Shown: piece by piece, positions 1 through 64,000 of the stretch
How positions within the stretch are numbered: the first letter of the stretch is position 1
Layout: the number at the start of each line of letters is the position of its first letter
NCBI GenBank assembly: GCA_973895155.1
Contig: OZ316894.1
Coordinates: 1,115,968-1,179,967, forward strand
DNA from: Marsupella aquatica
Taxonomy: Eukaryota > Plantae > Marchantiophyta
Reading direction: 5' to 3'
DNA length: 64,000 nt
Position numbers and translations under genes: made by a program
Notes under the pieces: generated by a model
Databases searched by the model: none
What the model saw: the letters and a program-made list of their open reading frames with translations, nothing else
What the model was told of the DNA's origin: nothing

Positions 1-2343
1 TTCTCGGTCTTGAACATAACTTTTTCTCCGCTGGCCCTTTCCCTACCTTCATCTTCAATCTAACGTCAAGCTTGTCTATCGTACAAGTAGACGATAACCA
101 ACTGAACGGGAAGTTAGATGGAGATTTCGGAGCATTCCAGTTATTGACCTATTTTACTGCTGCAAATAACCATTTTCACGGCCCCCTTCCGGAATCGTTC
201 AGCAATTGTTCCAATCTGCGTAATTTGGTTTTGTCAGGAAATACCCTGAGTGGAGAAATTCCCCTCAGGCTCGGCAACATAACCAGGCTAGAGTTACTTT
301 ATCTTGGCAGCAATCAGCTTCATGGAAGTATTCAGGGTGACTTCCTGAGGAACTTTCACTTGATGCAATCCCTTGATTTCAGTAACAATAATTTGAGTGG
401 TACTATCCCAGCAGAGATTGGCCAGCTTGTCTATTTGCAGCAGTTGAATATGTTTACAAATAATTTCAACGGAGCACTTCCGGATTCCTTGGGGAATTGT
501 ACACAGTTGCTAGCAGTGGACTTCTCATACAATAGACTGACCAGCAGTATTCCCGGGGAAGCTTTTGGAACGATGTCGTTACTGAATAGCTTGAACTTAT
601 CGGCCAATCTATTTTCTGGTTCATGGCCATCACAGTTTAGTGCACTGCAGCACATTGTTGTCATAAATGTCTCCGTCAACAACATCTCAGGACCAATTCC
701 TCTGGGCCTCGGAGCATGCCTTTCGCTGCGAACCTTGGATCTGTCTTTCAATCGGTTGTCAGGACCGCTTCCTCCAGATCTTGTATTGCTTAACGATTTT
801 ACCACGTTCAATGCTTCTTACAACAACTTAAGTGGGTCGATTCCTAATTCGGGTGCTTTCTACGTCAATCTGACGTCGGCATCATTTTTGGGAAATCCTG
901 GCCTGTGTGGAGCTATATTGGGGCCTCAACGACTCTGTCCAGTTGAAACTATAGCGTCGCCAAATGGGAGATCACATTGCAATGGTTTCGAATGTCCCAT
1001 TGTGTGGATCTCGGTCGTTTCTGCTCTGGGCTTTGTTATCGTTCTCCTGGGAGCCTTATATATCTCCTCCCGTTATTACGGCAAGAGAGACAGCGGGAGC
1101 GGGAGCGGGGACCTTGGACTCGTCTTATTTACAACTGATCCTTCGATGAGGTTCTTTACAAAGTCGGACATACTTACTGCCGTAGGAGCTGGGGAGAACT
1201 CTGCAATTGGAAGGGGTCCCAAAAGCATTGTGTACAAGGCTAGTTTACCCGGCGGTGAGTTTATAGCCATCAAAGTTCTGCAGGATCGAAGGCCATCTAA
1301 TATTGAGGGCGGGATTGAGGGACAGAGTCAAGATGAAAAGGAAATCTTGAGCGAGGCCCACACGCTTGCTCAGTTACGGCACCGAAATATCATTAAGCTT
1401 GTTGGGCTGTACTCTAGTGAGGATATGAAGGCCATCTTGCTAGAATACATGCCCAACGGAAGTTTACATGAAAACCTGCATGGAAATGCTCCGTGTGAGT
1501 TGACTTGGGCAGAAAGATTCAAGATACTCTTGGGTGTGACCAATGGAATGGTGTACCTTCACCATGAGTTTCCAGACCCGATCATCCACAGAGATTTGAA
1601 GCCAAGCAACATACTTATGGATGCAGATATGGAACCGAAGCTATGTGACTTCGGCATTTCCAAGTTTGTGACATACAACAACGGGGAGAATGGGGAAGTG
1701 TCCGCCTCAACCATTTGTGGCACCGTTGGCTACATGGCCCCAGGTGAGACTGTTCTACTGATTAATTTACTCTATTCTTAAACTCAATTTGACAGACTGT
1801 TCTCCTTACTGACAGACATTTAATGGAACCTCTGGAAATGTACTCTGAGAGACTATTATTTACATACTTAGTACCAAGACTTAGCCTGTTAGTATTGGTT
1901 TTTGACTTTAATTTCTTCCATTGGTTGACCCAGAATATGGGACAGGTACGAGAGTGAGCACCAAAGGAGATGTTTATAGCTTTGGAGTGGTTCTTCTTGA
2001 GCTCTTGACTGCCAAAGCAGCTGTACAATCTCAAAGGATCACCCCTTCTGGCCAAGATGAGGGTGTGGTGAGCATAGTGCAGCATAGTATTTAGTCAAAT
2101 ATGACGCCTGGAGCTTTACCAGTAAAGGTCCTTGACCCAACTCTCAAAATTGAGGGTGCTAGTGATGCTATCATTAGCCAAAAAATTATGTTAACTTTGC
2201 AGCTAGGCCTTTTCTGCACAAGGGAGCTGCCTGAAAATCGCCCATCCATGAATGTTGTGCATGAGTTCTTAGTTGAGATTGAGAAGATAGGTGATGGACC
2301 AGTCACCCAAAGAACTTTGGATGACCTCCTCAGGGAAGAATGA
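1..2343 (+). pseudogene. LRR receptor-like kinase, copy 1 (5' part outside window); exon <1..1743, intron 1744..1933, exon 1934..2343 with in-frame TAG at 2092-2094 (truncated kinase or pseudogene)
   Basis: Plant LxxLxLxxNxLxGxIP repeats, SFLGNPGLCG cap, TM helix, kinase motifs AIK, HRDLKPSN, DFG, GYMAP|EY split by a GT-AG intron. Exon 2 reads [25 protein letters not shown]...QHSI* and then continues in frame to RPSM...LLREE*. Confidence 0.9.
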
Positions 2344-4624
2344 TGTTCCAAATTTTGAAAATTACCAGACCATGCTATTCTCAGCACTTGGTCTCAGTGA
2401 GGCTGAAATATATCATATAACTTGTTGTCTCCAGCAAAGCTGCTTGGTAATGTTGTGTTCATTTTCTGTTGTTTTAGTAGAAATTTGAGAGTTTGACGCA
2501 TTGTTTTCAAAGTGACGTCTCGAGTAACGTGATGACACAAATGTACTATTTTTTTACTAAAAGGCCAAAAATGAAACCAACGAGACAACAGAAAACTATA
2601 CTCTAGATGAAATGAAAAGAGGCAGTAACCAAAGCTCATGATTGATCGAGATGCACAGTACAATCTATAAAAGAAACTGTTAGAAAATCATTATATTGTG
2701 TGTGCTTGAATTGTGAAAGAAGGGCAGGGACACTAAAGCCATCAAGGGGAGGGCCGCCCACTTGATTGATAAAAAATATGGCAAAGAATTTTCACCAATT
2801 AGTCAATGTCGAGGTCAATGTCTGGAGGTGCTTTCTCATGGCTTTTGGGATAAAAAGCGGATTTCGAGAAAATCGCTTGAGATCCTGCAAACACATCAGG
2901 ACTTTTGGATAGGATATGCGTGAGGATATGTTTTGAGGTGTCATCAATCAGAGATGTTTCCAAGGAACTAGGGCGGGAGTGAGGCATGATTGCACAATGT
3001 AATTAGAGCTATTTCATTGTTACAATCAATCACTACAACACTATTGGTCTGTTTTGCAAATCCCAACTCATCGCAACTAACAAGTGGCCGGTTTTCAGAA
3101 TTCTGGTCGTTACGAGCTGACCGCATTGCAAATGACCCGTGACCTGCAAAGCAAAACACTTCGCATCCGGGCCATTGCAACGCCATCACAACCCCATGGC
3201 AAAGTTAGAAGCAGAAAGCTTCTCAATCTTGAATACTCGTGCAATCGCTTATAACTCGCAAAAGGTTCAAAAAAGTACTGACACGCACACATTCCGCGCG
3301 GGCGTCAATGTTTTTGAAGTATTTACCATTGAATAGCGTTTGCAAATCACGTACGTTGACTTCAGTTTGTGACATATTTCTTGCATCACAAAGAGCAATG
3401 TGCGCTGCTTGTCTGAGAAGTTTCTGAACCGTTTGTGCTGGCAGAGTGCCAGCTTCAGAGTATCACAAAAAGCGGGCTTTTTGATATGGCAAGTTATGAT
3501 CGAAGGTAATTGACTCCAAAATTGTGAAGTCTTGAAGCTATGTATTGTTCGATGGTAAGGCATTTGCAGGGGGTTCGCAACATTATGACAACACAAGATT
3601 CAATACATAATTTGAGAGGGATTTTCCTTGGGACCCAATGTGGAAGCCAAAATTGCTCTTTATAAAATGCGAAACATATGCATGAACAAAATTATAGGGC
3701 TTAAAAGAAACCATATTAATACATGCCCAAGAGAGGTGGCATATCTGATGGCAAGTCTGCCCTGGCTTCTACACCTATGCTCCCTCTTCCTACCCTAAGC
3801 TCTGGCGTCACTCTCATGCTTGTCTCTCTACAAAATAACTAGAATGGTTTGCCATTGGGATTTTAGAAGGGGGGGGGGGGGGAATGTGTGAAACCCACAG
3901 AAAGGGAAGGGTCAGCCACATTAATTGAATCCAAGACCTAGGTATATATATTTTGCCCTTTAGTTAGCGCAACTGAAAGTGTCACTTTACACCTTTTTCT
4001 TACCTAATGAACTTGAATGTTATGGGAGAGTTATAAGGGTTACTACTGTAGTTGTTTTTGGGGGGGGGTTCTCTGGTTGCCGAGGTTATGCCAAGGCTTG
4101 ATCCGAGTGATTCTTGGCTGACGAGGTTTTACAAGACATGGTAAGTATAAGCTAACTTCTCCTTTATTTCCACCAATATTTTCAGGCCCCATCACCAAGG
4201 CAAGGTCAGCCAAGAATCCCCAACTTTGACTTGGAAGGGAAAGTTGTGAAGTGTTTCCCTTGTGAAGTGTTCCCTTCCGTGTTCTGGTCTCGACGACTTC
4301 CCACTTTCACTTTCGTTCTTATTGTAGGGCTTGTTTTTAGCACTTTACTCCTTACTGTAAAGTGGCGTGGGTGTAAGGCAGTCTGTTGCCCAACACGTGT
4401 TCGAGCTTCCTATGCCGCGCCTGGCTCTTTTCAAACTCATTTGAAGGGCAGGAATGCCTCCACTTAAGCAGTATGCGCGACTGGCTCTGGATAGAGCATT
4501 CAGTCTTTTGCAATGAATCAATCAATGGATGTGAGCGCAATGTTTGCACTCTTCCATAGATAGTGCGTATGATTTTACGAATGTGTCAAAGTGTCTTATG
4601 TTTTGTTCTCCAAGCTATAGATCA

Positions 4625-4968
4625 CAAAAGTGCACTGAGAAGCATATCCTCTAAGGCAAGGCTCCTGATCCGGTTACACTGAGGTGAGTAGACAGCGGCT
4701 CTAGCTTGAGAGTGTGAAAGGTGGGCAAGACCAGACTACTCCTTCCAGTCCGTTCTGTTGCATTGCTGGAGCAAGTTCAGCCAAGAATCCCTAACTTGGA
4801 CTTGGATGAGAAAGTGCACTGAGAAGCATAATTATCCTCCAAGTGTAGTGCAAACCTCCTAAATTAATAATCCGCCTACACTGAGCTGAGTAGACAGTGG
4901 CTCTGAGAGTGTGAAAGGTGGCCAAAGACCCAGACCACTCCTTCCCTTTCCGTTGCATGGCTGGAGCA
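4625..4968. repeat. Diverged direct duplication of about 185 bp
   Basis: aaagtgcactgagaagcata...tacactga..gagtagacag.ggctct..gagagtgtgaaaggtgg occurs twice. The gccaagaatccc.aactt.gacttgga segment is also present near 4205. Confidence 0.7.
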
Positions 4969-4994
4969 CCTATATAATAAAGAAAGAGCAGAAG

Positions 4995-5066
4995 CCAAAA
5001 TATTATCCCTTTGCAAATCTCTCACAATCTCCAAAATATTATCCCTTTGCAAATCTCTCACAATCT
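4995..5066. repeat. 36-bp perfect tandem duplication
   Basis: ccaaaatattatccctttgcaaatctctcacaatct x2. Confidence 0.95.
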
Positions 5067-6298
5067 CTCAATCAGTACGTCCAATGCACCGTGAGCAAGG
5101 TCGGCAAGAGGACCAAGAGACTCAGACTCATTCAGCTGTGGCTCATGCTCGAAGATCATTCTGCTGCTAGAGAAATCTCTTTGATTACGTACATTGCCGT
5201 CAACGCAATGTGAGCTTCTTCTTGCTTTTGCCCCCTGATGAAGTCCTGTCTGCTTAGCGCGCTAGAAGCAGTTTGTCCTTTATTACAATCAAATCGACAT
5301 CAACTTGCGCTGCTTCTTAGCTGTTGGCCTGCGTGCCTGGTGCAGAGAAAGCGCGCAGGAGGAGGCAGTAGGAGAAAGAGTAGATTTGCTCTTGCCTACT
5401 CCGCGGGGCTCAGGGCCATGCTACGTGAGACGGACACAGTACAAGAGACGTTTTATAGACGATAGTTATTCATCGGGATTTGTTTCAGACAAGGTCATCC
5501 ACAGCATGGCAAGACCTTGATCTTCATGGATGCAAGGAAGAAGATATGAGTGACGCTGTGACGCTGTGACGCAGCTAGCCGTTCCGACCGCTCTACTCAA
5601 TCATGCGAATGCAGTATCGGCTGTTACTGACTGAGTTTTAAGATCTGGGTATGGCCCGGAATACTCTATCCAGCCAGTTTTGAATTTATCTCAAGTTGAG
5701 CCCAGTGCTAAGTTAGTGCTTCCGATTAAACTCGATCGAGACACAGTACCTTCCTGCAAATATAATCTATTTAATTGACTCGAACTATTCTCCTTAGCAC
5801 TGTCGAGAAGTTAAATTGTCTGCTTTCGATCAAGACTGACTCGTGCCACGTAAAGCTAATTGCAGTTGATCGTCTCTCCTAACGATAGGATGGGTGAAAA
5901 GTCCCACTGGATATTTCTTTTTCTACGTCATTGTTCTGGAGAGAATTGAATATATATCACAGAGCTCAGATATCTCAGGCGTTATCTGGTTCACTAATCC
6001 TACGTGGAAAATTGTGGGAAATGGTTCTTCGATCACAACATCAATCAGTCACACTGAAAGACATATATGATGATTTGGGGATTGGGATCTTCCAGCCGCA
6101 TAGGATCAATAACTGTTAGACGATTAAGGCACTAGTCTAGTGTACAGCAGTCCTAACGGCGACCTAGGAGCTGATTTGTCAGTCATCTTATAATTTGTGA
6201 TGCGAATTGCAGAAATCAGTTAATTCCTTTGTTTGATACTGAGAGTAACGAGGAAAAGACCGTGGATTAATCCTTCCATGTATTGGCCTAATGTAGAG

Positions 6299-9200
6299 AT
6301 GGCAACAGCGATTAGAGTCACTCTTCTCCGGTTTACCATCATCACCGTTGTCATCCTCGTCAACGGGAAATGGTCTTGTTGGGGTTCTATCCACAGCAGT
6401 CTAGAGAGACATGCTGCAGCGGCGTCAAACGGGATGGGACGAGCCACTAGTTCTCCAGGGTTCAATCTGGTATCCACTGGTGCGTCCAGTCCTACTCTTC
6501 GCACACGCTACAAGATAAGGAGAAGACAACTCTCGTTTGCGCGAAATGAAAAATTCTATCCGATCGAGTCAAGCAAGGAAGTGGAAATTCTCATGTCTTT
6601 CAAGAGTGAAATCACGGGCGATCCGCTGGGAGTGCTGAGCAGCTGGGGTGCAAATGATACTGATCCCTGTAGATGGACGGGGGTTCAATGTTCTCCGAAC
6701 TCCAAGTATGTCACCACCATCGATCTGGAGGGCCGTCACCTGGTAGGAACGGTCTCAACCCTCCTTGGTCAGCTTTCAAATCTGCAGCATCTGGACCTGT
6801 CGAAAAACTTCCTGCACGGCGCAATACCAGCAAGTCTTGGAAACTGCTCCAATCTGTTATATCTCAACATGTCCTTCAATGAACTGCATGGATATATCCC
6901 GCAGTCAATGGGGAATCTTGGCAAACTTCAAAGTCTGGACTTGCTCACCAACAACCTCACTGGAGGAATTCCAGAAGCACTCGGCAACTGTTCGGCCTTT
7001 CAGTATTTGGAGTTAGGTACAAACGTTTTGGACGGTAGCATTCCTTCTCAATTCGGCGCGTTGACCAATTTGCAGTATCTGAGTCTCAGGTACAACTCAA
7101 TTTCTGGCTCCGTTCCACCTTCTTTGGGTAATTTGTCATCACTTACCGAGTTGTGGTTGAATTACAATCAAAGACTGGGCGGAGAGCTCCCGTTCCAGTT
7201 GGGAGAGTTGATTCACATGCAACGTTTTCACGCATTCGAGTGCAGCTTCCAGGGAAGTTTCCCTATGTGGGCCTTGAATCTCACTTCACTGCAGGAACTC
7301 AGATTAGATCGGAATCAATTCAATGGACCATTACCTCAGTCCTGGAGACAATTACGAAATCTTTCCTGGTTGGGATTGGAATCCAATCTTTGGGATGCAT
7401 CTGAGATTCCACGTGATATAGGTGCACTGACTAATTTGCAAAATCTTGACCTCGCGAATTGTGGTTTCGTCGGAGACATTCCAAGATCTGTATTCAATCT
7501 CAGCTCCCTTGTGTCTCTTTTACTGCCCGAGAACCAGCTATCGGGTACTGTCCCAAATGAAATAGGTTTGCTCAGATACTTGAAAGAACTACAACTGGAC
7601 ACGAACGCTTTCAGCGGCGTATTTCCCTGGAACTCAATATCGAATTGTTCACTCTTAGAGGTCCTCTCGGTGGGATATAACCAAGGATTTGATCCTCAAG
7701 GTTTTCCCTCCTGGATAGGATCATTACAAAATTTGCAGAAGTTTGACTTTTCTGAGATGAATCTGCAGGGTGAAATACCCACAGAGATAGGTCAACTATC
7801 CCAACTAAGTTTTATTTCAATGTTTATGAACAATTTGTCGGGAGCGATTCCAGCTTCTCTGAGGAATTGCAGTTTTCTTTCCGTTCTTGATCTAGGCGTC
7901 AATCAGCTAACCGGTCAGGTTCCCCCCGAGTTAGGACACCTGTCACAACTGCTCTTTGTCGCTCTTGAAAGCAATTTCTTCTCCGCTGGCCCTTTCCCTA
8001 CCTTCATCTTCAATCTAACGTCAACCTTGGAGTTTGTACAAGTTGACCATAATCAATTCAACGGGAAGTTAGCTGGAGATTTCGGAGCCTTCCAGCTATT
8101 GAACACGTTTGCTGCTTCACATAACCATTTTCACGGCCCGCTTCCGGAATCCTTCAGCAATTGTTCCAATCTGGTCAATTTGGTTTTGTCAGGAAATACC
8201 CTGAGTGGGGAAATCCCCCTCGGGCTCGGCAATATGACCAGTCTAGAGTTACTTTATGTTGACAGCAATCAGCTTCATGGAAGTATTCAGGGTGACTTCC
8301 TGAGGAACTTTCACTTGATGCAATCCCTTGATTTCAGTAACAATAATTTGAGTGGTACTATCCCAGCAGAGATTGGCCAGCTTGTCTATTTGCAGCAGTT
8401 GAATATGTTTACAAATAATTTCAACGGAGCACTTCCGGATTCCTTGAGGAACTGTACACAGTTGCTAGCAGTGGACTTCTCATACAATAGACTGACCAGC
8501 AGTATTCCCGGGGAAGCTTTTGCAACGATGTCGTTACTGAATAGCTTGAACTTATCGGCCAATCTATTTTCTGGTTCATGGCCATCACAGTTTAGTGCAC
8601 TGCAGCACATTGTTGTCATAAATGTCTCCGCCAACAACATCTCAGGACCAATTCCTCTGGGCCTCGGAGCATGCCTTTCGCTGCGAACCTTGGATCTGTC
8701 TTTCAATCGGTTGTCAGGACCGATTCCTCCAGATCTTGGATTGCTTAAGGATCTTACCACGTTCAATGCTTCTTACAACAACTTAAGTGGGTCGATTCCT
8801 AATTCGGGTGCTTTCTACGCCAATCTGACGTCGGCATCATTTTTGGGAAATCCTGGCCTGTGTGGAGCTATATTGGGGCTTCAACGACTCTGTCCAGTTG
8901 AATCTATAGCGTCGCCAAAGGGGAGATCACATTGCAATGGTTTCGAATGTCCCATTGTGTGGATCTCGGTCGTTTCTGCTCTGGGCTTTGTTATCGTTCT
9001 CCTGGGAGCCTTATATATCTCCTCCCGTTATTACGGCAAGAGAGACAGCGGGAGCGGGAGCGGGGACCTTGGACTCGTCTTATTTACAACTGATCCTTCG
9101 ATGAGGTTCTTTACGAAGTCGGACATACTTACTGCCGTAGGAGCTGGGGAGAACGCTGCAATTGGAAGGGGTCCCAAAAGCATTGTGTACAAGGCTAGTT

Positions 9201-10304
9201 TACCCGGCGGTGAGTTTATAGCCATCAAAGTTCTGCAGGATCGAAGGCCATCTAATATTGAGGGCGGGATTGAGAGACAGAGTCAAGATGAAAAAGAAAT
9301 CTTGAGCGAGGCCCACACGCTTGCTCAGTTACGGCACCGAAATATCATTAAGCTTGTTGGGCTGTACTCTAGTGAGGATATGAAGGCCATCTTGCTAGAA
9401 TACATGCCCAACGGAAGTTTACATGAAAACCTGCATGGAAATGCTCCGTGTGAGTTGACTTGGGTAGAAAGATTCAAGATACTCTTGGGTGTGACCAATG
9501 GAATGGTGTACCTTCACCATGAGTTTCCAGACCCGATCATCCACAGAGATTTGAAGCCAAGCAACATACTTATGGATGCAGATATGGAACCGAAGCTTTG
9601 TGACTTTGGCATTTCCAAGTTTGTGACATACAACAACGGGGACAATGGGGAAGTGTCCGCCTCAACCATTTGTGGCACCTTTGGCTACATGGCCCCAGGT
9701 GAGACTGTTCTACTGATTAATTTACTCTATTCTTAAACTCAATCTGACAGACTGTTCTCCTTATTGACAGACATTAATTTAACGGAACCTCAATAATGTA
9801 CTCTGAGAGACTATTATTTACATACTTAGTACCAAGACTTAGCCTGTTAGTATTGGTTTTTGACTTTATTTTCTTCCATTGGTTGACCCAGAATATGGGA
9901 CAGGTACGAGAGTGAGCACCAAAGGAGATGTTTATAGCTTTGGAGTGGTTCTTCTTGAGCTCTTGACTGCCAAAGCAGCTGGACAAACTCAAAGCATGAC
10001 ACCTTCTGGCCAAGATGAGGGTCTAGTGGCCATAGTACAACATTGTATTCAAGAGTCAAGCATGACACCTGTAGCTACACCAGTAGATGTCCTTGACCCA
10101 ACTCTCAAAATTGAGGGTGCTAGTGATGCTTTCATTGGGCAGCAAATGATGTTAACTTTGCAGTTAGGCCTTTTTTGCACGAGGGCGCTACCTGAAAATC
10201 GTCCATCCATGAATGTTGTGCTGGAGTTCTTAGTTGAAATTGAGAAGATAGGTCAGGGAACAGTTACACAAAGAACTTTGGATGACCTCCTCAGGGACGA
10301 GTGA
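6299..10304 (+). CDS. LRR receptor-like Ser/Thr kinase, copy 2 (LRR-XI/XII-like architecture); exons 6299..9698 and 9892..10304 (alternative ATG at 6278)
   Basis: Signal-peptide-like N-terminus, LRRNT (LSSW...PCRWTGVQC), roughly 30 plant-type LRRs, TM, RD kinase with a single intron at GYMAP|EY (gt 9699, ag 9891). Open through TGA at 10302-10304. Confidence 0.95.
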
Positions 10305-10769
10305 TGTTGTTCCACCTTTGGAAATTAACCAGTCAGACGCTGATATTGTCAGCACTTGTTTGGATTGAGACTGAAATGTATAACATATAACTTGTTGTCT
10401 CCAGCAGGAAAGCTGCTTTGTAATTATGTTGTGTTTAATTTCTGTCTTTCTAGGACGTACGTAGAGATTGAGAGTTTGACACATTGCTTTCAATGTAACG
10501 GAATGTAACGACTTCACTCAATTATTACTAATAAGCCAATAGAAGCCAACGTGACGACAGAAAAATGTAGACGAAAAGAAAAGGGGCAGTAAATGGACAA
10601 AGAGCTTTAGTAGATCAGTGCATATTTCAAACTTTTTCTTTCAGTTGTAGTCCTAGATTATTTTCGCTAGTATCTTGCATGTAGACCAAGTTCTGTTCTA
10701 AAGTGCGTGTCTTGTTATGAAATCTGTCAGTCATATTTTCACTGCCGGGTACTTCCTTACTAAATGTGC

Positions 10770-10840
10770 GAAAGAAATTTCCCCTAACGTCAAAGTTACT
10801 GAAAGAAATTTCCCCTAATGTCAAAGTTACTGAAAGAAAT
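10770..10840. repeat. 31-bp tandem repeat (2.3 copies)
   Basis: gaaagaaatttcccctaa(c/t)gtcaaagttact x2 plus a partial copy. Confidence 0.9.
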
Positions 10841-13800
10841 GCCTGCAGAGCCTGTTGTGTAGCTACTTGCTCTATGAGTATGATTTTAACTACTGTTTGT
10901 TCTTAGGATCCTTCTGCTGACACTTACTAATTATGCCTTCAGCTATTGTGTAGCTGCTTCTTCTCGGCATGGGGTTCATTGGGATTCATCAGGACTAGTT
11001 TAATTTTCCGCGACTGAAGGACTAGTACTGAAGGACTTCAGCGAGCTACCTCAAACTGGTACTAAATGCAAAAGGTTCCAATTGCATGATAGAGAAAGAT
11101 GGAGCAAAACGACCTAAGTGAGCTCAACTCACAACTACTCAGCACTTAGCTAGATTAGTCATCCTGTATGACGAAGGTTGACAATTACCACTGTAAACCC
11201 ATTTCCCAGTGCAGGGCTTTTAGCTCTAAATGTTAAGGTGGGAAAACTGCGCCAAGAATGTATACAAACGCTTCGCGGCCGATCAAGATTTGCGCTACTT
11301 ACAGTCAAAACTGCTCCAGCAGCTCGAGATTTGCATTGAATTACTGAATGTTCTAACCAAGATTTGAAATTGAAATCAATCTGTAAGATTTACTCTTAAT
11401 TTGATAAAGTGCAATTTATGAAATAATATAAATTGAAAGTTTTTCAACGTGTGCTTGTCTATACGAATCTAAATATTTGTGGTCTAGAATTCAAGGCTTC
11501 CATCCTATTCATCATTTTTTCCCTCTTGCTATAACGTTTCTTTATTTCGCCTTTCTTAACCTCACTTTTGGTGCCCTTTTAAGGAAGGAATTGAAGGATT
11601 TGTGGAAGAATCGGACCAGCAACTTTCTGTTGGTGTGGTGCAGCGAATTTACTCTTCCACCGGAAGCGCGGAGAATTCCTCCGATTTGGTGAACAATCTC
11701 CAAGGGAAATCGGAGGATTCGTCTCACGTATTTCAGGCAAGGGCCGCTTACGTTTTAGTATTCTACTGGCTCATGTTTTAGTGTTCTACTGGCTCATTCC
11801 ACGAACGGCAGTAATCATTTATCTTGTAGCCTGATGGCAATTGGATACAATTTGTTTTACTATCGCTGGATTTCTTCGGGGAATTGGCTATTCGGATGGG
11901 TTTCAACTTTCAACCCAACTTGAGAACGGCGTCTATCCTGTTCCAATGAAAATACTTCCTGGTTCATATAGGTAATTATTTAAAGCGTAACTGTTACAAA
12001 ACATGAAGTGGTCACTTCCTGTTTTTCTTCTTTTTCAGTGTCATTTACCAGTTATATATATCCCAACGATCAATTGAAGATTTTCCAATTCCCATATGAA
12101 TCTGTATAAGAGTCGAACTGTTCTACAGCTCGGTAATTTTACAGCTTGCAACACTTTCACTTTTATCCAGAGTCATTGGAAACCAGGTAAATTGAAAGTT
12201 ACCATTTTTGTTAATCATATGAATCGAAGCACTTTCATGTTTACGTCCCTTTTCTAATCAGAACAAACAGAAACTCCACCATCAGCTGTTGCTCTCAAGT
12301 CTTTACTTCTTGCTCACAGATATTACAGATTAATGGTCGTGGTCAACCTCCTAGCGGATGTATATTTTACGAACCTGACTGTCTCAAAGTAGATGGCCAC
12401 TACGGCTGCTGTTGTACACACTGGTTGGAGAAAACTTGATGATAGTTGTAATCGTACGGCTTCTAATATGAAATTAGAATGTCTATGCTGCGTGATTATT
12501 TTGCTCCTACTGTAGGAATCTTTGAATGCAGTCAACAACCTCCAATTGAATGAAGCTCGACTTACATTAGGCTTCAGTCAGGGTCTGACTGCTGTTAGTT
12601 TCTGTATTTCAAAAAGTTGTGAGCCTTTTCATATTAAGTCGACATGGTGGAAACCTAGTCGAAGCAATCCCCTGCAAGGACATTACTAATGATTGACAGA
12701 TATATACCTCAAATGAGCATAGCTTGATTGGTAAGGTCTAACATTGACGAAGCTGCCCTTCTTCTGAGGGGCCTCGGTCCATGGGATCGAGGTAAAAGCT
12801 AAGAGCTGTCGGCATTTTCTGAAATTAATCTTGTGGACGAGACATGAAAACGTTTTTACTAGACGTGGTGTACAATTAATGTTAGTCGAGTAGATGTAGC
12901 AATGGCCTCTCAGATCGATGCCCAGAATCTGAGACATACAACGTTCGTTATTTCCCAGCTTCGATCATCCAGCTTCAGCTCGAGCTAAGTACTGTTCTAG
13001 CTATTTTCACAGTTTCAGTTTAATAACAGTAATAGAACTAGATACATATATTCCATATATATAGTCTCCCCTTTAGTCATTCAAGAGAGTCGCCTGTCTC
13101 CCAGAGAACGAAGAAAATCCGGGCCAGACAGAAGATTCTGGAGTGACATCGAACGCAATCGTCGACATCAACCTAGTAACAATTGTAAAATAGTTCTACC
13201 AAATGAATGTGTGTGGTCGTACTAAAAGTCGACACGACGGAAGTGTGCATGTCGTGAGAAGCGGAACACTAGTTTGCACACCTTGCGCCGCCCTTATCGA
13301 TCAAGGATTAGGAATCCCTTAAACAAGCAGGATGTTCGAGACTTGCTGTCTTCCCTTTCAAGCACAGCGAGATGCCCTGGAAAGCCGGGAATACACCCGC
13401 ATGCATTTGAACGCCCCAGGCAAACTTCCCGAAGGATTGTCTATTACGCGTACGCATGCAGGCCACATGAAGCTATGAATTGTGAATACGGACAGTCGCT
13501 ACAATGAAAGGAAACACGACGTTACCACCAAATTCTGCAATCCTGCACAGTAGACACAGACTGAAGTTCATAGATAATTGGGAATTAATATAAGACACGG
13601 TATGTTCCCTAGTAGGCCCTGGAGGACACCCAGAGACGCGAATCAAGTACATATATGGCCAGACATGCATTGTTCAATTAGACCTGCAAATTCGTGCTTC
13701 CTGCATTAAATAGCAGGACATTTCAGAAGGGAATTCATAATGTGGTCAGTCTGTCGTGGTGTCGATCGGGCTGGACGGTCAGTCGATGCTTCCTGCGCTT

Positions 13801-14071
13801 CCTGCGCTTTATGCCTTGATTGGTTATTGTGTTATCAGTTCTTTTCATTTTCCATGTCACAAATTAACAGGCTTTCTGCAGCAGACAAGTACAGTAGCCG
13901 TATTTGCAAATGACAGAGTCCAGATCGCTGTTCATGTGTTCCAAAAGAGGTCAACGTACGTTGCGCAAAGACACTCAAAGAGAAAGTATCCAAAAAGGCA
14001 AGAACATCTCGTGCTCCTAAACTCAAGCTCCAACAACGACATATTCCCCATTCATATAATTCTCCGGACAC

Positions 14072-14111
14072 TGAATTGAATTGAATTGAATTGAATTGAA
14101 TTGAATTGAAT
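14072..14111. repeat. (TGAAT)8 microsatellite
   Basis: Direct reading of the sequence. Confidence 0.95.
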
Positions 14112-14956
14112 TCTAAGGAAAGCACCGGTCGACTTAGATACGGCATATATTGAAGAGAACTCGTATGTACGTAAAGCTCAGGAAATTTAGTTATGTACTG
14201 AAATCTATAAGATTGGTATTTCGAAGGCAAGAAAAAACATCTGTGAAGTTACGCGTTCTGCTTTATTTGAAGCTATGCTGGAACATTCGTTTCTTAAGAG
14301 CAAAGAATGCCCACCAATCATACCGTACCTGGCATATTCGCAAGATTGGCGAGATCCATCCCTAGCGTGTAAGCTGCTGTTGTAATGATCATACGTACCA
14401 TGAAAGGTAGATTCACATATTGTGCATAAACGTACGTGGTTTCCTGTAGATTAGTGGACAAGGTCACAGGATTTGGGATTCAGAGATTCGACAAATTAAG
14501 TTTCTGGCAATCATCTGTACAAGTCATGTGGGTCTTGTTTAGCTGACCGATCCAAATTCGCTGTCTAGAGTCAGCCTTACAGGAAAGTTTGTGCGGAAAC
14601 TTTTCCATGGCATGACTGATCGAGGGAGTGAGGGTCCTCTTCCATGTGTATGACTATGGTTGACCGTTTATTGGTTTGGACTGTGCAGATCAGAACTGAG
14701 AGGACATCCGATCTGTTCTTTCCGTGTCATTAAGAATTGTTTAATTTTCTGGTGACAGCCTCACCGTAATCCTCCCGGAGTGATCGGCCACGCCTGATTG
14801 TCTATACTAACTGTATATATGTTAAACAACAGCAAACACCCGACAAACATCAGAAGTGGCCCTTGTCGCGCTTAGAGAGAAAAATGCATCAATTAACCCT
14901 GATCAGCCTTTTGCATCATAATATGAAGTAATAGGGTTACTGTCATTATTTAAACA

Positions 14957-15310
14957 AGCAATGCACGTCAGGGCAAACAAGCAGAAGAGTTACTTGTGTG
15001 AAAGTTTTCTGTTTGATGACGATTCTTAAGTTGTTTGGATCTGGAGCTTACCTGTCAACGAATCCGTAAGCAATGTACGTCAAGAAGCAAGCAGAAGAGT
15101 TGTGTGAAGGGCCTCTGTTTGGTGAAAATTCTAAAGTGGTTTGAATTGAGTTGTGTGAAAGGTTTCTGTTTGATGGCGTTAACTTCTTGAGTTGGTTTCG
15201 ATCTGGAGTTTACCTGTCAATGAAACTGTAAGCAATCTACGTCAAGAAGTAAGCAGAAGAGTTGTCTGAGAAGGCTTCTGTTTGGTGAAATTTCTTAAAT
15301 TGGTTTGAAG
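14957..15310. repeat. Degenerate higher-order tandem repeat (period about 162 bp)
   Basis: agcaat..acgtca...aagcagaagagtt occurs three times; gagttgt.tga.....tctgtttg.tga occurs four times. Confidence 0.75.
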
Positions 15311-17328
15311 TTTTTGTGTCGTTCATCAACAATGGTTTGCAGTACTTCCTGGACTGTTTATGATACTTTTGCTTCCCAGATAGACATGGCGTTTCTTATC
15401 ACGGTTCACTGTCTGATCGCACACACTTTCCCTTTTCCAGTCGATGTGTAATCTGCTTCTGATTCCTTTGCCATGAAAAGGAGCGTTGTGTGCGGATATA
15501 ACAGCACTACTCTGGATCATGCACCCAAGGTCCTCCCGAGGTTCCTCAGCTAGATAAATCCTGACATGCGACTACGCTAACCCCTAAAGTCATCTCCCAA
15601 GTTATTGCTCGGCAAATCTACCACAGAATTCTGCATGCGTTACTTTGATCTCGAAAAAGGATTGAACGTACCTTCGGGAAGGGCGTTCTACATGTGACCA
15701 TATTGAACGCCGTTTCTATACGTGAACACATATGAGAACCAGCGTATGTCTATGACGTTTTGTGGAGAAACGTTTTCTGTTGCAACAACGCAATCCCAGC
15801 AATTTGCCCAACAACACATTCAACAGTTTCCAACCCATCAAAGTGGTCGCGTATCCAACACAGAAGTGCTACAGTGGCATTCGGGATTTACATCCGCAGC
15901 AGCACAAATGATGCAGTCTTCCGCACTCACACTTCCGGCATGCCATGCCAGCAGGTTGGATGCAAGAAGTTCGGAGCTGATCATGCAGTGGAACGGAGTT
16001 TTCATGGAAAGTGCAATTATAGTTTGACCCAATCTGCCTGCTTTGCTGGGAAAGCGAGACTAAATAGACAGTCTACAGTCGATCTCACTCAATCTCTGAA
16101 GTCATGGATAAGCTATACCCTCAGGATCTACACACCAGTGCGAGTTCCTCCTCCTCTCGAAGGTTTTGTGGAGGATATCTATACGAGAAAGAAGCGGGTG
16201 TTCCGTAGGAGGACGTGGATGTATTTTAGAACAAACCTCTTGCAAGATGTACAGCATTTTTTTTCTCTTCTTTCCCATATTCCTGCCTAAATTGAATTGA
16301 GCAGAAGACGGTAAAGAACATCTGGAATGTTCTTGATATCCAAAATCTCCATCAACTGATCGATGTTTTCTTTTTCTCTCACAGGATGTGGATGCCCACC
16401 TGGCGTGATAGATCCAAACCAAGAATCTCAACTTTGTCATTATATTTACGTGCCCATTTTCCTTATTCCTTATTGATGAAGTATATTCTGTATGAAGATC
16501 ATCGTTTGATTAGAAACTTCCAGGATAATGATGAAGGTGAAAGCTAATTCACGTAAAGTGTATTTCTTGAGAATTTTCACAAAGTTTTCTGCTATGAGAC
16601 GTCTCATTCTTATCCGGACACTGTGTTCTGTAATTTGGATCGGAAAGGAACCAAAAGGTTACCCCCACAGTAAGCAACTTACTCGGAGCAGCACAATTAT
16701 AGGCGACTCTCAACAGTACAGTAGATTAATGGTTGCACTGTTTTCCGCCTTGGACGAGGGCATCCCGGCAAACATGTCGGTTACCGGTTAGCAGTCAGTC
16801 ATCTATCCCTCTCAATCTTGCAGCAGCTCATCATCATCACCACAAAGTGAAAGAAGAAGGGATAATAATCTACCGTCGTGTGCTCCCCATCGAAGTGAAA
16901 TCAGGCCAGGGGCCGTTCGATCTGAGTCGGAAAAGAAAATGGAAACCAAAGAATTCAGCTGAGCCGCAAGTGAGTATGTGCCATGCATGACTTGGCTGCT
17001 CCTATCCGTTCCCTTCGTTTCAGCTCCCTTTTAGTCAACAAGGGACCATACTGCGCACAGTACTCGCTGTAGTGCTGTACTAACAATCAATCAATGATGG
17101 TGCCGATGACGAATGAGGATGGATCTATCGATACAGATTAATAATGGTGAAATGATTCCGAATGATGATAGTAGGGACCCACGTGACGTTCCTCGAAAGC
17201 TCTTGGCGGAGTTGAACGATTCCTTCGCTCCTACTCTTTCTTTGTGTCCATCTCGATACTTCCGCACTGTGCTATTCTGCTCCGATGCCGTGTCTGCCTC
17301 CTGATGCGGTTGGAGCCCCCTTCCCAGC

Positions 17329-17437
17329 TGAACTGTGGTGAGCTTGGTTCTACAGTTGGCAACTTTCATATATGGTAGGACCCTTCCTGAACTGTGGTGA
17401 GCTTAGTTCTACAGTTGGCAACTTTCATATGGTAGGA
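17329..17437. repeat. 59-bp-period tandem duplication
   Basis: tgaactgtggtgagctt.gttctacagttggcaactttcatat..ggtagga x2. Confidence 0.9.
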
Positions 17438-19149
17438 GACAAGCTCTCATTGCCCAATCTAAGCACATTGACAACTCTTACCCCAGTGTAGTGTCTGCTG
17501 CCTGATTCACTTCATTGGCTTCAGTCTAGTTGAATGTAAGCAGTGCAGGCTCTCCGGTTTTGTTTTTGTTAAATTGTATAGACTAGCCTAACTGCCTGGG
17601 TTTTTAACATAACTAGAGGTGAGAACCCGGGTGAAAACATTCAAGCCCGTTGTGTCATAGATTTACATTCAATTGATTTCCAGTGACTCCTCACATGTCA
17701 CAGGTTTGCATTCAATTTATTTCGGTCCAGTGACTCCTCGCATGCTGCGCCATGTTGAGACTCACCCTGACCCAAATTCCCATTTTCCACCCACACCCCC
17801 AAAACCATTTACACAACCAGAGTCACGGTCTACAGTGGAGGCTTCACTCTATACAGTAGGTTCATATTGCTATTATATAGTTAGTTGCTAGAGTGAATTT
17901 TGTGAGGGAAATGCAAGCTAGGAAAATTCAGTGGACCAGTTTTGTTCACACTTGTCAATGAATTTAAATTAAGAGTGAAATTTGTAGTGAGTACAGTAGT
18001 TGGGTTCTAAGTTACAAATCTTAAGCCAACTACTCTATACAAGCCTCTATAAGTGCAGTCAGTCTCCAGTTGGCCTATCATCTGGTATATTATTGTAGTC
18101 TTAAAGTCCTGAGGGGAAATGTGGTTTGTAGATTTAAGATCAGAAGAAATTTCAGGAGAGATTAGAGTGTTCCATGATTGGTCAATCTGGGTGAGTCCAC
18201 CATTATTGTCACCCCAATGGTCACTTGAATTGAGAGTGAGTCAACATTCAAAACCTGCTCCCACCACTCATGTTTAACTGGAATATAGGCTCAAAGTGTA
18301 ACTTGTCAGAAGGCCTCCCAAAGATGATGCACCCTAAGTCACCATGAGTTCCAACCAAGACAACTTCCTTATTGAGAGAGTTGCTTCACACTGTTAAGTA
18401 GCTCTTTGTTAACTCATTCTCAGTTTGTGACTTAGCTGGGTGACAGGGATTTTACAACTAATCAATTTTTGGGCTTTTACTGGTCTTTCCATCCTCTATA
18501 TTTGTATGACTCTAACAAGGCAAAGAGCAGAAAGCACCTCCACAGCCTGGAAGAGGTCATGACTCCAAGCAATTTACATTCTCCATGTTTGGATTTGTCA
18601 AAATGAAAGCAAGCTCTCTGGCAGGCAGCCTTGGGACATTCATTGGAGAGAACTCCCTCCAAAGGAGACCTAAACATTACACATAGGTCCCATAGGTTGC
18701 ACCATTCACAACTTGGCAAACCAGCTTGTCAGTGGTGGACTGCAACCCGTCAGCATCCTCTCCTGCTGCTCAATGGCCATGTCATGCAATGGTCTTAATT
18801 CTGTCAAATTTCATTCATACTCATCCAGTTGATTTGTGTCATCCATCGTGTTAGCAAGGGTGGGAGGGTCCCATTGCACACACCCAAATTTGCAGTTCTG
18901 GCTTGTGGCAAGTGACTTCTAGTGGAGCTGGCTCTAGGGTTTTAATTTTGCAGGGTTTGGTGGGGATAGGAAAACTGGATTCCCAAGCCGATAATGCAAA
19001 AATCCCTTGCCAGACATTCCCGGCATCTGGCGGGAATGTTCGAAGAGTTTTCTTGCACAGAATAGTCTCTCTTCAATTTTATGGCCCTACCCTGAATGTG
19101 TTGCATCATATTATACACAGATAACTTTGAATATAACAAATTGACTCAC

Positions 19150-19750
19150 TTTTGACTTGGCCATTTAAGGTGCCTGGCCCCCTAGCACCATCAATTGTTC
19201 CCTCATGGCTTTTTCCCAACACTTTTGGGAGAATTGAGGGCAACAAAGCTAGGGTGAGGTACATGCAAGACAGCCCGAAGAGGTGTCTTGCATGTGTGCA
19301 CCCTTCAATTTCTGGCCCTGAACCAGTAGTATGGGAGCATATATAGTAGTGGAGACGTTGGTGCTTGCACCACTTCATGAGGCTGGCTATATATGCAGCC
19401 TAACAACTGCAAAGGCAAAGTATGCAAAGCTTCCAGCCCTTGACCTCCTGACTTCTCAGACAACTTAACAATAAATAAAACAAAAGTGTGCCCCTGCAAA
19501 CTGCATACACAAAAATGACATTCAAAGCTGTCAGTAAGTATTGTCTTGCCCAGTACGTTGACACGTAGATTGCTAGGAGAAAGATGTTGCATCCCATGGC
19601 AATAAACATTTGCCCAGGAGTAAGGGAACTTTTAAGAGCCGCAAATTATAGGATGATATACTTGCAAGACAACTTTCTTGTATGTAACTACCTTTTCTTT
19701 TGCAGTCCTAAACTAAATGCTTGGCATCATATTATACATTGAGTGTCTCC
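19150..19750 (+). mobile_element. Possible highly degraded hAT transposase remnant
   Basis: Fragments WEHI..RRW and APLHEAGY near 19340-19395 resemble the hAT W..I..RW and PLHAAGYFLNP motifs. No intact ORF; boundaries are approximate. Confidence 0.35.
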
Positions 19751-21016
19751 AGCCTGCCTGACTACCCTCAGTAGGCAGGCTTTACAGCAATTAAAGTGGA
19801 GATTTAAGGGCAAAGGCAGGAAACACTTGGGCCCTTGCACTCCCAACCTTTGAGAAACCAACAAAACATGATGGAGTGCACATTCAGCTCTTTAAGTTTG
19901 ATTTCAATGTTCACTTGGATTGCTGTACTGTGTGGGCTAGGAGGTGGTGTTGGTTACTGAGTAATTAGTTGAAGATGATTAGTTGAAGATGATTTGGGCT
20001 ATGTTTTCTCAACTCTGAGCTAACCCTTAGCACGATCATTAGATTATGAGATCCTAGCTACTCCCAATCCATCTCAACTTGTTTTCCCCAACAGTGATGG
20101 GAGTTAAAGGCCCAAAAATTATAGGGCCATGTACTCTTAGAGTGACAAGTTCTGAGTCCACTAACTGCAGTTAGATGGAGTGAAGGATGCCTGACCGCAC
20201 AACAAGTTGGGCAAGAGATAGTAAGCACTGTAGCTAGTCAGCTTTTTTTAGTGGTGACTTTTTGCTACTTTCCACCTCTGCAAAGAGTCTTCACCACTTT
20301 TGGTATAAATCACTATTTTTTTTTTATGTCCCATTTGCCAGTTTCCCACCTAGTCACAGACCCCATCAGCCAAAATCTAACTACCCTCCTTGAACCACAA
20401 CTGCCCCTTCAAGAGCGACGGTTATCGGTAGGGTTCACTAGAAAAAATTATTTTCCCTGAAATCCTGGAGCAAAGTGACAACTTTGAGGAAAGAAGTGAG
20501 CGGAATATGGAAAAAGTGAGAAGGGTGTTGGACACCCTTATATATGGGTACTTGTGATTTAAATCTAGGGAGATCTAACGGTCAGAAAACAATTTGGGAG
20601 TTTGAGATATAGAATTCTCCTAAGATCTTTTCCCACACACACCGGACATTCGCCACTCTGGCTCTAAGGAAAAACCACAAGATTACACTAGCTGTCAACA
20701 TTAGCCACTCTGGCTAATGAGGAAAAACCACAAGATTACATTAGGGCATCTCAAATACAATGAATTTTTGTGTGACCTTATCTGGGAGTGTTGCGGCCCG
20801 GGGCAGCGGGAATGACTGGTTAGCCACAAAATGTGAGGCCGGACCAGTCACGCCCAGGGACTCATGACCAAAACGGAGGGCTAACTATTACAAAGAGAGG
20901 ACCCAATTTCAGTGTGTTCATTGACTCACATTGCCATTTTCACACACTGCCGCGACCCCTCTCAAATCTGAGAGCCCATTCACTGCCCTAGACCACCATG
21001 AATGTGATCCCTTTGC

Positions 21017-21926
21017 AGGAGTAGAAGTAGTACTGGAGGCTAGACTGATAGTTCTTTCTATCGTGGATTCACTATTAAGTGCCCCATCGGCACCTGTTCA
21101 CTGGCCGGTCTTTTGGAGTTAGCCAATCCATCCGTAGTGGTTAAATTTCTTGTTTGGTTTCCTTTCTTTGGGGCCTACTTCTCTCCTGGTGCCGGCCTCT
21201 CCGGTCCTGTGGGCTCCCCAACCTTTGGTCCCCTCTGATGACCCCCTCTCGTGGGCCACCCTATTTGTATCCCTTTTTGTATGCCGGCTTTTTGGATGAA
21301 TTTCAATTGGTTTTTTAGAGGAAAAAGTATATATATCACTAGTACCGGGAAACACCCAATTTGGGAGGGCCCCAGTGCATAGAGGGAAGCCCATGAGGTG
21401 GGTTTTCTTTCAATATTTGAGACATTTGAGCGGGCATTTGAGACGCCTTAGTGTAGCTAGGGTATTGGGGTAGGAGTAGAAGTAGTACTACAGGCTAGAC
21501 TGATAGTTCTTTCGATCGTGGATTCACTATTAGGTGCACCTGTTCACTGGCTGGTCTTTTGGAGTTAGCCAATCCATCTGTAGTGGTTACATTTGTGGTT
21601 TGGCTTCTTTTCTTTGGGGCCTACTTCTCTCCTGGTGCCAGCCTCTTTGGTCCTGCATGTGGGCTCCCCAACCTTTGGTCCCCTTGATGACCCCCTCTCA
21701 TGGGCCACCCTCTTTGTATCCCTTTTTGTATGCTGACTTTTTGGATGAATTTCAATTTTTTTTTTTTTTGAGGAAAAAGTATATATATCACTGCTGGGAA
21801 ACACCCAATTTGGGAGGGCCCCACTGCATAGAGGGAAGCCCATGAGATGGGTTTTCTTTCAATATTTGATACATTGGAGACGCCTTAATGTAGCTAGGGT
21901 ATTGTGGTTGTCCTAGGGTATTGGGG
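21017..21926. repeat. About 455-bp tandem duplication (2 diverged copies), possibly a retroelement 3' tail
   Basis: aggagtagaagtagtact...gctagactgatagttcttt starts at 21017 and 21472. The units are colinear through ...gagacgcctta.tgtagctagggtatt. Confidence 0.9.
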
Positions 21927-22693
21927 TTTTCCTGGGCAAGCACCCAAAGAAAAGAGGGCGCAAGATTCTCTGAGGGGTCCGGTGCCGTGTACTGAAGCGG
22001 GGTTGCATTCTTCACAGGAGGATACCGTCCGTGTACGCGACACTCATCACATCGACACAACAATCGCAGCAGCAGTTGATTGCCCAATTCGCCATCATTC
22101 GGAACGTGGGTCTTGCCAAGCATCCCCGCAATTTAATAATCATTCCATGGCTGCCTGCGACTCCATCGCACCCCTCCTTGCTTGCTCGCTCCCTATTTAG
22201 CTTCGCCGCGGCCGTCGCTGGAGTCTACATTCCATCGATCCACATCCTCGGATCTCGCTGCGACGCGTTTTACGAACTTTTCTAGTCTATCATATGTTGC
22301 TAGAGAGCCGGGGACTGACGGAGATTCGGGACCCACGCGAGTTTCTGGGTGGGCGTTTGTTGGATTGTAGCTTGTTAGTGATTGGGTCGTTAGTTCGCAT
22401 CCCCGCGTTTGTAAAGTGTGTCGGGCGTTTGTTAAAGTTTGTCTGTTTGGTCGACATCAGTCTGTGTGCTGAGAGAGCAACAACAGCTTCGTTGTTGCTG
22501 CTAGCTCTCTGCTATTAGATCTACCGACATATAACGTGACTGTTGTCGTTGTTTTTTAGAAGAGTCGAGACTTTCCCTGAGATTGAAGTGTGAGGTGTGT
22601 CTTGAGTGGTGTGGAATTGAGCGCTCGATCGTTTTGGATCCGGGAGTAGTGTGCCCGGAGAAACGGGCTCTCCAACAAGGCCTGGGAGTGGAA

Positions 22694-23224
22694 ATGGATC
22701 CCACGAGGGGGCAAACTTTGAGCAGCGGAGGAGGATTCATTGACTCGTCCAAGGTCTTTAACGAGTTCTTCTTCAAGAGCGAGGCCGAGAAGCCAGCCTG
22801 GATGTCGGCTGCCACCGAGAAGTGCATGAACGGGAATACGTCCGACGACGAGGAGAACCTGCTGGATGATGCCTGCTCGAGGTACTTGTCGAGGACATTC
22901 AGCATTGACTCGTCGGGTTATTACTCCAGAACGTGCAGTCTGGAGTCCGAGGACGCATTTACTAACGATAATGAGCCTGAGACGGTGGTGGTGCTCCGGG
23001 TTGCCATGTGCTGTGGGAAATGCGAGAACAAGGCCAAGTCCTTGACGCAATTGGAAGGCGTGACATCGGTGGTGTGCGACAGGAAGACCGAAAAGGTCAC
23101 CGTGACCGGCACTGCACGGCCCAGAGACCTTCTCGAGGCGTGCAAGAAACTGTTCGAGCAGGCCAAGATGTGGAGCCCTGATGATTCTCTCAGCGATCTC
23201 AATTCTGCAGCACTTCAGTGGTAG
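22694..23224 (+). CDS. Heavy-metal-associated (HMA) domain plant protein, HPP type without C-terminal CaaX, 176 aa, single coding exon
   Basis: VVVLRVAMCCGKCENKAK...LEGVTSVVCDRKTEKVTVTG is an HMA fold with a CxxC metal site. Acidic/Ser-rich N-terminus. Confidence 0.85.
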   Translation: MDPTRGQTLSSGGGFIDSSKVFNEFFFKSEAEKPAWMSAATEKCMNGNTSDDEENLLDDACSRYLSRTFSIDSSGYYSRTCSLESEDAFTNDNEPETVVVLRVAMCCGKCENKAKSLTQLEGVTSVVCDRKTEKVTVTGTARPRDLLEACKKLFEQAKMWSPDDSLSDLNSAALQW

Positions 23225-26200
23225 GGGGAAGTTTTGATCAGACGTGTTTAGATTAGAACCTTGGTGTCAACACCAAATACTAAAATACTTACATTCTTTC
23301 GAAAAAAGGAGGCGGAAAAGTACACTTCGTTTCTTCAAAACAGTTTTGATCAGTTCGTCCGTCGTCCATACGGACAGTATGTGCACCACACTATACAGTC
23401 AATCACACGAAAGCTGCCTACAAGGGGAAAGAGAACATTTGGAGAGGTTTCATGCCCAAGATCAACAAAAGAAACTCCGAAGGTGTGGTTCACCAGCGCC
23501 GGCATTGCTTATTCGAGAACGCTACGAACATGGAGTGTACATATCGAATCGGCCGCTAGCCTTCAACTTGCGTAGCTAGTCGTCCTCCGGCCCGGATTTC
23601 GAAACCATTCTGCCATTTTTTACGCTTTTTCGTCCACTTTGGACAGTCAGCTTGAAGTTTTGATCACGTAGATGAGTTTCAACCAGTGGAATCAGATTAA
23701 TAGGCCTTTGCCTTTGACGAGGATTCCTCGTACGAAAACAAAAGTAGGTGAGAGTTGATAATATATCCGGCTGATATGTTGGAGCCACCTCCAATTATTG
23801 CTACGAGGCAAAGACTGTACAGCTCAGAATACTCGCCTTCGTTCTTTGCAGGCTGCTCTGTATATGTCATTGTTGATTGACCAGTCTCCACATAATTGTG
23901 GCATTTTTGAATAAACGAGTTTCTTCTAGGTTTTAGGACACAGATCCGATGTCTTCGAGTCACTCACATTGTAACTCACATTCCTCCGCAGAAAGCATGC
24001 ATTGGCCAAAGTGGATATGTTCACAAGTTTACTGGGGTTTGGAGACTGATGTGGCCTTCTACGGCCAGCAAGGTGTCATAGAAATATGATTATGCAGTAA
24101 ACGAAAGTGTATTCGGCGAACACATGATCGACCACAATTTTCCTTTGACACTGTTTTCGATTTCATTGTAGATTGCTTTCTTTGTGACAGATTGGACAAT
24201 GGAGAAATCGTGCTAGAGAAGTAATTGATTCGTCAGATTGTCCGGTGCTTTTGAACCCTGAGTAAATGTTCCTCACGTCTCGAACGTCGTCTTCTACCCA
24301 ACTCTGTGTATTGCGTTAGTTCCTTTCTTAGTGTCGATTAATCTGTGGTTGTTAACACATCCAAGTTGGCCAAGTAACTGTAATCAATGAAGGCCAGAAT
24401 CGATAAAATCGATTGCATCCGAGACGAAGCCACCAGAAACGTAGAACTTGAGATATGAAAGTACGACACAAACCACAGTACCGTCGAAAATATGCAAGAG
24501 CAAGAAATTCGAGATTGCCCGGCAATAGTAGGCCATTTCCTAAGCCCATTATATCGGAAGGTTCACTTACTCGCAATACAAAAGTGTAGACGCGCTTGAC
24601 TGCCCTGATAAGAATGGTCTCGTTTATGTAGCTTGCTTGTTGAGTTCGCCTCATTTCAAGTGCTACAATTGTCACAGAAAATACTCGACAGGTTATAGAA
24701 GGAGATTGTCTGAAGTTTACTACTGTAGTGTAGCGTCACTCATCCGAGCTGTCATGCCAGGCTAAAGTTCCCAGTGGCTCTTGTGAACACCGATCGGTCA
24801 CTGCCTTTCTAAGTACTACAGCTGCTGAAGGGTCGTAGGTGACAGAAGCTTCTCTGCACATGTATTCAGTTACAATATTCGTTCTCTCCTCCCTGACCCC
24901 TTTATTATATTCCATTTATTATTATATTCTCCTCCATTCCATCATTCATGAAGCATGGAACCTCCCTCGTTCCATCGTTGACGCAGCACCTCCTGTAAAA
25001 ACCATGGACACTCGTCACAGTCCATCACAAGTCATAGTAAAACAACGTTCGGCATGGCCGCCAACGGATTTGCAGTAGAGCTCCCGTACTTTATTCCCGA
25101 CAGCTAGCCAAACAGGTCCTGCAAGTCCGCAAATCAGACTAAAGCTTCCCTCCTGTAGAGGGGACGGTACGTTGCCTGCGGAGTGGCGGTGTTTTGGAGT
25201 AGACTTGGCCCATTGCGAGACTTGCGAGTGCTGACGCAGCTGAGGCCTCGACTCCGAGTCCTCGTCTTCACCTGGACGGAATTTTGAAGTACTTTTCGAA
25301 ATCAGCACTCAATAATGATTATTCTCGTTCAATCGATCCCCGCAACGCTCGTTGGATTTGATTCCGAGATGATCATTGCACCCGGCAGGCATCAGTCAGG
25401 TCCAGTACGTTGCAGCCTGGGGAAGTAAAAGTTACGCTGTGGTCATCTCGTACCCGAGCCACCATACCCATTCCTTCTAATGATGAGCAAAAAGACTTCT
25501 TGCTGTAAAGCTTGTACTGTACTCGACGGAAACTTCCTGAGAAGCTTTCCGTGCACGATCGGTCCGCTACGTCCCATGCAAGGAAGTTGACGACGGTTGA
25601 CAGCCAAACGATTGCGGTTCCATCATCCATGCTCACCTCAGTTTCCTGAGAGAGTATTCCACTCCCAACACAACGAGAAAAGCCATGGAAAAGCTGTTGC
25701 GGATGGAGAAGTTGCTACGAAACGCATTCATTTGGAAGTCTTTAAATTATTCACTAATAAGATGATGGACTTCAAGGAATCGATTGAGTCCAAATATATA
25801 GCACAAGCTAGACAATATATATTGCACATGTGCACAAGCTACTAAAACATGGAAATCTAGTTAATGAAAGGTAATCAAATGCTAGTCCCTGGACCGATTG
25901 TGTAGAGTGAAGCCTATAGACCATGATTCTAAGTGAGGGCATAACTAAGAAACCTCTAGGTACTCAAAGTGAGGGTATAATTAAGGGTGTACACAAAAAC
26001 CAAGTACTGGAGCAAAGATGAACAAAAAACAGCATCCTTTTTTTTTTGGTTGTTTTTCTGCTCATCTAAAATTATGTTCAAGTTAGGAGGTTCTGGGAAC
26101 TGTTAATAAGGCTAGTTAAAAGGAACATAGACAGACAAACCGAGAAGGAAAACAGAAGTGTTCATCCTAATACATGCCTGTTTTGTCTTATTGAATACCA

Positions 26201-28143
26201 GATTGTCCTGATAATCTACTCCCCTCCCAACCACCACTCCTATCCATCTGATCGCAACATACTGGTATGTTTCAATTCTGAGCCCAAACTTTCCACACCT
26301 TAATGGGAGAGATATGCTTAATCAACCCCCTCCATGCTTTTCCCCAATCTGGACCGTTGATGGATCTTTAGATCTCAGATCTGGACCGTTGATAGACCTC
26401 AGGGGGTTGATCAAGTAACAAGTTCATTTTGGGGGTCTATCAAGCAAATACCTCACCTTAATGGGTAGCATAGGGAAATTCAACAATTGCGCAGGAGAGT
26501 TGTGGGAAGGAATAGTGTTTCTGTGGCGCCTGAGGGTGAAAACACAAAGCAGAAAATGTGACTTGGGCAAAATGCAAGTTATCTCAAAGTCTGGCCTGAA
26601 ACCAAAAGAAAAATGCAAACAAAAGTAGGAGTGGGTGCATGCTCGTTGTGTCCCCGGGTTGTGTCCACTGTGACCTGAGATATGGTATGATGCAAGCAAA
26701 TAGGAATTTTTTATAGCAAGGAGAATGTTGTTAGCTAATCACTAGTGATTTTTAAGTTCTTTTGATTTTTACTTAACTTTTGTATTTTGAGTGTATTTCT
26801 AAGACTCCAGATGGCTAGAGAGTTTGCTAGCCAAAAGAGGAGTCCCCAAAATGGATTTTACTAACCAGAATTGGCTACTTAGAGGCTATTTAACTTTGCT
26901 AGTGAGTGGGGGTTTTCACTCATAACAGTACTAAATTTTTTACTGTTTGCTCACAAGCTACAATTACCCCAGACACTGAGATTGCAAACAACTTCTTTAC
27001 TTTTGCCTCGGTCCTCTCTCACCCCGTGTACAGTGCCTTAACTGTAATAAAAATGTGATTCAACTTGAGTATTGGGCCAAAGTGGGGGTGAGTACTAGAT
27101 AATTATATGATCATTGTGCCCAGGCAACGTGCCTTCCTGTATGTCTAAGGGAATCAATAGTGTTGACTAAGGGCTGTGAAATGCAGGACTCATGGTGAGA
27201 TTCTGGTGCTGACCTTGCCAATGACATCTGATTATAAGAACATCTAGTTTTGAGACTTATAAGAAATTAAGGTAGGGTTAAAGATGTTTTTTAAGTATAT
27301 TCCAAGAATATTTCAAATTAATAGGGGTATGAAGCCTGAAAACACTGCAGGTGATTGGGGGGTCACCAGATAGTGAGACCCCCGAGTATCAAATTTTTGA
27401 AGCTGCTATATGGTGAATGCACATTTCAGATTTTGTCTTATTCAGATTTTTGTGTCATGTATTTTCATTTCAATCTGCCTTATCAAGGGGCAGCCTTTGT
27501 ATTCTATACATTTTTAATTATACCCTTTTAGTTTTAGTTATTCTAGAGTGTTTTGAACTTATTTTGGCAGCCCCCTTTCACAGTATGTGTTTTCTTAGAG
27601 ATGAAACCAAAGGCTCCACCACCACGAGTGAGAGAAATGATACTGAAGAACATGAATGCATAGCCTCTTAAGTTCTCCTCATGTTTTTCTTTCCTAGGTT
27701 TATGGTTTTTATTGAAAGGAGTGTCATTCATAAGGCAACCTGAGTTAAGTGCACACATCTAGCATAGTTTGACTGTACCTTTTCTTGGTCAGTGTGCTGC
27801 TTTTCTTGGCAGACACTTTACTTATATAACAGCACTTCTATGCTCTCATATTTTATTTACTTTCAGATCACTACAAGACAAAAAATAAAGCATGTTCCAG
27901 GATGAGCATGCTATATAGTGAGACCCCAGTATCAAATAAAAGGATTTCCTTGTGGTCAAAAGGTATGAAGTGATTGGTGCTAAATAATGCCAATTTTTTT
28001 GGCATAATAGCAAGAAGAAGGGTGTGCAAAAAGCCTCTCCTATTTTGGCATTACCAGTCAGAGGCTCTAACTTAGTCTAGACCAAGACAAGCATGCCAGT
28101 TTCAGATTACGCGGGTTTCCAAACCAGAACCGAAGGCTAGCGG

Positions 28144-28229
28144 GCCACTGCCATTGAATGCAAGAGACCAAGCCACTGCCATTGATTGCAAGAGACCAAG
28201 CCACTGCCATTGATTGCAAGAGACCAAGC
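28144..28229. repeat. 28-bp minisatellite x3
   Basis: gccactgccattga(a/t)tgcaagagaccaa head-to-tail, no spacers. Confidence 0.95.
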
Positions 28230-31200
28230 GTCCGAGGGTTTAGACTTGGTCCCTCAAGAGGTGGTTGAAACTTTTATCAGAACAATTGTGTCCATGTAAG
28301 ATCCAAGAGACCCACCAAATGCCGTGTAGGATGGGAAGGTGCTAGCAGTCTTCAAAAGTCAAGAATGGCTGGTCATACAAAACAAATAGCTGGCCGGGAT
28401 GAAATCTGAATGTCCAAATTAAACAAATAAGCATCCATCCAGCCGCTCTTGTAGACCAGCCTTACTAAGTTTGGATGGGGATATCATTCCTCATAATGAC
28501 AACTAAAAGTCAGAGTAGAACTTCTGATTTTGTGTTTTGGCTTAGTTTTGCGTATCTTTACACAACAAGTGAAGTCAAGTTTGAAGAAGGAAATTTATTT
28601 CTTTCTTTTAAGCGCAAAAGCCATTCAAGGACACAGGACATGCTAGTTCCTTAATTAATTAATTAATTAATGTAAGACGTGAACTTTTAATTAAGAAAGC
28701 CAGAATAAGCTCTCATAAATTAGAAAATAAATATAATGACTACCATATCCAGTAGAATAGAGAGGACTTGAAAAAACAAAACAGGTTGAAAGTAAATGTA
28801 AATACAAATTTATGCAAAGCACCATTAATAGCCCAAATCAGATTGACATATAAACACTCAATAAGAAATTCAAATAAAACAAGATAGCAACAGACGGTTC
28901 CACCACACAGCAGTGTCAAAGATACTGTTCCACATATTTTGTGGTAAATTCCTAAAAGCACAATACATTGTGGGCCCAGTGTGACCTTTTTACATGTGTT
29001 TGCAGTTTTCTTGCCGTTTTGCAAGTGTGAGGTGGGTCCCACTAGGCAAAAACTATATATTTAAGTGAAAACCATGGATAAGTGCATACTTGCAATAGCC
29101 CCCAAGTACATGAGGGTTAGAGGATGCTTTTGTTGATAAGCGTAGGATATATTGACATAGAATGTTATTTTCCAGTACTCCAAGATTTATGTTGGGGTAT
29201 TACTCATTCTCATGGCAGGGATAGGAGTAAACTTTTGACACCGAGTATCTAGAAGTAAAAAGTCTTTTGCAATTGCATTGATAGCAAAGTTTTTATCTAT
29301 AATTCAAGATGGATTGGTTTGCACTTATGTCATGATGTGAACCATGTAAAGAGCATTCCACCGGTTAAGGGGTTTGGTCACGCTAACGTGGTTTTGTCCA
29401 AACCCGTTGACAGGTACACAGAAGGGCAAACAGTAACACAGTTGCAAAGTATGGTTACGGGGTTTTTGTTTACAGAAACTCGCTAAACAAGTGCCACAAT
29501 AGTGCATTGACTGGATATTAACTGTGGCATCAAAGGGGTTTCGTGAGATTAAAATTGGGTGGGCTTAGACAAGCCAAGCTCCGTGCATGAAGGAATGCAA
29601 AGTGCACAAACTACAGGAAATGCTAAACTATCCCTAACCGGTGGGCTTGCTCATAGATGAACTCAGTTAGGTCTTTAGCCCATCCCAAATGTAGCTGTCC
29701 GATTATGGTGTATTAAATATATAGTGCAAGGAAACCCATCAGCATTGGAGATGCTCTGTGCAAAACAGGCTCTTTGTCGTAGACCTTTATAAGCACTTAT
29801 ACAGGGTAGAGTGTATAAGTTTAGGGTAGAAGTAAGCTGCAGATTATATGAAGACAATAATTATAAGATGAGCACCTGCCAGACATGACTGCAGAGCCAT
29901 GTCAGTCATATCAAGACATGTGCATAATGTTTCTCTTAAAAAACCAAAGGAAAATAAATGCTGTGCATGTCTGACTCAACGAGCTCTTGGGAGGAACGTC
30001 ACAACCACGTGGTTGAAAGAAGAGTCCGACCACATGCCTAATTCGGAGTGAATAGACTGATTTCGGAATTCCTGCAACTCTTCCTGAGTAAACTCCTGAG
30101 CACCACTGCAAACTTATGCTCGGCAAGCTAGCAGCTCTTCTCACCTCTAGTGCCCAAGTCAGTGGATATCATGAAAATGGTGATTGAACACAGCACCCCT
30201 GGAAAGTTGTGTCAGGCAGCTCTTCTGAGCATCAGATCAATGGATATCTTGCAAGTGGTGATAACACAGTGGTTCTCTAATTAGATTGCTATGGTCTTCG
30301 AAGTGGCTGAGTTTCTCGACAATGCACCCACTGCAGCCAACGCAAGAATGAACAGTGTCGGTCACTCAGCTTTTTCCAAACGATGCTGTAGTTGGTTTTC
30401 ACTTTCGACTTCTCAGGGACGCTCGTTTTGGTTGGCCGACACGAGGGGACTAACACTGAAGGCTGGATGCCAGATTTGCGCGTGATTCTATAGATGTTTC
30501 AATTATAGGTGCTCAGTCTCGTCGGAGAATTGCTTTATCTTCAGTCATGCGTGCCTAGAAAAAACAAATTGTTTCGAATGAATTTTCCGGGTCAAAGATT
30601 CGCTAACGTGGCTAATTCAACCATCATAAACACAATTTATAAGTTCTGACAGCTTACAGAGTTCAATTGGCGACTGAAGAGAATGAAATAATAAGAATAC
30701 TGTCCAATGATTCATCAATATGACAGGGTGTTCCACTGAAATCGAAATTGTGCAGAGATTTGTCCCGATCAAGTCGTGCTCTTTTATTACTAGGTATCGT
30801 TTCCATTGCTGATTCTGTCAGCTGGCATTCTTTATTGGGTGGTTCCTTTCCCATGAGAACCAAAATTTGTGTTCCGCAGTTTTTCAGGGCTATGATAAAC
30901 GAGTGACAGAACGAATTTGGATGTATTGCTTTATTCACTCGAGTTTGAGATGACTTTCTTAGCTCACTCATCTTTTCCTGTCCCGCTTTCTTCCATGTTG
31001 GCATTGTTTGCAGTGTATTATGGTTTAGGGCAACCTCTCTTTCGGGGAAATAATAGACTTGGAAAGTCCCAGCATTCATTCCCAACCTCTTCCAGTTGTA
31101 TTAATCGTCTACTTTTTCGTTTCGTTCCCTCAGAAGCAGAAATCGTCCCTAATAACAGACCCTGCTCCCGTTCGAAGCAAGAATGGACAGTTTCGGTTCA

Positions 31201-31295
31201 TTTGTAACGTTGGATCAGAGTTCAATTTGATCACAGTCCAGAAATAAGTGGGCACTTTGTGTTCCAGTAGATCCGGACAGGGTCAGGGGACGTCG

Positions 31296-32705
31296 ATGGA
31301 AGGCACCCCTGAAGAAACGGGGCAGTTGGAAGGGAGACGATCCTTACTTAAAAACCAGCAAGAAGGTTCGCCCATGGCAGATGTATTCAGATCGTTCGAA
31401 TTTATGGAGGAAAAGTCTGGCTCCGGCCGAACTTTGCGTTGCAGAACTCTGGGCCACGTTGACTACTGTTTCCTTATTATGTAATCGTGCTCAATCCTGG
31501 GGACTGTTTGGCTAGGTTGGAGATATGACAAGTTTGAGGGAATTTGGAGCTTTTGGCAGAACTCCAAGTTGGAATATGACTCCGAATCATTATCCGGAGT
31601 GAACATCAGCATTGTGACGAGGGCTTTGGAGAGTGGTGCAGTTTGCCTGGATGGATCACCCCCTGCATACTTCCTTGATAGAGGCGCTGGTGAGGGTGCA
31701 AACAACTGGCTCCTTTTCACGCGGGGGGAGCTTGGTGCCAAAATGCTGATAACTGTCTACAACGTTCATACACAGAACTGGGTTCATCCAGGCAAATGCC
31801 ACGTCGTGTTTGGTTTGAAGGCATCCTCAGCAGCTCTCCTGCTGCCAACCCAGATTTTTACAACTGGAACAGGGTATTTTTGAAGTATTGTGATGGGGCT
31901 TCTTTTAATGGAGATGTAACCGAAGTGGGGTTGGACACCAATTCCTGAATTGATGGTACGCCTCTGGTTGTCTTCTACCGAGGGCAGAGAATATGGAAAG
32001 CTGTAATGGGAGAGCTTATGGAGAGAGGCATGAAAAATGCTCAGAAGGCATTTCTTTCTGGTCGCTGAGCAAGGGGCCCAACAATCCTGCATTGTGATCA
32101 GTACCGGGACATGATACCAAACACAACGGCTGTCAAGTGCCTCAGCGATGCTGGCTTTTGTTTTGACATACCAGATGTCAGTGGGGTGCAAATCATAGAA
32201 GTTTTGTATGCTTGCGCTGTCCAATTGCAGAACATGGTTGAAAATTCGCCAAAGTATTGTACCTCTGAAAGGGAGGCAACTTGGTGCATTTTCCCTGAGT
32301 ACATCATAACAGGATTAAAAATACCGTTATTCATCCTCAATGCAGGGTACGATTCATGGCAGATGGACAACATTCTTGTTCCACCGACTGCCGATGCTAC
32401 AGGCATTTGGGATGACTGCAGGAGTGCTCTCTCATTATGTTCTGATGCCCAATTCAGGGTTGTACAAGATTTTCGGGATAGCCTTCTGAAAAAATTACAA
32501 CCACTCCTTCAAAGGGAAAAAGACGGGGCATTTTTCTACTCTTGCTATTACCACTCCCAAGCTCAAGATGGTGAAACCTGGAATGGTCCAAAAGTTGACA
32601 ATTAAATCGATTGCACAAGTTGTTGGAGATTGGTACTTTGAGCGTAATTTTACAAAAGTTATTGATTGTTCATTTCAGTGTAACCCAACCTGTCCAGAGT
32701 CTTGA
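31296..32705 (+). pseudogene. Pectin acetylesterase (PAE/Notum family) pseudogene, intronless
   Basis: [80 protein letters not shown]. Stop at 31482-31484, frameshifts near 31725 and 32603, and the GCSAGG nucleophile codon is TGA (32066-32068). Confidence 0.9.
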
Positions 32706-34099
32706 TGTGAATTGAAGGACTGGTGCTAAAAATGCTCTTCTCACCTAACGGGGTGATCCTAGGATAAGAGTTCAAACTGGGACCATCTCTCTTATGCAAT
32801 TATGGAAATGTCGTCATTCAGAGTGAAGACTTTCATTCTATCCTCTTGTATGACTCGTCGGAGACCAAGGGGTGAATGGCAATGCAGTGCTTAACTGAGG
32901 TTCCTGATAATCATTGGCCCTGCATAGCTGCAAAACTATGCTTCAACTACTTCCTGTTGAAGCTTATAAGGAATTTGAAGGGGTCCCTATAAAGAGTCTG
33001 GAAGATAAGAGATTTTGTCTGTAAGTTTGAGTTTGAACAAATTATTTGCGTGGATGGTGAATTACCTTGTGCCTGAAAGTTACCGTTATAGGTCAGGTAA
33101 GAACGTTTCACTCTCATTTTTGTGAAATATTTTGTCACTCTCATAATGAGCTCCCGGGCCACAAGCCCACAGGGAAAAACTTACATTGAAAGGAACTGTC
33201 AAGATTATCATGAATTGAAATAAGTGATGGATGCAAGTTTCAGAACCAGAGGATTGAATTTCTTGCCTTGGTGCCTGGCTAGCTTAGACCAGAGAAGTGA
33301 ACATACAAGTGCCTGACCAATAGTCAGCAGCTGAGTCATCTATTTGTATGAAACCCTGACGAACATATCAATCAGTTCGGGATAAGTCCCAGATAAGTAC
33401 GTAAAACTGATTCTTAGTTTTGGAGGTCACGAATCTAGTGGATTCTACTCTGTGGAGCTTTTTGATCTAGCAAAAGGAAACTGGAGCAAAATAGCAGAAA
33501 TAACTGTTAGTATTCCATACATACGTAGATCCAGCTAAGGACAATTATAGTAAAGTCAAAGTGCACTAAAGACGAGCTTTTGTACTCGGGTGTTGAAAGT
33601 CTTAATAATCTACTCCATAATTTGACTTTCAACATACAATGCATGAACTTCCAACCGTAGCAGACTCCCGAGTCCGTCGGTGGAGTTACTTCATTCTTAG
33701 AATGATGCTAAACAACAGAAATTTGGAGCAGCTTGCCAGGAGATGGGTGCTTCTTAGAAAGGGCACACAACAAGAACCCAAGATTTTGACATCGAAGCTC
33801 AAAGCTCACTCGTTCGATTACATAGCAATCAAATCCACAAATTTAAGCGTACCCATTTCACTAGCCGATAGGCCCAACGTGAGGGCTCAAAACTTGGTTC
33901 CACTACCTACACATACATTATTTTTCTTTTTTTTCTTACTGCACTTGCAGTAGTCAATATTTCGCTAAACAAGTCCTTCCAAAATAGTATGGAGATCAAT
34001 ATACAAAATCACAAATTTGAGTGTGCTTGTTTGTTAGTTCTACCACTGTGAACATCGGGGCTTCTGTCGCTGGCTTTCTTTCAGGAGCAGATCGAGCTG

Positions 34100-36104
34100 C
34101 AAACGACTGTGATGAAGAGAAACTGCAATTAAAGCCGGAACCGGCTATAAGTGTGCTTGCGTTACATGTCTAGGGGTGCTTCCCTGAACCGCCCAGCGAA
34201 CCAATCTAATCTCCAACCCATGCAACTCCACTCTCCTCGTCAAATCATCCCCTCGAGTCTCCCCCACTCACTGAACATTCTCTCCACTGCTGACTCTCCT
34301 GCAGCCAGAATTCGGCCAAAGCCTCTCAATTCCCGAAGATAGTGATGCCTGTCTGTGCTGAAGACATGGTAGTGGATGTCATATAGCACATTGGCCATGA
34401 CGACCTCCGTCGGGTATGGCCAAGAGTAAGTGGGAGAGTAAGAGGTGCACAAGCTGACGGGAACTCCCGCATGTATTGGCAAAAGGTGCAACTATGTTGA
34501 CACTAGCTGCAACTGTGAACAGAACTACAAGGAGAAGTGTCGGCACTATTTGGGGCTTTATCCCCGGAAGTAAGATGAGGGTACATCTTTATGAGACGCC
34601 AATTCCCAGCCCGGGAAGCGATTGAACGAGCATCTTCCATGGTTCCACCAAGGATGGGTGACAATCATATTTGGCGCCGCGCGGAAGCCCCTCTCCACAA
34701 TTGACCAGCTTCATATGAGCCTCCCGCTTCCGAAGACAGAAATCGATGTCTTCTCCTCCACCCGTCTTGGGGAATCTGGGATCGAACAAAATGTCATCAT
34801 TGTTGCGTCGGATCAGGAGATTTGCAGTGACTCCCCAGGGTATATCTTTGCTCTCAAGTACGTCGTCACACCCCAGAAGAATGTCACACCTGACATCACT
34901 ACTGCACTCGAGACCACGCTGTTTGTGGGATCTGGGAGTTCGGTGTGGCCAACAAACCCGCAGGCCTTAGGATACCGCCGAATCATTTTTTCTGCTTCCA
35001 GAAGAATACGAGGATCAGGAACGACGTCGTCATCGAGGAATAGCACGTAGTCCGCAGCTGATTCTGCTAACCCGCAATTACGAGCTTCACTTGCACCTGT
35101 GTTGGTAACGTTAATTCACCCGGATACAAATGAAGGCATCGGGTTCGTGTCGCTTCTTCAGCTCCGGAATGTCTAGCGAGAGTCGGTCGTCGACTATGAG
35201 TATGGTCATGGTCGAGCAAGTTTCAGACGGCTCCAGGTTGATGATGTTCTAGATACCCAGGAGTGGGGACTACAACGTCCAAAGTGAGAATTTCAAGAGG
35301 AAAATCTTGTGATAGAGTACTTTGGTGTTGCGTCAGCCACCGTCTAACCTTTGCAGCACCATCGTCAAGGGCATAAAATGTCCAATCGTGACGATGTTTC
35401 TTTCGATAGCGGGGCTGTTTGCTTCCCCCCATTGTGTTTTCTAAAACAACGTCTTTAATAAGCATTAGGGAACCCCATCTCCAATAAAGTTGAAACAGAT
35501 ATGGATCTCCATCTTGGTTCTAAAACTCCTTCGGAAGGATTTCTCCGTTGAATATCTCCAAATGAATTCGCCCCATGACAGGAAAGGTCCAGAATCCAGG
35601 AGAGTAGCCATCGGAGAAAGAAATACAGCCAAACCCTCGAGGGACTCCTCCCTTAGATTCCAACTCGCAGAACGCTATGTCGAAGCTGGACATCCAACCT
35701 GGAGTCTTGAGAACAATGTTGTCACCCAGAAGGACTGTGTAGTGACACTGATCTGTATGCGCTCTCCTGGCAAGGTCCCGCCATATTGCACACATAGAGC
35801 CAGAAGGGTAGAAGAACACCATCGTCTCCACATTTTCAATTCCATGCTCTGTAAGGACCTGCTCAACTGTGTTGCTGCTTGACAGAAACTTGTCACTCTC
35901 ATCAACCCCAATATAGACCTTCAGCTCGTATCCGACATCACGGATCTTGCAGACATCGCAAGGACATGTGTCTCCTTCCGTTGTTTCTTTGAGGCTCTTT
36001 GAAAAGTTCCTGAGACCAAGAATGCAGCCATCTTTGCCTCGGAGACCTCTGGAGGTAACCAGAAGAAGGACACCGAACTTTACACTTCGTGTATTGAAAT
36101 CCAT
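34100..36104 (-). pseudogene. Two-domain glycosyltransferase family 2-like pseudogene with C-terminal TM region, intronless
   Basis: VLLGDNIVL, GFGC, F*NQDGDPYLFQLY (TAG 35520-35522), LDVVVP, GASEARNCGLAESAADYVLFLDDDVVP (DxD), FPKTGGGEDIDFCLRK, HPWWNHG, RMFSEWGRL. Several frameshifts and stops. The 3' boundary is approximate. Confidence 0.8.
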
Positions 36105-36889
36105 GATCTCAATAAGCGCTAAAGAGAATTTGAATCCAGTTCACTGATCACAGTCACCGACTTATCACAAAACAGAAAAGAGTTTGAATTACGGACAATA
36201 CACTTTGAAAAGGCACTTGCTGTTCAGGCTGGGGCTCATATATATATAGACAGAGCCTCGGGGCGATCAGGAGACACGAGAAGGCTTGCTCGTTGGAATG
36301 GATTGGAGAGATCATGTTCGATCAGACACGCTGGGGCTAGAGCCTAGAACGTCTTGGGAGTGAGAATCTTGTCGACCTGATTTCACCGGGGTTCAGCTTA
36401 ATCTGCACGAGTGTTAAGTGTTACTGGGAAATTCCTTTATTGTTGCCCATCGGGTAGTAAGTTATTCAATTCCATGTTGCCCATCTACGCTTTATTGTTG
36501 CCCACTGGTTCCTCCCTTTTCAATGCTGTTTTGTCTATGGGTGTTGACCATTGTTCACACCAAATGAAGATATGAGGTTTATGTCTATGTTTGAAAGCTA
36601 CCCAGGGTGCAAGGATACACACTTAAGTGTAAAGTTTACTTGACATTAGTTGTGAGAGCAAGCAGTTCCTTGCAGCGAGTGAGGTTCCAAGCGCAAGTTA
36701 AGGGTCAACCCGCTTTTGCACAAACCTTCATCCCAAAGTGGTGTTCACCAAAGCCCTTTGCTCACAAAAAACTTACTCTTAGAGTTCAATGTCTCTCGTA
36801 TCATAAATGGAAATGGGAGGCATCTAAAGGCATATACCCCCACCAAAGAACAAAAAGCTCCAAACTAGGAGACAATATCCCAAAGGTAG

Positions 36890-37660
36890 GAGACCCAATC
36901 ATTAGTCTTTCTATATATTACACTCCAAAAGAACAAGCGGCGCCCAAACCGGATACAGGGACCCACAGGCAAAAGGCCCAACCAAGGGGAGGCCACCAAA
37001 GAAACCAATATATTAAAGAAAAAAGGCCATGGGACCATATTTATTGGTAAACTGCAGAGCCTCTTGAGTGACCTGCATAGGGGGAGTCTCACAACAAAAA
37101 CCTGACTAGCTGCCTAACCCCTAGAAAGAAAAGTAAATGCCTGAGCCCTCTAAAGTGCGACCAACACCCGCTGTTAAAAAAAGGCCGTCATGACAAACAA
37201 ATGCGGGAACACAGGTGGATAAAGCCTCCACTCAATGTTAAGAAAAGATCACCACTCAGGGTAACAAACAGCATAGGCCTCCTCCTTCAGTCATGCGGCC
37301 CTAGCAGTGCATGACCTGGTACATGAGCGTATAGAAATATTGGCCCCACTGGTAGGGTCAGCAACAACTACATCTCCAAGGGCCCGAACTCCAGCATGTG
37401 AACAGACGAGGTCAGCATGGTAGTGATGAAGTTCGTCATCCCAAAAAGGCAAAACTTGCCTTTGCTCCATGGACATGGTATCCCGAGTCATGGGCAATGG
37501 GAGCAACCACATCAATCCCAAATGTTGTTGTTGGTAGTGGTCCTCTCACTACCATGACCACACCAAAGAATGTGAACACCTCCGCCATCTAGTGGCATTC
37601 CACAGACAAATGTGGGCTTGCCCAGCAAGGGTGGAGGATACCAAGCCTGAGGCCCATAGA
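36890..37660 (-). mobile_element. 3' fragment of an RLE-type (CRE/NeSL-like) non-LTR retrotransposon
   Basis: Minus-strand remnants VCGMPLDGGGVHILWCGHGSERT (CCHC finger) followed by ADLVCSHAGVRALGDVVVADPT (PD..D restriction-like endonuclease motif) and a pyrimidine-rich tail. Confidence 0.65.
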
Positions 37661-38057
37661 CATACTAGTGAATTAATATGAAAGAGCTCATAGAATCTGA
37701 AGGAACCCACAATGGACTAGCCCTAAAAATGTCTCAACCCTGAAGGGCTGGAAATGAATCTCCTACCCAAAAGTATAACTTTCACACTTTGGTCCCAAGT
37801 GGTAAACTATGTAATATTTGAGTCCGGCGCTTTCGTTCCAGAGAAACCTGTGTGACCTTGACCAGAGCCAAAGCTGAGAGGTTTGAGAACCCTTGTAGAG
37901 AGTGGACAAAATAATGGGAAACCCCAGGAAAACCAAAGAGCCAAATTAGCCCAAGACTCCCCAACAAAGCAAAAGAACTGAAAGCCTCATACCAAACCCT
38001 ATCGGCTAGAAAACCTGGTGGGTTTACCACCATAACCAAAAACCCTAGAGAGTGAAA

Positions 38058-38140
38058 AGCCTAGTAAGTTTATCACCTAAATTAAAACTAGCATCTAAGA
38101 GTCTAGTGAGTTTATCACCTAGACAAAAACTAGCATCTAA
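38058..38140. repeat. 42-bp tandem duplication
   Basis: ag.ctagt.agtttatcaccta.a..aaaactagcatctaag x2. Confidence 0.85.
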
Positions 38141-38389
38141 GGGCTGGCTTGCATGTGAGTGTCTTGACACAATTGGCCCATGTGTGATGAGGTGGAACCA
38201 TATATCCCACTGTCCAAGACTTACCTGTCTGGCCCCCTTTTGAGCCCAGTCCTCAAGGGATAAACAGGTGCGCTTTCAAGGGCAAGGGCTGTAACATCCC
38301 TCACCGTCCGGACCTTGCAATGTCTTATAGAAAAAAATTAAATACTTGCCTTAGCCAAATATGTCCAGATTTTGTATGCCACCTTTTTG

Positions 38390-38577
38390 CCTACAATTGA
38401 AGAGTCCTAAGGGCCTCATTTGTTTTGGCCTATAGCACATACAAGACAGCCCCTACAATTGAAGAGTCCTAAGGGCCTCATTTGTTTTGGCCTATAGCAC
38501 ATACAAGACAGCCCCTACAATTGAAGAGTCCTAAGGGCCTTATTTGTTTTGGCCTACAGCACATACAAGACAGCCCC
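38390..38577. repeat. 62-bp tandem repeat x3
   Basis: cctacaattgaagagtcctaagggcct.atttgttttggccta.agcacatacaagacagcc head-to-tail. Confidence 0.95.
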
Positions 38578-39611
38578 AAAGGGTTGGAATACATGAGTTT
38601 CCAGGAACTGTCACCTGAATCTTGAGAGCCACCTCGTTTAATGTCATGGGCACCACCTCCACATTTGAGTACCGCGCATTGAATGCCACCACGTCTACAT
38701 TTTGCGTACATGCGCATTGAACGCAGGCATATCCTTACGACTCTGCTGACGTTCACCCAACTTGGGGAGCAACAACGGTGAGAGTAGCTTGAAGCGGAGC
38801 CTATCGGTAGACTGTCAACGTTTTCCCGTTCGTCGAAAGTGGGATCGTCGAATTCCACAGCTTTCTCGAGACTCCGTCAGATTGACGTGGCTTGCAGACC
38901 ATGACGAAGTACTCTAATATTCTATTGCACACAGATCTTCCATCGTTCAAACTGTTGGCGGCGACTGGTGGGCCACCAGGCCCATAGACCCATGTGACAT
39001 GCCGACAGACGACGGTGCTCGACATCGCGGAAGGAAAAGCCTGTCACTTCTGCGATACAAGGTGGGAACGCGATGTGTGTGAGCGAGAGTAACTTCGAGA
39101 GTAACGTTCCAACTATTCCTGTCTCCGTGCTAATTCGTGAGAGACGACCGTCCTCCATTTGTTACCGAAAAGACATCAGTTCGACTGGACACATTCGAGT
39201 TTTGAGCATCATTGGCAATGAGTGGGCCTGAGCATTAAATTCCCTCCTGGAGGTCTTTAACAGTTCGAATGGTTTAGTTCGGAACTCAATTGAGACATAG
39301 AACGTTTCAGAACCATTCACAACGTTGGGCGAGAGCTTTCAATGCACTGTGCAAGAGGCTTTCGACAGTTTGAAATGTTAGATCCCCCCTTCATTGAAAA
39401 TGACAATGAATAGTATTTACAGTAACTTAATCTACATCATTCTGTTGTGGTCGAAGTCGAGTTGCAGAGCATGAGCACGTACTCTAGTAACCTTCCCTAC
39501 TCTATCGAGATAGACAATCCTAGAAGATGGGACGAGCAGCTTGTGCTGATAACATACAGTACTTGATTCGCCCTTGTCTGGAATGATTGGGCACGCAGGC
39601 CGTTGGCAAGG

Positions 39612-41852
39612 TCACTTCATACTCGAGTGTTGGAGTCTTTTCACCTGCGGATTTCCGAGGGTGGAATGCACAAACCCATATTGCTCTAGAACCTGATTAT
39701 CAGCGAAATCGAATGCGCGTTTGAGTTGGGATCGACACTCATCCACCTCGAAGTTCCCCTTCCTATCCCCGCAAGGCTGGCAGCCAGCGAAATGCGTGAT
39801 CCACGGCCAGCTCATTGACCCAAATCCCTGATCGGCCTTCGACATGCTCTCGTACCTGGGCGCGATTAACTTCCAGTACCCGCTCATGCTGAATTCCCTC
39901 TCGAGGCGGATCCTCGGAATCCATTTTTTCTCCTTCTCTTCCTTCTCCATCACCAGCATGTAGAGGAGGGCCGACTGATCATCTGCAGCTGCACCTAAGT
40001 CCCGCCCGACGAGCACTTCCGATGCTCGCCTCCCAGACTCTATTCTCGCTTGCTTGGTCCCTAGACTAGCCCAGACGTCGAACAGGTCTAGAGTCCACTG
40101 GCAGTTTCGGGCGAGATAGACCCCGGCGTTGACTGCAATCCAGTCATTCACCGCAAGAAGCTCGGCATCCCCATAGAGAACAAGGTTTTGACCCTTAAAC
40201 TTCTCATATGGAGGAGTGAAAACCATATCGGTGATAGCAGCGTCGCCATCGCACCACCAGAACCATTCCACATCGGGGTGGGAGAGCATGAGAACTCGAA
40301 TCGTGGGGATCTTCGTCCACCAGTAATCCAGCTCCCGGTCGAAATCGACCTGGCCGTAGAACATTGACATGTCGTGAAAGCGACCATAATCCACCTTGTT
40401 CTTCAGCGCTTGCAGAAGACCGTGACCTCCGTCAGGATGAATGCACTCTCTCGTCGATGAACCAGTGACGATCATAGTCTTCGGCAGTCCTTCGTCATTG
40501 ACCCTCTTCACGCCGGGGTTCTTCTTGAACCAGGCCTCGCGCTGAGCGTCCCAGTTCTCCACCCTGGGGCCGGGGAGTTTGTGGATGCCGAAGCCTTTAT
40601 AATCAGGAAGAGGCACTTGAGGGGACGGGACAACATTCTCGAACATATGCCCAGGAATAGGGACCAGCTCGTTGATACCAAGTCCGCGGAGCTGATACCC
40701 ATACCTCCGATACACCTGCTGATCCGCGAAATCCATCGCACGTTCCATCCCTCGCCTGCATTTTTCCCACGGGTAAGCTCCCTTTCGATCCCCACTGGGC
40801 AAGCAACCGGTAAAGCGCGTCACGATAGGCCATCGAGGATCTCCACGGCCATAACCCTCCAGCTCCTCCAGCTCCTCGGTCACCGAGGTCCAATCCCTGT
40901 TGAGGTAAATGTCCTTCTCCAAGTAAGTCTTCGCATACCACACCGATTTCTCTATCGAGAGAAGGTACACTAGAGCTGATTGATCATCAGCTTCTATGCC
41001 CTGCGGTCGATCCTGGAGAGAATCAGAAAGGAAATTCCCGACGGACTCTCTCTGGTGAACGTTTCCCATGGAGGCCCAGGCGTCCAACAGGTGAAGTGAC
41101 CACTGGCAATTCCGAATGAGAAAATTCCCTGTACCGAGGCCCTTCCAGTCCTTCAGCTCGAAGACACGATGCTCATCTCCAAAAACGACCAAATTATAGC
41201 CCTCGTATTTGTCTAGAGGAAGCTTGAACTCCATGTCAATGATCACAACGTCGTTGTCCATCCACCAGAGCCATTCCACCTCTGGGTGAGCCAACATCTG
41301 CATCCGCAACACCAGGAGCTTGGTCCAGCTCCCTACAAAATCCTGGTCCGGTTCCATTAAATTATAAAACAGCTGGAGATCGTGTACTCGTGAGAAGTGG
41401 ACCTTGTTCTTAGCTGTTTTGAGGTACATGTGCGTATCGACAGGATTCTCGCATCGGGATGGCTGCGAGCCCGTGACAATCAAAACCTTCGGCCTTCCAG
41501 CTCGAACATCAGGATTCTTTTGCCACCAGCGAGTTCGTTGGGAGTCGAAGTCGACCACTCGAGGCATTAAGGCAAACGAGGTGTTCCTCTCCGTCGCAAT
41601 TTCTGGTAGTGCGTTCGACGAGACGGATATCTCGTAACTGCGGATTTTCAAGAGCTCCTCGCTGTTGCCATGGGGTATGTCTTCAAAGTTTCCTGGACCT
41701 AATAACATGCACATCATTAGCAATGCGAACACGATGATGCCTAGTACTTTAAATGGTTTCTTGCAAGAAACTCCTTTGGGATTCTGGACGCTGCTTAGAC
41801 TCCATCCTTTGCCGCCCCTGGACGAGAATTTAGGATCCTTCATTGTCGACAC
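39612..41852 (-). CDS. GT34 family glycosyltransferase (xyloglucan xylosyltransferase / galactomannan galactosyltransferase-like) with two tandem GT34 domains, 746 aa, intronless
   Basis: Type II TM anchor, then twice: D.QR..W...NP, IVTGS, KNKV, W.K, MLxHP.VEWxWWxDxD, G..L.RNCQW.L.L.D.WA, ADDQSAL.Y, T.F.GC.P, RA.DFAD.QV. Confidence 0.93.
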   Translation of the reverse strand: MSTMKDPKFSSRGGKGWSLSSVQNPKGVSCKKPFKVLGIIVFALLMMCMLLGPGNFEDIPHGNSEELLKIRSYEISVSSNALPEIATERNTSFALMPRVVDFDSQRTRWWQKNPDVRAGRPKVLIVTGSQPSRCENPVDTHMYLKTAKNKVHFSRVHDLQLFYNLMEPDQDFVGSWTKLLVLRMQMLAHPEVEWLWWMDNDVVIIDMEFKLPLDKYEGYNLVVFGDEHRVFELKDWKGLGTGNFLIRNCQWSLHLLDAWASMGNVHQRESVGNFLSDSLQDRPQGIEADDQSALVYLLSIEKSVWYAKTYLEKDIYLNRDWTSVTEELEELEGYGRGDPRWPIVTRFTGCLPSGDRKGAYPWEKCRRGMERAMDFADQQVYRRYGYQLRGLGINELVPIPGHMFENVVPSPQVPLPDYKGFGIHKLPGPRVENWDAQREAWFKKNPGVKRVNDEGLPKTMIVTGSSTRECIHPDGGHGLLQALKNKVDYGRFHDMSMFYGQVDFDRELDYWWTKIPTIRVLMLSHPDVEWFWWCDGDAAITDMVFTPPYEKFKGQNLVLYGDAELLAVNDWIAVNAGVYLARNCQWTLDLFDVWASLGTKQARIESGRRASEVLVGRDLGAAADDQSALLYMLVMEKEEKEKKWIPRIRLEREFSMSGYWKLIAPRYESMSKADQGFGSMSWPWITHFAGCQPCGDRKGNFEVDECRSQLKRAFDFADNQVLEQYGFVHSTLGNPQVKRLQHSSMK

Positions 41853-43800
41853 TGATGGCCTGTCACAACGAAATGTATCAATTCCTCACAAATCTCACGA
41901 GTCTTTCCTCCTTTTGAAGAAAAACCGCACTGGAGTGCGCTTGACGATGATTTTCATCAGGCACGTCAAATCGAACCAATCTCTGCTCCATCAGCAGCGC
42001 CTCGTTGTAGTTGCCGAGCAAGTAGCTCAAGATTGTAGAGTACACAGGGATATAAGCAAAGGCGGCGCATGCAGGGAGAGTTGTTTGCCTCCCGAGGACC
42101 AGCTATTGTCGCGTAGCTTAAAGGGGCTCCCTAATGCAACAATGTTCGAGACGACACAAATTCCGAGCTACTGTTGCAACGAGCCAGTCCGCGCTTATCA
42201 AACAACGGACAGGTTGCTGCCAGCGCGTGGAGGGACGCTTTATGAGGGAAACGAAGCATCCATCATCAATGCTCCTCGTCCAAAGTTTGAAACCCGAATC
42301 CAGAGAGTGCACAGTTGCACACAACCCCTACGTAAACCTCGGCCTCAATCTACGGTACTGTAAGTAGCGACGAAATGTCCTCTCGAATCTGTCGTCCAAC
42401 TCATCCATCTGCAATCCTGAGAATGCACAGTGGAATCATACCGGGCAACTTTACCTCCGCCAACCTATTAATGATGCTCCTCCGACAAGCTTCGGAAACA
42501 CCAGCCTCTCTGCCCACACCCTCCTGGATGCACTTTTCCCCTCCCACTCCGACTTCCGTCATGCGAGCTCACCCTACAGTAGTCCATAGTCCATACCCAC
42601 GGACGAGAAGACGAGGGCTACCTCTGTTGTTGAAATCACGCACGTATATTTAATAACCCGGCTGGACGTTACATAAACGTGAACTACGCCGAGCACTGTA
42701 GTGCTGAACTAGAAAAAGTTACTGCAACGTTAGTCAAGTACGCACATGCCCTCCTCGGCTCCTCGGCAGCCTTATTATCGTGGAAGAGGATTTCAAATAC
42801 CGTCTGTCACAAACGAACGTGGCTAAATCTCTTCGAGCACATATATCATTCTGACGGACCCGACCTATCCGTGATCAATCACTATTTCGTGGCAAAGAAC
42901 GTGCAGTACATTTGAAACAGAGAAGTCTCTGTGGAGCCCACACGGTGCTGGATAAGTCTTGTGGAGCCCGGAAGGTCCTGCAGCAACAACAGTAGTGAGG
43001 GCCTGTTCAGTGGATGGGAATCAGCTTATTTTTTTAGGGCTTTTTTAATTTTTAGCCAGTGTATGCCTAATGTTTGCTTCTCTAAGGGAGGAGATTCTAG
43101 GAATCTTCTCTAGGAATCTTCTCTATCAGATTTCGCTGAAGGAAATCGTGACCGTCAGATATCCCGAGATTTAAGGAGAACCGTTCGATTCTGACTAATG
43201 GGTCCATGATTTGGTGGAAGAGTGGCTAATGGTGTTAAAAAATATAGCAAATATTAGCCAAAAGTGGCCAACATTTTGGGGGAGGGGAAATTTGGCTAAA
43301 ATTTACACTTTTAAAATAGGCTGAAGAGAATCCCCGGTGAGTCGGTGACCCTGTCTTTGGATTCAGCACGATTGGTGTCTGCAAGAATTAATGTTGTACA
43401 GCTGTACGCTCATTAAGGCACTATTACACAATTGATAGGAGCAGCACCCTGCACCTAGATTGACGACAGCAAAGCTACACTCGTGAACGACTCGATGCTC
43501 CATCTCTACAGTTCTTGGTCGTCTGGTGGCCTTTGCTTTGCTCAGGTTTTTTAATCATGAGAAACATGATGTGTGTTCCATGAGGTATGCGAGAGTCCAC
43601 TCTGCAGAAAGAGCTGCTAGGCTTGAGTCCACTGGTGGATTGATTTTTGACATGGGGAGACACACTAACTCACTGTTCTGTAAGTTAAGTTTTGGGACAG
43701 CAACTGAACAGCACCGCAAATGGCACTCCATCGCCGGATTCTAAGGAAAGTCATGAACGACAAGGTCCGTAGAGGTCTACATGTGTGTGAAATGACACGA

Positions 43801-44318
43801 ATTTTCTACATTGCCATCTTTTTGTTGCATAATATATATATACATCGCCACCATTGTTTTTCTATTTATCAAATTGCCATTGTTTAATCCGTGGTCAAGA
43901 AAAGTAACCCAGCTTAGCTCCTCAGCATCCAACGGCTGTCTGTGCTCCCCCTGTCAAAATCCCGATCAAGATCTGATGGCGTTGGATTCCCTCAGTCTCT
44001 TCTTTGACCACCCTTGTGTCAGTTAACCCCAATGTGGTTCAGGAAGGCTAGTCATGCTATAGGGCAAGGGCGAGAAGGGGCACCGTTGGGGGCAGGCAAC
44101 CCACCTTTTAGCCAGCTGATCCGAGAGTGGTCAAACATGAGACGGAAGGAATCCGGAGCCATCAGATCTTGACAAGGGAAGCACAGACAATCGTTGGATG
44201 CTGAGGAGCTAACCTGGGTTGCTTTTCTCATTTAACCCACAGGTGGCACTTTGATATTAAATAGAAAAACTTTGGTGGAAATGTATGTTGCAACATAAAA
44301 AATGGCAATCTAGTAAAT
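43801..44318. mobile_element. Foldback / MITE-like element with long (about 210 bp) imperfect terminal inverted repeats
   Basis: aacccagcttagctcctcagcatccaacg...tcaagatctgatggc on the left is the reverse complement of gccatcagatcttga...cgttggatgctgaggagctaacctgggtt on the right. The ends attgccat / atggcaat also pair. No target-site duplication found. Confidence 0.85.
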
Positions 44319-44649
44319 CCCAGGAGTAGAGAATTGGCCACTCCCACTTCTCTATGTTTTCACAAAATGAGAGAAAAAAATGGGTGTTTGTACCCCCCTT
44401 GTGAGTAACATAGTTGTTGAGCATAGACAACATTCACAATAGAAAGCCCATGACACATCCAACGCACAAGTGATCAACACAACAGATATGTGGTTCCCTG
44501 CGTGGTTCACCTCCAAGAGGTTACATTCACGGGAACACATAAGAGAATTTCACTGAACTCTAAGCCTATTGGTCATATCAAGTCTCCACAATGCAAACTC
44601 TCCTTATCTCTCAAGTGGCTTCATAACAATGAACCTAGTTTCACTTATC

Positions 44650-46850
44650 CAAGCAAGAAGCATTTAGGATATAGTGTGCAACTTAGTTAACCTAACCACA
44701 TCTTTCACTAGGGTTAGCCTAACTATGGTTACATGTCATAACCCTAGACGTAAGAGTAAATACCTAACAATAATCCAGTCAAAACACAAATTAAGAGAGA
44801 AAAAAAGAAGAAGAGAGAATGGACTACGTACTGGCTTCACTGTGACTCTCCCATGTTTACAACTTACACCATCTCTTTGCAGTGAACACAAAAGTTGTCC
44901 TGAATACCCATGCGTATGCAAAGGAAGGGTTCCCCATGCCCTGTCCTACTCACAAGAGTAATCTTTACAGATCCTAGTCAGCTGCTACTGGGTCCATGTT
45001 TGGCTGATGTGGCCAAGATTTTCCAGCAAAACTTAGACCATCTCTTGAAATGGTCTAAAGAGTGTACCCCTTGGTCCATTAAGGATCTTGCATTCATTTT
45101 TTCCAGAATTGACACATTGTGTATCAGGTCCATTAATTTGTTATTAAGCCCTAAGTGTGGAACCATCCATGTGCCTCTTGTCAGTGCTAGCCCTCTAACC
45201 ATGATGGTGTCCATGTTGTGCCTACTCAAATTGCAGAACGCAAAAAAGACCCCTCCACATGTTCATGAACTTTGCCAACTTTGGGCTCCAAGAAGAAGGA
45301 GGCATGGGTGGAAGCTCTTGTCAAGAAGTAAGCCATCGAAACTATATTTTGAAAAAAGGATGCAAGTATTGAGAGGAAGTGGTCATCAAGAGTGAAGGGC
45401 TGACTGAGAGAGGAAACCAGCATTGTGCGCATAGGAGAAGGACTGAGGGAAGGCTCTTAAAACAGAGAGACTGAGGTAGTTTTGGGTTTTACAGCCACAG
45501 TTTGAGTTGTTGGGGCATGAATTGGGTAGATGTGCAAGCAGTTTACATGGAGAAATATCACTTTGAAAATGAGGCCGAGGGGATGGAAGGTCCCAGCTTT
45601 GCCAACTCTTTCTAACATCTTTGATGCTCTTTCTATCGTTTCTGATAGTGTTCCACATATCTGCTATATGGCCAATCCACTTTTCAATGTTTTGACTTAC
45701 TAAGAATTCTTATCATATATTTTTACTTGCATTGCAAGGTGCACAATTTGTTTATACTTTAGATTACTTTGGCACCCCTCTAGGTGTGTTTTATCTTCTT
45801 ACACTAGAGCTCTCATTCCCCAGTACATTTAGTTTCCAATATAGTGCATTTACCCCTTTTACAGATTTTATGGAATGTTTGCCAATTCTAATGAATGAGA
45901 GAGAGAATTGATACTTTGAATTGTGGACTCCACCTGATTTAAGTACTCCTCAAACTTTTATTTGTTAAGCTTTATGATTTTTATTGTCATTACCTAAGGC
46001 AATGGAGTATCTTTTGTACCTTATTTACACAATGTTTGATTGATTTAAGTCATTAAAGCAAGTGATAATCTATACCTTATGTGCACTATTTTTCAAGATA
46101 TGTGCACTTGTACTTTTAGTGGTCATTATGTAACAAGTACTAGTTTACACATCAGTTCCAGGATGAATATGCTATATCTATTGGGGCTCGTCCTTGTAAT
46201 GTCTAAAAAAACTCCTTTCACATAGGTTTTGTTAGTCATTTGTAGTTACGCATATCTACATAACTTACCTTGAGACTGATCCAGAGGAAAATTTGAGCTT
46301 AATATACGTTCATTCGCCTCCACCCTTTATGGAATATCGTGAACTTTAGCAATATCAACAGCTCTCCTTAGATCATGGAAGATCTACTTAACTCATGGAA
46401 AAACTCATGCAAGTCTGTCATAAATGTTGAGGAAGAATATACTTCCCAGAGCAGGGGAGGGAAAGCGATGCTTGGATGCGTCAAGGAGCTTTTAAGACCT
46501 AATGTGATACTTATACACGGAAAGATACATGTTGAGAACAAGGAATGTTTGAAAACAATTCATCCAGTTGTGAGATACATCTAATCAAATTTACTTCTAT
46601 AATATGGAATGCCCCCAAAAAGTTCTTTCCTTTATTTACAAAATTGGAAATGGATGGAGCCCTCAGACGTTTTTTAAGCTTTTTATAAGGCTTGGATTGA
46701 TTGACCAGGAGAATCAAATGATATATTTCTTTTTATAGAAGAATATAGAGTACATGAGATGATTCTTATGTGCCATCACCTCAAATGTGTCTTTTTCTTC
46801 TATAAAAATACACCCATGATGGGAAGGAGAATATTTTAGGGCATGACAAA
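44650..46850 (-). mobile_element. Highly degraded L1-like LINE ORF2 remnant
   Basis: AT-rich, stop-riddled region with weak RT-like remnants (F.NKG.N, KxLxGVP) in the expected order. Weak motif evidence only. Confidence 0.35.
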
Positions 46851-47244
46851 AATTTTGGATTTTTCCATAGAGTTGATTATGAGACTTTAGAAAAAATCAA
46901 AATGGGTTGATTTTGCTTTTCACTCCCTCTTTTTGTTTTCGTTCGAAACGGGACAATGCCTGGGAGCCTTTATTCCATCTAATCCAAATTAAACAACAAC
47001 TCCGCAATGGAGAAGGAGGCAGCACAAAGAGAAAAAAAAAACAATTAGGGGGGCTGAAAGAGGGAGCACACCCAGAGAGGAGAGAAAGGGCACCTCAGTC
47101 CGCCAAGAAGGTAGGAGGCAGAACAGAAAGGGAAGGAGAAGCCCAGGAACCGGAAACACTAAACCTAACTATGAAAAACCCTAAACCCTAAACTCAGGAT
47201 CCATCCTTAACTGCAAACAAGACCAGAATGCACCCAAGAATCCA

Positions 47245-47303
47245 ACATGGTGAGAGCCGAACCCACACCCGACTGGCCGCCTTAAACGCTTGTCCCACAG
47301 GCC
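47245..47303 (-). other. tRNA-derived fragment (SINE head or pseudo-tRNA, Leu/Ser-like)
   Basis: Minus strand gtgggacaagcgtttaaggcgg...gtgggttcggctctcacca resembles a D-arm/A box plus T-arm/B box. Too short for a full cloverleaf. Confidence 0.4.
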
Positions 47304-48177
47304 GATAAAACCACGCGCTCATTCAACCGCTGCAGGAACAGCCTACACCAACAGAACTGTCTACCAATGACAGTCCCCAAAAATATTGGAAATGGTCACC
47401 CATATGCAGGCAACAATGGCAGCAGCCATATCCCATATTTTGAGGTTCACTCCCTCTGTTTTGGTGGAAGTTTTTTTTTTAATTTAATTTTCCTTTTTTT
47501 ATTTGCTTATATAATGGTGCCAAAGGCAAGAAAAGGGGGGAGTTAAATAAAGTGGCAAAGGAGTGAGGAAATAGGAAAAAAGGGAAGAGAACAATTAAAA
47601 TGTTTCCCTCCCAATAGCATTGTCCCAAACATTGTGTGACCCACACCTTGTCCCCGGAAGGCCCCAAGGGGCCATTACCTCTCTTGCACTCCCTCTCACC
47701 CTCCCACATCCTTTCTCTCCTCAACAACATAGCTTTCATAACAATAACAATATTTTTTTTCAAAATAAAATAGAACCGCAAAAGTGAAGGCGACTGTTTT
47801 TACACTTTTGACTCATTTTATTTGGTTTAGAGCTTTTGTAGAAATATGGTCCCAATTTTTTTTATTCCATCTAAACCTCCAACATCCTTTTAAAAATAAT
47901 ATTTTTCTCTGCAAGACCCGCCTTGCTTGATATGCTCGGTCATCTCTATTTGTCTTGGGATTAGTCTCGCTTGTGCTCTAATTCTTTCCCCAGTCGGGAG
48001 CCCAGCTCTTTGCCCCCAACTGCCTCTTTTGTCCCCACTTTTGTTCCATCTTTCGGATCATCAACTCTTATCCATGTATTCTCACTACCCATTTAAGCCC
48101 TACACTGTATTTTTGTCTTGCCTTGAATTACATAATTTCATGTGCTATTTTGAACATGTGGAGGGAAGATTGTGGAG

Positions 48178-48240
48178 GGAAGATTGAACCTGGGACCTCT
48201 TGGTTCTAGGCTCATCCTCTGGCCAACATACCAATGCCAG
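48178..48240 (-). mobile_element. tRNA-derived SINE head
   Basis: Minus strand tggtatgttgg (A-box-like)...ctagaaccaagaggtcccaggttcaatc (B box GGTTCAATC). Confidence 0.45.
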
Positions 48241-51200
48241 TTGGTTAGGCTTTAAGTTATTTGCTTTGACTCTTGGTCCCACCTTGTCATCTGGTCCCAC
48301 TCCAGTAAATTTTATCATCTGATGGCACGCTCAACTCTCAACACAAACGCGCAACACATGCCATGCAGTTCTGCCCCTCCTCTCCTACCTTGCACTGATT
48401 TCATTCTATTTGGAGCCATGCAGTTCATGCATCCCTGGTGTACTGCACATTGCACTCCGGACCACTGAGTACACGATCTAGTCAACCTTGTTGATCTGAA
48501 AGTACGAACACCTATCCTACCAGGATCCTAGGTCAAATTTTGTGGCAGATAGATATCTCCCCACATAGTAGCTCCTAGTTTCCATATCTCCCCACATAGC
48601 TCCAAGTTCCAGTTAGGCCAAGGTTTGACGGACACAGGACGAGCGCTTTACATATGAATCAGGAAAACAGTCGGGATTACTCTAAGTGCTTCTCACGAGC
48701 CAAAGTAATCTTTCAAAGCCAGCAAGACTGAATATTTCTTTCTTTTCGATTATGAGAGCCTACGAGAAAAGTCTTACAATTGACTCCACAAATGGGTTAC
48801 TTTAGACAGTCATTTTAACCTTTGAACTGAGGAGAAAAGGATTACTTGAAGCCAATTCCTAACTAGATCACGGTGGTGAACAAATCTACGTTGGTAGGCA
48901 GGGAAGGGTGTCTGGCCTACAATTGATTGCATCGCTTTCAGGTCTGCATGATTGTGTTGCTGTTGTACTAGTGGCATAGCCAGCAAAGGTTTGTACTCAC
49001 CAAGGCCGGTCCTCGGACCATATATAACGGCTGAGCAAGTACAGAAATGACTGCAACTTCATATCGTCCCGTGGAATATCAATGTCACATCATTCTGATT
49101 GTCCATCAAGACTTAGGAGAGTTGAGCTTTTCACGAGCAAGGCAATTTCAAAGAACTCAATAAAATAACAGGTCTTACAAAACTTAGGATCATCTACAGT
49201 AGGTGCATCTTTGAGGCCACCAAAAGTTGTCAGTGACAGACTGATCGATCACAGCCTGAAATGTCTTGGCCAGTTTCAGCCGAATGATCCAGTTGAACAC
49301 TCGATCGCGTATGACTTTATGTCCTGATTCTTATGTAACAATCATGGCTTCCTTTCTTCTCTCCTCTTTCTGTTCTCTTCCGAGTCTGTAAGGGGAGTTC
49401 AAATTCGTTTGGGCAGGCTGACAAAAGATGAGAGTAGAATGGAAGTTTAATTAGACTGTCGAGGATCTAAAACAGAAGAAACTTTGCCCTAACAAAATTG
49501 TATGTTTTGCTCTTGAGAAAGTTCAGAAGAGACCAGATGTGCACTTAATGTGGCGAAATTGTGCCGAGGGAACTGTTATTTAGGCAGGATCCAGGGTGAA
49601 TTGCGGGTTGCCTCAGATGAACTACTTAGAATTTGAATCAGGGTTGAAACTGCCAGAAGGGCTTTGGGATGTGCTTTGCTGTACACCAGGGGCATTTTTG
49701 CTGAAGCATAATCATGAGACAATTGGAATGGGACAACTTCAAGCTCACTACTGGAACTACTTGATGTGTCAATTTGTGAAAGACATGTTGGCAGGTGAAA
49801 ACAAACTCTTCATTTTGCAGGTATAAGTGACGAAGCATATAGAACACTGCGAAAGAAAAAAGGTGCCAAACAGGGAGACACCGTTCCAAATGCTAGGAAA
49901 TCAATGAAGGGGAGGTAAAACCCCAGAAGACCACAAAGCCAAAAAAGCCCAAGAGTTCCGGGCCCCACAGCCAGGCCCACAGCGAATCAGTTTTTTTAAA
50001 TTGTTAAAAATAAATTAAAAATCCAAATGGACCCCACAACCAAGGCAGACCAAAGGCTTCAAACTTCCTAGCAAATTAGAGGAAGAAAATGCATACATCG
50101 GATTAGAAACCTCCTCTTGTGGTTCAACTCGGGTATGACCCCCCTTGTGGGCTATCCTCTGTGGATGGGTCAGAAGGGTCAGCTTTAGGTATTCAAGGCA
50201 GAAAAGAAACCTCCTCTTGTTGACTTGTTGTTTACCAAGGTTCAACTCGAGTTAGGTGTGCATTACTCACATGAAACTTTGTTCCAAATAAAGACAAAAT
50301 GTATTTAATAGCCTGCCAGGCTCGAGCTCGGGGTGTCAGTAATCATAGATCCAGGTCAATGCATGTTACAGGAATTCATATCAATTTATTCCTGCCATTG
50401 AAAGTTGACACCCCACAGGCAAGCTTTCTCCTGTCCCACAATTGTGTTCGTACTTTCGACTCTGTCAATGCAAATGGAGATCTGAATGGCGGGTTGGATT
50501 GTTTGGCGATTACCATTCTTGCGAAAACTGGCGGTTGGCAGCTTGGATTTGGCTGTCCATCTCGAAATTGTTGTTTTGCACATACAATGTGTCGGGTGGG
50601 GCACATACAACGAAATTTTGTCTCCATTTGATTTGTTTGGGCCCTCAGTGGGAGAAACAAAGCACAGGTGGAGAAGCTTTAGTAGCCCCTAAAAATCCAG
50701 GTAGTAAATGGTGCAAAACATATGGGACTCCATTTCTCATTCACCACCCCCCCGTACCCGAAGTACCCCACAATCTCCCGAAGGCAAAAAGCTCACCGAA
50801 TGATGACCTCGTGCACGGTATGGGTCGGAATGGAAAGAATTCCTGAGAAACGGCAATCATCTTTCGTATTTCGTACAGGACGTTGGGAATGCGCTCCACC
50901 GAGAGAACGGTACATTTCTCCAGAACCGTAATGAGATCTCGTGGACGACGGAGTGACGGACTGTATGTACATGAGGGGACCGACTCATCGCATAATTGAG
51001 TAGACAGTATGTTCTCTCAGACATGGAGGAGAAGGAATTCGGGGCGAAATTCCCCGTTTCATTCTTGGCTGAGCAGCCGTTGGCTTAGAATAACGTGTAT
51101 GGGTATTCGGGTCGACCTGAATAACGAACTTTCTGTTCAGATTGAAAGAATAATGATCATGACAACAGATGGGAAGGCGAGGGAATTTCATCATCATCAT

Positions 51201-52470
51201 CATCATCCTCGTCAAAGAAGCAGCGACTTTCCGTCTCCATGAGGCGGGCCCTGTGGACAAATCATGGACGACGACGAAGAAGAAGATGAAGTAAATTCAA
51301 GAGACTGAATTGGGAATTGAAAAAAGTCTGTTAGGATGTGGTCGAAGTAGATTCGGGCCAATTGTGCTTTGCTCACTCAAGAGAAGCTCAGATAGGCGAT
51401 CGATCGCACCAGACGGAGCGGAGTACTTGTGTCCCGAAGGTTGAGAAGGTCGTGTTGCTGCTGATGATAGCGGTCTCGTGGACTACCAGGAGGACGGCCA
51501 CGAAGACGACTCATCTGCTGCTGCTGCGACGGGCCGTGACAATCGTCGTGATGTTTATGATGAAGTGGAGAACTTTTATCTTCAAAGTGGTGCGGCAGCA
51601 GTGTCGATTATGCACTTGCCGCTGTGCGTTGGCGAAGAAATCGTCAGCGAGGGGGAGGCGGAGGAGGGGCTGCAAGAAATCTATCTGTTGGGCCAGAGTG
51701 TCAGTGAATAGAAGGAAATAAGGGTCTTAGCAGAGAAGTGGAAGCTGGGCTTTCATCCGAATTCTCCTCCGACCTTCCTCGTCAAGACCGCTTGTGGTTG
51801 GTAAGATTCCCAATCATTGGAACACCATCTCCGTTGATCTCGAAGAAAGATTTTCTTTCAGCTGTTGTACATTTGCATTGTTTACATGGGAAGCAAACTT
51901 CTGTTCGTATATTTGAGCGACAGTTTCGTAAATTAGCTGTGATCACTTGGGTGAATATGGAACGATTCTATGGAGTAAGGTTCTTCTCAACATGATCCCT
52001 TTACAGGGAATGGATCATGTTTGAAGTCCAAATGAAGACTAATAGATCGTAAGTCTTCGTTTGTAGCTAGGTTAAAGTTTAACATCAATGGTCCTAGGTC
52101 GTCAGTAATACTTCCCTTCCATTCAGGTTGAATCCTATAATAGGCTTTCATTTTCATTTTCATTTGTTTTCTGCACCACGGGATTGAAGAGGGAAATGGC
52201 AGCATAGGTATCTCGAGTTCTGAATTTTGGCCGACGTACGTCAGTGTTAAGTGAAATGTCTCCACTCTAGTGTTTCTCCTAATTGAAAAACAAGCCAGCG
52301 AGTGTAGAATTATACATACGCTCAATGCAATGGACCGCGAGTCTACAAAACAATCACTTCAATCTCAATCGAGAGCATAGGGAACTAACAGCTCAGCAAT
52401 CTGGCTGTCAGCCATAAAAGCTGTAAAATTTCTCAACCAGATGTGTAGTCTACGTCTAAATCTCTGATAG

Positions 52471-52521
52471 ATTTTGATGACGACTCGAGTTCTGATTTTG
52501 ATGACGACTCGAGTTCTGATT
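52471..52521. repeat. 24-bp tandem duplication
   Basis: attttgatgacgactcgagttctg x2. Confidence 0.9.
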
Positions 52522-53049
52522 CTCCATCTAGTCATCTAGGGGTAGACGTTCATTTGAAGGAGATAGCCGTAACAAAACTTTTAGTGACAATTCAAGATGG
52601 TGTACAATGAAAAACGTATTTCTGCGGGCTGCACGTACAGAAACCGAAAGTTTTATACCCGGAGGATCATGACCGATGGGCTCACCCTTGCCCATTTTCT
52701 CCATTTTGCCAAGCACAGTGAGAGAATACTTGGCGGATCAGTTGAGGTGAGATTTTCTAGGTTGCCAAGGCTCCAAACATATGGTCCTCAGAATGCTTCA
52801 GAGGTTCCTTCAGAGGTTCCCAACTGTATGATAACGCCATGTGAAGATGGTGCTGTATATTAATTTTAAACCACTCTCGAGTTCTACAAACATTGATTTT
52901 TTCCCTAGCAGTGACATTAGGGAATAAAAGCGAAACACTAATTTGATGAACAATAACTTTGACATTTTCACTTTCTAATCTTATCAATGCTCTCATAACA
53001 AACCACACAAATCTGTGAGATCAGGTCTGGAAAAAACAAAGAAGAAATC

Positions 53050-53950
53050 TTATAAGTGATTTAAGGTACCAATTTTGGGGTTTAATAGAAACCGCTCAAC
53101 AAAGTGTTTTGGCTTGGCTTCAGCACGGAACTCGTTTTCGGAGCCTTTGAAGGATTCTCTCACGTATGAGTAAGATTCAATGCTCACCCAATCATCGCTT
53201 GGACCAGTCTTCACCTCTGTCTTCACACCATGTCCCACCCCCGCCTCTCCAGCTTCCTCATCAGGCCTCTTTGTCCACGTCTCTTCCGCCTCCACCAACA
53301 GTGGAGTCTTTCCCTGCTCCTTCCCAGGAGGAGCGTCCTCAGCACACTTGTTTGGACTGTGGTTCCCTCCCTCATCATCGAGGGTGCGGCCAATGTCAAC
53401 GTCATCAGCAAGCGCAGTCTCAACCCCAGCCCCCTCCTGACCCTGTTGGCTTTGCCCTTCCCTCTTTGGAGGCATCTGAATAGGCTTGGCATTGAGTTTG
53501 CACCATGGACCTCATTGCAACCTACCATCCTGGGTACATTAGACCCTGTCTTTATAACCACATTCCTCATGCATTGCGTCCTTAAACCCCTAAACTCTAA
53601 AGAAGAGTTATAAACAACATTATTGGAGCACATGTTGTTTAATGAGGGTCCATCTGGGTTGTAGAAGTTCATCAGGACAGTTAATTTGATAGGGTCCAAT
53701 GCCATGGGGATGTTTGTTTTCAGTTGTAAGACACATCAGATAGGCTTTGACAACCTGGATGGAATCTCAACTAGCTCTGTGAGTGAGTTCTGGGTTAAGG
53801 GTCAGCCCCATAGCCCAAGTAACAAAACAAAGCTATCAATTACGGCCGCACCTCAGTCTCAAAGCATATATCCTCTTTCCTCCCCTCAGGCTCAAAGCAT
53901 ATATCCTCTTTCCACCCCTCTTAGTAAGTCGCCACCATGAATGAGCAGCC
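53050..53950 (-). mobile_element. Possible degraded LINE ORF1 (gag-like) remnant; includes a 33-bp duplication at about 53851-53912
   Basis: PSLFRCLQRG resembles an eroded zinc knuckle, followed by a charged low-complexity tract. Weak evidence. Confidence 0.3.
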
Positions 53951-54808
53951 ATGATTACCAAGTGAGGTCCAATAGCAGATTTATGAATTTGGCACCTAAA
54001 GTAAACAAAACATGGGTAAGATTATTGGTAAAGTGTTGAGCCATTTTTCACTGGGGAAATGGAGTTCCCATAAGTTTTGGGACTTGCATAATACAGACGC
54101 TATCCAGGTGCTGAGTTCGGAGATGCCCTAGTAGCACGACTCTTTCCTGGACGAAGTCTTATAGTACTGTAGCCTCAGAGCACAAAACGTGATGACTGTG
54201 TCGCTTTGCTCGAAAGCTTTTCGGTGAGCAGTCCGAGCTTTCCTCAATTCATCGCGAGTTTCAAGAACAAAAGCCGCAATTCGGACGATTTCCATGGACT
54301 AAACAGAATGGCCTCGGAAAGCAGTGCTCTCGCCTATGATCGGTTCCAGCTCGTCTGTGCTCTGCCTGGCCAGCGCTGATCCGGTTCAGGTCGATGCGCA
54401 ATCTGATGTTTGGTGTTTGGCTGAGAGCTGCTGCTAGCTGCCGCTCGGTCTTTTAGCTCACAGCTTCTGCTCGGCTCCAACGGGATTGTGATTTTGGGGT
54501 CGCGTCGCTACCCGGTGGCAGTGCTCTGAAGCTCGTTAGAAATTACAATTTAGGGGTTGCAGGGAATGTGGTGGCTCGCCCGTGACTGCAAATTGCTGTT
54601 TTGAGGGGATTTCGCGTGATCTAGGAAACATCTTTTCGTCCCCGCCTCGACGTTTTCTGCACCAGACTGTTGGAGGCACAGCTCTTGGACCTAAACCTGC
54701 TCAACCTGCCTTGCCTTCAATCGAAACGCACCCAGACAGAGAACACTCATTCGAGGTGTGGGCTAGTTGAGCAGGCGAGGGAGAGGAGGGGAGGGGAGGG
54801 AGTTCGAG

Positions 54809-55042
54809 ATGACTAGAGGAAATCAGAGGGAGAAGGATCGGGAGCGCGCGGCCGCGAGAGGGCCGGGATCGAAGATGAAGGACGACGGGCTGACTCCGTT
54901 GCAGCGACGGGAGCGCGACGCCAAGGCGTTGCAGGAGAAGAACGCCAAGAAAGCTTCGGGAGCCCCGGGTGGTGGTGGTGGTGGTGGTGGTAGTGGTGCT
55001 GCTGCTTCCTCGACGGGCTCTAAGGCGCCTGCGAAGAAATGA
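54809..55042 (+). CDS. SERF / 4F5 family small EDRK-rich protein, 77 aa
   Basis: MTRGNQREKDRERA...DGLTPLQRRERDAKALQEK is the SERF consensus. (GGT)n poly-Gly tail. Confidence 0.93.
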   Translation: MTRGNQREKDRERAAARGPGSKMKDDGLTPLQRRERDAKALQEKNAKKASGAPGGGGGGGGSGAAASSTGSKAPAKK

Positions 55043-56680
55043 AAATGAGAAATGGCAATCACGACCTAATCGGCGGTTATATTCACCAGGATCACAGACA
55101 GCGGGATTGTTTGGTTTCTTGTGGGCAAATTCTAGGAGCTGTCATTCGGGCGGGCAAGCAAAGACTCGGGAGGTGAGTTAGGATTCTCCGTTGTGGCCCT
55201 AGCTGTCTCAAAATCTGCAGCGGAGTGTTAAGTTCGCGGAGAATGTTTTTCGTGAGCCATGAGCAGTCTACATTTCCAGGAGCTGTTGTCAGTTGGGCAA
55301 GTAACTAAGACGCAGCAGATTGTGAAGGCTGGGGTGACGTCTAGTCTCGACCAAGGCTGACTGAGCACGCAGCCCTCACCAAAAAATACATGCATTCAAT
55401 ATTAGTAAGGGCTTGGGGAATTCTCCAGCTTATGAGCATGCGCAACGCAGAGTTAATCATCGTTTCAGTAGAAGGATTGAATCTCTGGTGAATGAAATGT
55501 AATCATGATACGGAGACTCGATGTGCGGTACTTTCAATGTAATGGCCCGATTCTCATTCTTAATTCAGTAGCTTCTCTAGATTTAACCTGAATGACATCG
55601 CCGGACTGAGGTTTTGTTGCTTTTGGAGTGCCTCCATAGTTTAATTGCTTGCACAATGTGGCTATGTTCACACACATAGATTTTGAATGACTTAAGGGAG
55701 TACAGTGGGGTTTACTTGAGCCTTCTAGCTACTGTATCCTTTGAATCCTCTCACAGGAAGCGTGGGAATGTATCGTCGTTTCTAGAAACAACCTGTTTGA
55801 ATACCGAAACGTATCTCCTTCGTTGAGTGCTGCCTTCTTAGTTTTGTTGCACCTTGTGCTTCTCGGGGTGTAATTGGCATGTTTCTTTTTGGAACCATGT
55901 TGAGTTTTGTTGCCATAGACATCGTCAAAGATATTTTTATTGGCGATGTGAGCAATTATGAGATTTGATGAGATTGAGACCAGATTGGAGGCCGAAATGA
56001 GCGAGGAGGATTCGTTATCTCAGAATAGGATGAAATTCAGGAATAGCAAGAATTGGATGGCATGGATCATACGTAGATAACAGGCCATCCTTTAGAGAAA
56101 TCAGCATGGATGATGAAGAAATTCTTATAAGAGCCTGCTTTGGTTTTTCTATGGTTCTCTCTCTACTCTGTTTTTGTTTGTACTGTTTTGGCCCTTTTTG
56201 CTGTACATTCATTGTTCCTTCTTTTCACGTTATCCATTTTAATTTGCTCTCTTGTTTGCAACCGTTGGCTGTCCTCACTGAGATCCTTTGCTCTTGGGTG
56301 AGGACTGCCGTTCTTCTGAGGCTATGAATTGGGGTCTTGATTGAAGTTAGAGTAACACGGTAAATAATGAGCACACCCAACGTTGTTCGTAGTTAAGCAG
56401 ATGGAATCATGATTCATTTGGATATTTCAGCGAACGAGTCCCGCCTCATGATACTGCTGTTCACCAAGCGTTGTTGTTTCTCTGACAGTGCTCTATGCAT
56501 TGTGTTGCAACAAGATCGCCAAACACACAACTTACATTCGTGTACTATGAACACTTGTTATTTTTGTCCAACGGTGTATCAGAAAGCTTCCAAATACACT
56601 CACCCATCAATGGTGCAGTTTGGTGTACCTAGAAAGGCTCTCGTGACAGCAGAGAAGGCATCGACAACAACTTGTTCATG

Positions 56681-58838
56681 TCAATTGTGTGCGTTTGGTT
56701 GGAAGAAAAAAGTGCCGTGATCTGAATCGTCTGAAACTGCCCACGAACCCTCCATGACCACTTTCAGTTCCTCCTGTCCCGTTGCAAGAGAATGACCAAT
56801 GGCTCCCATGTAGAATACTGCGGGCCTTGCTTTGTACTGCTTGATCATTGTTACCAATGCGTACTGACTTTCCTGTTGGAAGCGACCTGTAGATCACTCG
56901 GTAGATCATGGAGACACATTTCAAAGATGGACAGAGTAAGTAATTTGAAGTGCGTAACACAATTACAACAGTTCCACTAACGCTCTGAATTTGTCTTCAA
57001 AAGCATCACACAACTCACCTAACCAGGTGTAGCCGATCATTTCGTCCACTCCACTGCCAAAGATGTTATTTGAATTTGTGAAGAGAATTCCGCCAATCAT
57101 TCTAACTTTCGTATTTTGCTGTATGAAGAAACCCTTCCAGAGCTGCATCACCCCTACCTGCACAATTCGAGCTTCCGCTCCATTTGCAACTGACTGACAG
57201 CTCTGCAGTTCAAGGTGGAAATTGCTTTGTAACAAGGATCCAGACTTCCAAGTGCCATCCATGATGTTTTCCCTGATCTCACCATCGTACTGCACGCTGT
57301 GCTTCCCAATGTACTGCTTGATGAAGTGAACCCTGGTCCCTCTGCATTCACCTGTAATTAATCACAACCTTGAACATCAGACTGCCCTTGATGAGGCCAA
57401 TTTAACGCATGTAGAAACATCGCTAAAAATTGTAGCCAGAGATACAACGCTCTTGCTCTTCAAATTGAAAGTAAGCATTTGACTTAAACTAGTACAAGGG
57501 GTTGGTCCACTTTTTTAACAAAAACAAACGGACTTAAACTTGTATATGTGAACAAGCTTGCTTACAATTGGGGAAAAAGAACGGAAAAAGGAACTGAACG
57601 ATCTGTGGAAATAGTCGATATGCAAAGATTTGACATGACTTGGTGTCTGGGTATATTGTAGTTTACCTTGGCATGTGAACAACCCGACTTCATCACTACC
57701 ACCACCACGAATTCTGTGGTTGGCCGCAACGACAAGTTCCACAGTCATAGCACCCTGTTGGGAGCCTTGCGTCCAATATCCAGTCCAACATTGCACCTGA
57801 CTTGTCTCCGTCGTGGAAGCCTTTACACCGCTATCCTATACAATGTAAAGCAGATTTCCCTGTCAGTGCTTTCACGCACAGCCATGTAATTCGATTGCGA
57901 GCTACAACTACTCGAGATTCATGCCGACAGAGATCTGGATAAGGGACTATTCAGGACTGATGATGAACAGAACGGAAACTGTTTAATTTGACATCAATCA
58001 CATTATCAGCTTACAAGAAGGAGCTGAGCTCAAGCTGACATATGACAAGCAATCTCAAACACAAACAGCGCACCTGCGGCTCAACGGAGAAGTGCTTGAC
58101 AGGTCGCTGATCACCAAGGACGGTGCTGATAATGTTCTCCACAGAGCTCTGAGGAGGCTGGAAAAGGTTATTGATCTGCCAGGGGCCAACCAAACAGTCA
58201 CCGTAAAGAAGTGCTCTGGCTTGGAGCTTGGCTTTGTTACTTGAGGCCGAGGGACCCGATAGAAACTGACGCGCAACGGGAAAGTCGTGCAGCAACTGAT
58301 CCCAGAAATGAGGCCATTTCGCCTCGAAAACGTTCGTCAATCTATTTCTCCAGAATTCTCGCATCTGCGGGTGCTCGATGCGCTCGGACGGTCCTCTAGA
58401 AACCACGTTCTGCAGTATGTAGCCCCGATAGTCAGCTGCGTGAGCATCCAGCCGCTTCCACAGATCCGCGGAGTCCAACTCCACGTCATTGCCATTCACA
58501 AATCTTTCCATCCATCGTTGTTGCAGAAATTTCTCCACAAAGCCCACCACTTCCGTCATTGTGGCTCGGAAGCTGTTCACAAAAGCTTTGAACTCGTCGT
58601 TTTGAGGCCTGGATTCCGCTACATACTGCTCAAGCATGCGAGAAAGCATGAGAGACCGCTCCGACAGCTGCACTACCAGCTTCTGATTCTCCTTACTCAC
58701 ATCCTTCGCATCCAGCGAATTGGCCGTCAAGAGAGCCACCTTTGCCATCAATTCGACTGCCGTATCAGCTGGCGGCGGCAGAATCTGTGCAGCTTGTCCT
58801 AGTGTGACTGATAGCATCTTCCATGTACTACTCGCCAT
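56681..58838 (-). CDS. 490-aa protein: MLKL/RPW8-like N-terminal four-helix bundle + Cbl EF-hand-like segment + two tandem beta-rich repeats; exons 58838-58074, 57835-57667, 57351-57019, 56886-56681
   Basis: All three introns are GT-AG with consistent phases (0,1,1), giving one open frame to TGA at 56681. The internal repeat W.G...Q...M.......I.G.G.DE.....G......IKQY.....V.Y.G......M.G.W occurs twice. Domain names are motif-based inference. Confidence 0.8.
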
Positions 58839-61745
58839 GCCGTTATAGGACGTCTCTTGCAACACTCCGACCGGCGGGAGCCCGAGCTTCCACTATTCTA
58901 AATGCTCACCTGGTCGTCAAGAAGGACTGCTCAACGAACGTGAGAAAATCTTTCTAGGAGGAGAATGAATACTTGCTAAATTACTTCGCAGGACACTCCG
59001 GTCGTATCACAAATTTCCTTACGATTGGAGATTTACAGCTCCACTTCAATCATCCTCCGACCATCAATTATGTACCAATTAGGATGACCAAATCCTGGAT
59101 ACTCAACCAGTTTGTACAAGATTCAACTTACCAGCGTCGGCTTACGGGAGTTCAGCCGCCAAACAAACCACAAGTTGCCAGAGAGATTGTGATCAAACTG
59201 CGAGTGATGCTCGGAGTGATGTCCACAGAGCTCAGAACTAGTTCTAGTTGGCGAAATCTTGTCGGCAAATATTCAATTCAAAATTCAGGTACTTCCAGAT
59301 TCGGCCATCTATTTCTGGATCTCAATTGTTTTTCAGGGCTTTCAGAGATAAGGGGACCAGAAGGTCTTGTCTTTGGTCAGCGAGGAAATGCCTGCAACAC
59401 GTAAGCAGACGCTGTTGAATTGACAGAAATGTCCTCACGAATGGTAAACTCCGAGCAAGCATTCAACGGCAACTTAATTGCAGTTCATGACATTACAATA
59501 TAAACGCTTGTTCTGAATTGACATTACTGCCGCAAAGTTCGTCGATCATAAAGCACATTTGCCGGCCAGGACAGTCAGGGGTGGTGAGGACTTTGGCACC
59601 CGTGAGGATGACGAACAACAACGAAGCGTGAAGCTGTGCCAAGTTTGTCTTAAGGCTCATCGATGCATTCAAAGCGTGCTTTTTTAATTGGCGAAAATAC
59701 GCCAAATACGTTGGGATAGCTAGTGCGACCTTAGCAAAGGAAAGTTTTGACAAAAAAGAAACACTCGTCACATGCTGAGGTGACAGAAGTGTGTAGTGAG
59801 GGGCACTCCTCCCAAGCCACTGTTGGGCTTGATCGCCAATGTCCTGCCACACATATTTACTTGATCCCCAGTGTCTTCCCACAAAAACACACTTGATCGC
59901 CACTTCCTGCTCACAGACCTACCCAAAAATTTGGAGCTGATAATCTGAGCTTGAATCTACACCTACCCAAAAATTTGGAAAATGTCGATAAATTCTAGAC
60001 GACATCGGTAGAAATTTCTCATAGATTCCTTTCTGTGCCCCTTCAAAGATTTGGGATTTGTCCCTGCACGCGAGAAAATTAATATTGACCGAGTCATGCC
60101 TGGAGGACCTAAGGTGAACTTTACAAAACCAGAGGGAGGATCTTGGGTGAATTTAACAGAAGGGTGGACAAAGCTGGTGGTCACTTTCACCAGATAAACA
60201 GATAAATTCAAGAGTTTTCATAGTTGACTCTAAAACTAAGCTCCAATAAATTGTTAAGTTTGACAAGATGCTCTTATCGATCACTAAAACTTACATCAAC
60301 CATCTTCAGAAAATACTAAAACCAAACTTGTGTACCCCACTTCATTCCTACGAGATACCACCGTAAGGAATCGTACATCTTTTCCACTATCGTGTAGCTC
60401 ATACGGCGGGAGTATTAGTTTGTGTAGCCTGAGAATCAGAGGGCAGCAACTATGAGTGTAATACCTGGGAATGATGCTTTCGAGTTCCATCCAGTTCCTG
60501 AGGGTTTCGTCGTGATCATAAGGCCCCCAAAAGCACCCAGTCAAGGCCACCAAGGGATGCCAAAATAACATCCTTACCCTTATATGCTTTATGGAGATGT
60601 TAAAATACCTGGTGCAGGGATAGGATTGAAATTGTCCAAAGGCTTCGCAAAACAGATTTATAATTTCTGAGGTTGTCTATGTGCCTCTCAAGCTATCATT
60701 GCTTTCTTTCTTCTGCTTCAAATGAGGGAGGTGAAACTTGCAAAACTTCCAATGGCATCGTATGATGTTTTTAGTGCCACATATCAACCAATTTCGGATG
60801 GGCTGACATATTTGTCTTGGCAACTATGTTTCAAGCTTTAAATTCAGAAATTTCTCTACCCAGATTTCTTCTAGCCTGAAGCGTCCAGTGTCGAGTGCCT
60901 AGTTCTCCCACTCACAAAGGCTGCCCTGTACCCGAGTATGTACACTAAACTCATTATCTAGAGCGACCATCACTTTCATAATTCAATTCGACAGTAGTGG
61001 AGAGAACTTATATCGGAAACAGTCTCGTTCCTTTGATAACGCATGGTAATTCAAGTTTTCATGCTCTATCCAAAAGGTTTGCTTTGGTAGTCAACACCAG
61101 GTAAGGAGAAGTTTTCAACGACCATTACTCAAACTGGCCTGTAAGACCTCGTTTGAGTACGCTCATTAGTTCAAAGATAACGTTTCTGTCATCGATTGTG
61201 CTAAAGTAGCGCTCCAAACATAACGTATGATAGTGTTATACCGCTTCGTTTGTAGAGCACGTTTTGGCTACTTCTTACCTGTACCTTGATCCTACCCAAG
61301 CCGTCAGGTACATATTCACGAGATGGTTCTCCATATGGCCAGTGTTTTGAAGTGTCAAAATTGAGCTGGTGTCGGCATACGATGTACAAGACTGAAAATC
61401 ATGTACTACCCAACAACATTTACATGAAACTAACCTCAGCTCCTGGACAGTTGCACGACGGATCTACAGTACATAGAGCACCAAACAAAAATAAGTACCA
61501 TTCTGTAGACGCCAAGGCACACACAAGATTGAGTCGCCACAGTAAAAAGAACGAGTTAGTTCCTCTGCTACCGAGCAGAGCCTTCTGGTTATTTCACAAT
61601 TCCAAAAATGGAAATCTCGGCTACAAAACTGCGAGATACTTGGGCCTTCTGTGCCACTGCCAACGCCCCCTCCCCCTTACGAACCGCACCCGAAAGAAGA
61701 AGAAAGAAAATCTCGCTAAGATTCTTCTGTCTGCTGCTTGCCTGT

Positions 61746-64000
61746 CTAGACGCCTAAAAAGCTTTGGAAGCTCTTATACTTGGGCTCCCAACCAGTGGCC
61801 TTTCGAGTCAAATTATTGTACATTTTCTTCCCCCGAGGTCCATCCACACCTGCATTTCATAGGAGATTCGTCATGGTCAGGAATGTTTTCGCCATCACTG
61901 CAGCTAAGACCATGCTGCATCATACTCCAGTCCCTAGTGCTGCCCTCAGCATGCTTGCAAGTGCAATAAATGGAGCATTTTGAGCAACCTCTTGGAGAAT
62001 GTCTTTCATTGACGTGAATTAATAAATGAAAACAGAAATCAGTGCATTTAGAAGGATATAGCGTTCAGTTTATGCAACATGCATTAAGTAGAGAATGTGG
62101 CACCTGTGAACTCTTTAAACTTCTGCTCGAATTTTCCACTCTTGTCGACAGCGTCCATCATCTCCTGCCTGGAATGGGTGAGTCACCCACAAACAAATCA
62201 GACCTTGAGATTAGCAATGACTAGGCTTGATTGACCTCATATTAAGAGCTCTGAAATCACTCATCAAAATAAACTCTTAAAATCCTGAAGTCTTGAAGAC
62301 GAGGGTTGCGTACCTAGTAATCGGACTATTATCGCACCCCATACAGATTTGACCACGGCTTTCGCCGTTCAAAATGGCCACGCACAAACTTGCCGCATCC
62401 TGTCAAGACACAATGGCAGAGAGACAAGCAGAGCCATTCACAGACGGTTAGAAAACTCATAGCACCTCGTCTCCTTCGGTTTGAGAGGTCGCACTTAGGA
62501 CCTCGGCTTATCCTCTTGAAGCCTGGTCTACCCATCAAGCCGTCTCCAAAGAATTTTTCCTCCAAACAGAACTCCAAAGAAACGCAGGTATTCCCAGGAC
62601 AAAGGTATGTAGAATAGCAACGCTTGATCACCGGCGGACAACTTTGGTAATGTCCAGAAAAGACGACACTTAATAATGTTCCCTGTAGAACATTACATGT
62701 GGCCGACGAATGTACAAATAACACATCCCAAGCTTGGTAAACTTTGACGCAGACGAGCTCCCTGATTAACAGGGAACAGGACTCATTCGACATACGTCAT
62801 CAGCAAAACGGAGACAGAGTAGTACCTCGTAGTGAATGAGATTCAATGTGTGGTCAGGTCGTCCATCGACAGTCCCCTTACTGAGATAGAACGTATGAGC
62901 TCCACGATTCAGAAGGTACTATTCTCCGTCAAGGCTCACATTTAAGATACGATATTGCTGTTCTACAATCCTAAGTAGCTTGTAAACTCGGAGTTCTACT
63001 GACCGTAAAGGCACTGTGACAAAATGCGCAAGGAGGATATATATAACCCGGCAAGTCTAACGACGCTGCCACCGACCTTGAGAATCTCATCCTCTGCATC
63101 CAGCAATTTATCTGTCCTGGGTCCTCTCCCTCTCGGAACAGAGGGTCCACTTTCCTGCACGGCAAAAGGCTATCAGCAAGGTTCATAACCATCTTCATTA
63201 CGTCCTCGGAAAAGCACTTCCCCTAGGAGGCCCAGAGCATAAATCTCCAGCGAAGATTCACTGTAAGAAAGTGTACCTCGTCACAGACACCGCTGTCATT
63301 GGAATCGTAGAGAGCACTACTGGAAGTGAACAAGAGTGATCCTTCCCCGTTCCACCTCTGAGCAGCTGCCCTGCATCAAACATGCATACTCCACCTTCTG
63401 ACTTTTTCCAGCATTGTGGGACGATAACCACCATTGCAATTGCAGTTTCATGGGGAACTCACAAAAAAACAGCAAATTGATGTCGAAGAACCCATTAGAA
63501 CAACACAAACTTCTCCTCTATTGGAGAAATGCCCAACCTGACTTCGGCAACGTAATCCAAACTTCCAGAAGGAGGAGCGCAGAATATGACGTAGGGAAAC
63601 TTTTCCGTATGTTGTGGGTCGTCTTTCACCACCGGGACAATCCCCACAGATTTTAGGTCCTCATGGCGAGCAGTGGTGTTCGTTTGACCCACCACCGTAC
63701 TTCCCTCATTGCCCTGCACGCACAGGACAACACCTGCTCATCACAAATATATGGATCGCATGTCATGAGGGAATTGGTGTTTGACTCACCACTGTGCTTC
63801 CCTCATTCCCCTGCACGCAAACAAACACCGCTCATCACCAAAATTTGGATGGCATGTTATGAGTAAATTGCTCAGTGCAACATGTACAATCATGGAGTAC
63901 CCACCTTCAGCCAGAGTTGTGCGACGAGGCCTCCAAGTACTCCGGGTCCCACAACCAACAAATCTGCCACTGTCTTTCCCTCGGGCTTGAAGTTGGTCGT
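61746..64000 (-). CDS. NAD(P)-binding Rossmann-fold protein (YeeZ-like epimerase/dehydratase superfamily), 5' end outside window; exons >64000-63905, 63713-63538, 63370-63277, 63154-63041, 62915-62826, 62399-62314, 62168-62104, 61849-61746
   Basis: DLLVVGPGVLGG, FPYVIFCAPPS, WNGEGSLLFTSSSALYD, VVRLAGLY, RGAH, NLIHYEDAASL, GCDN, GWEPKYKSF. Splice phases are consistent. Confidence 0.92.
62916..63040 (-). other. U12-type (minor spliceosome) AT-AC intron, 125 nt
   Basis: 5' site ATATCCTCC, branch site GCCTTGAC about 13 nt upstream of the terminal AC. Removal joins RLAGLY to LLNRGAH in frame. Confidence 0.9.

Follow-up and report, generated by a model that had tools for sequence, protein, structure and literature searches.

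The way in which dimers of Golgi glycosyltransferases determine the pattern of a polysaccharide is still unsettled, and the XXT2-XXT5 pair has been described as the sole solved plant transferase complex (PMC13376630). A gene of the liverwort Marsupella aquatica, encoding two GT34 domains behind a single membrane anchor, raises the question of whether such a dimer has been built into one polypeptide chain and what each half contributes to it. The gene lies in a 64,000-nucleotide stretch of contig OZ316894.1, which is referred to below as the window.

The coding sequence constitutes a single intact open reading frame, as the first-pass annotation had maintained. It is intronless, encodes 743 amino acids on the reverse strand without an internal stop and extends from an ATG at 41843 to a TGA at 39614-39612. 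The start proposed earlier, at 41852, falls on an in-frame GTG that lies nine bases upstream, and the Met at 41843 is likelier because the relatives start at the same residue. Pfam PF05637, for which two matches were expected, matches the protein twice (E 1.4e-78, 264 bits against a cut-off of 23) and the two domains are 41% identical to one another. There is one hydrophobic segment, with no other peak above 1.6 on the Kyte-Doolittle scale, giving the type II topology with one N-terminal anchor that characterises the GT34 family. The single anchor and two full domains described initially were therefore recovered, as were all four of the motifs quoted, WMDND and VTRFTGCLPS in domain 1 and WCDGD and ITHFAGCQPC in domain 2. 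No second GT34 copy was found within the 64-kb window. The features are summarised in Table 1.

Table 1. Features of the double-GT34 gene, in window coordinates
Feature	Position	Strand	Basis
CDS, type II membrane protein with two GT34 domains, 743 aa + stop	39612..41843	-	intronless ORF, Pfam
N-terminal tail, residues 1-30, probably cytosolic	41754..41843	-	membrane side from type II topology
Transmembrane segment, residues 31-49	41697..41753	-	Kyte-Doolittle (peak 2.49)
Stem, residues 50-89; Asn87 is the sole N-glycosylation sequon	41577..41696	-	sequence
GT34 domain 1, residues 90-394, active site eroded	40662..41576	-	HMM (355 bits), conservation
Ala144 (XXT2 Ile176), predicted dimer axis	41412..41414	-	alignment and model
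Domain 1 DxD, Asp196-Asn197-Asp198, both aspartates intact	41250..41258	-	sequence
Gly237 replacing conserved Asn (XXT2 269)	41133..41135	-	alignment
Domain 1 DDQ, residues 286-288, intact	40980..40988	-	sequence
Arg343 (CGC) replacing Mn-binding His (XXT2 His378)	40815..40817	-	alignment
Ser350 replacing Cys (XXT2 Cys385)	40794..40796	-	alignment
Linker, residues 395-421 (27 aa), without second anchor	40581..40661	-	HMM limits, hydrophobicity
GT34 domain 2, residues 422-736, active site intact, MAGT-like NAG and GCQPC	39636..40580	-	HMM (350 bits), conservation
Leu480 (XXT2 Ile176), predicted opposite Ala144	40404..40406	-	alignment and model
Domain 2 DxD, Asp532-Gly533-Asp534	40242..40250	-	sequence
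Domain 2 DDQ, residues 621-623 (Asp-Asp-Gln)	39975..39983	-	sequence
Domain 2 His684, putative third metal ligand	39792..39794	-	homology to XXT2/XXT5

A double reading frame could arise artefactually if an assembly error or an overlooked stop had merged two tandem genes, and such joins do occur in databases, as illustrated by a 1290-aa Papaver entry with three domains and three membrane segments which we rejected as a relative. For the present gene this explanation has a negligible probability and is refuted in practice. Domain 2 is preceded by neither a second anchor nor a stem, one 2685-base contig from another organism spans positions 39549-42117 unbroken, and the linker is also traversed by contigs from runs X2 and X5. 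Moreover, the identical layout occurs in 11 further double-GT34 proteins from Calypogeia, Marchantia and Riccia (five species), each with exactly one hydrophobic segment. They include a Calypogeia fissa orthologue that is 76% identical to the window protein and Marchantia polymorpha Mp3g22350 (MARPO_0024s0013), which is 43% identical. A full-length cDNA, one of the checks proposed earlier, is available for the latter: its primers correspond to the terminal residues at both ends of P0004, the 830-aa double of Marchantia, and it is one of the 87 entries in Table S3, as many as the clones that the paper reports from cDNA (PMC12398305). It is expressed at 7-25 TPM in the eight sample rows examined. 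The same paper lists it as a GMGT/MAGT orthologue and, in the passages found, the table entry carries no comment on two domains. For the window gene, no RNA data set was listed with its own sequence, and X11 is RNA by guess only.

The layout is common to complex thalloid and leafy liverworts and has been kept across their split. In a profile search with 1107 matches, the best 120 contained no additional full double and, among 599 representatives, the best 150 contained none except P0007; since these negatives cover the best matches listed, doubles may also occur in mosses or hornworts. A close single-domain copy of domain 1 was sought among 84 shorter proteins and none was found, and a search of the literature found no paper describing a double-GT34 architecture.

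The two active sites are in different states. Domain 2 carries a complete metal site, consisting of Asp532, Asp534 and His684, together with its DDQ motif. The statement in the first-pass annotation that the His of the THF motif joins the DxD motif in Mn binding is true of His378 in XXT2/XXT5 (PMC13376630). Domain 1 retains both aspartates, the DDQ and the equivalent of Lys207 and has Arg343 in place of the His, in addition to Gly237 and Ser350. Among 227 single-domain GT34 proteins, the XXT2-378 position is occupied by His in 223 and by Arg in none, while Asn occurs at position 269 in 219 and Cys at position 385 in all. Asn269, Lys207, His347 and the Cys pair presumably contribute to donor or acceptor binding, in part to judge from their conservation. 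The three replacements are stronger signs of damage than the DND sequence, the Asn of which we do not regard as damage because both aspartates are intact and it occupies the variable middle position of DxD. Sequencing error was rejected as a source of Arg343, given that the CGC codon stands unchanged in contigs of X1 record 1, X4 and X5, the last of which is a variant differing by about 4% in its DNA and carrying a Cys codon at the Ser350 position; in X1 record 2 and X11 the codon is unreadable, being close to where the alignment of these contigs stops.

Comparison of the 12 double proteins, which represent only three lineages, supports domain 1 as the degenerate half both in the window protein and across the family. 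At nine core positions, chosen after a first look at the residues, domain 2 shows no departure in any of the 12, and domain 1 shows at least one in 10 of them compared with 17 of the 227 single-domain proteins. When 93 conserved columns are considered, departures are more numerous in domain 1 than in domain 2 for 11 of the doubles, with one tie. His-to-Arg had been seen as a design feature of the fusion, but it is not a family trait: seven of the 12 domain-1 sequences, including that of the closest orthologue, keep the His. Both Marchantia doubles retain all nine core residues (Mp3g22350 keeps the His, Asn and Cys), the Calypogeia fissa orthologue differs at one of the nine, and Riccia exhibits four distinct damaged states (Asp-to-Asn, Asp-to-Glu, His-to-Ser/Asp and Asp-to-Val). 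The change to Arg343 is thus genuine but recent, with a separate loss of the His in Riccia, and domain 1 has probably been eroded repeatedly and independently in several lineages.

The earlier suggestion that domain 1 is non-catalytic is consistent with its degenerate site but must stay conditional because loss of the C-terminal His is not always fatal to activity in GT-A enzymes (PMC7185993), where water may stand in for it or the metal may be lost altogether (PMC7185993, PMC7948508). As the nine core positions of domain 1 are intact in Marchantia and show one change in the orthologue, many family members may possess an active domain 1. Both domains could, then, be active with different donor or acceptor preferences, as a single-chain counterpart of XXT2-XXT5 in which Arg343 binds the diphosphate directly or water completes the metal site. 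His loss has been compensated in GT6, GT13 and GT64 (PMC7185993), metal-free GT-A enzymes use Arg or Lys (PMC7948508), DxD and DDQ persist in the window domain 1, as does the Arg codon in the X5 variant, and the domains differ at two acceptor subsite positions (Ser320 versus Leu659 and Lys234 versus Ile569). We nevertheless consider this possible but rather unlikely, given that Arg at the His position is without a counterpart among the 227 single-domain proteins and is accompanied by loss of the conserved Asn and Cys, while the four damaged states in Riccia resemble erosion and not a tuned second specificity. Literature searches found no paper on an XXT2 His378 mutant and no match for pseudo-glycosyltransferases.

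In the phylogenetic tree, all 22 of the double-GT34 domains included form one clade (support 98/97), to which Mp3g22350 also belongs, apart from the XXT and MAGT clades, and neither window domain falls within the XXT1/2 or XXT3-5 clade (support for the XXT-containing clade, 99/94). Domain 1 sequences constitute one group (90/85), and constraining the domain 2 sequences into one group improved on the free tree by 2.4 log units. A separate duplication in the window gene's own lineage was not rejected (p-AU 0.29). Union of domain 2 with the MAGT clade, represented by one named GMGT together with three relatives that are unnamed or from ferns, was not recovered and was 26 log units worse, such that a MAGT origin of domain 2 is disfavoured without being rejected (p-AU 0.093). 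Because both domains derive from one lineage, and because the His loss is recent, the residue being kept in the orthologue and in Marchantia, the double protein most likely arose by internal duplication and not by fusion of two specialised enzymes, one XXT2-like and one XXT5-like.

An AlphaFold2 model of residues 88-743 (pLDDT 89, pTM 0.92) contains both GT-A domains and its best structural match is XXT1 (6BSU; rmsd 1.6 A over 322 columns, Z 36.8), also the closest solved structure by sequence (E 6.6e-94). Both domains also fold in a model of the Marchantia paleacea protein, at lower confidence (pLDDT 71, pTM 0.74, about 140 disordered residues), and contribute little further evidence. When the window domains were folded together as separate chains they scored 0.90, against 0.10 for the best of three controls, with at least 90% contact agreement between runs and partner pLDDT of at least 86. 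Of 78 solved complexes 51 attain the mark applied to this score, as do 2 of 108 mismatched pairs; in a eukaryote calibration the figures were 39 of 65 complexes without a like complex and 2 of 126 unrelated pairs. The pass may stem from resemblance to solved XXT dimers. The domains are predicted to pack through the alpha2/beta2 dimer face of XXT2-XXT5, and in each domain 11 of the 13 interface positions published for XXT2-XXT5 lie within the modelled interface. At the XXT2 Ile176 position the residue is small (Ala, Ser, Gly or Thr) in all 12 of the domain-1 sequences and large (Leu, Met or Phe) in all 12 of domain 2. Of the hard-wired dimer proposed at the outset, the single chain and, as a prediction, an XXT-type pseudo-dimer have been retained.

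It is very unlikely that domain 1 is a harmless passenger, decaying slowly after the duplication while domain 2 acts alone or with another partner. Two Calypogeia paralogues in which domain 1 is heavily degraded (30 and 34 departures in the 93 columns), and the Calypogeia gene models P0345, P0346 and P0348, with domain 2 only or a cut domain 1, are in line with such decay, but domain 1 is in frame and full length across the complex thalloid/leafy split, is 77% identical to that of the Calypogeia fissa orthologue compared with 82% for domain 2, and the interface residues Lys177 and Tyr192 are invariant in all 12 doubles. Domain 1 could, alternatively, be a non-catalytic module that binds glycan near domain 2 and sets side-chain density or spacing, given that it is predicted to be fully folded, that its DDQ is retained in nine of the 12 doubles and that acceptor-cleft residues determine side-chain patterns in XXT and MAGT (PMC13376630, PMC11785759). 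We hold this to be decidedly unlikely. The subunits of the XXT1 dimer face opposite directions and probably work on separate chains (PMC9201394), which is hard to square with the earlier idea of one chain patterned by both sites, and acceptor-cleft position 347, which is Ser in domain 2 of all 12 proteins, is occupied by any of six residues in domain 1 and does not, therefore, suggest a conserved binding surface.

The reading that we favour, with modest confidence, is a single-chain pseudo-dimer with domain 2 as the working Mn-dependent transferase and domain 1 as its weak or dead built-in partner. An old internal duplication would have turned an obligatory GT34 dimer intramolecular, with the linker predicted to run next to the alpha2/beta2 face from the C-terminus of domain 1 to the N-terminus of domain 2. 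On one chain, stem-guided partner finding and a symmetric interface would no longer be needed, and the lopsided interface, with a small domain 1 residue against a large domain 2 residue, may be a consequence of this. Selection would then preserve the fold and interface of domain 1 as its active site decays, here by His-to-Arg, Asn-to-Gly and Cys-to-Ser. There is a precedent in XXT2, which even when catalytically dead stabilises XXT5 and increases the activity of the latter (PMC13376630).

In the weakest step of this mechanism, domain 2 might decorate a beta-1,4 hemicellulose with alpha-1,6 side chains in the Golgi. NAG and GCQPC occur in domain 2 of the window protein, the Calypogeia orthologue, Marchantia and Riccia, and their use as a MAGT marker is our reading of the present alignment, without a published definition; GCQPC is also seen in single-domain liverwort proteins that lie outside the double clade, and a second Calypogeia group has a domain 2 without MAGT-like motifs. 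Since the tree does not group domain 2 with the MAGT clade and this second group lacks the motifs, the donor is a guess: galactose on (gluco)mannan, to which the MAGT-like motifs and the listing of Mp3g22350 point, is the likeliest and seems somewhat probable, xylose on xyloglucan would be a minor prospect, and another donor or acceptor slighter still. A more far-reaching version, in which a pseudo-heterodimer family older than the complex thalloid/leafy split has given domain 1 its own job, depending on lineage (a second sugar specificity, a metal-free Arg site or a glycan-holding module), and yields a liverwort-specific side-chain pattern unlike that of known XXT or MAGT enzymes, we consider unlikely.

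A natural one-chain dimer has its pairing fixed, without the homo- and heterodimer mixtures that trouble XXT work, so that each site can be disabled alone. The family provides a graded series, from an intact domain 1 in Marchantia, via one change in Calypogeia fissa, to loss of the metal ligand in the window gene and Riccia, and hence an example of repeated pseudo-enzyme formation inside one family. The Marchantia member, for which an entry clone has been published, comes from a model that can be transformed, and although filed as a plain GMGT/MAGT orthologue it is something else.

Among known systems, the Arabidopsis XXT2-XXT5 heterodimer (PDB 9P3J/9P3K) resembles the window protein in its GT34 fold, its DxD plus His metal site, the predicted alpha2/beta2 pseudo-symmetric interface and its unequal partners, of which one can stabilise the other. 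It differs in requiring two genes, two anchors and stem-guided assembly, whereas the window protein has one chain and one anchor, and in having two active partners with intact metal sites, whereas window domain 1 lacks the His. The XXT1 homodimer (PDB 6BSU) is symmetric, with identical single-domain chains and a xylose donor, and XXT1 carries NTG and GCKPC motifs where window domain 2 carries the NAG and GCQPC that it has in common with proteins named galactomannan galactosyltransferase in databases. The GMGT/MAGT/MUCI10 mannan alpha-1,6-galactosyltransferases (PMC11785759) are single-domain proteins and lie apart from the double clade in the tree. Characterised plant GT34 enzymes, XXT and MAGT alike, have one catalytic domain per chain and the window protein has two. 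Two-domain glycosyltransferases with one ineffective domain include CHPF and LH3, with its accessory domain. EXTL3 is likewise a tandem transferase that retains a catalytically ineffective domain (PMC9178029), but it joins the different families GT47 and GT64, whereas the window protein consists of two GT34 copies which would rebuild the dimer of their own family.

The double-GT34 gene is a single frame that runs without an intron from an ATG at 41843 to a stop codon at 39614-39612 and encodes 743 residues with one hydrophobic segment (residues 31-49), confirming the intact ORF with a single membrane anchor proposed in the first-pass annotation, and all the motifs listed there were recovered. 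The span proposed was real except for its 5' end at 41852, an in-frame GTG; relatives begin at the Met encoded at 41843, which is therefore the likelier start. A Pfam scan, for which two PF05637 matches had been anticipated, yielded both. An HMM trained on 98 single-domain relatives delimited two complete GT34 domains with nearly equal scores, at residues 90-394 and 422-736, connected by a stretch of 27 residues. They are 41% identical, which puts them no nearer to one another than to distantly related GT34 proteins. The surrounding sequence is plant nuclear DNA, as judged by its LRR kinase, heavy-metal-associated (HMA) protein and pectin acetylesterase genes.

Coordinates of the double-GT34 gene and of other features in the window
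Feature	Position	Strand	Remarks
Partial kinase paralogue	1-2628	+	92% copy of 7956-10592; tandem paralogue clipped at window edge
LRR receptor kinase	6224-10304	+	
Tandem duplication	21017-21908		450 bases (87%)
HMA protein	22535-23224	+	Domain at C-terminus
Pectin acetylesterase	31485-32605	+	Hits split between two frames with 190 bases in between; the copy is frameshifted or holds a short intron
Gene fragment	35223-36140	-	In-frame stop 35522-35520; weak deaminase match (PF18785, E 0.022); motif resembling GT-A glycosyltransferases, without Pfam support; probably a pseudogene
Double-GT34 gene	39612-41843	-	
Inverted repeat	43801-44318		Imperfect, about 520 bases (67%)
ORF	58011-58892	-	Weak, sub-threshold match (E 0.0023) to the four-helix domain of the MLKL N-terminus; possibly an immune-type gene

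The linker is spanned by contigs from two sequencing runs (X2 and X5), and the entire ORF is matched at about 88% identity by a single contig from another organism. In a further run (X1), positions 39500-42600 are represented by two sequence types about 4-6% apart, which could reflect an additional gene copy, a homoeologue or mixing of samples. The Marchantia polymorpha homologue P0004, recorded as MARPO_0024s0013, was identified as Mp3g22350 from the primers used for cloning, which encode the residues at both of its ends. In PMC12398305, Table S3 contains 87 rows, equal to the number of entry clones reported from cDNA. Expression of Mp3g22350, taken from eight sample rows with columns counted by hand, was 7-9 TPM in thallus, rising to 18-25 TPM across four further tissues.

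Eleven single-chain proteins with two GT34 domains (doubles) were found among the best 120 of 664 matches in the first homologue search, five from Calypogeia fissa, two each from Riccia fluitans and R. sorocarpa, and one each from M. polymorpha and M. paleacea, the closest Calypogeia protein being 76% identical to the window protein, a value that points to a leafy liverwort allied to Calypogeia as the most probable origin of the window. A scan of 341 proteins returned these 11, the window protein, two weak doubles, three fragmented matches and a Papaver triple, which carries three membrane segments, compared with one in every liverwort double, and is most plausibly three gene models run together. 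No further full double occurred among the best 120 of 1107 matches of a profile search or the best 150 of 599 representatives at 50% identity and, on present lists, the layout appears specific to liverworts. Both R. sorocarpa proteins (P0017 and P0018) lack the first 42 model positions of domain 2, including the first strand, reflecting either a gene-model error or a genuine loss. Three other proteins (P0297, P0300 and P0349) show, in order, a hydrophobic N-terminal segment, PAN, a GT34 domain that lacks DxD, another PAN and an intact GT34 domain, apparently a second double-GT34 layout of independent origin, in which the first GT34 domain is again the dead-looking one. In P0275 a sulfotransferase domain is joined to a GT34 domain.

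Every double domain fell into one clade (support 98/97) in an IQ-TREE analysis of 48 rows, comprising 22 double domains and 26 of 227 single-domain proteins (singles), with R. sorocarpa P0017 and Papaver omitted. This clade lies apart from the XXT clade, the oil-palm GMGT clade and a liverwort single-domain clade, and the domain 1 sequences cluster within it (90/85). An 86-row FastTree concurs, though it includes one long single among the doubles. With domain 2 sequences constrained to stay together, the tree improved on the free one by 2.4 log units; a separate duplication in the window lineage was 6.9 log units worse, a difference too small for rejection (p-AU 0.29), and uniting domain 2 with the GMGT clade 26 log units worse (p-AU 0.093). 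A single origin is favoured because all three lineages share position-specific residues (XXT2 numbering): Ser347 and Leu201 in domain 2 (12/12), and a small residue 176 (12/12) and Met213 (11/12) in domain 1. The simplest reading would be one internal duplication before the Marchantia-Calypogeia split.

The Mn ligands of XXT2 and XXT5 are Asp228, Asp230 and His378 (PMC13376630). In all 12 doubles, domain 2 retains this triad together with six other core residues, and domain 1 deviates at one or more of the nine in 10 of 12, versus 17 of 227 singles. The nine were picked after a first look at the data and exclude Asp318, a position occupied by Glu in domain 2 of one Riccia protein. Across an unselected set of 93 columns, each conserved in 90% or more of the singles, domain 1 departed more often than domain 2 in 11 of the 12 doubles, with 20 departures versus 11 for the window protein; the 12 represent three lineages and hence not 12 independent tests. 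In domain 1 of the window protein, Arg replaces His378, Gly Asn269 and Ser Cys385. The Arg codon is genuine and recurs in a variant about 4% different, which retains the Cys codon; no single among the 227 carries Arg there. The His is kept by all three C. fissa orthologue copies and by both Marchantia proteins, but replaced by Ser or Asp in four Riccia proteins; it therefore disappeared on at least two occasions, recently, and its loss is not the mark of the fusion. Loss of this His does not necessarily kill a GT-A enzyme (PMC7185993, PMC7948508). In Riccia and in the Calypogeia paralogues the damage takes various forms, which suggests erosion. The architecture and weaker first domain of the first-pass annotation stand; Arg as a design feature and a hard-wired patterning heterodimer were too specific.

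AlphaFold2 modelling of residues 88-743 (pLDDT 89, pTM 0.92) implies that the two domains are fixed in position relative to each other, and XXT1 is the best structural match. Folded as separate chains, the domains scored 0.90 (best control 0.10), passing a mark that is reached by 51 of 78 solved complexes and two of 108 mismatched pairs, or for eukaryotes by 39 of 65 without a like complex and two of 126 unrelated pairs; runs agreed in at least 90% of contacts, with partner pLDDT at least 86. This pass may reflect mere likeness, XXT dimers being solved already. The XXT2 numbering map reproduces, inside the domain core, each residue named in PMC13376630, and the predicted interface includes 11 of 13 published XXT2-XXT5 positions in each domain and has Tyr192-Lys177 contacts in both directions. 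Residues 391-395, which close domain 1, and 424-425, which open domain 2, are at this interface, so the short linker fits. Ala144 of domain 1 is opposite Leu480 of domain 2 on the predicted axis, and residue 176 is small in domain 1 against large in domain 2 in all 12 proteins, as might be expected for a face freed from symmetry.

Most likely, the chain would fold into an intramolecular form of the obligatory GT34 dimer, in which domain 2 would use a UDP-sugar to glycosylate a beta-1,4 backbone at O-6 and domain 1 would provide the partner surface, a role that dead XXT2 performs for XXT5 in vitro (PMC13376630). The NAG and GCQPC motifs of domain 2 also occur in proteins that bear the name galactomannan galactosyltransferase, and PMC12398305 places Mp3g22350 under GMGT/MAGT and reports abundant heteromannan and xyloglucan in Marchantia walls; MAGT orthology of domain 2 was unconfirmed by the tree. 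Galactose as donor and mannan as acceptor would be slightly favoured. Patterning of one chain by both sites seems less likely by analogy, since XXT1 subunits point opposite ways (PMC9201394).

Double-GT34 sequences stand in public databases under plain names. No description of the layout was found in the literature searched, most subscription papers lying outside its scope; the CAZy module lists and the figures in supplementary file 1 of PMC12398305 could mention it. Searches with the Marchantia gene ids gave only PMC12398305 and its preprint, with one mention each and the layout undescribed, and word searches of PMC3342304, PMC12398305 and PMC8211770 yielded no remark on two domains. A predicted single-chain GT34 pseudo-dimer occurring across liverworts, with one site repeatedly eroded, is apparently undescribed so far, and Marchantia is the organism in which it is immediately testable. 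Already known are both GT34 dimers and heterodimers (PMC13376630) and two-domain transferases with an ineffective domain (PMC9178029).

Follow-up and report, generated by a model that had tools for sequence, protein, structure and literature searches.

A four-exon gene of Marsupella aquatica encodes a protein with a predicted helical bundle, Cbl-type EF domain and twin beta-barrels, a candidate sensor-executor

The window, that is, the whole stretch of 64,000 nucleotides of Marsupella aquatica DNA analysed here, carries on its minus strand a gene whose four exons are joined by a splice model of the window DNA into 1473 nt of coding sequence for 490 amino acids, closed by a single terminal stop. 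Exon 1 (58074..58838, 765 nt) codes for residues 1-255, which are predicted to form an extra N-terminal helix, a four-helix bundle and a Cbl-type EF domain. Intron 1 (57836..58073, 238 nt, phase 0) separates it from exon 2 (57667..57835, 169 nt), which holds a linker and strands 1-4 of a first predicted barrel with the invariant Asp303. Intron 2 (57352..57666, 315 nt, phase 1), within which a 107-nt deletion is segregating, is followed by exon 3 (57019..57351, 333 nt), with strands 5-8 of barrel 1 (Lys323, Tyr325, His329, Tyr333 and Trp346) and strands 1-4 of barrel 2. After intron 3 (56887..57018, 132 nt, phase 1), exon 4 (56681..56886, 206 nt) adds strands 5-8 of barrel 2, where Lys438 and Tyr440 are kept and the conserved His is absent, and the stop. 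All introns are of the GT..AG type. In the predicted models, bundle, EF domain, linker and barrels account for 490 of the 490 residues, and neither the four exons nor P0001, a 499-aa protein of Calypogeia fissa that is colinear with the product end to end, gave any match to a kinase, an NB-ARC or an LRR domain. The initial annotation had described a four-exon gene for 490 residues lacking these three domains, and this description is borne out; the helix motifs that it had cited are located in exon 1. No paralogue was found within the 64-kb window, and an NLR cluster around the gene is absent.

The identity of the product to P0001 is 58% at residues 1-140, 60% at 141-255, 57% at 256-360 and 50% at 361-490. 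With P0001 as query against 1.84 billion representatives, 409 matches were obtained at E 0.001, the best 150 of which were listed. Among those listed, the bundle-EF-twin-barrel architecture is complete in P0001 and in a second Calypogeia protein, P0003, as well as in two Logan proteins of 507 and 504 aa, and an Adiantum match covers the N-terminal part. The Logan proteins are contiguous frames; their contigs, 2078 and 1694 nt long, leave little or no room for introns, and the frames are most simply explained as spliced transcripts. In Ceratopteris richardii, KP509_03G042500 has the full architecture and close copies are found in 03G042600, 03G051200 and 03G051400; at least four family loci lie on chromosome 3, and a barrel-only Ceratopteris gene is a derivative of the family. 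Among the named matches there was none from seed plants, Marchantia or Physcomitrium, several matches being nameless and clusters hiding members, and a profile search for relatives of 889-2535 aa found none, which is weak evidence. A further search for near relatives recovered 5 proteins and passed over known members, so that little weight falls on its blanks.

Six metagenome loci possess an exon 1 from a cluster containing a Sphagnum jensenii protein, followed downstream, as far as the contigs extend, by barrel exons. In two of these Sphagnum-type loci, L001 and L002, introns 2 and 3 are placed at the same codon and in the same phase as in the Marsupella gene; in their best-scoring gene model intron 2 opens with a GC donor, and the position of intron 1 is not fixed. 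A third copy, L006, is broken: its ATG is missing, the frame changes in exon 1 and a stop lies in exon 3. For the bundle, a comparison of two Sphagnum-type copies yields a dN of 0.064 and a dS of 0.054, figures that derive from few changes. These results show that the family is conserved from bryophytes to ferns and that it undergoes birth and death, as seen in the Ceratopteris copies, the barrel-only derivative and the L006 pseudogene.

The four runs compared at the Marsupella locus are contigs retaining introns, so that the exon junctions are predicted from DNA and homologues; this, together with the broken L006, could suggest an artefact or a dead gene. We regard that explanation as very improbable. 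A second haplotype is present in runs X3 and X4, which are labelled as another organism, and for it 18 coding substitutions were listed in the 40 of 41 variant rows covered. None of the 18 creates a stop, all four listed insertions or deletions fall outside the exons, and the 490-aa frame is open in both haplotypes. The dN/dS against L002 is about 0.2-0.3, with dS saturated, and the contiguous Logan frames and the annotated Calypogeia and Ceratopteris proteins likewise argue for an intact gene.

The AF2 model of exon 1 (pLDDT 78, pTM 0.56, 13 sequences) consists of a helix at residues 3-17, a four-helix bundle at 24-147 and a small helical domain at 150-241. The four-helix fold that the initial annotation had led us to look for at the N-terminus was obtained, behind an amphipathic helix, alpha0 (58788..58832, minus strand), that lies upstream of the position aligned to MLKL residue 1, the MLKL alignments beginning at model residue 20-22. 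The bundle itself (residues 21-147, 58398..58778, minus strand) is assigned to an MLKL/Cbl-4H/RPW8-type fold by Pfam MLKL_N, a PDB profile search and structure alignment. The model aligns with human MLKL at Z 10.4-10.7 (rmsd 2.4-2.7, 116 aa, 19-20% identity), which is the highest identity among the top structural matches; NRG1 (Z 8.1-10.0), AtMLKL3 (9.9), Sr33 (9.7) and the 4H domain of Cbl (residues 52-179, Z 9.3-9.4) come close. Designed repeats and unrelated helical bundles reach Z 10.6-13.3, equal to or above MLKL, so that the fold by itself does not single out MLKL.

At the sequence level, Pfam MLKL_N matched the window exon with E 0.0012 and 18.8 bits, below the cut-off of 27, and ranged from E 5e-4 to 0.016 across this exon and six family proteins, always under the cut-off. 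The five best matches of a family profile against the PDB were all MLKL (E 0.16-0.21), while single-sequence PDB searches returned chance matches only. The sequence affinity of the bundle thus points weakly to MLKL and not to Cbl_N. The motif MAEPL, sought as plain text, was absent from the window protein and eight relatives, and no transmembrane segment was detected, the best 19-residue Kyte-Doolittle value being 1.1 (1.0-1.6 in the family). MCAfunc and PLAC8 gave zero matches at E up to 10. The MLKL/RPW8-like bundle initially proposed is upheld as an MLKL/Cbl-type four-helix model; MCAfunc finds no match at this threshold, and the N-terminus resembles the Cbl 4H and EF pair as much as it does MLKL.

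The second unit of exon 1 (residues 152-244, 58107..58385, minus strand) was assigned by structure alignment and a loop pattern scan. When modelled residues 152-244 were aligned alone, they matched the EF domains of Cbl-b (171-256) and c-Cbl with Z 9.6 at 2.4-2.5 A over 84 residues, so that the resemblance to the Cbl EF-hand region noted from the sequence is confirmed by the model. A canonical calcium loop is absent in seven of seven family proteins, the scan using the loop pattern that we take to be canonical, and an Atlas search with the EF part gave TM values below 0.5 throughout. Because of this EF match, the Foldseek list of exon 1 is filled by Cbl entries (215-237 aligned columns, E 0.06-0.6), and residues 20-244 align to Cbl 4H and then EF, in that order.

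The colinearity raises the possibility of a non-lytic scaffold of the Cbl-TKB kind, in which 4H and EF would form a platform and the barrels, in place of SH2, would bind a peptide end or a modified residue and recruit partners. Each half matches Cbl when aligned alone, their order is that of Cbl, the barrels align with Gid4 and Gid10 (Z 8.9-10.7, Gid4 10.7), the Gid4 barrel being a model for peptide-end binding, and single relatives fuse the barrel to U-box/RING, B-box or DnaJ domains. Nevertheless, SH2 and RING are unmatched in the Marsupella exons and in P0001, and the affinity of the bundle sequence is with MLKL. A further argument against a scaffold comes from the green alga Tetrabaena socialis, where residues 554-858 of one protein are colinear with residues 5-236 of the Marsupella product (probability 97.2, E 3e-11). 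In the algal protein the bundle and EF unit occurs twice, immediately before an NB-ARC/AAA and TPR region, and Cbl_N2 is detected there at E 0.02. Sequence comparison thus shows the Marsupella unit to be homologous to the one that fills the effector position in this NLR-like STAND-TPR protein. We consider the scaffold reading rather unlikely, albeit the strongest of the alternatives.

The C-terminal part had been described from the sequence as a twin, barrel-like beta-repeat. The two repeats align with a score of 88, where 500 shuffles reached 46 at most, and the model of the P0003 C-terminus (pLDDT 89.9, pTM 0.83, 48 sequences) predicts two 8-stranded barrels, in agreement with that description. 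Avidins are among the best matches of the modelled barrel (rhizavidin Z 12.4, streptavidin 12.1, agroavidin 12.1 at 1.7 A over 92 aa), with rmsd values of 1.7-2.0 A and identities of 12-15% for the family overall. Cap15 follows with Z 11.5-11.7 (3.2 A, 104 aa, 8% identity), and OmpA-type (OmpA Z 12.3) and designed barrels are tied with avidins and Cap15. No family model for the barrel was found in Pfam, PADLOC or NCBIfam (24 proteins compared with NCBIfam), a barrel profile matched no PDB sequence at E 10, Pfam Avidin gave zero matches, and a search of viral folds yielded none at E 0.001. Cap15 was likewise not reached at the sequence level, the barrels having no Pfam or PADLOC match to it in searches whose filters lose weak matches. 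The Atlas neighbours of the barrel are bacterial and eukaryotic clusters, one of them a rotifer TIR_2 cluster; another, 16% Avidin, scored 0.80 and serves as a lead only. When the P0003 N-terminal unit and the twin barrel were submitted to complex prediction, run without alignments, the score was 0.00, which speaks neither for nor against an interaction.

Of the 168 proteins examined, 144 carry one to five barrel copies. Across 272 copies six residues stand out, Asp (100%), Lys (98%), Tyr (99%), His (81%), Tyr (88%) and Trp (88%), and most of them are located at the hairpins of strands 3-4 and 5-6. Barrel 1 of the Marsupella gene retains all six (Asp303, Lys323, Tyr325, His329, Tyr333 and Trp346); barrel 2 has lost the His along with a Gly of 97% conservation. 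Avidin binds biotin at the hairpin end of its barrel. From the strand positions and this precedent we infer that the conserved residues may line a ligand pocket at the same end, and their conservation is as expected for a ligand site. The position of intron 3 within barrel 2 equals that of intron 2 within barrel 1, which indicates that the second barrel arose by duplication, intron included. In a quick tree of 110 of the 278 copies, with mostly weak support, plant repeats 1 and 2 group separately and both apart from copies of PVC bacteria; if this tree is right, the duplication probably predates the split of bryophytes and ferns.

The distribution of the 18 listed coding differences between the haplotypes is uneven, 16 of them falling within the barrel exons (p 4e-4). 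Divergence amounts to 2.3% in the barrel exons, 1.1% in non-coding DNA and 0.3% in exon 1, and three barrel-exon codons carry two changes. The pile-up fits a variable sensor joined to a constrained executor, a pattern that haplotype structure could mimic. Positive selection on the barrels was considered and is unsupported, as pN/pS is 0.023/0.027 (0.85), near neutral. A variable barrel would also suit an executor whose barrel surface, instead of a pocket for a small messenger, senses a microbial glycan or an effector protein. In a Foldseek search with the twin barrel, OAA-family lectins (BOA, rSfL) head the list (E 1e-4 to 5e-4, TM about 0.3), one relative combines the barrel with ricin-B and DM9 lectin domains, and the amino-acid changes cluster in the barrel exons. 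However, OAA lectins are absent from the 50 best rigid alignments, pN/pS lies close to 1, and the invariant polar residues are common to free-living bacteria and protists, pointing to a universal ligand. Surface sensing therefore appears doubtful to us.

In a scan for fusions among 74 mostly longer barrel relatives, five combine the barrel with TIR_2, the named ones belonging to the choanoflagellate Salpingoeca and to Hydra. In the TIR-barrel proteins three barrels alternate with TIR-like domains, and the last TIR of each has a Cys-x-x-Glu motif, which we take to be catalytic. Three of the 74 fuse the barrel to an aquaporin, and MORN, PLAT and galactose-binding domains were found once each, as were the fusions to U-box/RING, B-box, DnaJ and ricin-B with DM9. 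Most eukaryotic barrel proteins among the relatives scanned are without an immune domain. In bacteria, 80 stand-alone barrel loci, mostly of Verrucomicrobiota and Planctomycetota, are situated amid varied housekeeping genes. PADLOC matched three of 113 distinct nearest neighbours (two methyltransferases and one caspase-like protein), and none of the 113 is a cyclase or a TIR protein. These neighbourhoods argue against a dedicated defence role of the barrel in that bacterial clade.

The aquaporin fusions and the age of the family could also be accommodated if the protein were a subunit of a cation channel gated by a ligand or by stress, working in the manner of MCA and outside immunity. According to PMC11663713, the N-terminal region of MCA, including an EF-hand-like motif, is sufficient for Ca2+ permeation. 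Against a channel stand the missing matches to MCAfunc and PLAC8 and the absence of a transmembrane segment, and the turnover of copies and the pseudogene fit immune genes better. We deem a channel subunit improbable.

The reading that we prefer, at a probability of roughly one half, is that the 490-aa protein may act as a one-piece, ligand-gated sensor-executor at the membrane. The conserved polar mouth of the barrels would take up a small ligand; the barrels would cluster upon binding, and the EF spacer would transmit the clustering; the N-terminal helices, once released, would disturb or open the membrane, leading to defence signalling or cell death. This logic combines that of Cap15/2TM-beta, whose barrel, according to PMC10419184 and PMC13692257, binds nucleotide, oligomerises and damages the membrane, with an executor like that of the CC(Cbl-N) NLRs, described in PMC11218826 and PMC12512272 as killing cells in non-flowering plants. 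The three folds are predicted (bundle, EF and barrels), and it is for a protein so built that we infer a ligand pocket, oligomerisation, membrane action and an immune role. We count in favour of the sensor-executor the lean of the bundle sequence towards MLKL, the cell killing described for Cbl-N-type CC domains, the matches of the barrel to binders of small ligands (agroavidin, the cyclic-dinucleotide receptor Cap15, Gid4), the conservation of its polar residues, the Ceratopteris turnover with the L006 pseudogene, and the variation across the barrel exons. Two findings, the algal STAND-TPR protein that the bundle and EF unit heads and the TIR-barrel fusions, lend the executor role indirect support. 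We count against it the colinearity with 4H and EF of Cbl, itself a non-lytic scaffold, and the sub-cut-off MLKL_N scores, the tie with unrelated bundles, the extra helix and the lack of both a MAEPL text and a hydrophobic segment. On the side of the barrels, the commonness of the fold, the bacterial housekeeping context, the few immune fusions, the absence of an NLR cluster, the loss of His and Gly in barrel 2 and the near-neutral pN/pS also weigh against it.

A bolder extension of the sensor-executor concerns the ligand. To our knowledge, seed-free plants have TIR proteins and lack EDS1. The barrel might then be an undescribed receptor for TIR-made nucleotide messengers across eukaryotes, and the bundle-EF-barrel protein of seed-free plants might read TIR signals and act on them in one step, independently of EDS1, as a plant counterpart of bacterial Cap15; we offer this as a long shot. 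How TIR messengers are read without EDS1 in non-seed plants is an open question according to 10.64898/2026.05.20.726525. A small soluble barrel with invariant putative pocket residues and a transformable fern carrying the gene make the matter testable. If the proposal is right, seed-free plants would gain an immune receptor class free of NB-ARC and kinase, and a very widespread, so far nameless ligand-binding domain would be identified. In plants and on an NLR-like protein of an alga, moreover, the 4H and EF unit of Cbl exists with neither SH2 nor RING, and such a free-standing unit bears on how CC(Cbl-N), MLKL and Cbl domains relate to one another.

In a search of full-text papers that covers few subscription journals, neither the architecture nor the barrel family nor the Ceratopteris genes were found described, and the Ceratopteris identifiers are absent from three supplements of PMC12512272. 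The claim that the architecture is undescribed holds within this scope, and the closest known systems differ from it as follows. With MLKL and AtMLKL3 the protein shares the four-helix bundle and a weak sequence match. However, MLKL has its bundle at the extreme N-terminus, where the Marsupella protein has a helix ahead of MLKL residue 1, and a brace and a (pseudo)kinase, where the Marsupella protein has the predicted EF domain and twin barrels. One extra N-terminal helix on an MLKL-type bundle, as here, is found in the basidiomycete MLKL-like (BaMLKL) and Goodbye-like NLR effectors; in 10.1101/2022.03.16.484565 their killing is putative and the effect of the added helix on it is left undecided by the authors, and they differ by a NACHT domain, which is absent here.

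The CC(Cbl-N)/MAEPL NLRs are alike in their Cbl-N-type N-terminal bundle and in their occurrence in bryophyte and fern lineages, and, according to PMC11218826, CC domains of this type taken from non-flowering plants cause cell death and form puncta at membranes. They have NB-ARC and LRR domains, whereas the Marsupella protein is without both and adds a Cbl EF domain. The Cbl TKB module (4H-EF-SH2) presents 4H and EF in the same order, yet Cbl goes on with SH2, linker and RING, while the Marsupella protein lacks these as well as a calcium loop and continues with barrels. MCA1 and MCA2, mechanosensitive channels described in PMC11663713, likewise have an N-terminal helical unit that includes an EF-like region, followed by an accessory domain at the C-terminus; of their MCAfunc, transmembrane segment and PLAC8 the Marsupella protein matches none, and its C-terminus is a twin barrel.

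Cap15/2TM-beta proteins, which serve as effectors in CBASS, Panoptes and type VI CRISPR, also end in an 8-stranded barrel behind an N-terminus that acts on membranes, as the Marsupella bundle would, and conserved tyrosines of a pocket, putative in the Marsupella barrel, occur in each family and may or may not correspond. Cap15 has two N-terminal transmembrane helices and one barrel, in contrast to the soluble helical bundle of our model and its two barrels, and the bacterial relatives of the Marsupella barrel are not next to cyclases. Avidin and streptavidin, the best natural fold match to the barrel, conserve other residues, and the barrels of the Marsupella protein are the C-terminal part of a multidomain protein. 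Lacking defining features of each, the protein is not a member of the MLKL, CC-Cbl-N NLR, Cbl, MCA or Cap15 families. Executors built on a four-helix bundle were already known; what appears new, going by the models, is the joining of such a bundle to an EF domain and nameless twin barrels.

Around the main gene, the window carries an LRR receptor kinase gene, composed of a 1170-aa frame and a 3' exon (6224-10304, plus strand), and a near-identical tandem copy of it at the window start (about 1-820). The antisense ORFs 431-817 and 8386-8772, located in the copy and in the gene, respectively, match each other. On the plus strand there are also genes for an HMA-domain protein (22535-23224), a pectin acetylesterase (31485-32605) and a small SERF-like protein (54767-55042). 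On the minus strand, a single 757-aa frame (39612-41885) contains two tandem Glyco_transf_34 domains and so amounts to a doubled GT34, and the exons at 34589-36140 encode an unassigned protein that has glycosyltransferase-like motifs and gave no Pfam matches at E 0.001.

Contigs from runs X3 and X4, which hold the second haplotype, carry a 107-nt deletion (57414-57522) within intron 2 of the main gene. A Sphagnum-type copy of the gene, at positions 6001-8989 of metagenome locus L006, is broken by loss of the start, a frame change and a stop in exon 3. Two members of the plant family, P0018 (Ceratopteris KP509_07G029900) and P0032, consist of the twin barrels alone and are possibly decoys or truncated copies.

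The predicted avidin-fold barrel also occurs in a conserved holozoan architecture of 610-790 aa (P0017, P0026, P0033, P0035 and P0107; named sources, Salpingoeca infusionum and Hydra vulgaris), in which three barrels are interleaved with TIR-like domains and solely the last TIR keeps the Cys-x-x-Glu motif. A rotifer cluster in the Atlas resembles these proteins, and a full-text literature search found no description of the architecture. In P0038, P0117 and P0125, two barrels are joined to an aquaporin (MIP), making these fusions candidate ligand-gated channels.

As for the bundle and Cbl-type EF unit, it is present twice in P0098 of Tetrabaena socialis (PNH01923.1), together with NB-ARC/AAA and TPRs. 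Despite its database annotation as a kinesin light chain, P0098 is an NLR-like protein.
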